Positions 1 through 64,000 of a stretch of 64,000 bases of DNA are shown one piece after another. The stretch comes from a virus: IMG/VR virus record IMGVR_UViG_3300027769_001114, positions 32,001 to 96,000 of that record; one strand, 5' to 3'. The position numbers and the translations under genes were made by a program. Positions within the stretch are counted from its first letter, which is position 1. Each line of letters begins with the position of its first letter. Below the pieces are notes generated by a model. It did not search any database and had not been told where the DNA came from. It was given only the letters and a program-made list of their open reading frames with translations.

Positions 1-2
1 TC

Positions 3-542
3 AGCATTGGCCGCGATGCACTTGACCCCGACTGGGTGATCGCTCATGTCCGTGTCAGCATCACCGTGCCTAGCAATCAGACGAATGAGAAGGTTCACGC
101 AACTTACGACGGTGTCGGCGGACAGGCGGTCAAACGCAAGAAGACTGGCGAGATCCTCGACCTTGGCGACGAGTTCAAGGGCGCAGTCTCCGACGCACTC
201 AAGAAAGCACTACAGCAGATTGGCCTCGGTCTCTACCTCGCACGTACAGACGACGCAATCTATGCCGACGAGGCGTACGAAACCCCGGTCGCACCAGTTG
301 TTGAAAAGCCCGCCAAACAGGCTGCTGAGAAAACGGACGAGGACAAGATGTGGGATGCTTTTGACGAACACATCTCCGCCATGGACAAGGGTGAGAAGGC
401 CGCACTTGGAGAGTGGTGGCAGAACACCTACCCAGGCGAGCCAAAGCCAAAGCGTGGTGGCTCAACCACAAAGGCGCAACTCAAAGCCTGTGTCGCCGAG
501 ATCCTCAGGATCAAACTTGGCGCAACAACGAAGGAAGACTAA
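3..542 (+). CDS. Rad52/Sak-like ssDNA annealing protein (5' truncated by window edge)
   Basis: Frame open from base 3 (SIGRDALDPDWVIAHV...); motif FKGAVSDALKKALQQIGLGLYL resembles the Rad52/22 K-x-A-x-[ST]DALK[KR]A signature; adjacent to an exonuclease. Confidence 0.75.
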   Translation, partial: SIGRDALDPDWVIAHVRVSITVPSNQTNEKVHATYDGVGGQAVKRKKTGEILDLGDEFKGAVSDALKKALQQIGLGLYLARTDDAIYADEAYETPVAPVVEKPAKQAAEKTDEDKMWDAFDEHISAMDKGEKAALGEWWQNTYPGEPKPKRGGSTTKAQLKACVAEILRIKLGATTKED

Positions 543-545
543 ACC

Positions 546-1310
546 GTGGCGCAGATGCCCGAGAGGCTCTCGCCGTCGTCCATTTCAACATGGCTTCAGT
601 GTCCGTTGAAGTTCAAGCTCGGGAGGATTGACAAGATCCCCGACGAGCAGACCGAGGCGCAAGCCATCGGGAACATGACGCATGAAGTTCTTGAAGCCCT
701 ATTCAAGGAAGAGAAGGGCTCACGTACCGTGGCCTTCGCCAGGACAGCCATGGTGCAGATATGGCACGACAAGTGGCAGAAGCACGCTGAGGAAGTTCTG
801 GGTCTTGGGGCCTATGCGCAGCACATGATGCGATGGAACGCTTGGCAGTGCGTCGAGAACTACTTTGGTCTTGAAGACCCCAATCAGGTAGACCTTGCTG
901 GGATTGAAGACGAGGTAAGGGGTCATGTTGCTGGCGTGCCGGTTCTTGGTTTCATTGACAGGTGGAGCGTTTCTGACGGAGTCGCCACCATCGGCGATTA
1001 CAAGACGGGCAAGGTTTCTAAGCCCCCATACGACCGAGACAAGAAACTTCAACTCATGGTCTACGCCGATCTTGTTGAGGAGAATAAGGGCTTCCCGGTG
1101 GGCTCGTCGGAACTCATCTACCTGAAGGGCAAGGGGACTCGGGTAGTGTATGAAGCAACCGAACAACTCAGGGCCGAGACCAGGGAGACAGTTGCCAGGG
1201 TCTGGGAAGAACTAAGAGAATCATGCGAAACAGACAACTTCAGCACGAACAGAACAAAGCTCTGCGATTGGTGCTCATACAAGCCGACCTGCCCCGCCTG
1301 GGAGCGATGA
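546..1310 (+). CDS. PD-(D/E)XK RecB/Cas4-like exonuclease
   Basis: LSPSSI..WLQCP, GFIDR...IGDYKTG, QL..YA, C-terminal C..C.Y...CP (Fe-S ligands). Confidence 0.9.
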   Translation: MAQMPERLSPSSISTWLQCPLKFKLGRIDKIPDEQTEAQAIGNMTHEVLEALFKEEKGSRTVAFARTAMVQIWHDKWQKHAEEVLGLGAYAQHMMRWNAWQCVENYFGLEDPNQVDLAGIEDEVRGHVAGVPVLGFIDRWSVSDGVATIGDYKTGKVSKPPYDRDKKLQLMVYADLVEENKGFPVGSSELIYLKGKGTRVVYEATEQLRAETRETVARVWEELRESCETDNFSTNRTKLCDWCSYKPTCPAWER

Positions 1311-1314
1311 AGCC

Positions 1315-1830
1315 ATGATGCCCGACGATCAGTTTGCAAGACTCGTCGCCGATGATGTTAAGAACAAAGTAACCGATGAGCAAAAGATGTACCTCCGCCT
1401 CCCCGACAACCGGGATAGGTGGATGGTCAATATTCTTGCCCTCCTCAATAATCTTGACCAACAGGTCAAAGAGATTGAAGAACACGAAGAGGACGATCAG
1501 GAGATGTACGGGTCGCTTGGCGATGACGGGATCAGACTGCTGGCCGAGGCGCAGGCTTCTTCGGAGGAACGCAAGAAAAAGGTTCTCCGTTTCCGTTATC
1601 ACGTGGAGAAAAGGCTTGATGAGTGCGAGCGCATCAACATTGCTCACGATGCCGTTGACGACGATGATGCCCCATTGTTACGGAGAGCAATCGAGAAGCA
1701 TAGGGAAATGACCGAGAGTTTTGGCATTGACCCAACGCAGATTGACGAGGCGCTCTGGTCATCCTTGGCTGGTGCTTGGAGATTTTCAGAGATTGACACC
1801 AAAAGGCTCTCGGAAGAACTTGACGATTGA
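1315..1830 (+). CDS. Hypothetical protein (coiled-coil)
   Basis: 171-aa ORF closely spaced with neighbours. Confidence 0.75.
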   Translation: MMPDDQFARLVADDVKNKVTDEQKMYLRLPDNRDRWMVNILALLNNLDQQVKEIEEHEEDDQEMYGSLGDDGIRLLAEAQASSEERKKKVLRFRYHVEKRLDECERINIAHDAVDDDDAPLLRRAIEKHREMTESFGIDPTQIDEALWSSLAGAWRFSEIDTKRLSEELDD

Positions 1831-2129
1831 GGAATAGGTCCAAGAAGAAGGAGGAGGAGTACAAACTCCGCCGCCCGCTCGTGGCCAGGTTGCTGTCGGA
1901 ACGACGGTGGTGCGAGGCATGCCCTAAGTTCGCTGCGTACGACGACCTCATGGTCTATATACGCAGACCGTCCGTTGATGTCCACGAACTCGTCAGGCGG
2001 TCGCAGGGCGGGTCAATACTTGACGAGTCAAACCTTATGTGCGTCTGCCGGGAGTGCCATCGCAGGATCGGCAACGAGCCACAACTCGCCTTTGATCTAG
2101 GTCTAGCGAAGCACGCCTACGACTCGTGA
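1827..2129 (+). CDS. HNH endonuclease-like protein
   Basis: CEAC...DVHE...RSQGG...SNLMCVCRECH. Confidence 0.8.
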   Translation: MRNRSKKKEEEYKLRRPLVARLLSERRWCEACPKFAAYDDLMVYIRRPSVDVHELVRRSQGGSILDESNLMCVCRECHRRIGNEPQLAFDLGLAKHAYDS

Positions 2130-2722
2130 GGAAGCACTGACCCGATACGAGGGGTGACCCTTGGGGAGTTGCTCCACGCTTTACGCAGTTCTTCACCGTC
2201 AGGTGTGGTGACGTCCCCGCCGTTCAGATACGGGCCGTAACCCCCTGAGACAATAATAATGTCCGCAACACCAAAGAGAACCGTGCTGATTCTTTGTCGA
2301 CGCCAGTTCGGCGATACAAACACCTGTTGAATCCGTGAATCTTCTCTAAACCACTTTATGAACCCTGCCCTGTCTGATGGCTTGAGGCCAGCCTCTACCG
2401 CATCTTTCAGATCAACAACACACCCCGGAGTGAACAGATCGCTGACTATCGCATGGATTGTAACCATGGGGACAGGAGTGCTGTTCTCCTCTAGTGCGTA
2501 CCAAGTTGCTGGAGCACCGTCATACTGATCATCGTTGAGATCAACGGAAAGGTGACCGTCCTCGCATAGGGAGGAGCCTGAAAAGTATTCGGACTTGGTT
2601 GGACACGAATCGGACTCAACAGTTGATGGCTTTGGATGTTCGTCGTTTTGATAGTTGCGAACAAGTGACCATCGTTGATTAAGTGGAGGCCCTTTCCAGA
2701 ACCAGATCATCTTCATTGCCAT
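2117..2722 (-). CDS. GNAT-fold protein (putative acetyltransferase)
   Basis: IQQVFVSPNWRRQRISTVL resembles GNAT motif A (V-x-P-x-x-R-R-x-G-I). Confidence 0.55.
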   Translation of the reverse strand: MAMKMIWFWKGPPLNQRWSLVRNYQNDEHPKPSTVESDSCPTKSEYFSGSSLCEDGHLSVDLNDDQYDGAPATWYALEENSTPVPMVTIHAIVSDLFTPGCVVDLKDAVEAGLKPSDRAGFIKWFREDSRIQQVFVSPNWRRQRISTVLFGVADIIIVSGGYGPYLNGGDVTTPDGEELRKAWSNSPRVTPRIGSVLPHES

Positions 2723-2731
2723 GCGGCAAGA

Positions 2732-3424
2732 TTAGTCGTTCCACCATTCAAGCCATGTCTTGGCTGAAGCGGAAACTGCTTCTTCGTCAGACATGCCAGA
2801 ATAGGCAACCGAGATTGTGACCTTTGCGTCATTTTCGTACCCGGTCCAGTCGCCACTGTGAGCATAAACGAACAACTGAAGTAACTCGTCGGTGTTCATG
2901 ACCGCAACATCTGCGAGGTACGTATTTGCGTTCCACTCAGCCTCATTCCAGCTGTAGTTGATTGCGCGGGCTTTGTCAATAGGCGTTGCCGCGGTGCTCC
3001 GCAGGTCAAGTACGCCGTTGCCGAAATACGGCTGTGTGGACCATGCCCCAATGTTGCCGGCGGCGTCATCTGGGTTTCCAAGCCACATTGTTGGCTTGAG
3101 GTCTTCGTCTGGAACGAAATCCCAGCCACCATCCTCAAAGCCGAACATCCAATCTGTCGGGTTGTCGTAAATGCCGTGCTGTGTCTTGGAGTTCTTGACT
3201 TTAATCGCTGCGAGGGACAGTCGTCGATCGGTTGTCTCAATGTCCACAGTGCCGTTGTCTGTGGTGCCCCAAAGACCGCTAGTTGCGCTGTAAATCTGTT
3301 GTGTAGTAAACCAGATTTTCTCAATCTTGACTCGGAATGGGAAAGACACATTCAGGTAAGAAGTGTCACTGTTCCTGACGGTCCAGTCGTAGTTCACGAT
3401 TGACGGTGCGATGATGCCGGACAT
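2732..3424 (-). CDS. Hypothetical protein, N-terminus similar to 3513..3866
   Basis: Start re-called at ATG 3424 (AGGAG SD); MSGIIAPS...SFPFRVKI parallels MSTAVLAPS...AMPFAGKI. Confidence 0.7.
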   Translation of the reverse strand: MSGIIAPSIVNYDWTVRNSDTSYLNVSFPFRVKIEKIWFTTQQIYSATSGLWGTTDNGTVDIETTDRRLSLAAIKVKNSKTQHGIYDNPTDWMFGFEDGGWDFVPDEDLKPTMWLGNPDDAAGNIGAWSTQPYFGNGVLDLRSTAATPIDKARAINYSWNEAEWNANTYLADVAVMNTDELLQLFVYAHSGDWTGYENDAKVTISVAYSGMSDEEAVSASAKTWLEWWND

Positions 3425-3461
3425 TTGTTTCTCCTGTGTTGGATTGTTGGGATTTTGACAT

Positions 3462-3496
3462 AAAAAAATCACCCCACCCGTCAAGAGTGGAGTGAT
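3462..3496 (-). terminator. Rho-independent terminator
   Basis: Minus strand ATCACTCCACTC-TTGAC-GGGTGGGGTGAT (12-bp stem with 2 G-U pairs) followed by a T-run, just after the stop of 3513..3866. Confidence 0.8.
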
Positions 3497-3512
3497 CCTT
3501 TCAGAGGTTTAT

Positions 3513-3866
3513 TCAGCCTTCAACAACTGTGAATGCAACCGTCATGTTTGAGCCGGCGGTACTTGAACCGACACCTGATATATCAAGACTGACAAGATCG
3601 CCTTTTGCGAAGTCGCAGTTGGCTGCAGTAAGTGTTCCTTCATCCGAAGTTCCAGCGGCGGCAATCGAGAACGCTGCTGCTACATCAGAGCCGACCTTGA
3701 GGTCTGCGGTAAGAGCGGAGCCTACTGGGGCCGTGGTCACAGCGACATAAGCACCAGTGATTTTGCCGGCGAAGGGCATTGCCATCGTGACGATGCTCGT
3801 GCTCGCGTTCAGACCACCCGGGATTGTCATGGTGATTGTTGATGGGGCTAAGACTGCTGTTGACAT
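3513..3866 (-). CDS. Small beta-rich putative virion (decoration-like) protein
   Basis: Ala/Thr/Ser-rich 117 aa, AAAGGA SD, own terminator. Confidence 0.6.
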   Translation of the reverse strand: MSTAVLAPSTITMTIPGGLNASTSIVTMAMPFAGKITGAYVAVTTAPVGSALTADLKVGSDVAAAFSIAAAGTSDEGTLTAANCDFAKGDLVSLDISGVGSSTAGSNMTVAFTVVEG

Positions 3867-3938
3867 ATTTGATGTCCTTTCGTGGGTTGGTGAAAGAAAT
3901 ATAACAAGAAGATTTGATGTCAGCTACTAGACAAAGGT

Positions 3939-3953
3939 TGGTAGTATCCGCCA
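3939..3953 (+). promoter_or_regulatory. Extended -10 (TG-G-TAGTAT) 6 nt before ATG; probable leaderless transcript
   Basis: TAGTAT at 3942-3947, ATG at 3954, no SD. Confidence 0.5.
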
Positions 3954-4472
3954 ATGCCTAGCATTATTGGACTTGACCTCAGCCTCACCTCAACGGGAGT
4001 TTGCTCAAAGGAAGGTTCGTTTGCTTATCAACCAAAGACGAAAGGCATGGAACGCCTCGCAAACATCCGAGATGAGGTCATGCTTGTTGTCACCGCACAG
4101 GACCACCCGATTGTCATAGTGGAGGGTTATTCGTTCTCTTCCCGAAACAGCCAGTCTCACGCATTGGGTGAACTGGGTGGCGTAATGAGACTCGCCCTTC
4201 ACGAAACGGGGATTTCATACATTGACGTTCCTCCAACAAGCCGGGCAAAGTTTGCTACAGGCAAGGGGAACGCGTCCAAGAACGAGGTTGTCTCTTCTAT
4301 CTCGGCTAGAACCGGGATCGTGTGGAGTGGCAAGGGGGCCGACGATATGTGCGATGCGTGGATATTGCGTCAAATGGGACTAGCGCATCTCGGTGAAAGC
4401 GAATATGATTGGCCTGCGGTCAATATGGCGGCACTAGACAAGATTGACTGGTCGGGATTTCCGTCCGCGTAG
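3954..4472 (+). CDS. ruvC: RuvC-like Holliday junction resolvase
   Basis: IIGLDLSLTSTG, IVEG, ALGELGG, KFATGKGNASK, DDMCDA. Confidence 0.85.
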   Translation: MPSIIGLDLSLTSTGVCSKEGSFAYQPKTKGMERLANIRDEVMLVVTAQDHPIVIVEGYSFSSRNSQSHALGELGGVMRLALHETGISYIDVPPTSRAKFATGKGNASKNEVVSSISARTGIVWSGKGADDMCDAWILRQMGLAHLGESEYDWPAVNMAALDKIDWSGFPSA

Positions 4473-4485
4473 CACTGAGGTACCA

Positions 4486-4836
4486 ATGAAAAGTAATAGG
4501 AACGCACCAATCAGCCAAGTAGACATCGAGGAAGAGATCATTAGGTTGATCGGCGACCTTGAGTCGGAGACGGAGACTTTTGAGACTCTGTCGATTGACG
4601 CTGCCAAGAAAGAATCCCGATTCAAGTCAGAGTGGGCCAAGGCGTACCTTTCGGCTCAGGGTTCAATCAAGGAACGCGAAGCCTGGGCCGACTATCAAAT
4701 ATCTGATCCGCATATGGACTGGAAGATCGCCGACGGACTACTGCGCGCAAAACGGGAGAAACTCGCTAGCATCAGGTCGTCAATCGACGCGCTCAGAACT
4801 CTGAACGCAAATGTCAGGGCGCAGGTGATGTCGTGA
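4486..4836 (+). CDS. Hypothetical helical phage protein
   Basis: ATG 4486 with GAGG SD; overlaps the next gene. Confidence 0.7.
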   Translation: MKSNRNAPISQVDIEEEIIRLIGDLESETETFETLSIDAAKKESRFKSEWAKAYLSAQGSIKEREAWADYQISDPHMDWKIADGLLRAKREKLASIRSSIDALRTLNANVRAQVMS

Positions 4837-5612
4837 ACCACAACATCAACCCCGCACTTCAAGATCTTGCCCTGCCTGTTGAACTTCTCGAACCGTTGCC
4901 CGGAAACCCGCGCATCGGTAACGTCGACGCGATCGCGGCGTCCTATAAAGAGTTCGGGCAGGTCAAGCCCATCGTGGTCAAAGCTCAGCCCGACGGCACT
5001 TATGTCGTCGTGGCTGGCAACCATCAGCTACAAGCCGTGAAGCGTCTTGGATGGTCTCATGTTGCCGCCGTACAAATGGACGGCGACGATCAGAGGGCGG
5101 CCGCTTTTGCACTCGTAGATAACAGGGTCGCCGACCTTGGGCGCACTGATCCCGCACTGCTACACGACATTCTCTCTACGGTGAACGAGGAGTTCCCCGA
5201 ACTATTTGAGGCCGTGGGCTGGGACGAGTACGAGGTTGCCTCCATCGGGACCGACCTAGAAGAGCTCTACAGTTCAATCAACGGAAATGGTGCTGCTGGT
5301 GCATACATTCCGCCGGTACTCATGGATCCCGTTATGCCGATGGGCGTCGAGACTAGGGAAGACGGAACGAAGCAGTACACCGCCCCTCCAGCCAGCGATC
5401 AGAGGGCGACGGCGGCACAGGGTGCGGCGGCAGCTGGTTCTTCTGGTGGCGGCAAGCAAGCCGTATTCTCGTTCAGCCTCGTGTTTGATGACAATGCGCA
5501 GATGAGCAGATGGTGGGACTTTGTGAAGTGGCTCAGGGCGAGCCCTGCATACGACGGCGACACGATCGCATCCAAAGTCATGTCGTTCATTGACGCCCAC
5601 AGCGAGGTCTGA
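4833..5612 (+). CDS. ParB/Srx-domain protein
   Basis: LPGNPR...IAASYKEFGQVKPIVV...VVAGNHQLQA...ALVDNR. Confidence 0.9.
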   Translation: MNHNINPALQDLALPVELLEPLPGNPRIGNVDAIAASYKEFGQVKPIVVKAQPDGTYVVVAGNHQLQAVKRLGWSHVAAVQMDGDDQRAAAFALVDNRVADLGRTDPALLHDILSTVNEEFPELFEAVGWDEYEVASIGTDLEELYSSINGNGAAGAYIPPVLMDPVMPMGVETREDGTKQYTAPPASDQRATAAQGAAAAGSSGGGKQAVFSFSLVFDDNAQMSRWWDFVKWLRASPAYDGDTIASKVMSFIDAHSEV

Positions 5613-5613
5613 G

Positions 5614-5844
5614 ATGAGTGCCGTATGCGAATACTGCGGACACGGCCCACACACCCCGGCCGCCTGCCCGTTAGTAAAGAGCGTTGAGTTCTTTCCCGAT
5701 GGGAGTATAAAGAGGGTCGAGAAGTACGAGTCTTCATCTTTCGGTGTTCCCTCCAAGACATATGCCTCGGGTCAGCCACAGGGGACGACCGTCCGTTGGA
5801 GCGACCCGTTCCAAGGAAAAGTGGACAAGGAAGAACCGCATTGA
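5614..5844 (+). CDS. Small zinc-finger-like protein
   Basis: CEYC..GPH....CP. Confidence 0.55.
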   Translation: MSAVCEYCGHGPHTPAACPLVKSVEFFPDGSIKRVEKYESSSFGVPSKTYASGQPQGTTVRWSDPFQGKVDKEEPH

Positions 5845-6044
5845 CCGAGTTATGGCGCAAGGTTTTGACGAGCAAGTTTGGCCCCGAGATAGTCGTTGAG
5901 TGTTGCCGTCTACACAAAGGGCACTACAACGGAGGCAGATGGGGGAACTGCGGCAAGTGCGGCGCAAGACCCGTCATGGTTCCCATGACATGGGAGCAAG
6001 CAGACGAGAAGATGTCTCAGAATAAGGAGGACAACGATGTCTAG
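5841..6044 (+). CDS. Small Cys-rich hypothetical protein
   Basis: TTG start overlapping the upstream stop; CC..H...CGKC. Confidence 0.5.
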   Translation: MTELWRKVLTSKFGPEIVVECCRLHKGHYNGGRWGNCGKCGARPVMVPMTWEQADEKMSQNKEDNDV

Positions 6045-7182
6045 GCAGAGAATGTTCCTTGATATGTCATGCGTTGACGCAGCAAGGGAACGAATCAAAC
6101 ACATCTACGACACCTTTGACACGGTGTGCATACAGTTCTCCGGAGGCAAGGACTCAACGGCAGTTTTGTACCTGGCGAAGGAACTCCACGAGGAGCGTGG
6201 CCTCGGGCCGGTGAAGGTCATATTCCGAGACGAGGAAATGGTCAGCCCACTCGTCGTTGACTTCATTGAGAAAGTCAGGAACTTTGACTGGGTTGATATG
6301 GAGTGGTACTGCTTGCCCGTTGGGCAGGAGTGCTGGGTTCTCGGCAAGAGGGAGTATGTCTTGTTGTGGTCAGAGATGCGCAGGCTTCAGGGCAGACTCA
6401 TTAGGCCAATGCCATCGTGGGCAATCCACGCCGGGCATTTTGGGATGGGCGCAGATAAGCCACTCCCCGAGCCAATCGACTACTACACAATGCAAGGCAA
6501 GAAGGGGCGCACCGCTTTCATCACGGGCGTGCGAGCAAACGAGTCGATGGTTCGTTTCCGTTCGGTGGTGAACAAGTTGAACGAGAACTACATCACCAGG
6601 CCGTACAAACTTCAGAAGTCAATACCACTCATGCTTGCCAAGCCGATCTACGACTGGGTTGCAGCCGATGTGCTGAAGTTCATTCAGGAGGAGCACGGCG
6701 CAGAGTGGTGCGAGTACTACGACGTCGCCGCCATGGTTGGTGGTGTACAGCGTGTCGGCATCCCACTGCACTCGGTCGCAATCAGAAGATTAAGGGACTA
6801 CACGGCCGCCGAACCCGAGTGGTTTGACAGACTCTACGACTGCTTTCCTCAGGTGGATGCGCAGTATCGGCTCTGGCCCGAGTTTGATGTGGACGCCTAC
6901 ATCGCCGACTATGCCGCCGACGGCTGGGATGGTGTGAAGAGGTGCATTGACGAGAACATGCTCACTCCTGGAATCAAGAGGACGGCACAGGCAGCTGTTG
7001 CCGACTTTAGGAAAAAGCACATCACCGACTCGGTCTCGTACCCAATCTCGTGGCTCGTCAGGACATTGGTTATGAATGAGTTCCATACAACTTCGGCGAG
7101 ACCCGTTGGGCCGAAGACTAAGGACTGGAAGAGGAAAGTAGCCGCCGAGCAGGAATATCTTGCGGCACAGGATGGAGAATGA
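6037..7182 (+). CDS. PAPS-reductase-like PP-loop protein (IbrA/YbdN-like)
   Basis: FSGGKDS, FRDEE, TGVRANES..R, PIYDW...DV. Confidence 0.9.
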   Translation: MSRQRMFLDMSCVDAARERIKHIYDTFDTVCIQFSGGKDSTAVLYLAKELHEERGLGPVKVIFRDEEMVSPLVVDFIEKVRNFDWVDMEWYCLPVGQECWVLGKREYVLLWSEMRRLQGRLIRPMPSWAIHAGHFGMGADKPLPEPIDYYTMQGKKGRTAFITGVRANESMVRFRSVVNKLNENYITRPYKLQKSIPLMLAKPIYDWVAADVLKFIQEEHGAEWCEYYDVAAMVGGVQRVGIPLHSVAIRRLRDYTAAEPEWFDRLYDCFPQVDAQYRLWPEFDVDAYIADYAADGWDGVKRCIDENMLTPGIKRTAQAAVADFRKKHITDSVSYPISWLVRTLVMNEFHTTSARPVGPKTKDWKRKVAAEQEYLAAQDGE

Positions 7183-7183
7183 A

Positions 7184-7744
7184 ATGACACTAAACATTGA
7201 GACCGTACATATTGACTCACTAAAACCCGCCCCCTGGGCATCGTCGCACTTATTGCGTCCTGACGAGAGGCTGCTCTTGCAGTCGCTCGCCGATTGGGGT
7301 TGGTTGCAACCACTCATAGTCAGGGTTGAGGACAGGACGATCATTGACGGCAACCTCAGATGGGTTATTGCTAAGGAGCAGAAGCCCGTGATGGCCAAGG
7401 TCGGCGATCAAGTTCCTGTTGTCTGGGTGTCCTGCGACGAAGTTGACGCCATGATTATGCACGTCAGAATGAACAGGGCAAAAGGCATGGTGGTCGCCAC
7501 CAAACTGTCGGCTTTGCTCAAATGGGTGATTGCGTCCAATAAGTACGACAGGCGTACCGTACAGAACCTTCTCGTTATGACCAACGACGAATATGAGGTT
7601 CTCGTTGAGGGGTATTACCTCAAGAGGAAGTCCATCAAAGAACACACCTACTCCCGCGGTTGGGTGCCGGTTGAAGCACCGAAACCCGGGACGGCAGTTG
7701 CCGGGGACATCTCCATTGAGAGGCCCGCAAACAGGGATAACTAA
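7184..7744 (+). CDS. ParB-like protein (IbrB/YbdM-like)
   Basis: LQSLADWGWLQPLIV...IIDGNLR...RMNRAKG; directly after the PAPS-reductase-like gene. Confidence 0.85.
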   Translation: MTLNIETVHIDSLKPAPWASSHLLRPDERLLLQSLADWGWLQPLIVRVEDRTIIDGNLRWVIAKEQKPVMAKVGDQVPVVWVSCDEVDAMIMHVRMNRAKGMVVATKLSALLKWVIASNKYDRRTVQNLLVMTNDEYEVLVEGYYLKRKSIKEHTYSRGWVPVEAPKPGTAVAGDISIERPANRDN

Positions 7745-7804
7745 CAGAACCGTGGCCTGTGGTATGGTGTCGCGTACGAAGTTGACACGCAGGGGAGTAC
7801 CAAA

Positions 7805-8173
7805 GTGCCTCAAGGAAGAGTTGGAGCAGACACCGAACAGGGCATGGCTTTTGGCCCCGGCGTCCTTTACGATACAAGCGATGGCGGACTGAACCCAACC
7901 GGATTCGGCGTACCTGGCGAGAGTATTTTGGCACCCCCCGTACCCGGTACTGGAGCCGGCAGGGCTCTTGACAATCCCCCTGGAGCACCCGAGACACCGG
8001 CACCAAGTTCAACCCCTCGTTCACCAACCGCCCCTAGTGGCACCGCCGCGCCAAGGCAGTCAAATACTCGCCCTCCACGCAATAGCAACAGGTCAAGAAG
8101 GCAGGGCAATATCCTTTCAAGGGCATTGCGCAATGTTGCTGGCAGACTCCGCGGCACAAACAACAACAACTGA
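7805..8173 (+). CDS. Pro/Arg-rich hypothetical protein
   Basis: GTG start with GGGGAG SD; first gene before the neck operon. Confidence 0.55.
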   Translation: MPQGRVGADTEQGMAFGPGVLYDTSDGGLNPTGFGVPGESILAPPVPGTGAGRALDNPPGAPETPAPSSTPRSPTAPSGTAAPRQSNTRPPRNSNRSRRQGNILSRALRNVAGRLRGTNNNN

Positions 8174-8186
8174 TTAGGAGGCAAAA

Positions 8187-8810
8187 GTGCTCGTCACAGT
8201 ACGCGAGCTCGCTGCCTACATGGATCGCGAGTTGACCAACAGGCAACAGGATGCGGCGGAACTCGTCCTCGCTGGTGTACAGGCCGAGATCGAGGCGTAC
8301 ATCAACCGCCCCGTTGAGATTAGGGAGTTTACGGAGACGCACATCGTCCCCGAGGACACCCTCTACATCAACACCGAGTCATACTTCTACGACCGTTCGT
8401 TGGACACCACTAATGCCAATATCCGCGTTCTTATGCCGACCTACACCATCCACTTGGCAAATGCGCCGATTACCTCCGTCTCAAGTGTGATACTGAATCC
8501 GTTCGGATATCCGTCGCCCGATCCCGTTGAGTTTAACGAGGGTCAGCAATACCTCGTGAGGAAGTACGGACTTGATCTCTACTCCGTGTGGGCTGGCGAC
8601 ATGATTGAGGTCGTCTATGAGGCTGGCCTCCCGGCGAACGCCTTCATCAAACAGGTCATGATCCGTGCCGCGTCTAGGGAAATGCAGAACATGACCGACG
8701 ACGTTGTGGGTCTCAAGGACTTTCAGAACAGGGCCGCCACTATTGCCGAGATCGGCTTGACTCAGGCAGACAAGGCTGGCCTTGACGCGTTCAGGCGTAA
8801 GCAAATATGA
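8187..8810 (+). CDS. Head-tail adaptor
   Basis: LVTVRELAAY...IEAYINR...APITSV...VVYEAG pattern; AGGAGG SD; position. Confidence 0.75.
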   Translation: MLVTVRELAAYMDRELTNRQQDAAELVLAGVQAEIEAYINRPVEIREFTETHIVPEDTLYINTESYFYDRSLDTTNANIRVLMPTYTIHLANAPITSVSSVILNPFGYPSPDPVEFNEGQQYLVRKYGLDLYSVWAGDMIEVVYEAGLPANAFIKQVMIRAASREMQNMTDDVVGLKDFQNRAATIAEIGLTQADKAGLDAFRRKQI

Positions 8811-9289
8811 GTCAAGTCACCGTCAAGATCTCGGTCTCCGCAGATACGACGGAACTTTCAGCCATGCGCAGAAATATGGGTTCATACCGCATCCCACTGC
8901 AAGAAGGTGTGAACTACCTCAGGACAGCCTTTCAGGAGAACTTTGACTCCAGCGGCTCGATGGTCGGAGGTTGGAAACCACTAGCACCAACGACCAGCCT
9001 GTGGAGGGCGAAGCACGGCTATCCGCCGGTTGCCCCCATACTCGTGAACAACGGATCGCTTCGCGCCGCCGTCTTGGCCGCCCGTGGCGATGTGGGTGCT
9101 CAAGAAGCCAGGTTGACTATCAGTAACAGGCTCGCTCCATTTCACCAATACGGAAGCCTCAAGGGCAGGTTGCCTCAACGTGAGATCGTCTTTGAGCCTG
9201 CTGGGTTTGCTGACCTTATGGCTAGGCGCATTAGGGCGCACATCATGCCGAACACATTCTCGGCCGACCTTAGGGCGTTATTCCCATGA
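8807..9289 (+). CDS. Virion morphogenesis/neck protein (P2 gpS / Mu gpG-like)
   Basis: WKPLAP.T...ILVNNGSL...APFHQYG...LPQR. Confidence 0.75.
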   Translation: MSQVTVKISVSADTTELSAMRRNMGSYRIPLQEGVNYLRTAFQENFDSSGSMVGGWKPLAPTTSLWRAKHGYPPVAPILVNNGSLRAAVLAARGDVGAQEARLTISNRLAPFHQYGSLKGRLPQREIVFEPAGFADLMARRIRAHIMPNTFSADLRALFP

Positions 9290-9915
9290 TGTCCGGACCG
9301 TGGTCAGCAAAGGAGTATGTGTCCTACTACCTTCAGGAAGACTTGCCAAAACGCATCATCGGATACAGGAACCTGTGGCAACTTGACTCAGAACGCCTAC
9401 CCGTTCCTGAGAAGTATTTCTCGTATGAGCCGCCAGCTCTTGACCATTGGCCCATGCTGATTACGGTCGCCCTCTCAACTCCGTCAATGACAAGGACGGA
9501 CTACACCGACGGGATGAACCCCGTCTATCGAGTTGCCTACAACATGAGGACATACATCTGGGTCAGGCAGCCTCATGCCGAACTCGCTACAGAGAGCAGG
9601 GACAGGTTGACTACCGTCATCCGTTCTGCGCTCCTGGATAGGCAGTCTCTTTCGTCGCTTGACGACGAGAATCATGAACTCCTCATTGACGAAACCTCAA
9701 TGCGGGAAGAGTTCTCGGATATCACCTATGTCAAGGGTGATCGAGCTGTTGCCGGTTCGTTCATTGCTTACACATTGTCGCTAGACGAGGCCATAACAAG
9801 GCCCAATGTGTTCACGCCGACGGCGACGGAGATTGACCCAGATACCGGTGTCGCAAACGGTACGACTACGGACGTTTCAGGTATCTACGGGGTGTTGTCC
9901 CCGGATGAGGGTTGA
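9286..9915 (+). CDS. Putative tail terminator/completion protein
   Basis: Position between neck and sheath; 209 aa. Confidence 0.5.
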   Translation: MMSGPWSAKEYVSYYLQEDLPKRIIGYRNLWQLDSERLPVPEKYFSYEPPALDHWPMLITVALSTPSMTRTDYTDGMNPVYRVAYNMRTYIWVRQPHAELATESRDRLTTVIRSALLDRQSLSSLDDENHELLIDETSMREEFSDITYVKGDRAVAGSFIAYTLSLDEAITRPNVFTPTATEIDPDTGVANGTTTDVSGIYGVLSPDEG

Positions 9916-9933
9916 CTAGGTTAGGATTTCCGC

Positions 9934-10305
9934 GTGGCACAGGTCTTGATTTTCAATATGACGCAGAAAGCCGTCGTCGTCTCATCCAATGGGACGATTG
10001 TCAAGGCTCGCTCAACGGCAACAGCCGACGATTCAGATCCTGTCTTGACATCTGCTCTCAAGAGTGGTCGTGTGGTGCTAAAGTCCACCCCACAACCCTC
10101 AAAGGCAGAAGAGCCCAAGGTGGAAGCAAAGCCAGAAGAACCCGCACAGGAAGTAGAAGCACCGGCCGAGACGTTAGTCGTTGAGGAAGAGGCAGAAGCT
10201 CCCGTTGAGGAATCGGGCGAAACAGCGGGCGAAGAACCCGAAGAAACCCAAGAAGAAAACAAGTCGAAAAGGCCAACAAGGCCAAAAGTGGCGAAGGAGA
10301 ACTGA
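9934..10305 (+). CDS. Glu-rich small protein preceding the sheath
   Basis: Stop overlaps the sheath ATG (TGATG). Confidence 0.65.
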   Translation: MAQVLIFNMTQKAVVVSSNGTIVKARSTATADDSDPVLTSALKSGRVVLKSTPQPSKAEEPKVEAKPEEPAQEVEAPAETLVVEEEAEAPVEESGETAGEEPEETQEENKSKRPTRPKVAKEN

Positions 10306-11783
10306 TGCCCGGCGTAGTCGTCAACACAGGAGTTAGGGTCGGAGGCACTGGGGTAGAAGTCGCCCCCAGTAGCACATTCTTCGTGGTCGGAACCGCAGAA
10401 CGCGGTCGCGTTGCTACGCCGTTTGTCGTTCGCAGTATGGCTGACTTTGAGGCAGAGTTCGGCGGATATGACGCAAACTGCACTCTTTATCAACACATTG
10501 AGACATTCTTTGAGGAAGGCGGCATCCGTGCCGTAGTCCAGAGGCTCGTTGGGCCAGACGCAACCGCTGGAACGGTCAGCCTTCTTGACGCCGAAGACGA
10601 TGTCTGTATGACCCTTACTGCAGCCAATGACGGCGCATGGTCATCCAGTATCCTGGTCACGATCATTAAGACATCCAGCACCTACTCGCTCGTCGTCAAG
10701 TTTGATGGCACAACGGTGTTGAGTTCGCCGAGTCTTGCTTCAGTAGCAGAAGGCATCGCCCTCATCAACAGTCGCATCTCAAGCATCGTTGTCGCAACAG
10801 CAGGTGTCTCAAGTCTCATTCCTGCCACTCAGACTGAGTCACTCAGTGCTGGCGATGACGACATTGACAACGTTGCGTTCACAAACGACGACTTCGTCGC
10901 CGCGCTTGACAACTTTGGAGATGACCTTGGCACCGGTGCTGTGGCTATCCCCGAAAAGAATGGCTCAACCATTTGGGGCGGACTCAGGGATCATGCCGAA
11001 GCCACAAAGAGGATCGCCATCTGTGGTTTTGATGAAGCCGATTCTGCAGATGAAGCAATCGCCGACGCCGAAGACTACGCCGGAACCACATCTGGTGCCA
11101 AGTCCATTGCAAGCCATATGGCTTTCTACTGGCCGTCGGTATCGGCTCCAGACGGAAACGGCGCAACGCGCACTTTGTCACCAGAGTCATACGTGGCGGC
11201 AGTTAGGGCCAGGAACATCATCGCCAACAGAGGACCATGGAAGCCTGCCGCAGGCGTTTCGTCTTCAGCGAAGTTTATCGTCGGTCTCGTCAACGATGGG
11301 GTCGCCACCAAGGTCAACAAGACCGTTGGCAATGCTCTTGACGAAGGTCGAGTCAATGCCATCCGAGTCATTGACGGACAGATCCGCATCTACGGTGCGC
11401 GTTCTGCCTCGGCTGACGAAACCAACTGGCGTTACATCACATACCGCGACACAGTGAACCAAATCGCAACTGATTGCGAAAGCTCGCTTGAGAAGTATGT
11501 GTTCAGCCCAATCGACAGCAGGAAGAACCTCTTCGGCGCAATCTCGTCAAGCCTCACCACAATCCTTGAGGTTGTCAAGGACAACGGTGGTCTCTACGCA
11601 ATGGTGGACACCCTTGGCACGCAGGTTGACCGCGGTTACTCAATCGAGGTCTCCGATGCTCTCAACCCGATCACGGAACTTGCACAGGGCAAGATCGCCG
11701 CTAGGGTTGGAGTACGAGTCGCTGGTGTGGCCGACCTGGTCACTCTGACGATCACGAAGTCAACGCTAACAGCAGCACTCTGA
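10305..11783 (+). CDS. Tail sheath protein
   Basis: MPGVVV...FVVGTAERG...FFEEGG; FYWP; RGPWKPAAG; VNAIR...IYGARS...WRYI. Confidence 0.95.
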   Translation: MPGVVVNTGVRVGGTGVEVAPSSTFFVVGTAERGRVATPFVVRSMADFEAEFGGYDANCTLYQHIETFFEEGGIRAVVQRLVGPDATAGTVSLLDAEDDVCMTLTAANDGAWSSSILVTIIKTSSTYSLVVKFDGTTVLSSPSLASVAEGIALINSRISSIVVATAGVSSLIPATQTESLSAGDDDIDNVAFTNDDFVAALDNFGDDLGTGAVAIPEKNGSTIWGGLRDHAEATKRIAICGFDEADSADEAIADAEDYAGTTSGAKSIASHMAFYWPSVSAPDGNGATRTLSPESYVAAVRARNIIANRGPWKPAAGVSSSAKFIVGLVNDGVATKVNKTVGNALDEGRVNAIRVIDGQIRIYGARSASADETNWRYITYRDTVNQIATDCESSLEKYVFSPIDSRKNLFGAISSSLTTILEVVKDNGGLYAMVDTLGTQVDRGYSIEVSDALNPITELAQGKIAARVGVRVAGVADLVTLTITKSTLTAAL

Positions 11784-11802
11784 GAAAAAGGAACGAAAAA
11801 AA

Positions 11803-12312
11803 ATGGCAAAGATTTCACAGCGCCAAGTAGTAGCCAAAGTCATCGCCATCGAAGGCAAGGGCGGGCGCGACACGACTGCAAACAGTTTCAGCAGTGCCAC
11901 GAGGGCTTACTTCTCGCAAGTTTCTGGCGGAGAGATTCAGGCATCAGTAGAAAAGGTCTACGACGGCGGATCGACCTTCCCAGAAGTATTGCCTTCGGTC
12001 ATCGAAGTCGGCGACGTCACCGTCACTCGTCACTACGATCCTGCAGTTGACGCTTCTGTCATCTCGTTTTACAGGGACAAAGTCGGCAGGCAGTACTTCA
12101 GGGTTGAAATCTTGACGCTTGACGCAGACGGCAACCAAACTGGCTACACCCGCAAGTACGAAGATTGCATCCTCGTCAACATCACCGAGCCAGACGGCGA
12201 CGCCTCTTCAGGTGGACCCGCAACCTTCTCGTTGACGTTCTCGGTCAGTAAGGCGACCGACATTGCCTTCACCGGCACGACGCCCACCCCCGCAACGACA
12301 GTCGTCATCTGA
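11803..12312 (+). CDS. Tail tube protein
   Basis: After the sheath; FSQVSGG...GDVTVTR...PDGDASS (T4 gp19-like). Confidence 0.85.
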   Translation: MAKISQRQVVAKVIAIEGKGGRDTTANSFSSATRAYFSQVSGGEIQASVEKVYDGGSTFPEVLPSVIEVGDVTVTRHYDPAVDASVISFYRDKVGRQYFRVEILTLDADGNQTGYTRKYEDCILVNITEPDGDASSGGPATFSLTFSVSKATDIAFTGTTPTPATTVVI

Positions 12313-12377
12313 CGCAAGAGGCGTACATCCTCTGCTAGTCTCCTAGTTGTCTTACTACGACACTATGGAGGCTACAA

Positions 12378-12869
12378 ATGGACGGTATTGACAACGACGA
12401 AATGTACTCGCACCCGGTTGACTCTGGTGAGAGCACGCTCAGTAAACTGCGCAACGAACTCACCAAGAAGGTGCGCCGACCCGAGATCTTCCTTGAGGTT
12501 CCAGAGCGTCCCAGCATGGCTGTTCGCTACTCGCCGAACATCAACCAGAACCAAGTCCGCGCATGGCGCAGGAACTCTGGCGAGGACACAAAGAACGGCA
12601 TGGACGCAACGAAGTTCGCTTGCTATGTGCTTGCCAACACTTGCACCGGAATCATCATGGACGGCGAAACCGCAAGGGACGACCGTGGCGACGAACTTGT
12701 ATTCGGTTCAGACGAGATCATGAAGATGGTCGGAGCAGAGCGCGTGCAAGAAGCCATTAGGTCTATCTATGTCGTTGAACCGCACATTGAAGCAACTGCG
12801 CTTGCCGTCATGGAGGCCGCCGGGTTCAATGACTCGGTTGAACAGGTGGACCCTACGAAGCAGCCCTAG
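12378..12869 (+). CDS. Tail assembly chaperone (G)
   Basis: Between tube and tape measure; ends VDPTKQP. Confidence 0.8.
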   Translation: MDGIDNDEMYSHPVDSGESTLSKLRNELTKKVRRPEIFLEVPERPSMAVRYSPNINQNQVRAWRRNSGEDTKNGMDATKFACYVLANTCTGIIMDGETARDDRGDELVFGSDEIMKMVGAERVQEAIRSIYVVEPHIEATALAVMEAAGFNDSVEQVDPTKQP

Positions 12870-13048
12870 ACTGGCTGCTCGAAGAACCACATGTCGTCTC
12901 TGCAGCGAGAATCGCTGAGATGTTCCATATAGATCCCATCACCGTTCTTGGGTCGGATGACTTTAACTGGATGCTCCGCGTCGCTTGTGCTAAGGTGGTC
13001 GCACGCGACCATGAAGCTCAATCCAGTAAAATGAGGCAGGGCAACTAA
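12851..13048 (+). CDS. Tail assembly chaperone -1 frameshift extension (GT); absent from the ORF track
   Basis: -1 frame open for 65 codons from G-GAC-CCT (PYEAALDWLLEEPHVVSAARIAEMF...MRQGN*), filling the gap to the tape measure gene. Confidence 0.7.
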   Translation, partial: PYEAALDWLLEEPHVVSAARIAEMFHIDPITVLGSDDFNWMLRVACAKVVARDHEAQSSKMRQGN

Positions 13049-13081
13049 TGGTCGCCGTCTCTGCGTAGGAGGTGACCAAAC

Positions 13082-16000
13082 TTGAGCATGATCCCTGGAG
13101 GCGCAGACGCATCCGTAAGTATCAAGGTTGACGTCGACGACGCTGGCGCACAGGCGAGGATCGCCGCTCTTGAGACACGCCTCAAGGCACTTGAGAAGCA
13201 GTTCAGTGGCACGGGCAAGGGTGCCCAAAACTACGGCAAGCAACTTGACGATGTCTCCAAAAAAGCGGGGAGCAGTGACAAGTCGCAGAAAAACCTAATG
13301 AAGTCGGGCCAGGCCTTGGGTCAAATGTTCGGCAGGCTCGGTAAGTTTGCCAAGTTTGCCGGCATTGAGCTTGCGGTTCTGACCGCCGGTCTTGGTGCAA
13401 TGAAACTTGCTCTCTGGGCCGGACAGACCGCAATGAAGGGATTCCATGCTCTGTTGCGTGCTACCGGTGCCGCCGCCGGTGTCGCCGTAGGTGCGATAGC
13501 GACGGTTCTGGCCGCCCTAAGGGAGGTGCAGTCCGTCAAACTTGCGCCAATCCTCGGAGGGATTGGTAACGCCAAGACTCAGACCAACGCCTTCTTTGCC
13601 GATAGGCGTTTCGCCATGTTTGATCAGAAGACTATGGCGAGCATCATGCAGTCGGCTGCCGAGCAGGGTCAAGTCATTGACGCTACTTTCCGTAATCAAC
13701 TCGCCAACCTTGCTAACTATTCGCTTGGCGATCCTAAAAAACTTGCAGAGATGCAGAAGACCTTTCAGCAAATACAAAAAGACGGCAAGGTCACTGCTCA
13801 GACTTATGCCCAACTTCAGACATCGTCGCCTGCGTTGGCTAAGGCGTTTGATGAGATGGCTGGCGGAACAAAGAAGGGCGAGGCGGCAGCGAAGTCTGGC
13901 GCAGTCACCTACAAGAAGTTCTTTGACGCAGTTCAAGAAGGCAAACTGAAAGCACTTGAGCCTTTCCAGGGTGCGCTTGAGAACATCAACGACACCTTGA
14001 TGGCTAGGTTCAAGGGTTCGGTAATGGGTGTCAAGGAGCAACTCACCAGGATGGGCGAACCGTTACTCCAAGGGTTCAAGAGACCACTCACGATCATTGA
14101 ACGTGAGATCAGTCTGTTCATCCTAAAGATCAACGGCACTGTCGGCAAAGTGTTCCCAACATTGTTTGATGTAAAGGACAACAACAATAACTCGATTACG
14201 AGAATGTTTGACAAACTTGCCAGCTCCATCAACACAAACATGGGCAAGATTTCTGGATGGATTACATCATTCCAGAGTTGGGGACGTTCTGTGCGGAGTT
14301 GGTTTGGCGACACCGGGGACATGCTTGCAAAGTTCTCCAGAGGGTGGGACAAGCTTTACAACAAGATCCTCAAGCCGATCGGCGTTGAGGTAGTCAAGAC
14401 GCTTGGTCACTTATTTGAGCAGTTCAATAAGACCATTGACTCGGCCCCGCTCAACTCATTTGAGACGGCGATCGGCAACATTGGAGAGATCATCCGAAAC
14501 CTAATCACTGGTTTTGCCCAACTCAAAGTCGTCATGGCTCCCATAGTCACGTCGTTCCTAAGTATTGCGTCGGCAATCTCAAAGATCACCAGCATCCCCG
14601 GACTACAGACGATCCTCCCCTTGCTCCTCATGGGCAAGCTTATGGGCGGCAGGGGCAAAGTTCTAAACACGCAGACCGACGCCGCTGGCAATGTGATTGG
14701 GCGGACATTGAAGGGTGGCGGCGGCATGGGCGGCGTGGGAATGGGCGCTTCCATGTTCATGGCCGGCGGTATGGGTGGCGGTGGAATACTCGGCTCGTTG
14801 ATGATGCCACTGATGATGGGCATGTCTGGCTTTGGCATGAATACCAGGGCCGGTGCGGCGAGTGCTGGCAACTATGCGTCAAACCGTGCCATCGGTGCGG
14901 GGAGGATACCATCGGCACTACTTTCTAGTGGTTTAGGTTTCGGCCTTGCTCAGAACTTGCGTGGCGGAATGGGTGTCAGGGACTCTATGCACTTGGCGGG
15001 TTCAGGTGCAAGAGGTGCAATGACTGATGGCTTCACCAACAGGAAGGGTGACATCATTCAGGGATCTGTCGCTACTACGCGGCAGGCAAGGATTGACGCT
15101 CTGATGGCAAATAGGCAAGCCATGCTGGCCAGGACTAAGGGCGCAATGGGTCAGGAGACCTTTTCTGACTATGTAAAACGCAGTGGTTTTACCAAGAAAG
15201 GCAAGTCCTACTTTAATCAGTATGGTGCCAAGTTTACGCAGAGCGAGATGGAATCACTGCACTCGAGGGAAAATGCCGTAGGTAGGAGGCAAGGCATCAA
15301 GTCCAATAGGGCGGGCAATGCTCAGCAGATTCGGGCCGAGAAACTTCAAGCAATAGCAACTGGCAAGGTACAGGGCAAGGAAGCGGGTAAGGCTTTCGTC
15401 AGGGATGCCGGGGCGAAGTTTGGCAAGGCGGCCGGTGCGATGGGCGCAACCATTGGCTTAACCATGATCGGTGGCATGATTCAGCAGAACGCCGGGACGA
15501 ACAAGACGATGGCTGGTCTTGGTGGTGCTATGTCTGGCGCAGGGATGGGCATGTCAATGGGAGCCGCTTTTGGTCCCGCAGGGATGGTCGCAGGTGCGCT
15601 TATAGGTGGAGGACTCGGTTTTCTTAGCGGCAGGAGTAACGCTCAGAAGCAGAAAGAGGCAAACGAAGATCAGGCGCGCAACTACGTTCAGGAGAATGTC
15701 TTCGGCAATAAGACTTTCAATAGGTCAGAGGACTTTGCTGCGGCGCGAGCAAATGTCGCCAGGTTGCAGCTGAATCTTGCCAAAGTTGGCGAGGGGCCAA
15801 ACAGCCTCACAGCACAGATTGCCGAGATTGGAGCTAGGGAAGCAGAGATCCCTCAATCAACTCGACTTGGTGTTGAGGCAAAGGCGCGGGCAAAGTTTGG
15901 GACAAGCGGCGACATCTATCAGAACTCCGCAGCAATGAAGTTCATGACCGAGGAAATCATGAAAATGGGCTCGTTCACCAACGACCAACTTGATGAGATG

Positions 16001-17599
16001 TTCGGTGATGACGGCGTAATCAGCAATCTTGAGGACATGGCTTACGCCACAGAGGGCGTGTATAAATACGGGATTGGTGAAGCTGAACAGAAACTCAAGG
16101 CAAGCCTAGAAGCAGAGAGAAAAGCACTCATTGACTCAATGGGTGACACTGACATCATGAGCGAAGAACTTGCAGCGTCACTGAGAGAAATCGCAGACCG
16201 AGAGAAGGTCTACGACGAGATGATCGGAAAGACGATGCACACCCTGGATGGAACGGGTGTCACCGCAAGTCAGGTTGCCTCTCTGTTTGACGAACTCGGT
16301 TACTCGATTGAGGAGACGAGTGTCGGCATACATGAGTTCAATACGTTGATTGGCATGACGGGCGATGTTGCTGCAGATATCGCCAACGGTGCCGGGAGAC
16401 TTGGTAGAACATTGCTCACTCAGACACAGAAGGACATGGCGGTCGCCGAGTCCAGGAGCAGGTTGCAACAGCAACTTGAGACGATGTTTGCGGTCAAGGG
16501 CAGTGTTGGCGCATCCGAAGGAACGAGGGTAGCCGGCGAGACACTCAACGAAGTCGTCGGCAATGCTATGTCCGAACTTGCGGCAGGAAACTATACCTTT
16601 GAGCAGATGCTCGGCAAGACTGGCGAGTCGGGCCTACTTCAGAATCAGTTGTACACACTCGTCATGAACAGTTTTAAGGGCAATGTGTCGCAGGATGTCA
16701 TTGACCAACTGGCCAGATCTATATTTGGCGATCCGAATAAGCCCGGTACTGGGATGTTGGCAGACCTAGAGAGGGCGAAGACCGACCCGTTTGCGAGGGC
16801 GCAGTACGACGCCGTGTTCAATCAGGGCTTTACCGGCAAGATTGACGAACTCACGAAGATCCTCGGTGGAAAGATCGCTGGTGGTGCTGACCCCGTCTCG
16901 GCACTCAACGAGGGCATGGTTGATCTTGAAAAGTATCTAACGGATCAAGGCATCAAACTCGACCCCGCTGCTGAGGAGAAACTCAAGAATATCCTCGGTA
17001 GTACATTGCTCAACACACCCACGGCGATGGCAGAGGCAATGCGGTCGGCGGGGGCAGACGTGGCCGCAATGATTAGGTCGGCAATGACCGGTGGACCAGA
17101 TCCAGCTTTATTTGAGCTAGATCCGACGAAAGACGTTCCTGGTGCGAACCCATATGCGATTGGCGACACGACGAGCAGTAGGTTTGCTCGCACTATGTCA
17201 TCGCACGCCAGCCTCAACTCCATGGTTCCTGGCAAACGCACCGTTACCTCTGGCGTCAGGAACACGATGCTCGGCTCGATGGGTTCTGACCATGCAACGG
17301 GCGCAGCTTACGATCTCGTCGGCGATAATCTTGTCTCCTACGCCAACAATGTCAAGACGGCCGGTGGCTTTGCCGAGTTCCATGGTGGCACGGCGGACAA
17401 GCATCTGCATGTCGTGCCACCCGTCGGTGACACAACCTCCTCCCGTTCAGTCGGCTACGCTTCGGGCGGTTCGGGTAGTTCAATCAACAACTACAACTTT
17501 GAGATAAACGGTGGCGACGGGGCCAACGCACAGGAGATCGCTGACGCAGTCATGGATAGGATCGCTAGGGCTGAGAGAAATAGGAGGGAGAGGTCATGA
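13082..17599 (+). CDS. Tape measure protein with C-terminal M15/LAS-like peptidase domain
   Basis: 1505 aa, helical, Ala/Gly-rich; AGGAGG SD; C-terminal TSGVR...SDHATGAAYD...HLHV. Confidence 0.92.
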   Translation: MSMIPGGADASVSIKVDVDDAGAQARIAALETRLKALEKQFSGTGKGAQNYGKQLDDVSKKAGSSDKSQKNLMKSGQALGQMFGRLGKFAKFAGIELAVLTAGLGAMKLALWAGQTAMKGFHALLRATGAAAGVAVGAIATVLAALREVQSVKLAPILGGIGNAKTQTNAFFADRRFAMFDQKTMASIMQSAAEQGQVIDATFRNQLANLANYSLGDPKKLAEMQKTFQQIQKDGKVTAQTYAQLQTSSPALAKAFDEMAGGTKKGEAAAKSGAVTYKKFFDAVQEGKLKALEPFQGALENINDTLMARFKGSVMGVKEQLTRMGEPLLQGFKRPLTIIEREISLFILKINGTVGKVFPTLFDVKDNNNNSITRMFDKLASSINTNMGKISGWITSFQSWGRSVRSWFGDTGDMLAKFSRGWDKLYNKILKPIGVEVVKTLGHLFEQFNKTIDSAPLNSFETAIGNIGEIIRNLITGFAQLKVVMAPIVTSFLSIASAISKITSIPGLQTILPLLLMGKLMGGRGKVLNTQTDAAGNVIGRTLKGGGGMGGVGMGASMFMAGGMGGGGILGSLMMPLMMGMSGFGMNTRAGAASAGNYASNRAIGAGRIPSALLSSGLGFGLAQNLRGGMGVRDSMHLAGSGARGAMTDGFTNRKGDIIQGSVATTRQARIDALMANRQAMLARTKGAMGQETFSDYVKRSGFTKKGKSYFNQYGAKFTQSEMESLHSRENAVGRRQGIKSNRAGNAQQIRAEKLQAIATGKVQGKEAGKAFVRDAGAKFGKAAGAMGATIGLTMIGGMIQQNAGTNKTMAGLGGAMSGAGMGMSMGAAFGPAGMVAGALIGGGLGFLSGRSNAQKQKEANEDQARNYVQENVFGNKTFNRSEDFAAARANVARLQLNLAKVGEGPNSLTAQIAEIGAREAEIPQSTRLGVEAKARAKFGTSGDIYQNSAAMKFMTEEIMKMGSFTNDQLDEMFGDDGVISNLEDMAYATEGVYKYGIGEAEQKLKASLEAERKALIDSMGDTDIMSEELAASLREIADREKVYDEMIGKTMHTLDGTGVTASQVASLFDELGYSIEETSVGIHEFNTLIGMTGDVAADIANGAGRLGRTLLTQTQKDMAVAESRSRLQQQLETMFAVKGSVGASEGTRVAGETLNEVVGNAMSELAAGNYTFEQMLGKTGESGLLQNQLYTLVMNSFKGNVSQDVIDQLARSIFGDPNKPGTGMLADLERAKTDPFARAQYDAVFNQGFTGKIDELTKILGGKIAGGADPVSALNEGMVDLEKYLTDQGIKLDPAAEEKLKNILGSTLLNTPTAMAEAMRSAGADVAAMIRSAMTGGPDPALFELDPTKDVPGANPYAIGDTTSSRFARTMSSHASLNSMVPGKRTVTSGVRNTMLGSMGSDHATGAAYDLVGDNLVSYANNVKTAGGFAEFHGGTADKHLHVVPPVGDTTSSRSVGYASGGSGSSINNYNFEINGGDGANAQEIADAVMDRIARAERNRRERS

Positions 17600-18450
17600 G
17601 TGCCGTACTACCCCCATTGTCTTACTTTCAGATCCGCAGACCTTCACTCGGGACTCAACCGCCTTTAGGCGTTAGGACTCAGGCGACGGCAAGAACCGTA
17701 TCTAGTTCTGCGTCAATCGCCGAACTCCGAAGGCGTACTGCTCAGTCAAATCGAAGAACCACTATGCCCGTATTGTCTGGCTGGACCGCAAATGGCACGC
17801 GGAACATAGCCGCACAATCAGCACCTGCCATTACGGTACTACCTGATGCCAAGAAACTGAAGTTGACGTCCTTTGCCACGGTGTCCGCAACGAGCACCGA
17901 GAGGATTTCGTATTCTTTCGTCATCTCCCCAAATGAGGTATCAACCAACAGGGTTGGCCTCAACTACAGCGAAATCGCTCGCCCCGGCAGGAAATCCCTA
18001 CTTAGGGTCTCGTCCATCAACCTTCAGCAACTGACGATCACGGTCATGGTGATCAACAACGACAGGACATATAAGTCATCTGCGCAGTCGCAGATCAACG
18101 CGCTTGAGGGTCTCGCCAACCTTGACTACGATGTTTCGATCTTCTATTCAGGAGTTGACCCCGCCAAAAGGTGGAGAATAACTGATGTTCGTTTCAAGGC
18201 CATGCGTAGGAACGCCGACAACGAAATAACCATTGCCGAGGCTGACATTACTTTTACGGAAGTTATGGCTACTCCAGCCGTCGTTCCTGGTATGCCAAAG
18301 ATCAAAGATGTACCCTCGTCAAGAAACAGTCCAACGAATCCTGGCGCAACAGATTCAACACAACGTGGTGGCGACGAGGAACTCATCAACCAGATCCTGC
18401 TTGCTGGACCAACACCGAACAACCCTGGCACATCTGGCGGAGGAACGTAG
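17596..18450 (+). CDS. Tail tube initiator / baseplate protein
   Basis: Follows the tape measure; F...PNEV...WRITD...AEADITFTE. Confidence 0.65.
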   Translation: MSAVLPPLSYFQIRRPSLGTQPPLGVRTQATARTVSSSASIAELRRRTAQSNRRTTMPVLSGWTANGTRNIAAQSAPAITVLPDAKKLKLTSFATVSATSTERISYSFVISPNEVSTNRVGLNYSEIARPGRKSLLRVSSINLQQLTITVMVINNDRTYKSSAQSQINALEGLANLDYDVSIFYSGVDPAKRWRITDVRFKAMRRNADNEITIAEADITFTEVMATPAVVPGMPKIKDVPSSRNSPTNPGATDSTQRGGDEELINQILLAGPTPNNPGTSGGGT

Positions 18451-18452
18451 TC

Positions 18453-19940
18453 GTGGCGATAACCGGAGTTCTCCTCGGAGACCTCGGCGAGCCAGGTGTC
18501 GTCGTCTCGAAGTCCAGGAAGGACGACATCGTCGTTCTAACCTCACAGGCATCACACAACCTCTCCATTGGTGACGGCATTGTCGTCTCGGGGCTTGGTG
18601 CGGGGTGGGATGGAACATTCGTCGTCGTTGCCGTGGCGTTCGGCGTCCTGTTCTCCTATAAGTCCGCAGGAGCAGATATTTCTCCAGTTGCGGCCACTGG
18701 GAAATATCAGAAGTCAGACGGCCCCACCGCCGATATATCCGAGATCATTACAAGTATGAGCGTGAGCCTCACGGCCGCAGAGATTAGTCAAGTGTCAATC
18801 ACCATTGCCGATCCGGGTCTTGTCTACATGAACGCCGATTACTTTCAACTTAGGCAGAAGATCAAATGCCTCGGCGAAATCTTTGAGATATCCGTTATTG
18901 AGGTATCGCAGAGTTCAGCAGGCGAGTCGGTGACTCTTGATTGCAGACTAACTGGGATACAGCAGTTGAGGAGAGATAAGGGTTCTGCCGTTTTCACGGC
19001 TGGTTCGGCAACATCTTTCTGCTCCGAACGAGCAAGACTCGTTGGACTTGACTTCTTCGGCGAGAGCACGGCAGCCAAGTCGTCCATCTCCCGTATCAGG
19101 AACGACACGACCGACGAGTCAACATGGGACGTCATCAAGAGGCTCGCGGGGGACAACCAGTTCATGGCGTTCGAGACAGGCGGAAGGCTCTTCTTCACCT
19201 CGCAACAGTTCTTGCTTGGCAAGTACGCAATATCCGACGCATCGGCCACGCCGGGCTTCTTGACTACGGTCGTCAGGTGGACGCCTAGATACGGGACGCA
19301 AGTACTGAACGACGCCGCCTCAACATCGGTCGCCGCACTCACATCGCCAAAGATTGACAGCCCTCCGGGAAGGCCCGTCCTCAAGAAGTCGTCCAAGGAT
19401 ACGGCACATGTCAAGTATCTTCAGGAAGTTCTCAGGCAGAGGGCAGGAAACCCCACGCTCGTGGTGGACGGGATATTTGGTAATAAGACATACAACGCCG
19501 TCGTTGGGTTGCAACGTTTCTTCAAGATCAGTGTTGACGGTATTGTTGGCGCACAGACATGGCCAATCGTTGACTTCCTCGCCTCTGGCTACAAGGGTGC
19601 GGATTCAGGTAGGAACTATGTCATTGAGCCTCTTGAGTGCCCAACGGTTCGCAGGTCAGACGACACCTATGAAGAGATGACGGCTCAGTTCCGCGTAGAG
19701 AGGGAAGTCGGCAGACTACTCAGACCGGGGATGACCATCACGATGGAGGGGATACCAGGCTTTACCGCCAACCTGCTCGTGAGCGAAGTCTCATGGGAGG
19801 AGGGGACACCCGACCCCGTGTCCGTCTCCGCCATAACACCGAGCCTGCCCAACGAATACAAGAAGAGGCAGGAACTACTCGCCAAGATTGACCTTACTGG
19901 TGGCGGTTTCGTAAGTAGTACGGCAGGGAGTTTTGAGTGA
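18453..19940 (+). CDS. Baseplate hub protein with inserted peptidoglycan-binding domain
   Basis: ESTWDVIKRLA...GGRLFF (gpD/gp27-like); VDGIFG.KT..AV..LQ...VDGIVG..TW (PG_binding_1). Confidence 0.8.
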   Translation: MAITGVLLGDLGEPGVVVSKSRKDDIVVLTSQASHNLSIGDGIVVSGLGAGWDGTFVVVAVAFGVLFSYKSAGADISPVAATGKYQKSDGPTADISEIITSMSVSLTAAEISQVSITIADPGLVYMNADYFQLRQKIKCLGEIFEISVIEVSQSSAGESVTLDCRLTGIQQLRRDKGSAVFTAGSATSFCSERARLVGLDFFGESTAAKSSISRIRNDTTDESTWDVIKRLAGDNQFMAFETGGRLFFTSQQFLLGKYAISDASATPGFLTTVVRWTPRYGTQVLNDAASTSVAALTSPKIDSPPGRPVLKKSSKDTAHVKYLQEVLRQRAGNPTLVVDGIFGNKTYNAVVGLQRFFKISVDGIVGAQTWPIVDFLASGYKGADSGRNYVIEPLECPTVRRSDDTYEEMTAQFRVEREVGRLLRPGMTITMEGIPGFTANLLVSEVSWEEGTPDPVSVSAITPSLPNEYKKRQELLAKIDLTGGGFVSSTAGSFE

Positions 19941-21088
19941 ACCGTTATACGACCCCACTTAAGAACGCGTCCGTAGCCTTTAATGCCATGGGCGTCTGGA
20001 ACGCAGTCGTCACCGGCGTACCCGACCACAGGCTCATGGTCAGAGTGCCAAGGCTTTCTGGCGACATGGAATACGGCCCGCTGTATGTCGTTGGCGAAAG
20101 TACCGACACATACTCTATTGGCGATCCTGTGATCGTCTCTTTCCTCGAAGGGAAACAAGACGAACTCATCGTCATTGGAAGGGCAAAACAGACCAACGAA
20201 CTCCCTGCTGTTATAGAGGGGCCACAAGGGGCGACTGGACCACAAGGTCCACAGGGAGCAACTGGTCCAGTTGCTGGATCAGCAAATCAGGTCGTCTACA
20301 AGGACGGCTCCAATGTGGCGTCTGGTAGTGCAAACCTCACATTTAACGGCACCGACCTTAGCCTCGGTGGGAGGCTCAATGTCAATGGCTCGTCAGGTGA
20401 CGAGGGTGGGGAGATAATACTAAGCAAGGCACAGACCAACACCACGCTTGTAGGTGCAGTGGCTGTTGATGTATTCCGGGACAAACTCAGGTTTTATGAG
20501 ACAGGCGGAACCAACCGTGGCTTCTATTTGGACGTATCTTCTGCTGGGGCCACCGCCTCAACGCAACTCGGTACGACATTCACCTACAAGGTCGGCGATA
20601 CTGGCCCAGGTGGGGGGATAATCTTCTTCGTTGATAGGTATGACGAGCACACAGGGTTTACCTACCTTGAGGTAGCTCCAGTCACTACTGAAGTACTAAG
20701 AACTTGGGCACCATCGTCTCCGGTGAACTATCAAAGTACTCTCGTTACGGGTGCGGACTCAATGGCTTTAGGCGCTGGCTATCAAAATACAATAGACATT
20801 GTTGCTCAAGGGCATACAAATACCGCAACTTCTGCCGCATATTATTGCGATCAGTTAACTTTTGGTGGTCAATCGGACTGGTATCTCGGAAGCGTTGCAG
20901 AGATGAAAATGGTTTATGACGTCGTTCATTTACGGTTGGGCGTTGGTGGTTTTTCGGCTGTCTCTTATTGGAGTTCTTCTGAGAGTGTCGCCACCTCTGC
21001 ATGGACTCAGACTTTCTTCTCTGGCTCTCAGTCCGCAGCCGCTAAGACCAACTCCTACTCTGTCCGTCCAGTGCGGAGATTCTCGTGA
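19937..21088 (+). CDS. Baseplate spike (gpV/gp5 OB-fold) fused to a C-type-lectin-like (DUF1566/Lcl-type) domain
   Basis: N-term VRVPRL...IGDPVIVSFLEG...IVIG; short collagen; C-term GDTGPGGGIIF...DWYL.S..E...YWSSSE...VRPVRRF. Confidence 0.8.
   Translation: MNRYTTPLKNASVAFNAMGVWNAVVTGVPDHRLMVRVPRLSGDMEYGPLYVVGESTDTYSIGDPVIVSFLEGKQDELIVIGRAKQTNELPAVIEGPQGATGPQGPQGATGPVAGSANQVVYKDGSNVASGSANLTFNGTDLSLGGRLNVNGSSGDEGGEIILSKAQTNTTLVGAVAVDVFRDKLRFYETGGTNRGFYLDVSSAGATASTQLGTTFTYKVGDTGPGGGIIFFVDRYDEHTGFTYLEVAPVTTEVLRTWAPSSPVNYQSTLVTGADSMALGAGYQNTIDIVAQGHTNTATSAAYYCDQLTFGGQSDWYLGSVAEMKMVYDVVHLRLGVGGFSAVSYWSSSESVATSAWTQTFFSGSQSAAAKTNSYSVRPVRRFS
20246..20551 (+). repeat. Copy 1 of a ~305-bp module shared with the collagen fibre gene
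   Basis: First 65 nt identical to 33689-33753; remainder diverged. Confidence 0.9.
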
Positions 21089-21128
21089 GATCCGCCGACC
21101 TACGCCCCTTGTGGCAGAATGGCAAGTG

Positions 21129-21473
21129 ATGGAACTACTCTCAATACCGTTCAGGATTGGCGACGACGGCCGGCCAGAGAGGATCTGGCAGGGCTCGGAG
21201 GCGCACGCCCATCAACAGGCATTGCAGTTCGTGTCCACCAAGCCAGGCGAACTACCCATGTCCCCCCTCTACGGCATTGACGACCCTTCCTTCAGGAGTA
21301 TTGACGCAGCGGAAGTTGTAGTCGGCATGGCCACCTACCACCCTGAGGTGACCGTGCAGTCGGTATTCGTGTACGGCGATCCGTCTGGCAAGTCAGAGGT
21401 CGTAGTAGAAGTCATCCCCGCTACCGCAACAGTGGCAGTAAACACAGAACGGAGCGTTGTCCTAAATGCCTAG
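21129..21473 (+). CDS. Baseplate wedge gp25/GPW-like
   Basis: LSIPFR...STKPGELPMSPLYGI. Confidence 0.8.
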   Translation: MELLSIPFRIGDDGRPERIWQGSEAHAHQQALQFVSTKPGELPMSPLYGIDDPSFRSIDAAEVVVGMATYHPEVTVQSVFVYGDPSGKSEVVVEVIPATATVAVNTERSVVLNA

Positions 21474-23160
21474 TCCCGACATTAGACAGTTCGTCGACCT
21501 AACCCTCTACGACCTCGAAAGTCAGTCAATCTACCTCAGGGCTCTTGACTACATGAAGGTCGTGTTCCCAGAGTTTCAGCCGACCGAGGGTTCTCTTGAG
21601 TCCGTCATCCTTCAGTCCATGGCACTCGAAGTGGCGAACCTCGTCACATCCATCAACAGGCTGCCCGGTGGCGTCGTACAAGTTCTCCTAAGGCTCTTTG
21701 ACGTACAGAGAAGCGAAGGTGTCCCCCCGACGGCGGTTATTGAACTCAGAGGGTCAACGAGTTCTTCCTACACAATCCCAGCAGGAACAAGACTCTTCTA
21801 TCAGTCAACATTGAACTCCACACCATTGGTGCTCGTCACCGACTCGATTGTCCAACTGACGCACGCCAAGTCCGTCAGTAGCATTGCCGTCGTCACCAAT
21901 GTCGCTACGGTAACAACATCCGACTACCACGGTTTTTCCATCGGCGAGACAGTGACATTGGCCGGTTTTACCGATACTGACTTCAATGATCCGTTTGAGA
22001 TCATTTCCGTGGGCGATAAGACATTCACTTTCGCCATCGTCAAAACCGACACTACGGAGACACCAACGGCCGCAACGGCCACACCGCCAACGACCCACCC
22101 AGCAACGGGTTATGTCATCGCTACCGGCACGTTCATTACGGATGGTTTCAACGGGCTACCTACCGGTACGAGGCTTGACCTCCTGTCTGTAGTCCCGCAA
22201 GTTGCTTCCGCTTATTTGGCTACGGCAGTTACCGGCGGGTCAAATGCCGAGGATGACCTCACTTATTTTGAGAGGGCATCGGCAAACTTGGCAAGAGTCA
22301 ACGACTCGCTAGTTACTGCCGACAACTACACGCAGTGGGTTACCAACTCCAATACCTTCACTGAGGTCTACAGGGCAACAACTCTTGACGGTGTCAGTTT
22401 TGCCAGGCAGTCGTCAGTCGGTTGTGTGACATTGGTTGTTGCTCCGATTGACGTCAACTCAACCAACTTATTCTCAGGAGTTGGCAATGGCTCTACCTTG
22501 CAGAGTTCCGTCGACTGGGGAACAAAGGACGAAATACAACTTGCTGCGGAGTCAATCTCACATCCGTTATCAACAGTTGCGGTCGTAGACCCGTTCCTTA
22601 TCACCGTCTCCTGCGCCGTATCTGCGTCGCCGTATGGCACGACGAACGGTACAGAGATGTCGGCAGCGATTACCTCGGCGTTGCAGTCGCTCATCAACCC
22701 AAATACTTGGCCATGGGACGTGACATTGAGGAAGAATGATGTCATTTCGGCATCTTCAACCGCAGTAAATACGGACGGCGAGAGGGCAGTTACATATGTC
22801 TCGGCAGTCACCCTCTCCATAACTGACGCCAAGATTCCTTCTTCCGGGGCCAAAACGACGCCACCCTTCACGACAACGTACAGTTCGCCGAACCGCACAT
22901 TGACTACCACCCCCGCCCACGGAATGAGTTCCGCAAACACCAACTATGTTTCAATCTATGATGGAACAACATGGTGGCTGACGACGGTCACTGTCGGATC
23001 AACGACTCAGTTCACATTCAACACCACCGGCAATATTGGGGCAGCCGTCCCAACCGATTGGGCGTTCGTTGGCTACATTGACGGCACTACGGGCGATCTT
23101 GTTTTCGCCGATCAGGCACCACTTGTCATATCCGGCGATCACACCATTACGGTGGTCTAG
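21466..23160 (+). CDS. Baseplate J-like protein
   Basis: RLFDVQR...TIPAGT...TGGSNAEDD..Y..R...VTADNY. Confidence 0.85.
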   Translation: MPSPDIRQFVDLTLYDLESQSIYLRALDYMKVVFPEFQPTEGSLESVILQSMALEVANLVTSINRLPGGVVQVLLRLFDVQRSEGVPPTAVIELRGSTSSSYTIPAGTRLFYQSTLNSTPLVLVTDSIVQLTHAKSVSSIAVVTNVATVTTSDYHGFSIGETVTLAGFTDTDFNDPFEIISVGDKTFTFAIVKTDTTETPTAATATPPTTHPATGYVIATGTFITDGFNGLPTGTRLDLLSVVPQVASAYLATAVTGGSNAEDDLTYFERASANLARVNDSLVTADNYTQWVTNSNTFTEVYRATTLDGVSFARQSSVGCVTLVVAPIDVNSTNLFSGVGNGSTLQSSVDWGTKDEIQLAAESISHPLSTVAVVDPFLITVSCAVSASPYGTTNGTEMSAAITSALQSLINPNTWPWDVTLRKNDVISASSTAVNTDGERAVTYVSAVTLSITDAKIPSSGAKTTPPFTTTYSSPNRTLTTTPAHGMSSANTNYVSIYDGTTWWLTTVTVGSTTQFTFNTTGNIGAAVPTDWAFVGYIDGTTGDLVFADQAPLVISGDHTITVV

Positions 23161-23162
23161 TC

Positions 23163-24770
23163 ATGTCGCACAAGAACCTGCTAACAAAAGATGAGCAGGA
23201 AATCAACATTATTGCCGAACTCTGGGAGGCAGATGGCAATAACTCCATCTCTCGTTCAATCACGAGATACAAGCAACCTCCCGCATCTCTCTATTTGAGC
23301 AACTCAGCCAGTACGTCGTCTGAGTGCTTCCTTATTCGTCAGATCAACCTTGCGGCAGATACCGAGTACAGGGCGTTCGTGTTTGGCTACTCCGATACAG
23401 ATCAGACGGAGTTTGGACTCAGGGTGACGACTCGTGATGTTGCTGGAGAAGTTGAGACAATACATACCTCCACTTCAGTAACCGCCTACTCAAAGTGGGT
23501 GCTCTCGTCGGTTGTTTTTACAACGGGGCATGACACTAGGTCAATGTTGCTTGAGCTATACGCCAACGGTGCTCCCGTGTGGTTTGATCAAGTCGTCGTT
23601 ATTCCCAACTACATAAAGCCATACCATCGTTTCACCAATCTTGTCATGAGACACTTTCCCGACTACATGAACGATGTAGACGAGCAGGAGTCATATCACC
23701 TCGCACGGTTCGTTGACGCTGCCGGGGAACTTGGCGACGATATCCTCTCGGCAGTACTTGGGTTTGACTACATCCCAGCAGTTGACGGCATCCCTGGATA
23801 TGACAGATGCACGCTCGTTGATCCTGCGTACTATCCAGACGACACCGTGGCAAAAGCTGAGTGGTTGCCGTGGTTGGCACAACTCGTTGGCGTTAGACCG
23901 ATTACGAGTGGTAGTGGTGGTCGTACGCCGTGGTTTTGGTTGGAGAATGAATATGGAACTTGGTCAAGCCTAGAGACTGCGATTGACCCGACCGGCAACT
24001 CCGTATGGCCGTCGTCGTCATTTGTCCGCACAGGTGGAGTCGTCACCGCAACCCTCGGAATACAGACTTCTGGCCCTGCGTACTTCCCGGCAGTCGGCGA
24101 TGTTGTTGAAGTTACAAATAGTGGAGGCTTCTCAGGTTCGTACTCAATCCTCACTTCCAATAGTGGCACCAAGGTACTTACTTGGTCACAGCCAGGGACT
24201 AACGGAACTTCAACAGCATTGAGTTCAATCCGAGTTTCCGATACCTCGTGGGCCGAACTTGAGTCAGATAATCCGTTGGCTTTTGATACCGTTCGTACGC
24301 TTGCCCACCTGGTCAGGACGAGGGCAACCGGCCTCAGGGCCGGAACGAATAGGGCTATATCCGCCGCCGTTATGGCAGTTCTTGACGGTTTTGACAGCAA
24401 AGCAACAGCCACTGTCACTGATGACGGAGTGCTAGTAACCACAGTTCTCGCACACCCCTTTATTGCTGGCGACTTCGTTGCCCTTTATGACTCGAAAAAC
24501 ACCGTATTTGAAACGTCCTCAACGGTTGACTCGGTAGTCAGCCCAACCTCATTTATTATGACTTCCAGCCTCGTTGACAGGGGATACGGGACGGTTGACT
24601 GCTGGGCGACGAATAAGAGGGTTGTCTTGGAATACGGCGCACTAAGTTCTTCATGGAATCTAACCGTGAAAACAAACGAATCTCAGACACTCGGCGTGGA
24701 TCTCGTGGTCAAGGCGGCGAACCTTGCCAAGCCAGCTGGGGTAGTCGTCTATCACGGCTACAATACATAA
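23163..24770 (+). CDS. Baseplate wedge / tail protein I-like
   Basis: WLPWLAQLVG, RAGT..AI..AV, KPAGVV. Confidence 0.8.
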   Translation: MSHKNLLTKDEQEINIIAELWEADGNNSISRSITRYKQPPASLYLSNSASTSSECFLIRQINLAADTEYRAFVFGYSDTDQTEFGLRVTTRDVAGEVETIHTSTSVTAYSKWVLSSVVFTTGHDTRSMLLELYANGAPVWFDQVVVIPNYIKPYHRFTNLVMRHFPDYMNDVDEQESYHLARFVDAAGELGDDILSAVLGFDYIPAVDGIPGYDRCTLVDPAYYPDDTVAKAEWLPWLAQLVGVRPITSGSGGRTPWFWLENEYGTWSSLETAIDPTGNSVWPSSSFVRTGGVVTATLGIQTSGPAYFPAVGDVVEVTNSGGFSGSYSILTSNSGTKVLTWSQPGTNGTSTALSSIRVSDTSWAELESDNPLAFDTVRTLAHLVRTRATGLRAGTNRAISAAVMAVLDGFDSKATATVTDDGVLVTTVLAHPFIAGDFVALYDSKNTVFETSSTVDSVVSPTSFIMTSSLVDRGYGTVDCWATNKRVVLEYGALSSSWNLTVKTNESQTLGVDLVVKAANLAKPAGVVVYHGYNT

Positions 24771-24788
24771 CGGACCGGAGGAAAGCAA

Positions 24789-26651
24789 ATGGCTACAGGA
24801 ACAACAACGAGGATCGGGCTGACTACATGGTCCTCAGGCGACGATCCTTTCGGCAGGGCGCAGTTTCAGCAAGACAACTTGTCAATGGACAACCTTGTAG
24901 CCATATTTAGAACCGGGGCAACGGGGGTAAAGCCCGTCGCCTCCGAGGCCGCTCATTCCAAAACATTCTTCTATGACACCACAACGGGTGTCCTTTCGTA
25001 CAATAATGGCACAGCGTGGAATACGCTTGACGACAAGGCAGAGTCAGCCGATGCCTATACGGTCATTGCTGGGTCGATTGAGATACCGCAGGGTGCCTCT
25101 ACTAGGATTTCTCGTGCCGATCACAAACACGCCATCAGTACGGCAACCGGCGTATCTATTACTGGCACGAGTGCCGAAGGGACGTCGACGTCTCTTGCGA
25201 GGGCAGATCATAACCACGCCCTTAGTAATGGGGTAATCGGGGCTGCTCAGATTGCCGCGGCGGTAGTTGGTAAGGCAAAACTTGCCACCGATATTGTTCA
25301 TGCAACTGGAGGACTCACATTCACCAATGTGGATGGTCTGTCAGTAAACCTTGGTGCGACTATTGAGTTGTCGTCAAATGCCTTGATCGTCAAGACCAAC
25401 ACGATTGGCCCGACCCACCTGACTACCGGCGTGGCAGGTAACGGGCTTGCTGGGGGTGGCGGCACCGCCTTGTCCGTCAATGTTGACGACTCCACACTTG
25501 AGATCAACACGGACAGTCTTAGGGTCAAGGACGCGGGCGTCGGTAGGGCGAAGTTCAACGCAGACGTTGTCAAAACCAACGGCGGACTTAGTTTTGCAAC
25601 TACGGCGGGTGCGACCGGTGGGCTCTCCGTCAATACCGATGGTACGACCATTGAGCTCTCTGTCACCGGTGGACTTAGAGTCAAAGACACAGGAGTGGGC
25701 AAGGCGAAACTCAACTCTGATGTAGTCAAGTCTCTTGGCGGGTTGACATTCTCCAATGTTGACGGACTCTCCGTCAATACAGACGGAACCACGACCGAGC
25801 TCTCTTCTGGCAACATCATCGTCAAGGATGCCGGTATTGGCAGAGCAAAGTTCAATGCGGATGTCGTCAAGACAAGTGGCGGACTTAGTTTTGCGACTAC
25901 GGCTGGCGCAACCGGCGGACTTTCCGTCAATACCGATGGGTCAACGACGGAACTCTCGTCTGGCAACATCATCGTCAAGGACGGTGGCATCACCAAGGCT
26001 AAGTTCAACTCGAATGTAGTGAAGACTAATGGTGGTCTTGTGTTCGTTGCGCTCGACGGACTCTCGGTCAATACCGACGCAAGCACCATTGAACTATCTG
26101 TCGGTGGTGCGCTCAGGGTCAAAGACACGGGCATTGGCAAGGCAAAACTCAACTCTGATGTAGTCAAGTCTCTTGGCGGATTGACATTCTCCAATGTTGA
26201 CGGACTCTCGGTCAATACTTCAACGACCATCGGCTTATCGTCGGGCAACCTGATCGTGAATACGAATACGATCGGCCCAACACACCTCACAACTTCCGTG
26301 GCCGGCAACGGCATCACGGGCGGAAACGGTACGGCACTCGCCGCACTGGCTGATCCGAACGGTGTTACCACCGGGCTTGCGAGTATTTCGGTTGGAGCGG
26401 GCGGAATCAAGGTAAACGGAGGCATCGTCCTTACTTCTGCGGGAGCACCATCAACGACACCGCCCAACGGGAACATGAACGTTGACACGACGAACCACGT
26501 CCTGTACTACAGGTCGGGTTCTGCATGGAAGAACGCCCTCTGGGCTGCAGGAACGGTCAATAGTGCTCCATCGGCAAAGGGTGTATGGATCTCTGCGGGG
26601 ACGACTCCGACTACTCAGGGTGCTGTTGGCGACATCTGGATTACCTACTAG
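24789..26651 (+). CDS. Tail fibre with repeated beta-spiral-like units
   Basis: 7 LSVN-containing repeats (GL.F...GLSVN.D..T.ELS..L.VKD); two RADH.H motifs. Confidence 0.8.
   Translation: MATGTTTRIGLTTWSSGDDPFGRAQFQQDNLSMDNLVAIFRTGATGVKPVASEAAHSKTFFYDTTTGVLSYNNGTAWNTLDDKAESADAYTVIAGSIEIPQGASTRISRADHKHAISTATGVSITGTSAEGTSTSLARADHNHALSNGVIGAAQIAAAVVGKAKLATDIVHATGGLTFTNVDGLSVNLGATIELSSNALIVKTNTIGPTHLTTGVAGNGLAGGGGTALSVNVDDSTLEINTDSLRVKDAGVGRAKFNADVVKTNGGLSFATTAGATGGLSVNTDGTTIELSVTGGLRVKDTGVGKAKLNSDVVKSLGGLTFSNVDGLSVNTDGTTTELSSGNIIVKDAGIGRAKFNADVVKTSGGLSFATTAGATGGLSVNTDGSTTELSSGNIIVKDGGITKAKFNSNVVKTNGGLVFVALDGLSVNTDASTIELSVGGALRVKDTGIGKAKLNSDVVKSLGGLTFSNVDGLSVNTSTTIGLSSGNLIVNTNTIGPTHLTTSVAGNGITGGNGTALAALADPNGVTTGLASISVGAGGIKVNGGIVLTSAGAPSTTPPNGNMNVDTTNHVLYYRSGSAWKNALWAAGTVNSAPSAKGVWISAGTTPTTQGAVGDIWITY
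25260..26330 (+). repeat. Internal repeats of the tail fibre
   Basis: For example 25680-25780 is nearly identical to 26118-26218 (offset 438). Confidence 0.85.
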
Positions 26652-26657
26652 GTCGCC

Positions 26658-28451
26658 ATGGCAATCCATGTAAAGACCGGTGCCTCCACATGGACAGAGG
26701 TGACCAACACAGCCCCAAACATAAGGGTCAAGACGGGTGCGTCAACGTGGACGGAGGCCTCCTTGGTCTATGTCAAAACTGGCTCAGGTTGGCAACTTGT
26801 CTGGGACAACGCAGCGGTTCCGCCCGTTTACTCGTCACACTCGTCATCTGCCTCGGGAACGGGGTCACCCGACAAGTCAAGTTTCACCATTGTGTGGACG
26901 CAACCGACTATCTATAGTTTCTCCAAGTATCAGTTCACATCTGATGGCGGCGCAACCTGGGGTGGAGACGTTACTAACGCCGGTCTGAGGACATACACCT
27001 GGACGAACCTGAACTCGTCTACCTCATATACATTCGGTGTCCGTACGGTGACGGTTAGTGGTCGAACGGGCGAGATGCTCTATACCGCCACGACCGCCAA
27101 CGGCAACCCGCAACCCGTCACTTCGGGGTCGTCCGCATCGCTGACTTCCTCCGGGGGAACGATCTCGTGGACGGCGTCAACATCCACCGACCTCGCCTCA
27201 ACCAATAGGTACGAAATATGGGCGGACGGGGCAACATCGGCAACCTTCTCTCAGAACGGTGTCTCCAAGGCGATTACCGGCCTTTCGCAAAATACGTCCT
27301 ACACATATACCGTCTACGCCGTTGACTCTGGCGGTCTGAAGTCTTCGGGCTTGGCAATCTCGTTCACGACGACCAATGCCAACCCGCCCGCACCGACATT
27401 GACGGGGAACTACGCCAAAGCGCACGACACTACGAGCAGGACAACCACGGGGGCCGTCAGGAAGGGCCTCACATGGAGGGTTCAGTACTCCGGCGAAGCG
27501 GTCTCAATGACATACAACGTGTATACCTGGAACGGAACAAGTTATGTGGACTATACGTCCGGAATACTCTACGCCACTAACAACAGACAGACATCCGTAG
27601 ATACGACATTGGCCTTCACTGGTCTTCTGGCAAGCACCGACTACTACCTTCGTGTGACGGCTACAGATGCCAACTCTGGGTCTACCGACTCAACTATTGT
27701 CGGCGGAACGACATATGCCGCCTACGAGTACGAGAGGACGGCCACAAGCAACTGGTTCTCAACATGGGTTGATGTGAATCAGGCTTACGCCTCCGCCAAC
27801 CTCAGACGTTCAAGCATTGCCCCCAACTTTGATCAGAACAATGTCGGCACGGGTAACGTAAACGGCTGGATATCTGGTCCTAATGCACAACCCTCAAACG
27901 CTGACAGTTACGAGTGGATCGCCTGGCCGTTTGACTGGGCGACATGGGCACCGAGTATCCCGAGGTATGTCACCTACAACACTCGCCCCGCTGGAGGAAA
28001 CCTAGTAGAAAGTACTGATCAGTCTAGGTGGATTGTGGGTTTCAGATACGGTCTGAACACCAATGCGTTCAATAAAGACGTGATTATGTATGTCTCGCTT
28101 GGCAACAACTACGACTCAACGAAGCCGGTGGTCGGTGGGACTAGCACTACTACCTGGAACGCAGGTGCCATCGGCACGATCCCGTACGTTGGCGCGAATG
28201 CTCAAAACACCTACTATACGTACACCACGCAGAACGCCACAGGTACCCACTCATTTGAGTACGTTCCAGTAGCGAACTTTTTCTGGACGCAGATCGCCGA
28301 GTGGGAGGGCAGTGGGCTGATCGTCAGATACACGAGCACGAGGCTTAGTACATACAGTGGGTACGGGTTGACTAACTGGAGGGCGTCGGCCGTATCGTTT
28401 GGACTGAGAGTCCTCTACAGAACGATCACCGAGACCGCCTACTACCGTTGA
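26658..28451 (+). CDS. Fibronectin type III-containing fibre / receptor-binding protein
   Basis: About three FN3-like units (W...L...TSYT..V.AV). Confidence 0.75.
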   Translation: MAIHVKTGASTWTEVTNTAPNIRVKTGASTWTEASLVYVKTGSGWQLVWDNAAVPPVYSSHSSSASGTGSPDKSSFTIVWTQPTIYSFSKYQFTSDGGATWGGDVTNAGLRTYTWTNLNSSTSYTFGVRTVTVSGRTGEMLYTATTANGNPQPVTSGSSASLTSSGGTISWTASTSTDLASTNRYEIWADGATSATFSQNGVSKAITGLSQNTSYTYTVYAVDSGGLKSSGLAISFTTTNANPPAPTLTGNYAKAHDTTSRTTTGAVRKGLTWRVQYSGEAVSMTYNVYTWNGTSYVDYTSGILYATNNRQTSVDTTLAFTGLLASTDYYLRVTATDANSGSTDSTIVGGTTYAAYEYERTATSNWFSTWVDVNQAYASANLRRSSIAPNFDQNNVGTGNVNGWISGPNAQPSNADSYEWIAWPFDWATWAPSIPRYVTYNTRPAGGNLVESTDQSRWIVGFRYGLNTNAFNKDVIMYVSLGNNYDSTKPVVGGTSTTTWNAGAIGTIPYVGANAQNTYYTYTTQNATGTHSFEYVPVANFFWTQIAEWEGSGLIVRYTSTRLSTYSGYGLTNWRASAVSFGLRVLYRTITETAYYR

Positions 28452-28494
28452 CATCTAGGGGTTGCTGTCACGACTGTCGTGTATCGTTTGTCGG

Positions 28495-28857
28495 ATGTCC
28501 CCCGAAGTCGCCTCAGGAGCAACGGCCGCCGTGGTCGCCATGATCTCTGGTTTCTTCCTCTGGCACACGCAGAAGGACGGCAACAAGGTGTCAAAGATAA
28601 ACACCGTCCTGGACGCTTATGACGGCATCGTCAAGAACCTGCAGGCTGAGATTGACAGAATGAAGCACGACCTTGAGGACATGAGATCCGCAATGGAAGA
28701 GTGCGAGAAGCGCAATACCGACCTTGCTACCGAGGTTGCGTTGCTTAGGGAGCAGGTTGAAGGACTCGGCGAAAGTCCCATAAAGAACGATGAGCAGGCC
28801 CTAAAGAAGAAGGCCACTCCAAGGATGCAAGCCGCGAGGAAGCCCAAGGGAGGCTGA
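28495..28857 (+). CDS. Membrane-anchored coiled-coil protein
   Basis: N-terminal TM segment followed by heptads. Confidence 0.65.
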   Translation: MSPEVASGATAAVVAMISGFFLWHTQKDGNKVSKINTVLDAYDGIVKNLQAEIDRMKHDLEDMRSAMEECEKRNTDLATEVALLREQVEGLGESPIKNDEQALKKKATPRMQAARKPKGG

Positions 28858-28858
28858 C

Positions 28859-29077
28859 GTGGCAAAGGACGGCGACGATGAGGCCGTCATCCGCGAGGCA
28901 CTTTCGGCCCTTTCCCCAGAGGGCGGAGTCATTACCCATTGGGTGATGGTTATGGAGGTCTTCGTTGACGGCGACAGAGACCTGCATGTATCAAGCTCAG
29001 AGGGTGTCACCCCGTGGATGGCTCTTGGGATGCTCGAAGCGGCCAAAATGATAGCCGCCGAAGAGGACGACGACTAA
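28859..29077 (+). CDS. Hypothetical protein
   Basis: GTG start with GGAGG SD; THWV.V.E...TPW..LGML. Confidence 0.65.
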   Translation: MAKDGDDEAVIREALSALSPEGGVITHWVMVMEVFVDGDRDLHVSSSEGVTPWMALGMLEAAKMIAAEEDDD

Positions 29078-29139
29078 CCTGCTACCATCCTTGAGGCGGT
29101 CAACGCCTATGATTGTGGTGACAATCGGGAGGTAAGACT

Positions 29140-29505
29140 GTGATCGCCGGCATCTACAACATCACCTGCGACCAGGGAAGCACGTTTGAGAGGGTATTTA
29201 GGGTCACCTATCAGGACGAGGTAGACCCGGATCTCTACCATCCGTATGACTTTTCTGGCTATACCGCCCGTATGCAGATCCGTAGGGATGTTTCTGCCAC
29301 CACCACACTTGCCGTCCTCACCACCCAGAACGGGAGTATTACCATTGGGGAAGAAGAGGGAACAGTCACCATTTCGCTGACTGCGACTCAGACTGCCGCC
29401 ATTGAACGCTCTGGTGTGTACGACATTGAGATCATCGCCCCTGATCAGAGCGTACAGAAGATCGTGAGGGGCAACTTCGAGCTCAACCTTGAGGTCACTA
29501 GGTGA
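29140..29505 (+). CDS. Small beta-sandwich virion protein (BppU N-terminal-like)
   Basis: DQGSTF...SGYTARMQIR...YDIEI. Confidence 0.7.
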   Translation: MIAGIYNITCDQGSTFERVFRVTYQDEVDPDLYHPYDFSGYTARMQIRRDVSATTTLAVLTTQNGSITIGEEEGTVTISLTATQTAAIERSGVYDIEIIAPDQSVQKIVRGNFELNLEVTR

Positions 29506-30110
29506 GCGAAACAAGGATTGTCGTTGGCCAAGAGGTCAGTAACGTCTATGTCTCAGGCGACCCGCCGAACCTCGTTGAGGTGACGGAGGCGACGAAGAAC
29601 CTCGTCGTTGTCTCACAGGAACTGCAGAACGTCATTGACGTTGTCACCAAGGGGACGCAGGGTCCAGCAGGTACGCAGATCATTGACGGAGAAGGCGCAC
29701 CCTCCAACTCCATTGGAAGAATCGGCGATTACTTCTTTGACAGGCCAAACGGCAAGCTCTATGGACCAAAGACGGCACTTGGCTGGGGCAACACCTATGT
29801 TCAGCTCCTGGCGTTTCTTGCCCTTGACGACATCACCGATGTGAACTCCACGAGTGCGGCAGATCAGGAAGTTCTCATGTACGAGGACTCAACCAATACA
29901 TGGAAGAACCAAAGAATCAGGTACAAGCACGATCAGGCACTGCCCGCCGATGTGTGGACGATCAACCACGGCCTCAAGACAAAGCCTGCGGCCATCGCCA
30001 TATTCGACACATCCGACACCATGGTCTTCGGCGATGTAGATCATGTGAGCGAAAATCAAGTCGTGCTTAGTTTTAGTTCGGCCTTTGCCGGGGTGGCGTA
30101 CCTGACATGA
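29502..30110 (+). CDS. Fibre-associated structural protein
   Basis: [16 protein letters not shown]...LYGPKT; C-terminal WTINH.L...FSSAFAG.AYL. Confidence 0.7.
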
Positions 30111-33100
30111 CCACGAAACATCTCAGTGGCATAACCGTTCCCTCTATATCCGTTGACGGAATAGAACTTGACCCCACGGGTGCTGTGACCGGGCAAGTTC
30201 TGCGTTATGACGGTACAAAGTTCGTCCCTGCCGCCGCCGTTGATGGTGTCGTCATCACATCTGCCCACGACGGACAAGTACTGATCTATAACGGCACGAA
30301 CTGGGTCAACGGGTCGTACCCGACGCACGAACCAACCGGCCACGAGGACGCATCGCAGAGCGAACTTGACTTCGACACAGGGACAAGGATCTTCACGATC
30401 TCCCCCGTTACAACATCTCATGCGGTATGGGTGAACGGAAAAAGGTATGTCAAGACGACTTCCGAGAGCGTCACGTTCCCGAATACCTCTGCTCTCTACT
30501 TCGTCTACTACAACTCGTCCGCCACGCTCTCGTACTCAACCTCGTTCTTTGATCTCAAGACACAAGCACCGGTTGCCTATGTCTACTGGAACTCAACCGA
30601 TGCCACCGACCACTTCTTTGCGGACGAGCGCCACGGCATCGTCATGGACTGGGCAACGCACGAGTATCTTCATAGAACCAGGGGCGCGGCGATCGCCAGT
30701 GGTTTCGGGGCGAACGTTTACAGCACTACTGGCGACGGCTCACTTGACGCTCACGCTCAGATTGACATCTCCAACGGCGTGTTCTTTGACGAAGACAAGA
30801 AGATTGAGATCACGCACTCGGCCTCGCCGGCGTATCACTCATTCCAACAAGTACTTCAGGGCGGTGCGGAGATCCCGATCTTCTACCGCACGAACTCCCA
30901 TTACAGGAGGGATTCCGCAACCAAGTTCCCTATGAAGCAGGGGACGGCGAGAGTCGCCTACAACCGTTACAACGCCGGGGTATGGTCAACGCCCGACATT
31001 GACAACAACAAGTTTGGTGTCACCTTCATTGTGGCGACAAACGACCTTCATGCCCCCGTCATCGGTATGCTCGGTCAGGCGCAGTACACCGATCAGGGTT
31101 CAGCCGAGGCGGCGAAGTGGGAGGACATGAACCTCTCTGACTTCCCGGTCTACGAGTTCCGCCCCCTGTACAAAATCGTCTATCAGACCGCCAACGCCTA
31201 CGACAACACCCCAAATGCAAGGATCACCGCAGTCATTGACATGCGCGTGGCAACGACGACGGGTGGCTCCGTCCCGACAACCCCTGTTACCGATCACGGC
31301 TCAATGACCGGCCTCTCGGACGACGACCACACGCAGTACCTGACCGACGTAAGACACGACGCGCTTGACCACAGCACGGCTCTTGGTTCAACGGCACTTG
31401 ACGACATCGGCAATGTAGTCATCACCGATCCCGACGGACTAGATGTTTTGCAGTGGAACGGCTCAAACTGGGTTAACTCACAGGTCATTGGGCCACAAGG
31501 TGCGCAAGGCGCACAAGGCGCACAAGGAGCGCAGGGAGCACAAGGCACTCAGGGTGTTGACGGCTCACAAGGTCCACAAGGTACTCAGGGAGTTGAAGGA
31601 CCACAGGGTTCAACCGGCGCACAAGGCGATGTTGGCCCACAGGGAGCAGAAGGTTCGCAGGGCGCAGAAGGGCCACAAGGGACACAAGGTGTGCAGGGTG
31701 CCGATGGTGCGCAGGGTTTAACTGGCGCACAAGGGGCGCAGGGTGCTGATGGTTCACAGGGTCCGCAGGGATACACGGGTCCTCAGGGCGATGCTGGACC
31801 ACAAGGCCCGCAGGGAGACCAAGGGGCGCAGGGATCACAAGGTGCTCAAGGGGCGGTTGGTTCACAAGGACCACAGGGCGACAGTGGACCTCAAGGTTCG
31901 CAAGGTCCTCAAGGCGATGTCGGCGCACAAGGTGCTACTGGACCTCAGGGTGCCAATGGCGCACAAGGCTCGCAGGGTCCGCAAGGGTCTCAAGGCGATG
32001 TTGGTTCACAGGGTGCGACTGGCCCACAAGGTGCTACCGGGAGTCAGGGTGAAACAGGGTCACAGGGTTCAACTGGCCCACAGGGTGCAACCGGCCCACA
32101 AGGTTCAACAGGTTCGCAAGGAGCGACCGGAGCACAGGGCGAACCAGGACCCGAAGGAACTCAGGGTCCGCAGGGTTCTATTGGTTCAACAGGCCCGCAG
32201 GGTCCGCAGGGGGAAACAGGAACACAAGGACCGCAAGGGCCTCAAGGAGAAGCGGGTTCACAGGGAACAACGGGGTCACAAGGACCTCAAGGGGCTGACG
32301 GACCACAAGGACCTCAAGGGGACAATGGACCGCAAGGCTCACAGGGAGACAATGGCTCACAAGGGCCACAGGGTGCCGACGGTCCTCAAGGTTCGCAAGG
32401 GGCCGACGGTCCTCAAGGTTCGCAAGGCGTCAACGGTCCGCAAGGAACTCAAGGACCACAAGGTGCCGAGGGCGCACAAGGCGCACAAGGTTCACAGGGC
32501 TCAACTGGCCCACAGGGTGCGACCGGTGGTAGTGGATCGCAGGGTGCAACGGGTCCGCAGGGTGCCACCGGGCAATCCTCGAGCTTCTATAAGTACAAGA
32601 TCAGCACCGGCTCTACGAGTGGCAATCCTGGCACTTCGTATGTCACATATAACAACTCTGCACAACTTTCTGCTACGCAGCTTCAGATCAACCATGTTGA
32701 CCTTGATGGCTATGACATTGACCTTTTCCTTGGTGTCATATCAACTGGTGATGTTATTTACATTCAGGACTCGAGCAACTCGGCAAACTTTCAGAAGTGG
32801 ATTGCTAACGGAACTATCACCGACCACGTCAACTCGTGGGTTGATGTGCCAGTCTCATACGACTCGTCTGGTGGCACGGGCGCGACGGGGTTCTCTAACG
32901 ACACCAACATTCTTCTAGTTATTGCCAACATTGGACCCCAAGGTCCGCAGGGTGCGACTGGTTCTCAGGGTGCGCAAGGTGCAACAGGTGCTCAAGGCCC
33001 GCAGGGTGATGTGGGAGCGCAAGGTGCCGTTGGTGCTCAAGGTGCTAATGGTTCGCAGGGTGCAACCGGAAGTCAGGGTGCAACCGGCCCGCAGGGTCCC

Positions 33101-34069
33101 GCTGGGACAAACGGAACAAATGGTGCTCAGGGAGCAACTGGCTCGCAAGGTCCACAGGGTGCAACCGGCCCGCAGGGTCCCGCTGGGACAAACGGAACAA
33201 ATGGTGCTCAGGGAGCAACTGGCTCGCAAGGTCCACAGGGTGCAACCGGCCCGCAGGGTGCAACCGGCCCGCAGGGTGCTGCCGGGACTAACGGGACCAA
33301 TGGTGCTCAAGGAGCGACAGGTTCTCAAGGCCCACAGGGTGCCGCTGGGACTAACGGAACTAACGGGACCAATGGCGCACAAGGTGCGACAGGAGCAACT
33401 GGCAGTCAGGGTCCTCAAGGTGCCACCGGGTCAACTGGGTCGACGGGGTCACAGGGTGCGACTGGCCCACAGGGTCCCGCCGGAACCAACGGAAATAATG
33501 GGGCACAAGGTGCGCAAGGTCCGCAGGGTTCCGCCGGAACCAATGGCAACAATGGGGCACAGGGCGCACAAGGCGCACAAGGTCCGCAAGGTCCAGCTGG
33601 AACCAATGGAAACAATGGCGCACAAGGCGCACAAGGTCCGCAAGGTCCAGCTGGAACGAACGGAACCAACGGAGCACAAGGAGCGCAGGGTCCACAGGGA
33701 GCAACTGGTCCAGTTGCTGGATCAGCAAATCAGGTCGTCTACAAGGACGGCTCAAACGCCGCTGCAGGTAGTGCAAACCTCACATTTAACGGCACCGACC
33801 TTAGCCTTGGTGGAAGACTTAATGTCAATGGCTCGTCAGGTGACGAGGGTGGCGAGATAGTCCTGATCAAAGCACAGACCAACACCACGCTCATAGGTGG
33901 GGTAGTTGTTGATGTGTATCGAGACAAACTCAGGCTCTATGAGCAAGGTGGAACTAATCGTGGCTTCTCTATGGATATGTCTTCCGCTGGAGCCTCTGTC
34001 TCAAGCATTGTCGCAACAACAACAGATGTGAGAGACGAACGCATTAGGTTCCTAATGGAAGTTATCTAA
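30107..34069 (+). CDS. Collagen-like long tail fibre
   Basis: Two long Gly-X-Y tracts (~31490-32575 and ~32930-33710) dominated by [12 protein letters not shown]. Confidence 0.9.
33074..33235 (+). repeat. Exact 81-bp tandem duplication in the collagen tract
   Basis: 33074-33154 equals 33155-33235. Confidence 0.85.
33689..33994 (+). repeat. Copy 2 of the ~305-bp module shared with the spike gene
   Basis: [15 protein letters not shown]...GGTNRGF occurs in both proteins. Confidence 0.9.
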
Positions 34070-34093
34070 CCACGACGCTCGTAGTATGCGGTC

Positions 34094-34900
34094 ATGATCT
34101 CCATATGTACGCCTATCCATAACACTCCGCCCGACATGCTTGCAAGGACATGGGCAAGTCTCAAGGCTCAGACATTCACCGATTGGGAATGGGTCATCTG
34201 GGACGACGGAACGAACGACGAGGCATGGCGACAGGTCTATGGCTTTGCTTCTGACGAGAGGTTCAAGATCGTGGCACACCGTTCGCACGTTCACTCTGGC
34301 TCGATTGGCACAGTCAAACGCAGGGCGTTTATGGTTGCTGAGGGGGACATCCTTGTGGAACTTGACCACGATGATGAACTCACGCCCGACTGCCTTGGCG
34401 AGATTGCCACCGCCTTCTCTGACCCCACGGTCGGATTCGTGTACTCAGATTGGTGCGAGATCCTGCCGGATGGGCAGTCAGGGAAGTATCCCCCGGGCTG
34501 GGCGTTCGGATACGGATCGGAGTATTGGTCAGAACAACACAATGTCTGGGTCATGTCCGCACCGCCGATCAACCCCGAGACCATCAGGCACATTGTGTCT
34601 GCGCCAAATCACGTCAGGGCGTGGAGGTCGTCTGTCTATAGGGCTCTCGGCGGACACGACACATCCTTGCCAGTTGCCGATGACTACGACCTGGTCGTGA
34701 GGACATTCATCGCAACGAGGTTCGCCCACATCCCAAAGATGCTCTACAAGCAACACATTGGGCCGTCTACGGCGCAACGGGTCAGGAACGGCCAGATACA
34801 GCAACTCGTCGCCGAAATATCTGCCAAGTACGACCCATTTATCAGCGAAAGATTTGTACAGCTTGGCCCGATTGACGGCGTTATTGTCAATAATACATAA
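34094..34900 (+). CDS. Glycosyltransferase family 2
   Basis: ISICTPIHN, WEWVIWDDGT, ELDHDD, ADDYDL..R; TAGTAT 6 nt upstream (leaderless). Confidence 0.92.
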   Translation: MISICTPIHNTPPDMLARTWASLKAQTFTDWEWVIWDDGTNDEAWRQVYGFASDERFKIVAHRSHVHSGSIGTVKRRAFMVAEGDILVELDHDDELTPDCLGEIATAFSDPTVGFVYSDWCEILPDGQSGKYPPGWAFGYGSEYWSEQHNVWVMSAPPINPETIRHIVSAPNHVRAWRSSVYRALGGHDTSLPVADDYDLVVRTFIATRFAHIPKMLYKQHIGPSTAQRVRNGQIQQLVAEISAKYDPFISERFVQLGPIDGVIVNNT

Positions 34901-34970
34901 CCAAGAAACTGATCTAGCCTAGTCGTCTGAAGACCGTCCGCGTTGGGCGACGACCACGGAGAAGCGAAAA

Positions 34971-36431
34971 ATGGCAAAGTTCCTGACGAGCATTGACCTT
35001 CAGAAGAATCAACTGATCAAGGCGAGGATCGAGAACCTTGCGGACGACCCGGGTACGCCGGTCGCTGGTCAGATCTATTTCAATACCGGCTCAAGCCGTT
35101 TGCGTTACTACACCGGTTCGGCTTGGATTGAACTTGACTCGGCTGTTGAGTCAATCACGGCAGATGCACCCCTGAGCGTTGAAGTTGAAGGCACTACCGT
35201 CACCATCTCTATCTCTGAGGCAAACTCAAGTACTGACGGCTTCATGACCATGGAATACGCCGCCATGCTCACCGACGCCACCGACGCAAATACCGCCAGC
35301 AAGCTCGTCAAGAGGGACTCCAACGGTGACTTTGCGGCCAATATGATCACCGCAGATCTTACGGGTGATGTCACCGGTGAAGTATCGTCACTCGCCAACC
35401 ACGACACCGACGATCTTGCAGAGGGTACAACCAATCTCTACTACCTTGATACGAGAGTACAGGCCAACAGGCTTGATCAGATGGCGGCCCCAACGAGTAG
35501 CGTCTCGTTCAATAGTCAGAAGATCACCAGCCTCGCCGATCCGACCAACCCTCAGGATGCCGCCACTAAGGCATATGTTGATGCCGCTCGGCAAGGGCTT
35601 GATGTCAAGAGGTCAGTCCGCGCTGCCACAACTGGGCCCGTCACATTGGCTACGGCTCTTGAAGCTGGCGACACAATCGACACGAACGTCACTCTTGCCA
35701 TCGGTGATCGCGTCCTTGTCAAGGATCAGGCAACCGCATCGCAGAACGGTATCTATGTCGTCAAAGCCTCCGGTGCTCCCGATAGGGCTACGGATGCCAA
35801 TGGCACCGCCGACACAGGTACGGTCTCTGGTGGCACATTCACCTTCGTAGAAGAAGGTCTCGTCAACGCCGATAGTGGCTGGGTTGTTTCAAGTGACGGC
35901 CCGATCACCGTTGGCACCAACCCTATGAACTGGGTGCAGTTTTCTGGAGCCGGGCAGATTATTGCTGGTGATGGTCTCACCAAGGATGGCAATACACTCA
36001 ATGTTGGTGGAACGACCGACCGTATTACTGTCGGTGCAAACGCCGTGGACATTGCCGGTACGTATGCTGGTCAAAACACAATCAGCACCCTCGGCACGAT
36101 CGTTAATGGTGTTTGGAACGGCACGGCTGTGGCGGTTGCCTACGGTGGAACTGGAGCGTCCACTGCGGCCGACGCTAGGGCAAACCTTTCGGCTACCACC
36201 AAGTACGCCACCAATATCACGGGAACCGGAGCGGCGACAAGCTTCACCATCACTCACTCGCTCAATACGACCGATGTCGTCGTCATGATCTACGACACCC
36301 TCTCGGGTAACAACGATGTCGTCTATGCCGAAGTCAGGATTGCGTCGGTCAACACGATTACCGTCCTGTTCGATCAGGCTCCAGTTGGCGGCGGAACTCC
36401 GCAGACATACAGGGTCGTTGTCGTCGGCTGA
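34971..36431 (+). CDS. Tail fibre / virion structural protein
   Basis: DAATKAYVD...K.SVRAATT...GDRVLVKDQ....NGIYVV; C-terminal ITHSLNT.DV. Confidence 0.8.
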   Translation: MAKFLTSIDLQKNQLIKARIENLADDPGTPVAGQIYFNTGSSRLRYYTGSAWIELDSAVESITADAPLSVEVEGTTVTISISEANSSTDGFMTMEYAAMLTDATDANTASKLVKRDSNGDFAANMITADLTGDVTGEVSSLANHDTDDLAEGTTNLYYLDTRVQANRLDQMAAPTSSVSFNSQKITSLADPTNPQDAATKAYVDAARQGLDVKRSVRAATTGPVTLATALEAGDTIDTNVTLAIGDRVLVKDQATASQNGIYVVKASGAPDRATDANGTADTGTVSGGTFTFVEEGLVNADSGWVVSSDGPITVGTNPMNWVQFSGAGQIIAGDGLTKDGNTLNVGGTTDRITVGANAVDIAGTYAGQNTISTLGTIVNGVWNGTAVAVAYGGTGASTAADARANLSATTKYATNITGTGAATSFTITHSLNTTDVVVMIYDTLSGNNDVVYAEVRIASVNTITVLFDQAPVGGGTPQTYRVVVVG

Positions 36432-36440
36432 TAGTGCCGG

Positions 36441-37103
36441 TTAGGCCGTTCCCACTATGAAGTTGCGGTAGTGATCGGCATGTCGATCGTCCCACGGGCT
36501 GTAACAGAACGAACTGACGATGTGCTTGTCGCCCGATAAGGGGATTCGCCCGCCGTGAGGATAGTTGAACCCGGTTGGGAATATGGCGACTCTTCCAGCC
36601 CTTGGTCGTACTGCGTATTCGTGTAGGTCAAACCATGTCTCGCCGCCACGTTCAACATCGTTGAGGTACAGAATGACTGCGACGACACGTTCGTTCAATG
36701 GCGGCATGTCAAATGGGGCCCCGTCAATGTGGCTCAAATAACGCCCTGATCCCTTTTCGTACTTTTGATATTGGTAGCCAGTGTCGTAACGGTTGATCCA
36801 GTTTTGTAGATGGAAAAAACGAGAGCAGTACTCAGTAAGGAGTGGAGAGAGGTGTGAGAACAGAACATCGTTATATGTCCCAAGTTGGGCTTTCTGATCT
36901 CCCTCTGCCCTATTGTTGTAGGCCGAAAGCCATGTGTCTGTTGATCGTTTTACATTCCTGTCGATGCCACCTACCGTCAGCCCGTCGTACGTCAGGTGCT
37001 GATTGGCCTCAATATAGGCAACAATCTCCGCACAGATATCTCGGTCAATCACATTGTCCGCGACGCCGATTGCCGAGGCTATTCCCAATGGAAACTCAAT
37101 CAC
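36441..37103 (-). CDS. Fe(II)/2OG dioxygenase, prolyl-4-hydroxylase-like
   Basis: Y.SHID...ILYLNDV..GGET.F...FP....YPH.G...K; GTG start overlapping the upstream stop. Confidence 0.9.
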   Translation of the reverse strand: MIEFPLGIASAIGVADNVIDRDICAEIVAYIEANQHLTYDGLTVGGIDRNVKRSTDTWLSAYNNRAEGDQKAQLGTYNDVLFSHLSPLLTEYCSRFFHLQNWINRYDTGYQYQKYEKGSGRYLSHIDGAPFDMPPLNERVVAVILYLNDVERGGETWFDLHEYAVRPRAGRVAIFPTGFNYPHGGRIPLSGDKHIVSSFCYSPWDDRHADHYRNFIVGTA

Positions 37104-37881
37104 GGCCGCCTTCTTTCTCGGCAATCTCCGCGTCCACTTTGACTTTGTGCATACGATATGGACGCGCTGTCGACCCGCCCGATGGGTGAAGCGAACCATT
37201 ACCAAAACCCCTGCCCGCCAACAACCTGTGATATTCAGGCCCGCCAAAGATTATTTTGTTCGTGTCAGCAGAACGCTTAAAGGGAATGAGGTGCGCAATC
37301 GGATACCCATAAGGTATTGAGAAGTCCTCCCCTGCAAGAGGATTTAGAACCACATTCATAGTGTGGTAGAAGTCGGTATGAATAACAGCCGGAGTGACGG
37401 TGAAGTTTGGTGACGGCTCGTACAGATTGGGCAGGATGATCGTTGACCAGCCTGGTGCAGTTCTAAAGTAGTACGGCGTTACAATCTTTGGATAGAAAGA
37501 CTCTTCTACCTGTCTTACCGAGGTCATCGGACACTTCCCGGTCTGCTCGTGGGCAAATGATCGCACGTAAAACTCGTACTGATCCTTACTGGCCTCGGTC
37601 TCTGAAAAGTTGTCCCAGTTGACGGACCAGTCATTTCCCTCGGGAGACAACTTCATCCTGATATTCGTCCATAGTGGCAATGTGACACCCATCGCCATGT
37701 AATCAGAAATACCAGCACAACGCCTGACGGAGCCAGGGAACTTTCCGATTGACCTGAACCATGATGGTGGTCTTGAGAGTTCGTTCACGAACGGTGGCAT
37801 TTCAAGCAACCTGTCGTCGTGGTAACTAATAAACAACTCCCCAGGCTTAATCTTCATGCCTGAGTAGCGTGGTCGTGGCAT
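37096..37881 (-). CDS. Conserved phage protein (DUF6065-like, possibly dUTPase-like beta fold)
   Basis: RRC.GI.D...TAPGWS...PAVIHTD.Y...G.PIAHLIPFKR; start re-called at ATG 37881 right after the halogenase stop. Confidence 0.6.
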   Translation of the reverse strand: MPRPRYSGMKIKPGELFISYHDDRLLEMPPFVNELSRPPSWFRSIGKFPGSVRRCAGISDYMAMGVTLPLWTNIRMKLSPEGNDWSVNWDNFSETEASKDQYEFYVRSFAHEQTGKCPMTSVRQVEESFYPKIVTPYYFRTAPGWSTIILPNLYEPSPNFTVTPAVIHTDFYHTMNVVLNPLAGEDFSIPYGYPIAHLIPFKRSADTNKIIFGGPEYHRLLAGRGFGNGSLHPSGGSTARPYRMHKVKVDAEIAEKEGGRD

Positions 37882-37882
37882 C

Positions 37883-39370
37883 TCAGTTCGTTGTTTCGAG
37901 GAGCGCCTGAGCGTGGTCAACCAACTCATGTGAGTACCTTTCTCTGCGTCGTTCATTCATGTCGTAGTCAACTCGCTGACGCAACCCCATGTTGTGTATT
38001 GCGAGTCCTGCCGCCTCGGGGTTCAATAGACCCTGCCCCTGAGCAACATGGAAAAAGTGAGGGGCGAGGAACATTTGCCCGTTTTCGTGTGGGACATCCA
38101 TTCTTGACGGCGTCCTCTCGGACCACAACTCTAGGAGCTCAGCAAGTGTGTCGTTAATCGGCATCTCCGAGCAGGCACGCCAGAACGGAGTGTGTGCGTT
38201 ATCGGACATGTAGTGCATCCTGATCATCGTGAGGATGTTGTCCATCATTGCGTCCATGTCGGAGTTGTACTTCTTTTGCATTGCTTTGTTACCTGGCTTG
38301 TAGGCAGCGACCGATGGTATGAGAAGCCTCAGTTGTTGAATAGTCGAACCTATTGAGGTTGCCTCTAGAGGTTCAACGAACGACGAAGCTAGACCGATGG
38401 CGCAACAGTTGTTAGCCCAAGAACCCTTCATGTAGCCAGGATCAAACTTGAACCGCCTAGCCGGCACGACACCACGACCCACGACGGAGGCAACCTCGTC
38501 AACAGCCTGCTCCTCCGTCAAGAAGGCGGAGCTATAGACATACCCGTTCCCTCTTCTCTCTTGTGTCGGTATCTCCCAAACCCAACCGGAGGACATTGCT
38601 CTCGCTCTTGTGTACGGACGTATCTGCCCAGAAGGGTCGGAGAGCGTTGGGAAGGCAATAGCAGAGTCGCATAGGAGATACTTGCTAAAGGATTGCCACT
38701 CCGCAGTCTCGTACTTGCTTATCAAGACGCGAGAAAAACCGGATGCGTCTATCCAGAAATCTGCCTCCACATCCGCGTCATTTACGGTCACAGAAGTGAT
38801 GTTGTTGGAGTCAGGGTCGAATGAGATCTCGCCGACATCGCCGTCCACAAACCGTATCTGTCTCACGACGCACAGTTCGGTGAAGTATGAGTTCAGCTTG
38901 AAAGTGTCAAAGTGGAACTGATTAGTGTTCCCGTGGAGGTTTTCCCTCCTGATCTGATTCCTGACAAGGCCGATTGACGATGTCTGACTTGTCAGCGATT
39001 GTCCGGCCTCCAAGAAACCCATATAGGTTGCGAACAACTGAAAAGCGTAGATTGTCTCGTCGCCCGAGACGCTGTGAAAGTAGTCGGGAAAGGTACTTGA
39101 CCATCCCTCAAACCTGATCCCGTACTTGTGGGTCGCCCCCGTCTTGGCAATCATTTCATGCACGGGTATGCGGCAGGTATCCATGAACTGCTTCCAATGC
39201 TCAGTACTTCCCTCGCCGACGCCAACAATACCGATGGTGCTCGACGAGACAACGGTGATGTCGGAGTTTGGGAAGGCGACCCTGAGCATGAGGGCGGATA
39301 TAAGACCGGCTGTTCCTGAGCCGACTATTGCGAACGAGATTGGTGCTTCGGTCTCTACTTCTTTATACAT
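37883..39370 (-). CDS. Flavin-dependent halogenase (tryptophan halogenase/PrnA family)
   Basis: IVGSGTAG, GVGEGS, THKYGI.F, HFD, DASGF, GWVWEIP (WxWxIP), FVEPLEATSI. Confidence 0.92.
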   Translation of the reverse strand: MYKEVETEAPISFAIVGSGTAGLISALMLRVAFPNSDITVVSSSTIGIVGVGEGSTEHWKQFMDTCRIPVHEMIAKTGATHKYGIRFEGWSSTFPDYFHSVSGDETIYAFQLFATYMGFLEAGQSLTSQTSSIGLVRNQIRRENLHGNTNQFHFDTFKLNSYFTELCVVRQIRFVDGDVGEISFDPDSNNITSVTVNDADVEADFWIDASGFSRVLISKYETAEWQSFSKYLLCDSAIAFPTLSDPSGQIRPYTRARAMSSGWVWEIPTQERRGNGYVYSSAFLTEEQAVDEVASVVGRGVVPARRFKFDPGYMKGSWANNCCAIGLASSFVEPLEATSIGSTIQQLRLLIPSVAAYKPGNKAMQKKYNSDMDAMMDNILTMIRMHYMSDNAHTPFWRACSEMPINDTLAELLELWSERTPSRMDVPHENGQMFLAPHFFHVAQGQGLLNPEAAGLAIHNMGLRQRVDYDMNERRRERYSHELVDHAQALLETTN

Positions 39371-40056
39371 ATTGTTTGTGCTATGAAACCCGGGAGGTGA
39401 TACATCAGCACATCCCCTCTTTCTCTTATTTCTGAGTGTATGTGGTGCGACAATGATTCGTCAAGTGCCGTGTACAGTTCGCCACCATTACCAGAGTTCT
39501 GTAGAACCATGACCTTGCCCTGTGGGAGAGCGTCAATGATTGCGTGAAGCAGTTGCTGATCGCAGGCAACCATATGTAGCAAGACTTGCGCATAGTCAAA
39601 CTCAACAAGACCGTCAACTAATGCCTCATACGTTGTCATCTCCACATTTGGGATGAGTGAGGTGTCGCAGTACCTCTCCATGAGTTTGGTCTGAAGGTTA
39701 GACGGAGTGACAACCTGATTCACGACATTTGCCACGATTGCAATCGTCCCGGGTGCCCCAATGATGAGAGCCCTAGTCCCCTTGCCGAGCATGGCGAACA
39801 TCTCTTCAAGGAGGTTCAGTCCGTCCATGAAGGGGGCAAACGACTCCCCGCCCTCTGTCCCCATGAGGGAGGCCAGATAGAACTCGTCACTACCTTGCAA
39901 CACCCTTTGGTCAACCCCGGTTGAGAGCCATTCTCCGTGAACAATCTGGCAGAAGTCAATCAAGGATTGTTGAGTTGGGAACGCGTTCGGACGCCCGACC
40001 CTTGTGCTCTGTTCAAGAACCTGCTCCATGGTCACTACGGTCATTGGCTTGGTCAT
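39355..40056 (-). CDS. Degenerate class I SAM-methyltransferase-like protein
   Basis: RALIIGAP (motif I-like), FD, L..GKVMVL; canonical acidic residues missing. Confidence 0.4.
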   Translation of the reverse strand: MTKPMTVVTMEQVLEQSTRVGRPNAFPTQQSLIDFCQIVHGEWLSTGVDQRVLQGSDEFYLASLMGTEGGESFAPFMDGLNLLEEMFAMLGKGTRALIIGAPGTIAIVANVVNQVVTPSNLQTKLMERYCDTSLIPNVEMTTYEALVDGLVEFDYAQVLLHMVACDQQLLHAIIDALPQGKVMVLQNSGNGGELYTALDESLSHHIHSEIRERGDVLMYHLPGFIAQTICIKK

Positions 40057-40286
40057 GAGGCACTCCCGTTCAGATGTTGAATCATCGTAAGAACATAGAT
40101 GATGTTCCTAAGTTCTACTTTTGCTCGACGCAACTCTCCACCAGTTAGGTAGGTGTTAAGGCCGTCCCTGATAGTTGTGTAGTTATCAGCGGTGATCGCT
40201 GTTTCGTCAACCATGGCTAGATCACATAGATACGCAACCCTGGCCGCAACATACTTCATGTGCGATGCCTCGTCATGCTCAATCAT
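40053..40286 (-). CDS. Small helical hypothetical protein
   Basis: ATG 40286 with GAGGGGGAG SD; overlaps both neighbours. Confidence 0.65.
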   Translation of the reverse strand: MIEHDEASHMKYVAARVAYLCDLAMVDETAITADNYTTIRDGLNTYLTGGELRRAKVELRNIIYVLTMIQHLNGSAS

Positions 40287-40485
40287 CAGACTCCCCCTCA
40301 ATGATCATTGGGCCAAGTGTGTCAAACACCGAACACCCTGAGATGCCACCTCCAGCGGCCCAGTTTATGAGCCTAAGTTTTGGCCCCGACGCTTCAATGT
40401 AGTACTGATCTTCGTCTGATGTTTCCCCACCGTTCGGTGACGCTGGCAGTCCTGGCATGATTGGTGTATCGCTCATAGTCATCAT
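40279..40485 (-). CDS. Small hypothetical protein (68 aa)
   Basis: Starts immediately after the dioxygenase stop and overlaps the next gene. Confidence 0.6.
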   Translation of the reverse strand: MMTMSDTPIMPGLPASPNGGETSDEDQYYIEASGPKLRLINWAAGGGISGCSVFDTLGPMIIEGESDD

Positions 40486-40486
40486 C

Positions 40487-41065
40487 CTAGTGATACCAGG
40501 TGACAAGTGAGTACTTTGTCCCCTCGGTCGGGCCAGCAGTATGAGCATAGGGAAAGTTTGACGGGAACATCACAACCCTTCCTGTCTCGCACGGAACGGA
40601 CACGTCAAAGTACGGGAAGGTGAGTTCGCCTCCCGTCCCCGAGTTGGACAAGTAAGCAACGCAACTGAATGTTCTTTCGTTGCCGGGGTAGTGGTCATGG
40701 TGTGTCCTGTACTCTCCCCCGGGCAAATACTTGAGAACCCTCCAGCCCTCATGAGGGGCTTGATGTATTGAGTGGTACGCAATGAAGTCAGATACACACC
40801 GTTCCACTACAGAGAGAACATCTTTTGAGAAAGTCTCCATGATGGGCGAGGTCGGGTTGGGGCTCATTATCGGGAGCAGTAAGCACTCCTTGGACGAACG
40901 GTATTCGGAGACCGTCCCTTTTCCGGTGCGGGCTTCGTCCCATGACAGCCTGCTCCATTCGTCGGAGCACTCGTCCTCGAGCATCTTGATAAACGCCGAC
41001 GAGTTCATGTCTGTGTCGTAGACATGTATTCCCGGTGCTGGCCTATCAAAAGCCTTGAACATCAA
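40487..41065 (-). CDS. Fe(II)/2OG dioxygenase, prolyl-4-hydroxylase-like
   Basis: LKY..G.EYRTHHD...YLSN...GGEL.F...FPSNFPYAH.A...KYSLVTW. Confidence 0.92.
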   Translation of the reverse strand: MMFKAFDRPAPGIHVYDTDMNSSAFIKMLEDECSDEWSRLSWDEARTGKGTVSEYRSSKECLLLPIMSPNPTSPIMETFSKDVLSVVERCVSDFIAYHSIHQAPHEGWRVLKYLPGGEYRTHHDHYPGNERTFSCVAYLSNSGTGGELTFPYFDVSVPCETGRVVMFPSNFPYAHTAGPTEGTKYSLVTWYH

Positions 41066-41474
41066 AATCCCCCCCTATGCCCATTGGTTCACCGTTAATC
41101 ACAACATCACAACTATGGGTCCCCGTATGTTCGGTTAGGAACACCCACCTTGCGTGGTGTACCTCTTTCACCAAAGGCTGAAGTACTTGCGTACCCATTG
41201 GTGATACAACCTCAAGGACAACCCGTTCATTTCTCATATTGACAAACTCATCGTCGTACATCACGACATGGTGCAACCCAATCGTAACTGCCTCTCTCAT
41301 GAAAAACTTTTTGATTGACGGTATGGAGACTACGCACGGCGTCGATGGATCATTGACTTGATGTGCGTAGGAATCCGTCAACCCAACAACCATGGGCATC
41401 ATGAGTCTTGATGCAAGTTCAACATTGTCTGCGTTCCCGTCCTCCCCTTCGGGAACGTACAGGTAACGGAGCAT
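41046..41474 (-). CDS. Hypothetical protein (Ig-like C-terminus possible)
   Basis: 142 aa, TAATG-coupled. Confidence 0.65.
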   Translation of the reverse strand: MLRYLYVPEGEDGNADNVELASRLMMPMVVGLTDSYAHQVNDPSTPCVVSIPSIKKFFMREAVTIGLHHVVMYDDEFVNMRNERVVLEVVSPMGTQVLQPLVKEVHHARWVFLTEHTGTHSCDVVINGEPMGIGGDFDVQGF

Positions 41475-41722
41475 TACTGAGTCTCGCCGAGTGCTTCCAG
41501 TTTGTCTGACATTTGAGTGATCAGATTCAGGATCTGAGGTATTCGTGTCTCCGCATATGGATGGCTGGGTGGATTTGATGGGGTAAACGACGAGTAGTCG
41601 TAGGTGTCGGGGTCAATCCCCATTTCGAGTGAACGTTCGTAGAGTTCTGCCTCAAGGCGGACAAGAGCGTTCTCGAGGAATATCTTCTTTTGAGCATTAG
41701 AGATGTTTGTACGGAATCCCAT
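41474..41722 (-). CDS. Small helical hypothetical protein
   Basis: AAAGGG SD; TAATG-coupled to the next gene. Confidence 0.7.
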   Translation of the reverse strand: MGFRTNISNAQKKIFLENALVRLEAELYERSLEMGIDPDTYDYSSFTPSNPPSHPYAETRIPQILNLITQMSDKLEALGETQ

Positions 41723-41733
41723 ATCGTCCCTTT

Positions 41734-43563
41734 CTAGGCGTTCAGTATGAGGTAACTATACCCGTCGGAAGATGTCCTGACGGTCTCGTCGGCGCCACCC
41801 GTAGCACCCTTACTGACATTGTACGAGATGCTCGGCGTTGTTTCGGTAACGACAATAATACCACCGCCACCACCCTTTCCGCCAGTGTTTCCAGTTGCGC
41901 CGGAGTTACCTACTCCTCCGGTGCCGCCAACGTTGCCCGTTGCGCCAGGGTTGCCCGCCGCTCCAGGGTTGCCCGAGTTGCCTTGGGTGGCATTACCACG
42001 ATTTCCCGCTGCACCACCAGCGCCCCCATTGCCACCCGGATAAGTGGTCGGAGGGTTGGCATGATGGTGTACGGCGGGGGCATTATGGTAGAGACCTGTT
42101 GGCACCCAGTGTGGACCATGGTTTGAGTTTGAGAGAGAAACTTCAATGTACTGAGTGGAGTGCGACCCGATCGTGGCGTTATGGTAATGGTGGTAGTGAT
42201 GCGGGCCGTGGTGCGCTGGACCACCCTGTGTGATGTGGTGGTTGTGGCCGTGCGGGCCGTCATGGTGCGGGTTATGACTATGACCCGTATGGTGATGGGC
42301 CGCTGCAATGGAGTGATCTGCGGCAGGGTTATGAACCCCATGATTGTGGCTTTTTGAGGCTTTGTGGACATCGTGCTGATATGTCCCAAAGTGGACATGC
42401 TGCCCCGTGCCGTAGTTTGCGTTATATACGGTATGTATTGCCCTATGGGGGTTGCTGACGCTGTCAGGGTTTGCATGGGTAAGGGCCGGCGCAGCAGCGC
42501 CAGTATTGCCTGCGCTACCAAAACCACCAGGGATTCCATGATTCCCAGGACTGCCGGCATTGCCGGGACTTCCTGCTGAGCCGGGACTTCCTGCTGAGCC
42601 GGGACTTCCTGCTGAGCCAAGCTGCCCACCCAACCCCGTTACCCCGTTGCCGCCGAGTGAGACTATGGACCCAGAGCCAACGATGCTCTTCGCCACAACG
42701 ATGACAATCCCCCCACCAATACCACCGTTGCCACCGGCACCACCTAGTCCGCCAGAACCACCTGAGCCACCGGCACCACCTGGGCCACCGGCACCACCGG
42801 CACCACCGTTACCACGCGCACCACCAGGTCCAGGGTTTCCAGCGTTGCCCGCCGTGCCCGAGTTGCCCGAATAGCCCCTGCCACCCTCAGCACCAACCGT
42901 GTTTGCGTTAGGCCCATACGAACCAGGATTACCGGCACTTCCTGCACCACCTGCGCCACCCGGATTACTAGGGTTCGCTGTCCCTGCATTTCCATTCGCC
43001 CCAGTGTTTCCCGCCGCCCCCGTAGTGCCCGGGGCACCCGATGCACCAGGGTTGCCCGATGCCCCCGTGTTCCCCTGTCCCCCAGAGACCCCGCCATTGA
43101 AGCCGACGGGGCTTGTTGTGGCCTTGACGATCAGTCCCCTAACCGCCATTGGTATATTGCCGTTAATAATCGACGTACCGTCTGTCGGAGTAACGGCGGT
43201 TCCGCCCGCAGGCACAGCACCGAGACCACCGATCCTGTATGTGATCGCACCGCCAGGAGAGTGAGTTCCGTTGACCGTACCCGCAGTCACCGCACTCGGT
43301 GCAGATATTGAGCCACCCGAAAATGTACCGATACCCACAAAACCACCACTAGCAATAGTGATACTCGTCTTACAAAAGACCCTGAAACCGTTTGTGTGGA
43401 GAAACGCGCCGTTCGGGACGGTAAGTACGTCGTAGTACATGTCCCGAGTCAATGTTGTTGTACCTGCCGAGAGTGTGACCGTGCCGTCTTGACCGTTGCC
43501 ATAGACGGAGTCGTTACCAATCCTCTGTACTGTTTTTATGTTGTACCTATCAACGGCAGACAT
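41734..43563 (-). CDS. Gly-rich (G-X-X) fibre-like protein with His-rich insert
   Basis: G-X-X tracts flank a 139-aa segment with 36 His; N-terminus paralogous to 43567..44253. Confidence 0.85.
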   Translation of the reverse strand: MSAVDRYNIKTVQRIGNDSVYGNGQDGTVTLSAGTTTLTRDMYYDVLTVPNGAFLHTNGFRVFCKTSITIASGGFVGIGTFSGGSISAPSAVTAGTVNGTHSPGGAITYRIGGLGAVPAGGTAVTPTDGTSIINGNIPMAVRGLIVKATTSPVGFNGGVSGGQGNTGASGNPGASGAPGTTGAAGNTGANGNAGTANPSNPGGAGGAGSAGNPGSYGPNANTVGAEGGRGYSGNSGTAGNAGNPGPGGARGNGGAGGAGGPGGAGGSGGSGGLGGAGGNGGIGGGIVIVVAKSIVGSGSIVSLGGNGVTGLGGQLGSAGSPGSAGSPGSAGSPGNAGSPGNHGIPGGFGSAGNTGAAAPALTHANPDSVSNPHRAIHTVYNANYGTGQHVHFGTYQHDVHKASKSHNHGVHNPAADHSIAAAHHHTGHSHNPHHDGPHGHNHHITQGGPAHHGPHHYHHYHNATIGSHSTQYIEVSLSNSNHGPHWVPTGLYHNAPAVHHHANPPTTYPGGNGGAGGAAGNRGNATQGNSGNPGAAGNPGATGNVGGTGGVGNSGATGNTGGKGGGGGIIVVTETTPSISYNVSKGATGGADETVRTSSDGYSYLILNA

Positions 43564-43566
43564 CGG

Positions 43567-44253
43567 TTACACCAACTGTATGTACTTTGACGTGCCGGCA
43601 GACCCCGTGCCATTGCCAGCCACATCAGTATCAACATTTGATGGCAACGATGGCCTTGAGGAGACGATGATTATGGCACCTCCACCAGCATTGGCAGATC
43701 CTCCGGGCGCGGCGAACTTGGCGTTTGTTGAAGTAGCCGTACAGGCGATGTACCTAGCGGCGACTATAACGATACCCCCACCTACACCGGTCGAGCCACC
43801 CGCACCACCCCTAAGCCAGGTGATACCTGTCGGAGTTACTGAGTAACCAAGGACGGCCTGATTTGCTTGGTCGTACCATTGGGTTCCCCCAACCGCCGCG
43901 GTTGGAGCGGGGGCGGTATATGTTCCGCCACTCCCTGTACCACCAAGACTTGAGGTCACAGATGTTGTGACTGCACCCCCACCATAGATAGAGCCGACCG
44001 CGGAGGAGCCGGTGGTAAAGCCGATTACTGTTGCATTACCAAGAGTAAGCAGGCCTTTCACAAACAGCCTGTAAGCACCCGTATTGAGTGTGATTGAACT
44101 GTTCACCGTCAGGTTGTTGTAGAACATATCCCTTGTCATGGTCGTGTTCGTGCTGATGGTGACATTGCCATCCGAGCCTGACCCATATACAACGTCCGGT
44201 GCGTCAAGAAAGGCGGCGAGGGTGTTTGAGCCGTACCTGGCTAAGGCTGGCAT
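43567..44253 (-). CDS. Gly-rich fibre/adhesin-like protein
   Basis: YG.G.DG.VT...TRDM.Y..LTV; GGGIVIV / GGGAIIIV motifs. Confidence 0.75.
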   Translation of the reverse strand: MPALARYGSNTLAAFLDAPDVVYGSGSDGNVTISTNTTMTRDMFYNNLTVNSSITLNTGAYRLFVKGLLTLGNATVIGFTTGSSAVGSIYGGGAVTTSVTSSLGGTGSGGTYTAPAPTAAVGGTQWYDQANQAVLGYSVTPTGITWLRGGAGGSTGVGGGIVIVAARYIACTATSTNAKFAAPGGSANAGGGAIIIVSSRPSLPSNVDTDVAGNGTGSAGTSKYIQLV

Positions 44254-44582
44254 CAGGTCTCCTCTATGCCGACGACCGTGAAGGTAACCGTCGTCGCCGA
44301 CGCTGTCATGAACAGTTTCTCTGCCGCGGCAAGTACGAGACTCAAGTTCACGGTCATAGTTTCGTTAGCACCTACTGCCATACTCGAGAGGATGCTGACG
44401 GCTGCCGTAACCCCACCGATACCTACCGAGACGGTGGCAGCACTTGCGGCCGTGTTGCAGATGATGATCTGTTTGACGATGGTGGTCGTCAGAGATGGGA
44501 CGAGATACCTACCGGCAGTCGTATCCGTAGATGTCGTAACCGCCACTACCGGCCCAAACAGGCGTTTTTGCGTTATGGGCAT
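44253..44582 (-). CDS. Small beta-sandwich fibre-associated protein
   Basis: Y.VP...TTIVKQIIICNT...TFTVVGIEE; GGAGG SD. Confidence 0.7.
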   Translation of the reverse strand: MPITQKRLFGPVVAVTTSTDTTAGRYLVPSLTTTIVKQIIICNTAASAATVSVGIGGVTAAVSILSSMAVGANETMTVNLSLVLAAAEKLFMTASATTVTFTVVGIEET

Positions 44583-44669
44583 TTTCGACCTCCGTGTAGG
44601 CGTACGAGCTTAGACGCTCCCTGTCAATCATAACCCATTGAGGTACAGGACCAAAGTAGTCTTATCGCA

Positions 44670-44698
44670 TTGACCTAGCGAACCATCGCAGGTATCTT
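44670..44698 (+). promoter_or_regulatory. Sigma70/SigA-type promoter
   Basis: TTGACC-N17-TATCTT upstream of 44716. Confidence 0.55.
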
Positions 44699-44715
44699 AT
44701 GTTCGGAGGAATGAA

Positions 44716-44904
44716 ATGACCAATAACGAAATATCCGTTGAAGGACTCATCAGGGAGATGTCGGCAAAGATCGGCGAAGTGACGACCGAGAACATTGCCC
44801 TCCGACTACAGGTTGCGGAACTCGTGGCACTACTCAATAGTCCTCCGGCAGATGTTGCCACCGAGCAACTCTTGGCACAGGCATATGACCAACGCATCGA
44901 CTGA
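44716..44904 (+). CDS. Small coiled-coil protein
   Basis: GGAGGA SD. Confidence 0.65.
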   Translation: MTNNEISVEGLIREMSAKIGEVTTENIALRLQVAELVALLNSPPADVATEQLLAQAYDQRID

Positions 44905-45205
44905 CGATCTCATCTGGCACGACGACGGACACGTCCTATGGCTTGAACTCAATAGGAGTGAACTAATGGTCCTGTCTGTCCTCTGCCCGGGTGGCGAGGA
45001 GTGTGCCGACTCCCGAGGTCGGTGTGTCGTGGAATGGTTCATCAACAGGTTTGGTCTTGAGTGCCATGTCGGCGTATGCGTGCCAGAGGAACAGGTAAGG
45101 ATCGCTTGGGCCATAGTTGGCGACAAGGACGAGAAGGACGAATCTCAAGTGTGGGTCATCTCGGTGACGGACGACCTGTACGCCGCATGGAGATCAACGC
45201 AATAA
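44885..45205 (+). CDS. Hypothetical protein (Cys-containing)
   Basis: 106-aa ORF. Confidence 0.6.
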   Translation: MTNASTDDLIWHDDGHVLWLELNRSELMVLSVLCPGGEECADSRGRCVVEWFINRFGLECHVGVCVPEEQVRIAWAIVGDKDEKDESQVWVISVTDDLYAAWRSTQ

Positions 45206-45258
45206 CACGGTTCGTCTAGGAGAGACTCCGAACAAACGACATTACTATCAAAGTCGTT

Positions 45259-47376
45259 ATGAGGATGTCAAGTAAGGGCAGAGGCCGAGTCAACCCGATC
45301 AGCGTCGTCGGTCTCGTCATGATCCTATTCGGGATGTTCGGTGCATTTTTCCCCAGCAGGGCGATGGCATCTACCTATGAAGTCACTCAGGCGCAAGACT
45401 TTCTCTTTTCGTTGACTTCCAGCCAACAGTTCGTTGTCACCGCAGACGCACAGAGGTACGGCATCGACAGTCACCTATGGCTGTACAACGGGTCAGGCGA
45501 ACTCATCGCAGCTAACGATGACCACTACGGTCTTGACTCGTATATCTCCATTGCTCTTAGCCCTGGCTCATACAGGTTGCGCGCTGGAGTCTGTTGTGGC
45601 GACCCGAACGCATGGTACGGATCGTCTTACCAAATCACGGTCAACACGGAAGCAATCAACGAGCCAACGACGACAACGAGTACTACAAGTACTACAAGTA
45701 CTACAAGTACTACTACAAGTACTACGACGAGTACCACCACCACGATCGCTCCGTTCATGAGCCAGCCGACGAATGTTGCCGTAGTCAACTCTGGTAACGG
45801 TGTCAACATCTCGTGGGATGCTCCGAACGAGGGAAACATTGAGCCAGAACGGTACGCCATCACCTGGTACTGCGCCGGCTGTGAGGGCAAAGCTATTTCT
45901 TCCTACGAGACGAGCATGTATATCGCGTACCCCGTGATCGCCGAGTCTGGCCCAATAGGGCAGAACTTCTATTTCTCCGTCAGGGCAGATAACGACACGT
46001 TGAGCGTCTACTCCGGTTGGTCTGAAGGAGTGACGGTGAGGGTTGGCCCGACAGTTCCCGATACATCAGAGAGTGGTGGTGGTTGTGGCCCATACACGCC
46101 GAGGCTCGTCGTAGGTAAGTCGCAGGGTGGTGCGGTTTGGGGTTCCAATCCGTACACGGATGACTCCGATATGGGTGTCGCCGCAGTAAACGCTGGCTTG
46201 ATCTCTGTCGGAGAGTGGGCCGTCATAGAGCCGTATTGGGTGGACAACTATTCAACATTCCCTAGTGGTACGAACAACGGAATCACCACTTACGCGTGGA
46301 ACTCCTCGTGGTGTGGTTACTACCTCAAAGTCTCAGGGACGCCAACCCCGACCACCACGACAACGACCACCACCACAACGACGACTACCGAACCGCCAAC
46401 AACCACAACGAGCACTACGACGACCACAGAGCCAGAAACAACTACTACTGAGCCCGAGACCACAACGACCGAGACCACAACGACCACGAGTACTACAACA
46501 ACGACAACTACTACTGAACCGCCGGCACCACCGACCGGGACAACCAGCACCACGACCACGGAGGCACCTGTTGAGCAGACGATCCCCCCAACGCCAAGCA
46601 CGACTCAAGTACCTCAATCAACAACGATCCCGCAAACTACAACGACGACGACCCAACCGCAGGTGACTATCCCTGATGTTCCCGAGGCCGAGCAAGAACT
46701 CGCTGATCAGGGTTACGACGCCGAAGAGGTTCAGCAGATAACAGAGACGGCTTCTGCGCTTGAGGATGCTGGTTACTCGGAAGAGGACGCAATCAGCATC
46801 GCTCAGACATCTTTGGATCTGCAAGACGAGGGCTACTCCGAAGAAGAGGCACTAACTATCGCCGAAACATCACTCGAACTACAGGACAAGGGCTACGACG
46901 AGGAAACTGCAATCGCCATCGCCGAGACATCTCTTGCCCTTGAGGAAAAAGGTTACGACGAAGAGACGGCACTTGAGATCGCCGAGACAGCCAACGAGGT
47001 AGAGGATCTCGGCTTCTCAGAAGAAGACTCAGTTGACATTGCTGAGACGGCAAACGAACTAGGTGACAAGGGGTACGACGAGGAGACGGCCGTAATCATC
47101 GCCGTTGAATCCTTCGAGATACAGGAACAAGGCTTTGATGAAGACGATGCCCTCAGGGCCGCCGAGGCAAACGTGTCGCCGTTGGCAGGCGTGCTTGGTG
47201 AGTCGACTGTCGCAGCCCCGTCGGTCGGACCAATAACGCTTCACATCGTCATCACTCCACAGGAGAGGCGCACCGTCGTAGCGGCGGGAGTCACTGTCGT
47301 ATTCGGCGGCGCCACAATATCAAGTTCTAGTAGTATGTCAAGCACGTCGTCTGGCCCATCGGGCAGGAAGAGGTAG
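45259..47376 (+). CDS. Exported/membrane protein: PPC-like + FN3 + LCCL-like domains, Thr-rich linkers, acidic repeats
   Basis: Signal peptide (AMA); D..LWLYN..G.LIA.NDD; FN3 ISW.AP; VWGSNPYTDDS...AAV.AG; C-terminal hydrophobic segment. Confidence 0.8.
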   Translation: MRMSSKGRGRVNPISVVGLVMILFGMFGAFFPSRAMASTYEVTQAQDFLFSLTSSQQFVVTADAQRYGIDSHLWLYNGSGELIAANDDHYGLDSYISIALSPGSYRLRAGVCCGDPNAWYGSSYQITVNTEAINEPTTTTSTTSTTSTTSTTTSTTTSTTTTIAPFMSQPTNVAVVNSGNGVNISWDAPNEGNIEPERYAITWYCAGCEGKAISSYETSMYIAYPVIAESGPIGQNFYFSVRADNDTLSVYSGWSEGVTVRVGPTVPDTSESGGGCGPYTPRLVVGKSQGGAVWGSNPYTDDSDMGVAAVNAGLISVGEWAVIEPYWVDNYSTFPSGTNNGITTYAWNSSWCGYYLKVSGTPTPTTTTTTTTTTTTTEPPTTTTSTTTTTEPETTTTEPETTTTETTTTTSTTTTTTTTEPPAPPTGTTSTTTTEAPVEQTIPPTPSTTQVPQSTTIPQTTTTTTQPQVTIPDVPEAEQELADQGYDAEEVQQITETASALEDAGYSEEDAISIAQTSLDLQDEGYSEEEALTIAETSLELQDKGYDEETAIAIAETSLALEEKGYDEETALEIAETANEVEDLGFSEEDSVDIAETANELGDKGYDEETAVIIAVESFEIQEQGFDEDDALRAAEANVSPLAGVLGESTVAAPSVGPITLHIVITPQERRTVVAAGVTVVFGGATISSSSSMSSTSSGPSGRKR
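45679..45726 (+). repeat. 9-bp tandem repeat (AGTACTACA) encoding a Ser/Thr linker
   Basis: Three exact and two variant units. Confidence 0.85.
46699..47170 (+). repeat. Eight 20-aa acidic repeats (L.D.GY.EE.A..IAET...)
   Basis: Visible in the translation, 60-bp period. Confidence 0.85.
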
Positions 47377-47378
47377 TA

Positions 47379-47813
47379 ATGATCAGGAAAATCTTCGAGG
47401 GCATCTTGCGCCCCTTCTTCAGCGCACCCAGGGTGGTCGTTGATCTAGCCATTGACGACTCCGTCCCGGAACGGTGGCTAATACTTGATGCCACCAGCCT
47501 TGCCGTTGCCGGTCTTGAGGATGGCGGACACGCAACTGCCAACAACCTGCCCGTCAGGGTGTCCGAGGGTGACTCCCCCGCCTGCAGTGCCGAGACCGCC
47601 GAGGTCATCGGAGCATATTCCGTGATCGTCCGTAGGAGAGTTTTGGTTGCCATCATTCGAGAAATCTGGACTTTGTCTTGGACTCTCGTCGGAATGGCCA
47701 TGGTTCTTGTCACATTGTCGGGCGACGCTCAAAAGATATCCGCCACCTTGATCCTGATCGGTCTTGTATTGCATACAATGAACCTGAGGTTGCCAAGGAC
47801 CCCAAGGAAATAG
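47379..47813 (+). CDS. Membrane protein
   Basis: Two C-terminal hydrophobic helices. Confidence 0.6.
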   Translation: MIRKIFEGILRPFFSAPRVVVDLAIDDSVPERWLILDATSLAVAGLEDGGHATANNLPVRVSEGDSPACSAETAEVIGAYSVIVRRRVLVAIIREIWTLSWTLVGMAMVLVTLSGDAQKISATLILIGLVLHTMNLRLPRTPRK

Positions 47814-47818
47814 GAGAA

Positions 47819-48028
47819 ATGATGAAGATCACCCAAGAGCACAAAGCAATACTGGCGTCGTATGGCAGGTCAATCATTGGTGCTGCCGTTGCAACATACA
47901 CCGCAACGCAGGATTGGAAGTTGACATTAAATGCCCTTTGGGCCGCCGCACTCCCAGTCGCAATGAGGTACCTCAACCCCAACGACACCGCTTTCGGTCG
48001 TGTCTATAAGGGTGGAATCAACAAATGA
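47819..48028 (+). CDS. Putative holin
   Basis: Small hydrophobic protein, LASYGRS...RYLNPND.AFG; overlaps the endolysin start. Confidence 0.65.
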   Translation: MMKITQEHKAILASYGRSIIGAAVATYTATQDWKLTLNALWAAALPVAMRYLNPNDTAFGRVYKGGINK

Positions 48029-48837
48029 GTCTCCCATTCATCAAGCTCGTCGTCCCCACCGCACTCAAGAGCAGGTTCAAGAACGGACAACTCGATCCTT
48101 CCGTCCTGGCTTCAGTCAAGACCGGCGGACGCATGTACGCGCCTGTGGCCGATCAGTTCAATAAGATGTACGACGCCGCCATGGGGGCTGGATTCAAGCT
48201 CAAGAATGTTGGCGACTACCGCGGCTTTGACGATCAGTTGAAGATGTTCCTTGATCGTTATGTCACCACCGACACCGGCACCGGAGTCACTCGTCAGTAT
48301 GACGGCAAGACCTGGTGGCTCAAGAAGGGCAAGGCCCCATCGGCCGCCCCAGATCCTACAGGCGTGAAGGGCTCCAACCACGGTTGGGGACTCGCCATTG
48401 ACCTTGGCTATGACGTCAATGGCAAGCTCACCTCAATGGGAGGTGCTTGCTTTGACTGGATGTGCGCCAACGCCCCCAAGTATGGCTTCTACCTTCAGGG
48501 AGACAACAGGGCATCTAAGGAGTTTGAGGCCTGGCACTGGCAGTACTGCCTCGGTGACAACGCCCCTGACGGTTCGGCTCAGTCCGCCCCATCGGCTCCC
48601 GCCGCCGCTCCTGCTCCCGCCGCTGGCGGACTTAACTTCGCCTACCCAGGAGCACCCGTAAAGAAGGGTTCCAAGGGTGATGCAGTCAAACTTGTTCAGG
48701 CAATGGTTAAGGCTAACCCTGTTGACGGAGACTTTGGTCCCGGCACTGAGGCTCAGGTCAAGGCATGGCAAAAGGGCAAGGGACTAACCACTGACGGTGT
48801 CATCGGGCCTGTTACATGGAAGGCGATGTTCGGTTGA
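48025..48837 (+). CDS. Endolysin: M15 (VanY-like) peptidase + peptidoglycan-binding domain
   Basis: YR.F..Q, SNHGWGLAID, EAWHWQY; DGDFGP.T...VK.WQ...DGVIGP.TW. Confidence 0.92.
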   Translation: MSLPFIKLVVPTALKSRFKNGQLDPSVLASVKTGGRMYAPVADQFNKMYDAAMGAGFKLKNVGDYRGFDDQLKMFLDRYVTTDTGTGVTRQYDGKTWWLKKGKAPSAAPDPTGVKGSNHGWGLAIDLGYDVNGKLTSMGGACFDWMCANAPKYGFYLQGDNRASKEFEAWHWQYCLGDNAPDGSAQSAPSAPAAAPAPAAGGLNFAYPGAPVKKGSKGDAVKLVQAMVKANPVDGDFGPGTEAQVKAWQKGKGLTTDGVIGPVTWKAMFG

Positions 48838-49094
48838 TAAGGCAGATCACCCTTCGTATCCTGGCGGCTTTTGCTGCCTCTGGGCTCGGCGTTGTCGGTG
48901 CTGGCTCAATCGCCGGTGTTCCGTTATGGAAGGCCACGCTCATGGCCGGCATCGGTGGAGTTGCGACTGTCATTGAACGCCTAGCGAGGCTGTACCTTGA
49001 TGACGGCAAACTCTCGGCGCATGATATTGACATGGCGTTCGGTGTCATTCAGAAAGTTCCAGACGCAGAACCTGAGGAGCCAGTAAAAGCATGA
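48834..49094 (+). CDS. Holin-like membrane protein
   Basis: Two hydrophobic helices; start overlaps the endolysin stop. Confidence 0.6.
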   Translation: MIRQITLRILAAFAASGLGVVGAGSIAGVPLWKATLMAGIGGVATVIERLARLYLDDGKLSAHDIDMAFGVIQKVPDAEPEEPVKA

Positions 49095-49234
49095 CAACGA
49101 AGGGCATCGTTTCATCTGCGGTAACCGCACTCATCGTGTTGTTCACTGTCCCGTGTGCGATTATGTCCGTAGCGATGGCTAAGGCTTTTGCCGATCATCA
49201 CAGGAATGTCAAGAGTGGGATGCGTTGGGAATGA
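49091..49234 (+). CDS. Small membrane protein (47 aa, below track cutoff)
   Basis: ATGA overlaps at both ends; one TM segment. Confidence 0.55.
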   Translation: MTTKGIVSSAVTALIVLFTVPCAIMSVAMAKAFADHHRNVKSGMRWE

Positions 49235-49644
49235 CCACCGCCTATTCGCCGTATTGGTACAACGCCAAGGTTCTCAAGACTGTTGACGGCGACACCATTG
49301 ACCTCATGGTTGACCTCGGTTTTGATGTTCATCACAAGATCAGGGTTCGTCTGTTCGGAGTCAACACGCCGGAGTCAAGGACGAAGGATGCCGCCGAGAA
49401 GGAGATGGGACTCAAAGCCAAAGCTTTCACCCATGACTGGCTCGAAGGTCATCCTGAAGTTTTCGTTCAGACAGTGGCAGACAAGAACGAGAAGTATGGC
49501 AGAGTCCTGGCAAACATCTATTCCAGCAACCTCGTAGATGACCCGTCTACGGCCTGTCTCAACAAAGACATCATCGGTGCTGGCTACGCCAGGGAGTATT
49601 TCGGCATTGGGGACAAAACTTGGAATGAGTATAAAAAGAAGTGA
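49231..49644 (+). CDS. Thermonuclease (SNase-like)
   Basis: VDGDTI...VRL.GVNTPE...KYGRVLA. Confidence 0.9.
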   Translation: MTTAYSPYWYNAKVLKTVDGDTIDLMVDLGFDVHHKIRVRLFGVNTPESRTKDAAEKEMGLKAKAFTHDWLEGHPEVFVQTVADKNEKYGRVLANIYSSNLVDDPSTACLNKDIIGAGYAREYFGIGDKTWNEYKKK

Positions 49645-49695
49645 TGTAGCCTCGGTTGTCGGTGGTCCAACAACGACTGACGGCAAAGAAAAAGA

Positions 49696-49998
49696 TTAGA
49701 GAAAATGCTTTGCGATACTTGCTACGGCAAGCACGCACCAAAGAAGGTTGAACACGATAATCGTTGGCAATGTCTTCTTTGTTGATGTCCAGATCAGGCT
49801 TGCGCTGGAAGCGAGCGCAAAGATATAAAGCCACCACCACTGCTTGCCAAATAGCAAGCCTGGGAAGATGATGGCAATCTTCGTCATGAAGGCCCAAAAC
49901 TCAACGGCGTTTACCTTCGTCCAATAGCCCGGGGACGACATCGTCATCAAGGCGTCCTTCACATTGCCGTACGCACGTCGTGCTTTGTCTGCTCTCAT
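49696..49998 (-). CDS. Membrane protein
   Basis: Three hydrophobic segments. Confidence 0.65.
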   Translation of the reverse strand: MRADKARRAYGNVKDALMTMSSPGYWTKVNAVEFWAFMTKIAIIFPGLLFGKQWWWLYIFALASSASLIWTSTKKTLPTIIVFNLLWCVLAVASIAKHFL

Positions 49999-50143
49999 TC
50001 GTTGTCCTCGGTTGGCCGATATGTGAATACAACCAATGTTTCCTTATCTCTGGCAACAGGGTCGCCAGCTGGCCACTCCTCATCCATTGGGATCTCGATG
50101 ATACGGAATGTCAATCCGTCAACGACTACTTCCCTCTCTGGAC

Positions 50144-50509
50144 CTACGGCCACTTACTTGCCTGACCGGGACAAAGTGTGATGATGGCAGAAGACACGAC
50201 CGAACGTTGGAGGACGGCGTCACCCTCGTCATCAGAACCTTCGTTGATCCTTGCCTCTACACCTTCTGAACCCATCCCAAGACCGATGGCGTAACACCAG
50301 GTGTTGCCAAGTTCTATGAGTTCGGTGTCAGTTTTGTTGATCGGCGGCAGGTACGAAGACTTAAAGTCTTCAAGGAAAGCAGACTCTGCTTGGGTGTTGC
50401 GCAATACGGGGATCTCATCGTTATCCGAACCACTAAAGCGCCCTGAGGCGATGGAAGCGATGAGTACCACGAGGGCGATCGCCCACGAGATATAGGCGGC
50501 TTTCTTCAT
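50144..50509 (-). CDS. DUF732-like exported protein
   Basis: N-terminal TM; LG..WC.....G ... A...LCP. Confidence 0.7.
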   Translation of the reverse strand: MKKAAYISWAIALVVLIASIASGRFSGSDNDEIPVLRNTQAESAFLEDFKSSYLPPINKTDTELIELGNTWCYAIGLGMGSEGVEARINEGSDDEGDAVLQRSVVSSAIITLCPGQASKWP

Positions 50510-50940
50510 TCGCTAAACTTGTACTCTTGCTCAGGGCAGAAGTTGAGGATGGCCGAAGCAACTACTGAAGTCAGAAGTTCCTCAATGTCTGGGTCGCCAT
50601 CTGCTGATGAAGCAATCGCGCTGATCGTCTCGTAAGCCGTACCGCCACTACGAAGAGCCTCGCAAGTTGCGTAGCCAGCGTCAATCATGTCTTGGTCTTC
50701 CAAGTAGATCGCATTGTCATAACTTGTGTTGATGTCGTAGATGAACTCGTCTTCGTCTGTGTAGACGGGTTCGGGTGCTGATGTCGCAATCGGTGCGTCA
50801 GTCGTTTTGACAACTTTCTCAGTTGTTTCAGGGCTGTTCGGCACTTCTGTGTCTGTTACATAAATGGTCTTAGTTCCGCCACACGAGGCGAGAGCCATGG
50901 CAATAACGCCGATGATTGTTGTTGTCCTGAATAGTTTCAT
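50506..50940 (-). CDS. DUF732-like lipoprotein
   Basis: Lipobox LASC; AGY.TC..LR.G ... A...FCPE. Confidence 0.75.
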   Translation of the reverse strand: MKLFRTTTIIGVIAMALASCGGTKTIYVTDTEVPNSPETTEKVVKTTDAPIATSAPEPVYTDEDEFIYDINTSYDNAIYLEDQDMIDAGYATCEALRSGGTAYETISAIASSADGDPDIEELLTSVVASAILNFCPEQEYKFSE

Positions 50941-50963
50941 ATCATTCCTTTTGTTGGTTGCGG

Positions 50964-51437
50964 TCAATCTAGTTCGTCGGGATACCGGCGCCAAGTTACT
51001 TCGGTGCCATGATCCCAATAAGTGGGGATCATGCCAATGGCCCGAGCAGCGATATCTATTTCGGCAACCATCTTGGGGAGCTCCCTGTCGAGGTTGATCA
51101 GCCACGAGGCACAGAAGAGTTGCTCCGACCAGTAGGCCATCGCCGCCGGTAGGAGTCCCCTGATCTCAGCATGGTGTGGGTGGACTATGTCGTCAGCGAC
51201 GAGTTCCATACCTTCAGGAGTGACGACCATGCTCCTCATCGTCCCAGGCGTGGACTTGATATACCCACGTTTCTGCATATGGTTGATCACACCCTGAGCC
51301 GATGCCGACGACGAGTAGCCGATGTGCCTGCCAATCTCCCTGACCGACGGCGGGTAACCCCGAACGGACATCGTGTTCACTATGAAGGCGATGACTTTGG
51401 CGTGCGTCTCCGTGGATGACTCTGATGCGTAACTCAT
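50964..51437 (-). CDS. LexA-type DNA-binding domain protein (no peptidase domain)
   Basis: RGYPPSVREIG...GYSS.AS......M..RGYI...PG..RS. Confidence 0.8.
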   Translation of the reverse strand: MSYASESSTETHAKVIAFIVNTMSVRGYPPSVREIGRHIGYSSSASAQGVINHMQKRGYIKSTPGTMRSMVVTPEGMELVADDIVHPHHAEIRGLLPAAMAYWSEQLFCASWLINLDRELPKMVAEIDIAARAIGMIPTYWDHGTEVTWRRYPDELD

Positions 51438-51706
51438 GCGAGTTCCCTGGCGATATCCCACCAGGCTTGCCCCCATACATTTGATGGGTGCTTGCCTAGA
51501 TGGCAGGCGACTTCGTCGGCCCTGTGGACACTCAGTCCACTTTCCATCCAATGCCTAAGCGACGCACGGGTGAAACCGCACGCCTCGGCTATCGTCCCAA
51601 GATCTGTTCCTGGATCCCACATTGAGATCAACGGTGCGACCGGGAGGCGGGCCTGGCTTCCGCGTTTCCTTAGTTTCTTAGTCGGTGTCTGCGTCTCTGC
51701 GATCAT
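51434..51706 (-). CDS. HTH DNA-binding protein
   Basis: IAEACGFTRASLRHW...G...ADEVACHLG.HP. Confidence 0.7.
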   Translation of the reverse strand: MIAETQTPTKKLRKRGSQARLPVAPLISMWDPGTDLGTIAEACGFTRASLRHWMESGLSVHRADEVACHLGKHPSNVWGQAWWDIARELA

Positions 51707-52376
51707 CGAGTACAGAAAGTACCCTCTCCACGGCAGTTTGTCCAATCCCCTCGCCGGAATACTCCCAACCGCCACCCTCCCTGCTCGTCCATCGCATAGA
51801 TGGAAGCGGAATCTTTACGCCAAAGGTGTCTTCGTTTGACTTACCGGCACCACGCACGAGCTCCTGTGTCAATACCGCTTCCTTCACATGGCGCACTATC
51901 TCGTTCCTGCCGTATAGGTAGAGGTGGGCTGTCGGGCTAGTGGCGTTGACATATATGGTCACCCTCGCCGAAGCGATCGTGTGGATGGAAGGACTGACGA
52001 GATCCGGTGTCCCAAAAGCCACGAGTTGCTTATGGCCGACTCGGTCGTCCCAGACATTCGCATCTGCTAGATCCCAATACTCAATGCCGATAGCTTCTGC
52101 AACACGTTGCATCCCATCGTGATGCAACTGATTACTTGTGACCTCACAGAGTTCAACAAAGTTCATCGGATACTTCTCGGGGTTGATCGGTTGTCCCTTG
52201 CACTCGCCGTACTCTCCGGACGGGAAGCACAGGTCGCCCTTCTCCCAGTTCTCTACGGAGTCTGTAACGACCCTCGGTTCAACTCCGATAACACGGCGAA
52301 AGAACTCCGTCGCCATTTCGAGCGCCGGACCTTCCTTGCCCCTGGCCAAACGGTATCCCTCATCCCTTGAGACCAC
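51678..52376 (-). CDS. Hypothetical protein, possible PD-(D/E)XK fold
   Basis: GDL......ECK...N..E. Confidence 0.55.
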   Translation of the reverse strand: MVSRDEGYRLARGKEGPALEMATEFFRRVIGVEPRVVTDSVENWEKGDLCFPSGEYGECKGQPINPEKYPMNFVELCEVTSNQLHHDGMQRVAEAIGIEYWDLADANVWDDRVGHKQLVAFGTPDLVSPSIHTIASARVTIYVNATSPTAHLYLYGRNEIVRHVKEAVLTQELVRGAGKSNEDTFGVKIPLPSMRWTSREGGGWEYSGEGIGQTAVERVLSVLDDRRDADTD

Positions 52377-52381
52377 GGATA

Positions 52382-52822
52382 TCAGGCCGACTTTGGGGTG
52401 TTGTTGGTCGCTGCCACCCCAAGCAGGGAAGCGAAACGGGCGCTATCAGGGTGCGAAAGCAGTCTGTTTCCGACGATCTTGTACATAACCCCTTTACCAT
52501 AACGTGTTCTGGCCACAAAACCGGCGGATACGAGCTCCGCAGCGACCTTTTGGACACGTCCTTCCGACCATCCGAGCCTGTTGCCGAAAACCCTCAGAGT
52601 CCCGGTGGGAGTCGCTGCCATCTCGCACAACAAACGCCCGTGAGAAGAGAAGAGGGACACAGTCGGCTCCTTGCGCACGACTCCGAAACCTTCAAGGGCG
52701 GAGGCGATTGCGGACGCAAGCATCTCAGGATCACCCGCAAACGAGACGGCGATCGACTTAATGACCTCGGATACGACCTGCGGGTCAACTGCGTTCCATG
52801 TAGTTACATTGGCGTCATTCAT
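52382..52822 (-). CDS. Winged-HTH (MarR-like) protein
   Basis: LGWSEGRVQKVAAELVSAGFVAR. Confidence 0.65.
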   Translation of the reverse strand: MNDANVTTWNAVDPQVVSEVIKSIAVSFAGDPEMLASAIASALEGFGVVRKEPTVSLFSSHGRLLCEMAATPTGTLRVFGNRLGWSEGRVQKVAAELVSAGFVARTRYGKGVMYKIVGNRLLSHPDSARFASLLGVAATNNTPKSA

Positions 52823-52918
52823 GTTGCCCCCGATGCTACTCTTTTGATCGGTGGCAACGCGTCATCTCCCACATATGGGGTCTTTGGGGTACTTATGCTC
52901 AGCAGGGAGTTACCGAGA

Positions 52919-53185
52919 ATGACTACGAAGAACCAAGCAAGCGGTCTGGCATCGCTTCTCAAGGATCTATCTAGCGGTCCGGCACGGAAGTGCAATGTGG
53001 CAAAACTTCTGGAGACTGTGGATAGCGATACTGCGTCCGCCCTTCAGACGGCACTTGACACGGCAACGGTCTCAAACAACAAGATCAGAGCTGCCTTGCT
53101 CACCGAGGGCATCAGGATGTCCCGCGACACTATCGGCGATCACCGCCGCGGTCGTTGCTCGTGCTCAATGGGGGCCACTAAATGA
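52919..53185 (+). CDS. Hypothetical protein (Cys/His C-terminus)
   Basis: C...HRRGRCSC; overlaps the next gene. Confidence 0.65.
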   Translation: MTTKNQASGLASLLKDLSSGPARKCNVAKLLETVDSDTASALQTALDTATVSNNKIRAALLTEGIRMSRDTIGDHRRGRCSCSMGATK

Positions 53186-54354
53186 GTCTCGGAGATCACC
53201 TGGGTGGGATAGTCGCCGAAGAGGCGTCCAAGATCACCAACAAACAACGCAAGGACGCACTCGGCAAGATCGCCCAAATGCTCGAGAGGCAGGGCATTGA
53301 CCCCGCCGAAATCGGACAAGTCAAACGCGTCTCCCTTTATCAGACGATCACTAAGGGCGAGGACGGCGAAGCCGAAGTCCACGACCTGACCGCAATCCAG
53401 TTCTCGCCCGCATGGCAGGACGGCCCGCAATGGCCAGTGATAGCACAAGGGCCGAACATCAAACTGCCCCCCACGAAACCCTCCAAGACCGAGGCTAGGG
53501 ACTACAAGAGGGCAGTCATCCTCCCCGATATTCAAGCCGGCTACTACAGGCTTGCCGACGACTCACTTGTTTCCATCCACGATGAGAGGGCGATTGCCGC
53601 CGCACTACAGGTGGTCAAGGCGGCCAAGCCCGACAAGATCATCATGAACGGTGACAACCTCGACCTTGCTGAGATGGGCAAGTACATCGTCACTCCGGCC
53701 TACCAACGGACAACTCAGGCAACCATTGACTGGATGACCACGTTCTGCGCCACCCTGAGGCATCTCGCCCCGGAAGCCGAGATCGTATGGATCGCTGGCA
53801 ACCACGAGGAACGCCTCCCAAAGTACATTGTCCAGAACGCAACCGCTTCGTTCGGTCTCAGGCAGGGGAACGCCCCAGACTCCTGGCCTGTTATGTCCGT
53901 ACCACACTTGTGTCGTCTCAACGAGTGGGGAGTCACCTACCTGCCGGGATACCCAACCGGATCGCATTGGATCAACAACCGTTTCCGTGTTATCCACGGG
54001 CACAAGGTTGCCTCAGGTGGCTCAACCGCCCACAAGTACCTGGCCACCGAGAAGACCTCGGTCATCTACGGACATATCCACAGGATTGAACTCGCCCACA
54101 GGACGAGGGACGACTGGGACGGGCCGAAGACAATCCTCGCCGCATCTGCCGGTTGTCTCGCCAAGGTGTCGGGAGAAGTCCCATCCACCAAGGGCGGAAC
54201 AGACCTAGACGGCCGACCACTCCCACAGACCGAGGACTGGCAACAGGGTATGGCAGTCGTCGACTATGAAGAGGGCGAAGGCGACTTCCACCTAGAGATC
54301 GTGCCAATCATGAACGGTGTCGCACGGTGGCATGGGAAGAACTACGGAGGCTGA
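53182..54354 (+). CDS. Calcineurin-like metallophosphoesterase
   Basis: PDIQ, NGDNLD, GNHEER, IHGH, GHIH. Confidence 0.9.
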   Translation: MSLGDHLGGIVAEEASKITNKQRKDALGKIAQMLERQGIDPAEIGQVKRVSLYQTITKGEDGEAEVHDLTAIQFSPAWQDGPQWPVIAQGPNIKLPPTKPSKTEARDYKRAVILPDIQAGYYRLADDSLVSIHDERAIAAALQVVKAAKPDKIIMNGDNLDLAEMGKYIVTPAYQRTTQATIDWMTTFCATLRHLAPEAEIVWIAGNHEERLPKYIVQNATASFGLRQGNAPDSWPVMSVPHLCRLNEWGVTYLPGYPTGSHWINNRFRVIHGHKVASGGSTAHKYLATEKTSVIYGHIHRIELAHRTRDDWDGPKTILAASAGCLAKVSGEVPSTKGGTDLDGRPLPQTEDWQQGMAVVDYEEGEGDFHLEIVPIMNGVARWHGKNYGG

Positions 54355-54355
54355 C

Positions 54356-54580
54356 TTGTCGGATCTCCCTGTTGCTGTACAGGTCATACCGTTCGTCCTT
54401 TCCCTCGCCGCATTGGTAGAGGCAAGGCGGGCCGTGAACCTGTCCCGACGGGCCGAGCCTGAACCTCCTGTGGTTACCGACAAGGTTGATCAGTTGATAG
54501 GGGAGATCATGGACTGGGAGACCATGCGCCGTGTTGAAGAGTGGACCGACAGTCTTGATTGGGAGGACGACGAGGAATGA
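54356..54580 (+). CDS. Small hypothetical protein
   Basis: Fills the gap; ATGA-coupled to the protease gene. Confidence 0.5.
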   Translation: MSDLPVAVQVIPFVLSLAALVEARRAVNLSRRAEPEPPVVTDKVDQLIGEIMDWETMRRVEEWTDSLDWEDDEE

Positions 54581-55203
54581 CAACCATCATCGGAATCCAA
54601 GGGGACGGATGGGCGTTCATCGCCGCCGACTCTCGAGTCTCCTCCTGGGACGGGTCGGTCGCCTATCAGAACGCCACCATGACACCGATGGCCGGCAAGG
54701 TTGCTCAGAACGGTAAGTGGTTACTCGCCGCGGCAGGAGACATCCGTGCGATCAACCTCCTCCACCACGCCTTCGTACCACCCGCACCGCATCCAAACCT
54801 CAAGGGGAGGAAGCTTGACCACTTCGTCACCACGAAGTTCGTACCTGCCCTACGGGAGTGCTTCGAGGACAACGGCTACGCAATGCCCGATAATGCGGCA
54901 AGGGAACACGCCGCCCAGCACTCCTCCACGATCCTCGCTGTCGTCAATGCCACGATCTACGTAATGGACGGAGACTACTCATGGACAACAGACTCAACGG
55001 GTCTGTATGCCATCGGGTCGGGAGGACAGTACGCCCTCGGTGCGATCCACGCCTTGAGGGGAAGCAAGGGGATTGACACCCCACAGCAGGCGAGAACAAT
55101 CGCTACTAAGGCGATGTCAGTCTCGTCTCGGCTTGATCCATACACCGGACCACCCGTCACCACACACCTTCAGACGACCGATACGAAGAACGACAAGACA
55201 TGA
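54577..55203 (+). CDS. HslV/proteasome-beta-like Ntn protease
   Basis: M-TTIIG...AADSR...K; AIGSGGQYALG; N-terminal Thr. Confidence 0.88.
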   Translation: MTTIIGIQGDGWAFIAADSRVSSWDGSVAYQNATMTPMAGKVAQNGKWLLAAAGDIRAINLLHHAFVPPAPHPNLKGRKLDHFVTTKFVPALRECFEDNGYAMPDNAAREHAAQHSSTILAVVNATIYVMDGDYSWTTDSTGLYAIGSGGQYALGAIHALRGSKGIDTPQQARTIATKAMSVSSRLDPYTGPPVTTHLQTTDTKNDKT

Positions 55204-55538
55204 CACGTCGAGATGATAGGCAAGCATGGACCAGTAGAGCAGCCTGTAAGGGGCAAACTGCGACAATGTTCCCAGCACACCATAAAGACACGCAATACAT
55301 CGTTGCAGCCCGCAAGGTGTGCGATGAGTGCCCCGTCAGACGGGAGTGCCTGGACTACGCCCTCGAGTACCCGCCAGCAGATATGCACGGCGTGTGGGCA
55401 GGGCTAACGCCGAGGCAACTGGCCGCCGAGCAGAGGCGAAGAGGCATCCGTCCCGTGCGACCGACCATCAGCCAACTGTGGGCGGAGCTTGCCGGACGGG
55501 GGCGGGACCGTCAGGAACGGCAGACCCCGGGCGAGTGA
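55200..55538 (+). CDS. whiB: WhiB family transcription factor
   Basis: W..RAAC...C..CPVRREC...GVWAG. Confidence 0.93.
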   Translation: MTRRDDRQAWTSRAACKGQTATMFPAHHKDTQYIVAARKVCDECPVRRECLDYALEYPPADMHGVWAGLTPRQLAAEQRRRGIRPVRPTISQLWAELAGRGRDRQERQTPGE

Positions 55539-55917
55539 CACGGACTCCACACTCGGAGCAGTAGTGGAGACCGGCAGCCTCGTCCGTCCGTTCGGAGGCG
55601 GGGCATGGCCAGGCCTTGCCACACGGAGCGACAAGCGGTGATCCCGTGATCCATGAGGAGAGTGTCTCGACGAGTGTCGGTGTGTCGTGTGGCGTGTGCT
55701 GTGATGTGTCGTGTGGCGTGTCGTGAAGAGTGGTGTCGTGTGTCGTTTCGTGCGATGTGATGCGTGAGGCTTCTATGAGCACCGAGGCGGCCCAGGCGTT
55801 CACCGTCATGCCGGCGGATGTAGCCGCATCAAGGCAAGCGTTCTTGACCCATCCGGGAACACGGACATAGACGACGGCGTTGGCGTCAGGCTTGTGACGT
55901 AGAGGCTTCTGAGGCAT
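55468..55917 (-). CDS. Ribbon-helix-helix-like protein with HDT repeats and zinc ribbon
   Basis: VYVRVP..VK....AA...GMTVNAW; PCG..WPC...CSECG. Confidence 0.65.
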   Translation of the reverse strand: MPQKPLRHKPDANAVVYVRVPGWVKNACLDAATSAGMTVNAWAASVLIEASRITSHETTHDTTLHDTPHDTSQHTPHDTPTLVETLSSWITGSPLVAPCGKAWPCPASERTDEAAGLHYCSECGVRVTRPGSAVPDGPAPVRQAPPTVG

Positions 55918-56080
55918 CCCTGTCCACCAAGGACTGCAAGTACTCCGACATCGTCAGGCCGTAGAGGTCTGCCATCTCGGCCGCTAGGTTCTTCGTACGG
56001 GCCGGCACGCGCACCGTGATCTTCGCTGTCGTCCCGTCGAGCGCGATGACAGGCGGGCGACCCTGCCTACCGTTAGCCAT
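55886..56080 (-). CDS. Ribbon-helix-helix protein
   Basis: GRPP...ITVRVP..TK......A..YGLTMSEYL..LV. Confidence 0.75.
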   Translation of the reverse strand: MANGRQGRPPVIALDGTTAKITVRVPARTKNLAAEMADLYGLTMSEYLQSLVDRDASEASTSQA

Positions 56081-56148
56081 TAGTGGAACGGTCTCACGAG
56101 GACGAAGACCATCATGGCGGCAAGGACGAGGAGTAGCCCCGGCCTCAT
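56080..56148 (-). CDS. 22-aa hydrophobic microprotein
   Basis: MRPGLLLVLAAMMVFVLVRPFH; ATGA and TAATG coupling. Confidence 0.5.
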   Translation of the reverse strand: MRPGLLLVLAAMMVFVLVRPFH

Positions 56149-56480
56149 GATGACAACCTCGCCCCGCAGTCGTTGCAGAACTGCGCCCAGGGATACACCC
56201 TGCGTGACTTGTGTGGACAGTCGAGGATCGGCACGGCCTTCTCGTCAGTAGCGACCCGGATGAACTCTGACATCGAGACACCAGACTTCTCGGCCGCATC
56301 CTTCCAGCGGTCACGTGTAGCGGCCGGAACCCGGACGATTACCTGGACCGTTCCCTCACCGGGGGCCGCCCCGGTTGGCGAGGAGATGCCGGTGCCGGTG
56401 TCCTCCAGGGCCTCGGCCATCGCAGCTTCGACCTCAGGTCTCACGTCCGCTTGATTCTTCTCGTTCTGGTTCCTGATCAT
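56145..56480 (-). CDS. Ribbon-helix-helix protein with zinc ribbon
   Basis: VIVRVP..TRDRWK.AA...GVSMSEFIR; CPH...CNDCG. Confidence 0.75.
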   Translation of the reverse strand: MIRNQNEKNQADVRPEVEAAMAEALEDTGTGISSPTGAAPGEGTVQVIVRVPAATRDRWKDAAEKSGVSMSEFIRVATDEKAVPILDCPHKSRRVYPWAQFCNDCGARLSS

Positions 56481-57078
56481 CCCGTGACTCTCCTTCTGAT
56501 ATTTCCGCCGTTGTGCCGGCGGGTAGTGATAGCAGTTGATCCATCGTACCTTGCGGCAGTACACCTGACCTCATCATGATGTCGAGGAGTTGACGGGCCT
56601 CCGTCTCCGGGTCGAAGGCGTCAGCGGCCGAAGCGGTTTGTGCGCCGGCGAGGACGGCCCGCTGTGGCGATGCCGTGTTGTCGACCGTTAAAGCGACGTT
56701 GACCTGCTCCATGCCGAGCAGGCGTGACCTGCGGTCCATGATGGCCAGGACTTGCTGCACCGCTTTCATATCCGGTTCGACGACGTGCTCCGTACCGTCC
56801 GGGGCAGCGACCTTGCGGTGCTGAGTCAGCGGCCAGAGGGCCTGCTGCAGGACGTCGAGCCGTTCGAGCTCCATGCGCAGCACTTCCGGGTAAGCCAGTA
56901 AAGCTTCCCGGTTGAGCTTCTGCAGGTTCCGCTGCACAGCGTTGTTCACGGCCCCGACCGAGATGCCGAACTTCTTCGATATCTCGTGAGTCGTGACCCC
57001 TGCTCGCCGCATGGCAAATATCCTCGAGTCGCGTTCGGCCAGGAACTCCCTGGTCAAACCCCTGTCGCTCTCTGCCAC
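56434..57078 (-). CDS. HTH protein, small-terminase-like
   Basis: MRRAG....EI...FGIS...V; ELERLD.L...LW...IMDRRSRLLG. Confidence 0.6.
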   Translation of the reverse strand: MAESDRGLTREFLAERDSRIFAMRRAGVTTHEISKKFGISVGAVNNAVQRNLQKLNREALLAYPEVLRMELERLDVLQQALWPLTQHRKVAAPDGTEHVVEPDMKAVQQVLAIMDRRSRLLGMEQVNVALTVDNTASPQRAVLAGAQTASAADAFDPETEARQLLDIMMRSGVLPQGTMDQLLSLPAGTTAEISEGESRDDQEPEREESSGRET

Positions 57079-57092
57079 CCGTGTGCCTCCGT

Positions 57093-58904
57093 CTAGTTGA
57101 CCTGCTCAAATGGTAGCACCGTGCCGCGTCGTAGCCTCTCCGGCCACTCGCGCATATCTCGCGGACCGCGCCACTGCTTGACCTGATACTCCAGGGTCGC
57201 TGCCGAGGCATCCGGAGCGAGGGCATACCCGAACTCGGGCCACCGCATCCATACCGATGATCCCATCGGCCTGAGATCGCGTCCCGAGAGGGCGTTGCCA
57301 AGCGGAGCGTGGTGCTCGAGCCAAAGCGCAACACCGAAGTTCGCTCGGAGATGGTCGAGGTACGTCGCCACTTCGATGGCAACCGCCTCAGCTGACCGGC
57401 CGCCTGGGTCAACGAACGCCTTGTAGAGAGGCCCGAGGACAAGCAACTGCGGCCGTGACTCCTCAATGACGTTCTCTAACCGAGATCTGTCAGCTGGGTT
57501 GAGGACGTTGATGCCGTCCGGCTTGATCCACAAGTGGGCCGATGCCGTTTCACGCTCGGGCCAGTTCTGCTTGACAGCGTCGACAATCCGCCGCGCGGTA
57601 CGTCTGATGATCCGTTCCGGGTTTTCAAGGTCGACCAGGAGTGTGCGAACCGGTGGGATGCGTGAATATGTGAACGGATGCACGCCGGCGGCGCAGCAGA
57701 TGGCCACCTGACGGGCCAGCATCGTCTTACCGACACCTTCGGCCGCCACAATCATGACTCGTTCCTGTTCTTCGAGGACACCCGGGATCAACCAGCGGTA
57801 TTCCTCATCGGATTCCGAGACCAACTCGGCCCAAGTGGTAAGCCTGCCGGGGTTCTTCTTGTCCGTGAGGGCCGCCAGGCCGTCCAGGAGCCTCCGGGCT
57901 TTGGACAGGCGAGTGTCGAGAAGCTCACGCTCATCTGAGAGCACCGAAGCGACCTGGCGAGCCACAGCATCACCCGGTGTCATCACTTCTTCCGTGACTG
58001 TCGGTTCAGCTAGGTCAAGTTCGCCGGCCGAGACCGTTGATCCGTCCAGTTCGACGACGTCTTCGATCGACCCGCCGGCCGAAATCATGTCAGCGACGTC
58101 TTTATGCGGTGGCGGCACCGTACGAAGCCGCACCTTGCAGCCCGCTTCTTCCAGCTGACCGGCAACATACGCAGCGTGGAGCATCCCGGGATCATCCCGG
58201 TCGGCGATGACCCAGATCTTTGAGCCGGCGAGCCACCGGGTGTGCTCGGGCCTCCACTTGTTGCCCATTCCATTATCGGCACCCATCGGGTTGCACGTCG
58301 CCGCGTGACCCAGATCGGCAAGTGCGTCGGCATCCTTCTCGCCCTCGACAACCCAGATCGGTTCTCCGGCCGAGACGGCCGCCATCACTTCGGGTAACCG
58401 ATAGAGGGGCCGTTCTTCAAGATGCGATGTCGACCATGTCCAGCCGCCGTTACCGTCGGGACACCGTTGCCGGAATGTCTTCCCGCCCTCTTCCGTCCGG
58501 TATCGGAGCACCTCCATGACGAGCGTGCCGTCGGGGTCGGTGTACGGATACGTCATGACTAGCTCGCCTGGGCCTGACTTCTTCTTTGGCTGCGTCAATG
58601 CGTGACCCTTCGTTTTGTCGTCGGTGTTCTTCTTTGGGCGCGGGATCGGCGTTCCCCGGTCAGCGTCGTCCGGCCATAGCTCGGTCGCTTCGATGCCTAC
58701 CGCTTTACAAATCTCGTCGAGGTCGCACGGTGTGCCGCGATGGCACGTAACAAGGACCTGACCTTGCGAACCGACACCGACCGAGAGCGATGGGTTCTTA
58801 TCATCGGCCCGGCATGGGCACTTAGCAGCCCATTCGTTCTTTGCGCCGGCCTTATGAACGCCGGATAACCGTGCGAGGAAATCTGATACTGGGTCAAGGC
58901 TCAC
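57093..58904 (-). CDS. Primase-helicase (Zn finger + TOPRIM + RecA-like/AAA_25)
   Basis: CPC..D..PSL...CH; VEGEKD; DRDDPG; AAEGVGKT; VDLEN; GSS. Confidence 0.92.
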   Translation of the reverse strand: MSLDPVSDFLARLSGVHKAGAKNEWAAKCPCRADDKNPSLSVGVGSQGQVLVTCHRGTPCDLDEICKAVGIEATELWPDDADRGTPIPRPKKNTDDKTKGHALTQPKKKSGPGELVMTYPYTDPDGTLVMEVLRYRTEEGGKTFRQRCPDGNGGWTWSTSHLEERPLYRLPEVMAAVSAGEPIWVVEGEKDADALADLGHAATCNPMGADNGMGNKWRPEHTRWLAGSKIWVIADRDDPGMLHAAYVAGQLEEAGCKVRLRTVPPPHKDVADMISAGGSIEDVVELDGSTVSAGELDLAEPTVTEEVMTPGDAVARQVASVLSDERELLDTRLSKARRLLDGLAALTDKKNPGRLTTWAELVSESDEEYRWLIPGVLEEQERVMIVAAEGVGKTMLARQVAICCAAGVHPFTYSRIPPVRTLLVDLENPERIIRRTARRIVDAVKQNWPERETASAHLWIKPDGINVLNPADRSRLENVIEESRPQLLVLGPLYKAFVDPGGRSAEAVAIEVATYLDHLRANFGVALWLEHHAPLGNALSGRDLRPMGSSVWMRWPEFGYALAPDASAATLEYQVKQWRGPRDMREWPERLRRGTVLPFEQVN

Positions 58905-59371
58905 TTAGGCACTTCTCCAAATGGTTCGGGGTCGACGACTTCAAGGATTATCTCGTCGCGTTCAATACACAGTTCCTCAAAGGCGGCCTTGAACGACTTC
59001 TCGTCCGGGCGTGACCTTCCGTCCATGCCGGCTCGGCGCATCGCTGACGCAGCTTCAACAGACAGCTCATTCCATTCCGTCCCGGTCTCGACGGCCCGCA
59101 AGCGTTCCTGGACCGATGCCCAGGCTTCGGCCGGCGTCTCAAACTTCTCGCCTTTAAGAACAACAGCCCGGCGAAGTTCACCGACCCGTGGTGGCCAGCC
59201 GCCCCGGACGACGTGGGAGTCAAGCTCCTTGACGACATCGGCATAATCGAGATCCTGGAGGTAACGCCACCAGGTCCGCATCGCGGCGGCCTCCTGACGA
59301 TCCGAAGAGTCACGGGCTGGCCAAGCGGCGCGGTAGATGTCAACAAGCCTGACTAGCTCGGTGCGATTCAC
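58901..59371 (-). CDS. Putative helicase loader-associated protein (G39P N-terminal-like)
   Basis: AAWP...W..YL.DLDY...WPP.VGEL...A.EAW. Confidence 0.6.
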   Translation of the reverse strand: MNRTELVRLVDIYRAAWPARDSSDRQEAAAMRTWWRYLQDLDYADVVKELDSHVVRGGWPPRVGELRRAVVLKGEKFETPAEAWASVQERLRAVETGTEWNELSVEAASAMRRAGMDGRSRPDEKSFKAAFEELCIERDEIILEVVDPEPFGEVPK

Positions 59372-59727
59372 CAGGCATCGCCTTCGCGGGCCGCACTCGT
59401 TGCTTGACCGTCGGATTCAAGATGCTCGTGCCACGCGGTGGCGAACTGTTCAATGTGCCGGCTATCCCGAAGGATCAGCTCGATGTCCGTGTAGACCTTG
59501 CCCCGTGGGTTCTTCCCTAGGTGGAACTCGGAGACTGAGCAACCGCGCACGGCGTCCTTACACGTCTCGGCACCGTAGTCCCGGACGGCACGCTTGATGA
59601 GCGTGGTGCGTTTGGCATCAAGCCTTGGCTTCACGTGCGAACCAGGCCGTAGGAGTTCTATCCAAAGGTCGAAGACTTCGTTGATCTCCGGGGTCGTGGG
59701 GTTAGTGGGTGTTTCATTTTCAGACAT
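59368..59727 (-). CDS. Replication initiator C-terminal-domain-like protein
   Basis: VFD.W...R...I..A..DYG...S.FH.GKN..G..Y.DIE.ILR; GGAAGG SD before ATG 59727. Confidence 0.6.
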   Translation of the reverse strand: MSENETPTNPTTPEINEVFDLWIELLRPGSHVKPRLDAKRTTLIKRAVRDYGAETCKDAVRGCSVSEFHLGKNPRGKVYTDIELILRDSRHIEQFATAWHEHLESDGQATSAAREGDAW

Positions 59728-59777
59728 AGGTATCCCTTCCGTCGCGGCGAGGGCCAACGGCAGCATAGTTCTTCTCC

Positions 59778-59868
59778 GTAGGAGTTAGATATTTTGTAGA
59801 GATCTCTAAACTCTGTAGGAGTAAGAGATTTTGTACTTGGTAGAAGGTCTTACACCCCCCCTCCCCCC
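59778..59868. repeat. 21-bp direct repeats, 12-bp palindrome and C-run (candidate origin)
   Basis: 59778-59798 vs 59815-59835 (19/21 identical); TAGAGATCTCTA at 59797-59808; C-run 59855-59868. Confidence 0.6.
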
Positions 59869-60018
59869 ATCGTTTCCGGGTGAGTTTCGGGTATTGGTGC
59901 GACTTGAAGCAGGCCCCTGTCTTCGTTGACGGTGCTTAGCCTCGGCATTTCGGCGCGCCTAGGTTGGTACGGGAGAGTGTCTAGCGCCCCTCCCGTACCC
60001 GCGGCAACCCGCCCGTCG

Positions 60019-60468
60019 TTATTTCTTCGAGAAACGGAGACGAGTGTCGGGCCGGCGCAACTGTACGACCTTGTCGCCACGTTGTTTGCGGAGCAGATGT
60101 ACGCGCAAGTTGATTGAACCGTCGGTTCGCTTGAGCTCCTTGGCGATCTTCGTCGCGGTATGCCCCTGCGACCACATCTTCACGATGCTGTCGTCCTCTG
60201 CCTTGGTCCAGGACTGACCGTTGTTGACTCGGCGCACGATCTTCTTCGCCGGCTTGGTGGCCTTTGGTGCGACCTTCGGTGTGGTCTTGCCTCCGAAGAG
60301 CGAGGCGATCTCGGCATCAGTGAAACCGGCCTGAGTCAAGACGACTTCAGCGATCCACGAAAGCGTGAGTCCCTTGTCTTGCCAGATCGGGCCGAGTGAG
60401 TTGTCGCGGATCACTTCGAGGAGTGCTCGTGTATTTGTGCCCTTCCGGGCTTGGCTTGGTTGTTTCAT
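60019..60468 (-). CDS. Myb/GcrA-like HTH protein
   Basis: WTKAED..I...W..G.....IA.EL.RT..SI..R. Confidence 0.75.
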   Translation of the reverse strand: MKQPSQARKGTNTRALLEVIRDNSLGPIWQDKGLTLSWIAEVVLTQAGFTDAEIASLFGGKTTPKVAPKATKPAKKIVRRVNNGQSWTKAEDDSIVKMWSQGHTATKIAKELKRTDGSINLRVHLLRKQRGDKVVQLRRPDTRLRFSKK

Positions 60469-60520
60469 AGCTGACCTCCTTGGTCATTATGTGTGTCGTG
60501 TCGTGTGACGCGATGTGTTG

Positions 60521-60550
60521 AGTGTAATGCGTGATCCATGTGCTTGTCAA
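60521..60550 (-). promoter_or_regulatory. Sigma70/SigA-type promoter
   Basis: TTGACA-N18-TACACT upstream of 60468. Confidence 0.65.
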
Positions 60551-60729
60551 GCGTTTGGCATGAACCACATTTCTTCTGCCGGCGTGTCCGGCGAGATGAG
60601 GTGGGTGATCCTTCGCTGAACGCGAGGGTGGGCATCTAGCCACGCCCAGGTTTCCTCCAGCGTTGCGAACGGCCCGAAGTAGACGACGTCCGTCATTCGG
60701 CCATGGATGACCATGTACGCACCGATCAA
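60547..60729 (-). CDS. Small hypothetical protein
   Basis: Coupled ORF; FGPFAT.EE..AW. Confidence 0.6.
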   Translation of the reverse strand: MIGAYMVIHGRMTDVVYFGPFATLEETWAWLDAHPRVQRRITHLISPDTPAEEMWFMPNA

Positions 60730-61001
60730 GGCAATGCCTCAGCGAGCGCATCGGCCGCCCTGAGGGCGAACGATGACAGATATTTGTACGGTGCGGTACG
60801 CAACCACGAGAGGCACTCCTCAGCAGATGTGAAGACCTCGGTCTTCGAGTCCACCATGCTCCATTGGTAGAACCACTCGTACGAGATGACCCAACGGTCC
60901 GACGATGTCGTGTGCATGTCGGCACGGAAACGTCCCTCGCCCGAATGTTCTTCGGTAAGGAATCGCACATTCTTGACAATCGAGACTTCAAGGGTGCTCA
61001 T
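60726..61001 (-). CDS. Hypothetical protein
   Basis: ATGA-coupled. Confidence 0.6.
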   Translation of the reverse strand: MSTLEVSIVKNVRFLTEEHSGEGRFRADMHTTSSDRWVISYEWFYQWSMVDSKTEVFTSAEECLSWLRTAPYKYLSSFALRAADALAEALP

Positions 61002-61561
61002 GCTGCCACCCAGCTTTGATCCCATACGGGCATCGGTGCGTAGCCGTTCTCGGTGACGGCGATGACGACGCGATCGCAGAGTTTCATGTCGGCCCGACGC
61101 ACGACGTTGATCGCCTGCGTGCTCCGAATGGACTTGAGAACAGCCTCCATGATTTCAGAGTCGCTCATGTTCTCCATGGCGCGCCCGTAGTCAACGCATG
61201 TGTAGATCGCACCACCGACACCGATGTTCTGTTGCCAGATGTTGTATGAGGTACCGGGGAATCGTTGGACATCCCAGTTCACATAGTCAACCCACTCAGA
61301 GTTGTTGATGTAGGTGCAGATGTTCTCGTCTGCGGCGAACTCCCAATCGCCGTGGCAGGTCGAGCAGACCTCGCGCACGTCCTGGTTGTACTTGGTTCCG
61401 AAACCGTGGCAAGGACGGCAAGTCCTGCGACCGCCTCGTGGGCCATTCCCGGTACCGAGGCACTTGGGGCAGTCCACCTTGGTGGGGACACTACCTTCGC
61501 GGCAGTTTCGGCAACTTGTCTTGCCTAGTGTGAGTGTTCTTGTTTCGTGGTTGATCTTCAT
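60998..61561 (-). CDS. DnaJ-type zinc finger (CxxCxGxG) protein
   Basis: CRNC, CPKCLGTG, CRPCHGFG, CSTCHG. Confidence 0.7.
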   Translation of the reverse strand: MKINHETRTLTLGKTSCRNCREGSVPTKVDCPKCLGTGNGPRGGRRTCRPCHGFGTKYNQDVREVCSTCHGDWEFAADENICTYINNSEWVDYVNWDVQRFPGTSYNIWQQNIGVGGAIYTCVDYGRAMENMSDSEIMEAVLKSIRSTQAINVVRRADMKLCDRVVIAVTENGYAPMPVWDQSWVAA

Positions 61562-61565
61562 AGTC

Positions 61566-61630
61566 GGCCTCCTTGGGGCTTGTATTTCCTTGACAAAAAT
61601 AACTGTACTACATGGGTGTGACGGAGTCAA
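61566..61630 (-). promoter_or_regulatory. Class A promoter + start-associated motif
   Basis: TTGACT-N17-TACAGT...TGTCAA...AAGCCCCAAGGAGGCC. Confidence 0.75.
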
Positions 61631-61647
61631 GTCTTACCTTGACCCCG

Positions 61648-61932
61648 TCATCCGTTTGTTGATTCCTCAATAGGGATCCATGGGCTTGAGGTCAGTTCGT
61701 CCATGGCATCCCAAACGAAAGACCAAATACTTTCCATTGACAGGCCGTCGATTTCGCCGCCCTTACCGCAGTAACCATCCTCTGTGATGAGTCCTTCAGG
61801 TATGTCAACCGAGATTGAGCCGAGGTACTCGCCTCGTTCTCGCCAGCGGTCAATCTCAATCGTGAGTCCGTTTTCTTTGGCGAACTTCTCGCACCGTTGT
61901 TTGTTAGGTTTCTGCTTTAGGTTTGTTTCCAT
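61648..61932 (-). CDS. Hypothetical protein
   Basis: Preceded by the start-associated motif. Confidence 0.75.
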   Translation of the reverse strand: METNLKQKPNKQRCEKFAKENGLTIEIDRWRERGEYLGSISVDIPEGLITEDGYCGKGGEIDGLSMESIWSFVWDAMDELTSSPWIPIEESTNG

Positions 61933-61935
61933 GAC

Positions 61936-62010
61936 GGCCTCCTTGGGGCTTGCTGTTATTTATAGAACGATCAGGTGTGCGCAATGTGTGCGCGACTTCC
62001 CGGACTTATT
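61936..62010 (-). promoter_or_regulatory. Class B upstream element + start-associated motif
   Basis: GGAA..GCGCACAC-N13-GATCGTT...AACAGCAAGCCCCAAGGAGGCC. Confidence 0.65.
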
Positions 62011-62012
62011 TG

Positions 62013-62348
62013 TCAAGCTTCGCAGTCGTGGCCATAGAGCCACTCGGCATGGTCGTCGTCGTTACCGAGGTTGAACTCACGTTCACACTCGACGCACTTC
62101 TTGACCAGAACGCTCCCACGACCAGAACAGACATCGCACTCGGTCGCTTGGGCCGGCCCGTCATAGACTCCACCACGCCCATCACAAGCACGACATGACT
62201 GCGTGTTGGTCTTCCGGATGTTCCATCCTTCGTGTGTGGTGGCATGGTGAGCACTGTGAGGCTGAAGGCGGTGGAGTGCCGCGAAAGCTTCCGAGTCAGT
62301 CTCGTGGGTGCTGACGGTCTTGCCGTCTCTGCTCACGACCCAACTCAT
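62013..62348 (-). CDS. Zinc-finger protein (CxxCxGxG)
   Basis: CRACDGRG, CDVCSGRG, CVEC. Confidence 0.65.
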   Translation of the reverse strand: MSWVVSRDGKTVSTHETDSEAFAALHRLQPHSAHHATTHEGWNIRKTNTQSCRACDGRGGVYDGPAQATECDVCSGRGSVLVKKCVECEREFNLGNDDDHAEWLYGHDCEA

Positions 62349-62734
62349 GCTGACACCTTGGCCTCTGCCGAGAAACAGATCTCGGCGAGTTGGAAGCAGT
62401 AGATGTTTGAGATCTCGTTCACCACGACGACCTGACCCTTGTCCTTGCCGTTGGTGACGAGGCGAAGGGTGCGGACACTGTAGGTGTCGTCAAAGTCAAG
62501 GATGACCTCGATGGCACGGGTGGGTGTAGTGAACATCATTAGACCGACGATGTAAGTACCGACGACGTCCGGATCCGGTTCGCCCATGATGGCGGACATT
62601 TGGCCACCACATAGAGCGAGGGTGTTCATCAGGCCGATCTGCTCGGCGATGACTCGTGCGGAACATTCGCGGCCCTTGCGGTCAAAGCCTCGAGCTAGAA
62701 GTATTTTTGCTTGGTTGTTGGTGAGTTTTCTCAT
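62345..62734 (-). CDS. Hypothetical protein
   Basis: I..QIG...LDFDDTYSV...IY..QL; start motif upstream. Confidence 0.75.
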   Translation of the reverse strand: MRKLTNNQAKILLARGFDRKGRECSARVIAEQIGLMNTLALCGGQMSAIMGEPDPDVVGTYIVGLMMFTTPTRAIEVILDFDDTYSVRTLRLVTNGKDKGQVVVVNEISNIYCFQLAEICFSAEAKVSA

Positions 62735-62738
62735 GGTT

Positions 62739-62798
62739 GCCTCCTTGGGGCTATTTCGTTGACAGATTCATCATGACACATCGGTGTGACAGAGTCAA
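62739..62798 (-). promoter_or_regulatory. Class A promoter + start-associated motif
   Basis: TTGACT-N17-CATGAT...TGTCAA...AGCCCCAAGGAGGC. Confidence 0.7.
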
Positions 62799-62799
62799 G

Positions 62800-63114
62800 T
62801 CAGAAGGTAAGAAACTTGTCGGCGATTCCGAACATGACTTCTGCCGTCTTGGCGAACAGGGTCTCGTTGGCTTCGTGGAACTTTGTCCACGCCTTGCCGG
62901 CGGAGTGGTTGCTGAGGTCGTGCTTAGTGATCGTGAGCCAACCGTCGGTAACGCTCCATGCCGACACAACCACATCGGACTGATAGTCGTAGTGGTTCTT
63001 GGTGATGGTGACCTTGACCCGTTGGCCATTCTTGCGTGCGCGGATCTCGGTGTAGATCGCATCGTTGGGCTTGTAGGCGGTGTTGCTGTCGATGAGTTCG
63101 TAGTTTGTGTTCAT
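62800..63114 (-). CDS. Hypothetical protein
   Basis: Start motif upstream. Confidence 0.75.
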   Translation of the reverse strand: MNTNYELIDSNTAYKPNDAIYTEIRARKNGQRVKVTITKNHYDYQSDVVVSAWSVTDGWLTITKHDLSNHSAGKAWTKFHEANETLFAKTAEVMFGIADKFLTF

Positions 63115-63118
63115 AGTT

Positions 63119-63194
63119 GGCCTCCTTGGGGCTTGCTGTTGTGTCTATAACGATCGGGCCGCACGAAAGTGTGCGCCGTATTCCGTGGATTATT
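63119..63194 (-). promoter_or_regulatory. Class B upstream element + start-associated motif
   Basis: GGAA..GCGCACAC-N13-GATCGTT...AACAGCAAGCCCCAAGGAGGCC. Confidence 0.65.
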
Positions 63195-63202
63195 CGGATC
63201 GG

Positions 63203-63757
63203 TCAGCAGACCTCGTCCTTGTCGTTCAACCGATCAGCGATCTCGTCGTAGAACATCTCCATGGTGGCTTCGTCCTTGTCGTCCAACCGACTAGCGATCT
63301 CGTCGTCGATCTCCTTCCATCGGGCGGTGAGTTTTTCTAAGGAGTTGGCGAAGAACTCATCGCACTCGTCACCCCAGTCATCGTCGTCATCTTCGTCATC
63401 GTCGTCGTCATCGCTCTCGTTCGCCCATTGGCTGATGAGGCTGACATAGCCGTCGTTCGGGTTATTAACGTTGGTGAACACGGCGTTCACGAACCGGAGT
63501 CCGCAGGACTCGTCGTACCACTCTCGGACGACGGTGGCGAGGTCTTCTGCGTTCGCCTCAACGGTGCGGTCGTCGCAGTGGACTCCGTTGTAGTTGGCAC
63601 GAAACCATTCGGCCTGCTCCTGATCCATCGCAAGATAGATCTTGTGACAGCCATCGAAGGCGGCGAGTAGAGCGTCGTCGGCGTACTCGGCGACAGCGTC
63701 CCAGCCCTCGCCTAGATCGTCTGCGTTGTGTGGTTGGTATTGGTTTTGTGTTTTCAT
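63203..63757 (-). CDS. Acidic hypothetical protein
   Basis: FDGCHKIYLAMD...ESCGLRFV; poly-Asp tract; start motif upstream. Confidence 0.75.
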   Translation of the reverse strand: MKTQNQYQPHNADDLGEGWDAVAEYADDALLAAFDGCHKIYLAMDQEQAEWFRANYNGVHCDDRTVEANAEDLATVVREWYDESCGLRFVNAVFTNVNNPNDGYVSLISQWANESDDDDDDEDDDDDWGDECDEFFANSLEKLTARWKEIDDEIASRLDDKDEATMEMFYDEIADRLNDKDEVC

Positions 63758-63760
63758 ATT

Positions 63761-63822
63761 GGCCTCCTTGGGGCTTGTTTCTTTGACAGTTGTATCTTGA
63801 CAGGGGGGTGTGGCAGAGTTAG
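63761..63822 (-). promoter_or_regulatory. Class A promoter (degenerate) + start-associated motif
   Basis: CTAACT-N17-CAAGAT...TGTCAA...AAGCCCCAAGGAGGCC. Confidence 0.6.
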
Positions 63823-64000
63823 CTGGTGAAGGTGTACAGGCCGTTGACGACCCTGTCCTCTACGTACTCAACAAACTCGCCTGAGATATCTCCCCATGAG
63901 GCGGCCTCTCGTATCCCCTCAATGATGGAGATCACATCCACCGAAATGATGAGCTTGCCATCTTCGCCGATCTCGACCGAGACTGCGCATCCGGCGTTTG
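63819..64000 (-). CDS. Hypothetical protein, 3' end only
   Basis: Open frame to the window edge ending ...VEDRVVNGLYTFTS*. Confidence 0.55.
   Translation of the reverse strand, partial: NAGCAVSVEIGEDGKLIISVDVISIIEGIREAASWGDISGEFVEYVEDRVVNGLYTFTS

Follow-up and report, generated by a model that had tools for sequence, protein, structure and literature searches.

Positions 36441-44582 of the window examined here, a 64,000-nucleotide stretch (positions 32,001 to 96,000) of IMG/VR virus record IMGVR_UViG_3300027769_001114, are tentatively read, at somewhat under even probability, as a copy of a phage module that is widespread and co-inherited and whose enzymes tailor fibre-type proteins, with the Gly-rich proteins g02 and g03 as the presumptive substrates and the target residues likewise putative. 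The core of the module consists of seven co-inherited genes, namely g02, g03, g04, g05, a prolyl 4-hydroxylase (P4H)-type oxygenase, a halogenase and a dUTPase-fold protein. The linkage of g02 and g03 to the enzymes is strong and strict in both search directions, and persists through rearrangements.

The source is a 130-kb record of an uncultured tailed phage, a myovirus, 88% complete, and its WhiB genes suggest that the host is probably an actinobacterium. The region contains 12 tightly packed minus-strand ORFs (g01-g12), all of which are found in the ORF list in the order and at the coordinates given in a preliminary description of this DNA. That description also had the ORFs overlapping or lying within about 11 nt of one another, and this holds after revision of starts from homologue alignments and start codons (g11 to 37881, g12 to 37103 with GTG, and g07 to 40485), with intergenic spacing of +11 to -23 nt. 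On the plus strand lie a 1320-aa collagen-like fibre protein (30107..34069; Collagen Pfam 302.8 bits) and, convergent with g12, a 486-aa fibre/decoration-type structural protein (34971..36431) whose PHROG hits are families of head decoration, tail fibre and virion structural proteins. The cassette is thus inverted relative to the fibre genes, as first described, but this orientation is a trait of this genome and not of the module: in most relatives the cassette is co-directional with the fibre genes, and at loci L037/L038 a homologue of the 1320-aa fibre protein lies immediately before g01, on its strand. The only two PF13640 genes and the only two collagen-repeat proteins of the record all fall inside 14.5 kb, and a GT2 glycosyltransferase adjoins the cassette.

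The linkage was assessed in two sets of loci. The first, anchored on the halogenase, comprises 38 loci, 31 of them with a halogenase 53-63% identical; g02 lies upstream in 28 of these 31, the other three having less than 1.9 kb of upstream sequence, and a separate g03 match is present in 26 of the 28 halogenase loci having g02 (the exceptions being L004 and L030). The second, built from a g02 profile, comprises 79 loci from the best 80 of 250 g02 relatives; 70 of these encode the halogenase, and the other nine end 770-2957 nt after the g02 start. Among the 70 (from the best 80 of 250 relatives), g11 is found in 63, the remaining seven ending within 108 nt of the halogenase, and a 2OG oxygenase in 67. 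One of the three loci lacking an oxygenase, L117, stops at the halogenase; the other two, L103 and L112, have no detectable oxygenase despite available sequence, which counts against fibre tailoring. The enzymes lie downstream on the same strand in 61 of the 70, upstream in five and on the opposite strand in four. The preliminary description had proposed a gene-neighbourhood analysis of halogenase homologues, and the outcome is strong linkage to the Gly-rich proteins, which is seen from either starting gene and withstands rearrangement.

Such an association could be historical only, with the block inherited vertically in one viral lineage and the fibre-type genes and enzymes functionally unrelated, but this is improbable. 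Close relatives are 40-60% identical over the block and many loci share similar flanking structural genes, perhaps reflecting one phage family; the close relatives may all belong to a single viral lineage, which counts against fibre tailoring. Against a merely historical link, the block has stayed intact through inversion of its enzyme part (L045-L048), upstream transposition (L083, L089, L110) and duplication (L058/L059), the genes flanking it differ between loci, and a distantly related enzyme triad, that of phage Syn9, also follows fibre genes. Further observations weigh against fibre tailoring. Accessory genes often settle behind fibre genes, neither g02 nor g03 was found near the more distant halogenases of L032/L033 (38% identity), and in the marine phage neighbourhoods of S-PM2 and HTVC008M the halogenase is not beside fibre genes.

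The catalytic motifs of the halogenase and both oxygenases are intact and, judged by sequence, these enzymes look active. The core protein g10 (37883..39370, minus strand) is a flavin-dependent halogenase of the Trp-halogenase family, matching PF04820 at 325.9 bits (cut-off 21), PHROG 2928 at E 1e-100 and, in the PDB, PyrH (2e-56), MibH (1e-42) and VirX1 (4e-41), in keeping with its original placement in the PrnA family. Across 21 halogenase sequences, G17, G19 and G22 of the FAD-binding GxGxxG and W263, W265, I267 and P268 of WxWxIP, the motifs that define these halogenases, are invariant, as are K82 and E333/E336, which are likened by motif context to Lys79 and the glutamate of PrnA; the alignment of g10 with PrnA stops at chain residue 428. 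A flavin reductase (PF01613) was found nowhere in the 88% complete record, in agreement with the preliminary description.

MibH, ChlH, QhpG and LodB act on residues inside peptides or proteins. The halogenase g10 belongs to the same FAD Trp-halogenase/monooxygenase superfamily as these enzymes (MibH, PDB 5uao), whose activities show that such chemistry on polypeptides is possible. It differs from them in being no closer to MibH than to the free-tryptophan halogenases (1e-42, compared with 2e-56 for PyrH), in scoring only 24.7 bits against the QhpG cut-off of 240, and in belonging to a cassette devoid of a leader peptide, recognition element or protease. The RiPP-like layout proposed at the outset was abandoned: by Pfam, PHROG and NCBIfam, none of the 12 proteins matches a family of short leader-core precursors, recognition elements, leader proteases or exporters, and the candidate substrates g02 and g03, at 228-609 aa, contrast with a short RiPP precursor.

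The oxygenases g06 (40487..41065, minus strand), a core protein, and g12 (36441..37103, minus strand), which follows g11 in the methyltransferase-bearing form of the cassette, match PF13640 (2OG-FeII_Oxy_3; cut-off 27) at 50.5 and 39.4 bits, respectively. The closest solved structure for both is the prolyl 4-hydroxylase of Bacillus anthracis, a collagen-peptide hydroxylase (g06 with 3itq/5hv0, E 5e-4; g12 with 3itq, E 1e-6; about 80 residues each), and their earlier designation as P4H-like dioxygenases is upheld. The His-x-Asp...His iron triad and the basic 2OG-binding residue (H122, D124, H175 and K184) are present in 23 of 23 distinct sequences, g06 and g12 included, and resemble the conserved His-x-Asp...His and Lys of the anthrax enzyme. 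Both proteins are of the prolyl-4-hydroxylase type, with activity on peptidyl proline predicted by homology to that enzyme; no other PF13640 gene was found in the whole record. The P4H of PBCV-1 is a viral collagen-type prolyl 4-hydroxylase and, as with other microbial and viral enzymes of this type, collagen-like proteins are encoded alongside g06 and g12. Sequence similarity to the anthrax P4H is low, however, and some g03 relatives lack Gly-X-Pro-Gly. Fusions of an oxygenase to a fibre were looked for and not found, a weak point against fibre tailoring.

The candidate substrates are themselves paralogues. The core protein g02 (43567..44253, minus strand; 228 aa, Gly-rich; alignment A2) is modelled by AF2 as a β-solenoid-like structure (pLDDT 75.5) for which there is no PDB match at E <= 0.001, the BFVD matches of the model being giant-virus "collagen-like" proteins (best E 1.8e-11), with a resemblance also to phage "collagen-like" proteins. 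It is a member of an uncharacterised protein family with 812 relatives in the database, among the 120 listed of which none is named and none has a Pfam domain. The absence of any g02 match among 50,697 phage records counts against fibre tailoring. The core protein g03 (41734..43563, minus strand; 609 aa) shares the N-terminal domain of g02, as seen in tblastn cross-hits, and adds collagen-like Gly-X-Y runs (the longest of 11 triplets), stretches of poly-Gly and, at roughly residues 371-525, an insert rich in His. Its match to Collagen (PF01391, cut-off 27.2) is borderline, at 24.5 bits for the protein and 30 bits in a six-frame search, where it was flagged as exceeding the cut-off. Histidine makes up 35 of the 155 residues at 371-525, so the Gly-rich/His-rich character first assigned to g03 is evident, and such an insert recurs across the family: each of the 58 distinct proteins at the g03 position has 11-43 His in its most His-rich 100-aa stretch. 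From their position and fold, g02 and g03 are inferred to be virion parts.

Collagen P4H hydroxylates X-Pro-Gly sites, and g03 has 12 GxPG triplets compared with three GPxG. The preliminary description's virion-appendage tailoring gains from the linkage to Gly-rich proteins and loses from the lack of any conserved target residue across the 58 g03-position proteins, a result that counts against it: Trp is absent in four and GxPG in six, and the enzymes are kept at those loci. The g03 insert could plausibly bind metal, by analogy with T4 gp37, a trimer-type fibre protein with a His-rich segment whose receptor-binding tip is described as binding iron through His-x-His (PMC11705849). A gp37-type HxH tip was nevertheless rejected for g03, in which nine HxH motifs occur, as many as its His content by itself would give (7.7 +/- 2.2 in shuffles; 670 of 2000 shuffles reach nine), and no sequence match of g03 to the solved T4 gp37 was found.

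The enzyme triad is not new, as a Syn9-type cyanophage array was published in 2010. Iyer, Abhiman, de Souza and Aravind (2010, NAR; PMC2938197) described a Syn9 array made up of dioxygenases, halogenases and a dUTPase-fold protein and read it as secondary metabolism. Like that array, the present cassette joins a Trp-halogenase-family enzyme to a classical 2OG/Fe(II) dioxygenase and to a dUTPase-fold protein in which a cysteine is conserved; the g11 family aligns with Syn9 gp43 in hhalign (96.5%, E 7e-10), and in Syn9, too, the array comes after genes for fibres and fibre assembly on its strand. The cassette is compact, with one or two oxygenases and one halogenase compared with 10 and two in Syn9, and is tied to a Gly/His-rich family without a match in deposited phage records, Syn9 gp35 being unrelated to g02; its host is probably an actinobacterium rather than a cyanobacterium. 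A Syn9-like tandem array of many dioxygenases with a JmjC/MINA-type member was considered for the cassette and rejected, there being two PF13640 genes in the whole record and no JmjC-type member among the 12 proteins by Pfam.

Following the interpretation given to the homologous Syn9 array (PMC2938197, as above), the triad may produce or modify a small metabolite, one derived from an amino acid by halogenation and hydroxylation, its place beside the fibre genes reflecting only tolerance of accessory genes and late co-expression. This is rather unlikely, but it agrees with the cyanophage literature, in which prnA and the 2OG oxygenases count as auxiliary genes whose substrate is unspecified, and with the lack of a conserved target residue in g03. 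By contrast, searches with Pfam, PHROG and NCBIfam found neither a peptide synthetase nor a carrier protein in the cassette, nor an exporter or any further biosynthetic gene; both oxygenases belong to the protein-prolyl hydroxylase type, and g02/g03 are linked to the enzymes at 70 of 70 informative loci (best 80 of 250 relatives) in three arrangements, something a mere insertion hot-spot would not predict.

The remaining core proteins bear on a reading that is less likely still, in which the enzymes act on another macromolecule: a target in the host envelope or a host protein, a further phage protein such as g04, g05 or the collagen-like fibre of 1320 aa, or a substrate linked to a nucleotide and bound by the dUTPase-fold protein. 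Conservation of g04 (41474..41722, minus strand; 82 aa) and g05 (41046..41474, minus strand; 142 aa) is as strict as that of the enzymes and favours such a target. Matches to g04 by tblastn occur at 19 of 38 loci, with positional homologues of 75-92 aa at every locus inspected; g05 always precedes the oxygenase and aligns with its 10 positional homologues (alignment A4) at an hhalign probability of 96.6% (E 5e-10). The adjoining collagen-like protein and GT2 glycosyltransferase point the same way. That 1320-aa protein, with 55 GPxG against two GxPG and Pro mostly at the X position, is a possible second hydroxylase substrate, but it is missing from some loci. A nucleotide-linked substrate would suit g11 (37096..37881, minus strand; alignment A1), which has a nucleotide-hydrolase fold, is the sole dUTPase-like gene in the record, and has distant relatives that adjoin ribonucleotide reductase genes and lack a halogenase, the last of which also counts against fibre tailoring. 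Against this, g11 scores 11.5 bits with dUTPase PF00692, under the cut-off of 22, and to our knowledge no nucleotide-modifying role has been described for the Trp_halogenase family. The likeness of g11 to dUTPase is, according to its model, at the level of fold only: its AF2 model (pLDDT 68) matches dUTPases in Foldseek (E 1e-4, TM by target 0.6-0.7), and the profile matches nine of 21 homologues at E of at least 0.024. Residues C71 and C133 are invariant. Its earlier DUF6065 label finds weak backing in five of the 21 homologues (E at least 0.03) and in an Atlas cluster lead with DUF6065 in 11% of members, but PF19541 does not match g11 itself.

At the cassette head, g01 (44253..44582, minus strand; 109 aa) matches nothing in Pfam, PHROG or NCBIfam and is frequent but not universal in relatives, with tblastn homologues directly before g02 in many loci, and the possible 68-aa g07 (40279..40485, minus strand) has no homologue in the 38 and 79 loci screened. 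The accessory g09 (39355..40056, minus strand), present in 13 of the 70 loci (best 80 of 250 g02 relatives), matches neither Pfam nor NCBIfam, and its low-confidence Atlas model (pLDDT 0.55) resembles Methyltransf_3 O-methyltransferases (TM ~0.62). The motif I glycine loop for SAM is not conserved among 13 homologues and, with no profile match, g09 was rejected as a class I SAM-dependent methyltransferase; the label "degenerate MTase-like" was a fair one. Matches to the small accessory ORF g08 (40053..40301, minus strand) by tblastn are confined to g09-bearing loci.

Under the favoured reading of fibre tailoring, the module would be transcribed together with the fibre genes and its enzymes would act on fibre-type chains that have just been made and are yet to fold. 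The oxygenase or oxygenases may hydroxylate the Pro of Gly-X-Pro-Gly triplets, or another side chain, while the halogenase, with FADH2 supplied by a host reductase, would halogenate an electron-rich side chain within the His/Tyr-rich insert or close to it; this genome would add to the scheme its degenerate methyltransferase-fold protein and second oxygenase. On this reading g02 and g03 would be a concrete, if hypothetical, candidate for what viral halogenases act on.

The block of 12 minus-strand ORFs claimed in the preliminary description is present from 36441 to 44582, running from g01 at the high-coordinate end to g12 at the low end, with adjacent ORFs spaced +11 to -23 nt once three starts had been revised from homologue alignments and start codons. 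At one end, 10 nt separate this cassette from a convergent 486-aa fibre-type gene; at the other, a spacer of 133 nt separates it from divergent plus-strand genes. A promoter and terminator scan gave site counts not above those of shuffles. Its earlier designation as an inverted operon holds for the orientation seen here but not in general: most relatives continue the fibre operon co-directionally, as in loci L037 and L038, where the order fibre, collagen-like protein, g01, g02 and onward lies on one strand, and the inversion in this genome is thus local. The 9-kb region returned zero megablast matches to deposited phages, as did g02 in a tblastn search of the same collection.

The source record (130,481 bases; IMG/VR virus; estimated completeness 88%) encodes a tail sheath and further myovirus structural proteins, and two WhiB-family genes identified by homology, one at 55227-55418 on the plus strand and the other at G000:C1:120826-121032 of the record, make an actinobacterial host likely. 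Several plus-strand genes of the window merit mention in their own right. A family-2 glycosyltransferase gene (34094-34900; 64.1 bits) sits between the genes for a 1320-aa collagen-like fibre and the 486-aa fibre, and may encode an enzyme that glycosylates a fibre protein; in L029 and L038, homologues sharing 72-73% identity are encoded at a distance of a few kb from the cassette. On the other side, a 705-aa protein (45259-47376) bears a hydrophobic N-terminus, long Thr-rich linkers, an LCCL domain and acidic repeats, and several loci have relatives of it on the upstream side of the cassette. A phosphoadenosine-phosphosulfate-reductase-like gene (6037-7182; PHROG 2302, E 9e-72) is located upstream of the tail genes. 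Proteins with endolysin-type domains are encoded at 18453-19940 and 48025-48837, the first of which may be a tail-associated lysin given its location inside the tail module.

The cassette pairs two paralogous Gly-rich fibre-type proteins, g02 (43567-44253) and g03 (41734-43563), with a set of enzymes, and a neighbourhood check of halogenase homologues, as proposed in the preliminary description, revealed this linkage from both directions. The halogenase-based set comprised 33 viral contigs, 31 with halogenases of 53-63% identity and two at 38%. Among the 31, g02 lies upstream in 28, the contig extending under 1.9 kb upstream in the remaining three, and 26 of these 28 loci have a g03 match of their own (exceptions L004 and L030). 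An oxygenase is present in all 31 and g11, a dUTPase-fold protein, in 28, the other three being cut. Both g02 and g03 are missing from the two loci whose halogenase is 38% identical.

In the reciprocal direction, the best 80 of 250 relatives retrieved with a g02 profile gave 79 loci, on contigs partly shared with the halogenase set, and 70 of these carry the halogenase. The nine without it end 770-2957 nt past the g02 start, the g02-to-halogenase distance elsewhere being 2750-6288 nt. Of the 70 halogenase-bearing loci, 63 have g11, and in the remaining seven the sequence stops no more than 108 nt from the halogenase; 67 have an oxygenase, with two informative loci lacking one, and 13 have the MTase-like gene. 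In 61 loci the enzymes are found downstream in the same orientation, in five upstream and in four on the opposite strand. The small proteins g04 and g05 are likewise conserved (g05 hhalign 96.6%). Together with the linkage counts, this conservation defines a core of g02, g03, g04, g05, oxygenase, halogenase and g11; g01 occurs often, g08, g09 and g12 count as accessory, and g07 is unsupported. The same block occurs on a MAG contig labelled Gammaproteobacteria, and the viral contigs L058 and L059 carry two fibre/enzyme blocks, one at 212-5676 and a second with g02 at 10001 and an oxygenase at 16387. It is possible that the linkage is purely historical; its survival through rearrangement, with linkage seen from both directions, favours the reading in which the fibre-type chains would be the substrate of the enzymes.

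The halogenase g10 belongs to the Trp-halogenase family of flavoenzymes (325.9 bits), with PDB matches to PyrH (2e-56), BrvH (4e-56), PrnA (2e-46) and VirX1 (4e-41), and its GxGxxG, Lys82, WxWxIP and Glu333/336 are invariant across 21 halogenase sequences. A PF01613 search of the 88% complete record found no flavin reductase, so FADH2 would have to come from the host. The oxygenases g06 and g12 belong to PF13640, their nearest solved relative being the Bacillus anthracis prolyl 4-hydroxylase, and the iron triad and 2OG-binding lysine are retained in 23 of 23 distinct oxygenase sequences; g06 was also sought in longer, fused forms, with none found, which is weak evidence. The fold of g09 is probably O-methyltransferase-like, and its SAM loop is not conserved, in agreement with its first description as degenerate.

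The g11 protein, initially called DUF6065-like, is only weakly so, and its modelled fold is dUTPase-like. It has zero Pfam matches and falls below the dUTPase profile cut-off (11.5 vs 22 bits), but the AF2 model from a 21-sequence alignment (pLDDT 68) matches dUTPases in the PDB (E 1e-4; TM by target 0.6-0.7). Given this fold, g11 was rejected as a candidate for the missing flavin reductase. Distant homologues with 25-27% identity adjoin ribonucleotide reductase genes without a halogenase in cyanophage S-RIM4 (L042) and Haloarcula virus HCTV-8 (L043), a hint that the ancestral role of the family may have been nucleotide-related.

Both fibre-type proteins share an N-terminal domain and C-terminal motifs, to which g03 adds poly-Gly stretches, Gly-X-Y runs with 12 GxPG motifs and an insert in which 35 of the 155 residues are His. 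The g02 model (pLDDT 75.5) had no match at E <= 0.001 in a PDB fold search, the weak list consisting of beta-solenoid and ice-binding proteins; its BFVD matches (E down to 1.8e-11) include 'collagen-like' proteins from Pandoravirus, Orpheovirus and uncultured phages. Its database relatives number 812, with none named among the 120 listed.

Action of the enzymes on these co-encoded chains is, tentatively, the best-supported reading. Beyond the linkage, it is favoured by the presence of protein-prolyl-type oxygenases beside the record's only two collagen-repeat proteins, by the Pro residues in the Y position of g03 triplets, and by the recurrence of the His-rich insert throughout the family, each of the 58 distinct g03-position proteins having 11-43 His within its most His-dense 100 residues. 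Counted against it are the two informative loci without an oxygenase, the g11 relatives at ribonucleotide reductase genes, and g03 relatives without Trp (4/58) or GxPG (6/58), which respectively reject Trp as a universal halogenase target and weaken GxPG as a universal oxygenase target; a different macromolecule is a possible substrate. Also on this side of the balance, the number of HxH motifs equals compositional expectation, so that the specific claim of a gp37-like HxH iron needle is rejected, general metal binding by the insert being possible. Finally, the layout once likened to a RiPP cluster is not RiPP-like, and membership among RiPP biosynthetic clusters was rejected on the test for such clusters.

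Small-molecule chemistry is another possible role, and organohalogen metabolite synthesis was proposed for the Syn9-type cyanophage array (Iyer et al. 2010; PMC2938197). Syn9 gp43 and g11 are homologues (hhalign 96.5%), and the Syn9 array comes after putative fibre and fibre-assembly genes. Similarly, the halogenase of Sf-CH11 is flanked by 2OG oxygenases directly behind a large structural protein, and in P-SSM2 fibre-assembly genes adjoin a halogenase and, at a distance of one gene from it, a 2OG oxygenase, whereas S-PM2 and HTVC008M show no fibre adjacency. Locus L032, which lacks g02 and g03, holds a Syn9-like multi-halogenase array: three halogenase homologues in tandem, a partial fourth copy on the opposite strand, and a single oxygenase. 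The cyanophage reviews consulted class such genes as auxiliary with unknown substrates; abundant in aquatic viromes, phage halogenases and 2OG oxygenases have been listed in this way for some 20 years without a known natural substrate. A literature search, with supplementary gene tables (e.g. of PMC2938197) outside its scope, found no paper in which modified virion proteins are linked to a phage halogenase or a P4H-type oxygenase.

The module pares this array down to a compact core of seven genes, in strict co-inheritance with two defined proteins, which makes the question of substrate directly testable. More speculatively, and doubtful in this full form, dedicated phage enzymes would tailor fibre tips after translation, with Pro or another residue hydroxylated, His, Tyr or Trp of the hypervariable His-rich loop halogenated, and the dUTPase-fold cysteine protein serving as a new accessory subunit. 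Were this true, it would be the first case of halogenation in a viral structural protein, and the natural substrate long sought for viral flavin-dependent halogenases would be identified. If the fibres prove unmodified, the module nevertheless delineates a family of Gly/His-rich phage proteins that is both large and uncharacterised; if they are modified, phage host recognition would gain an enzymatic layer dependent on both halide and oxygen.
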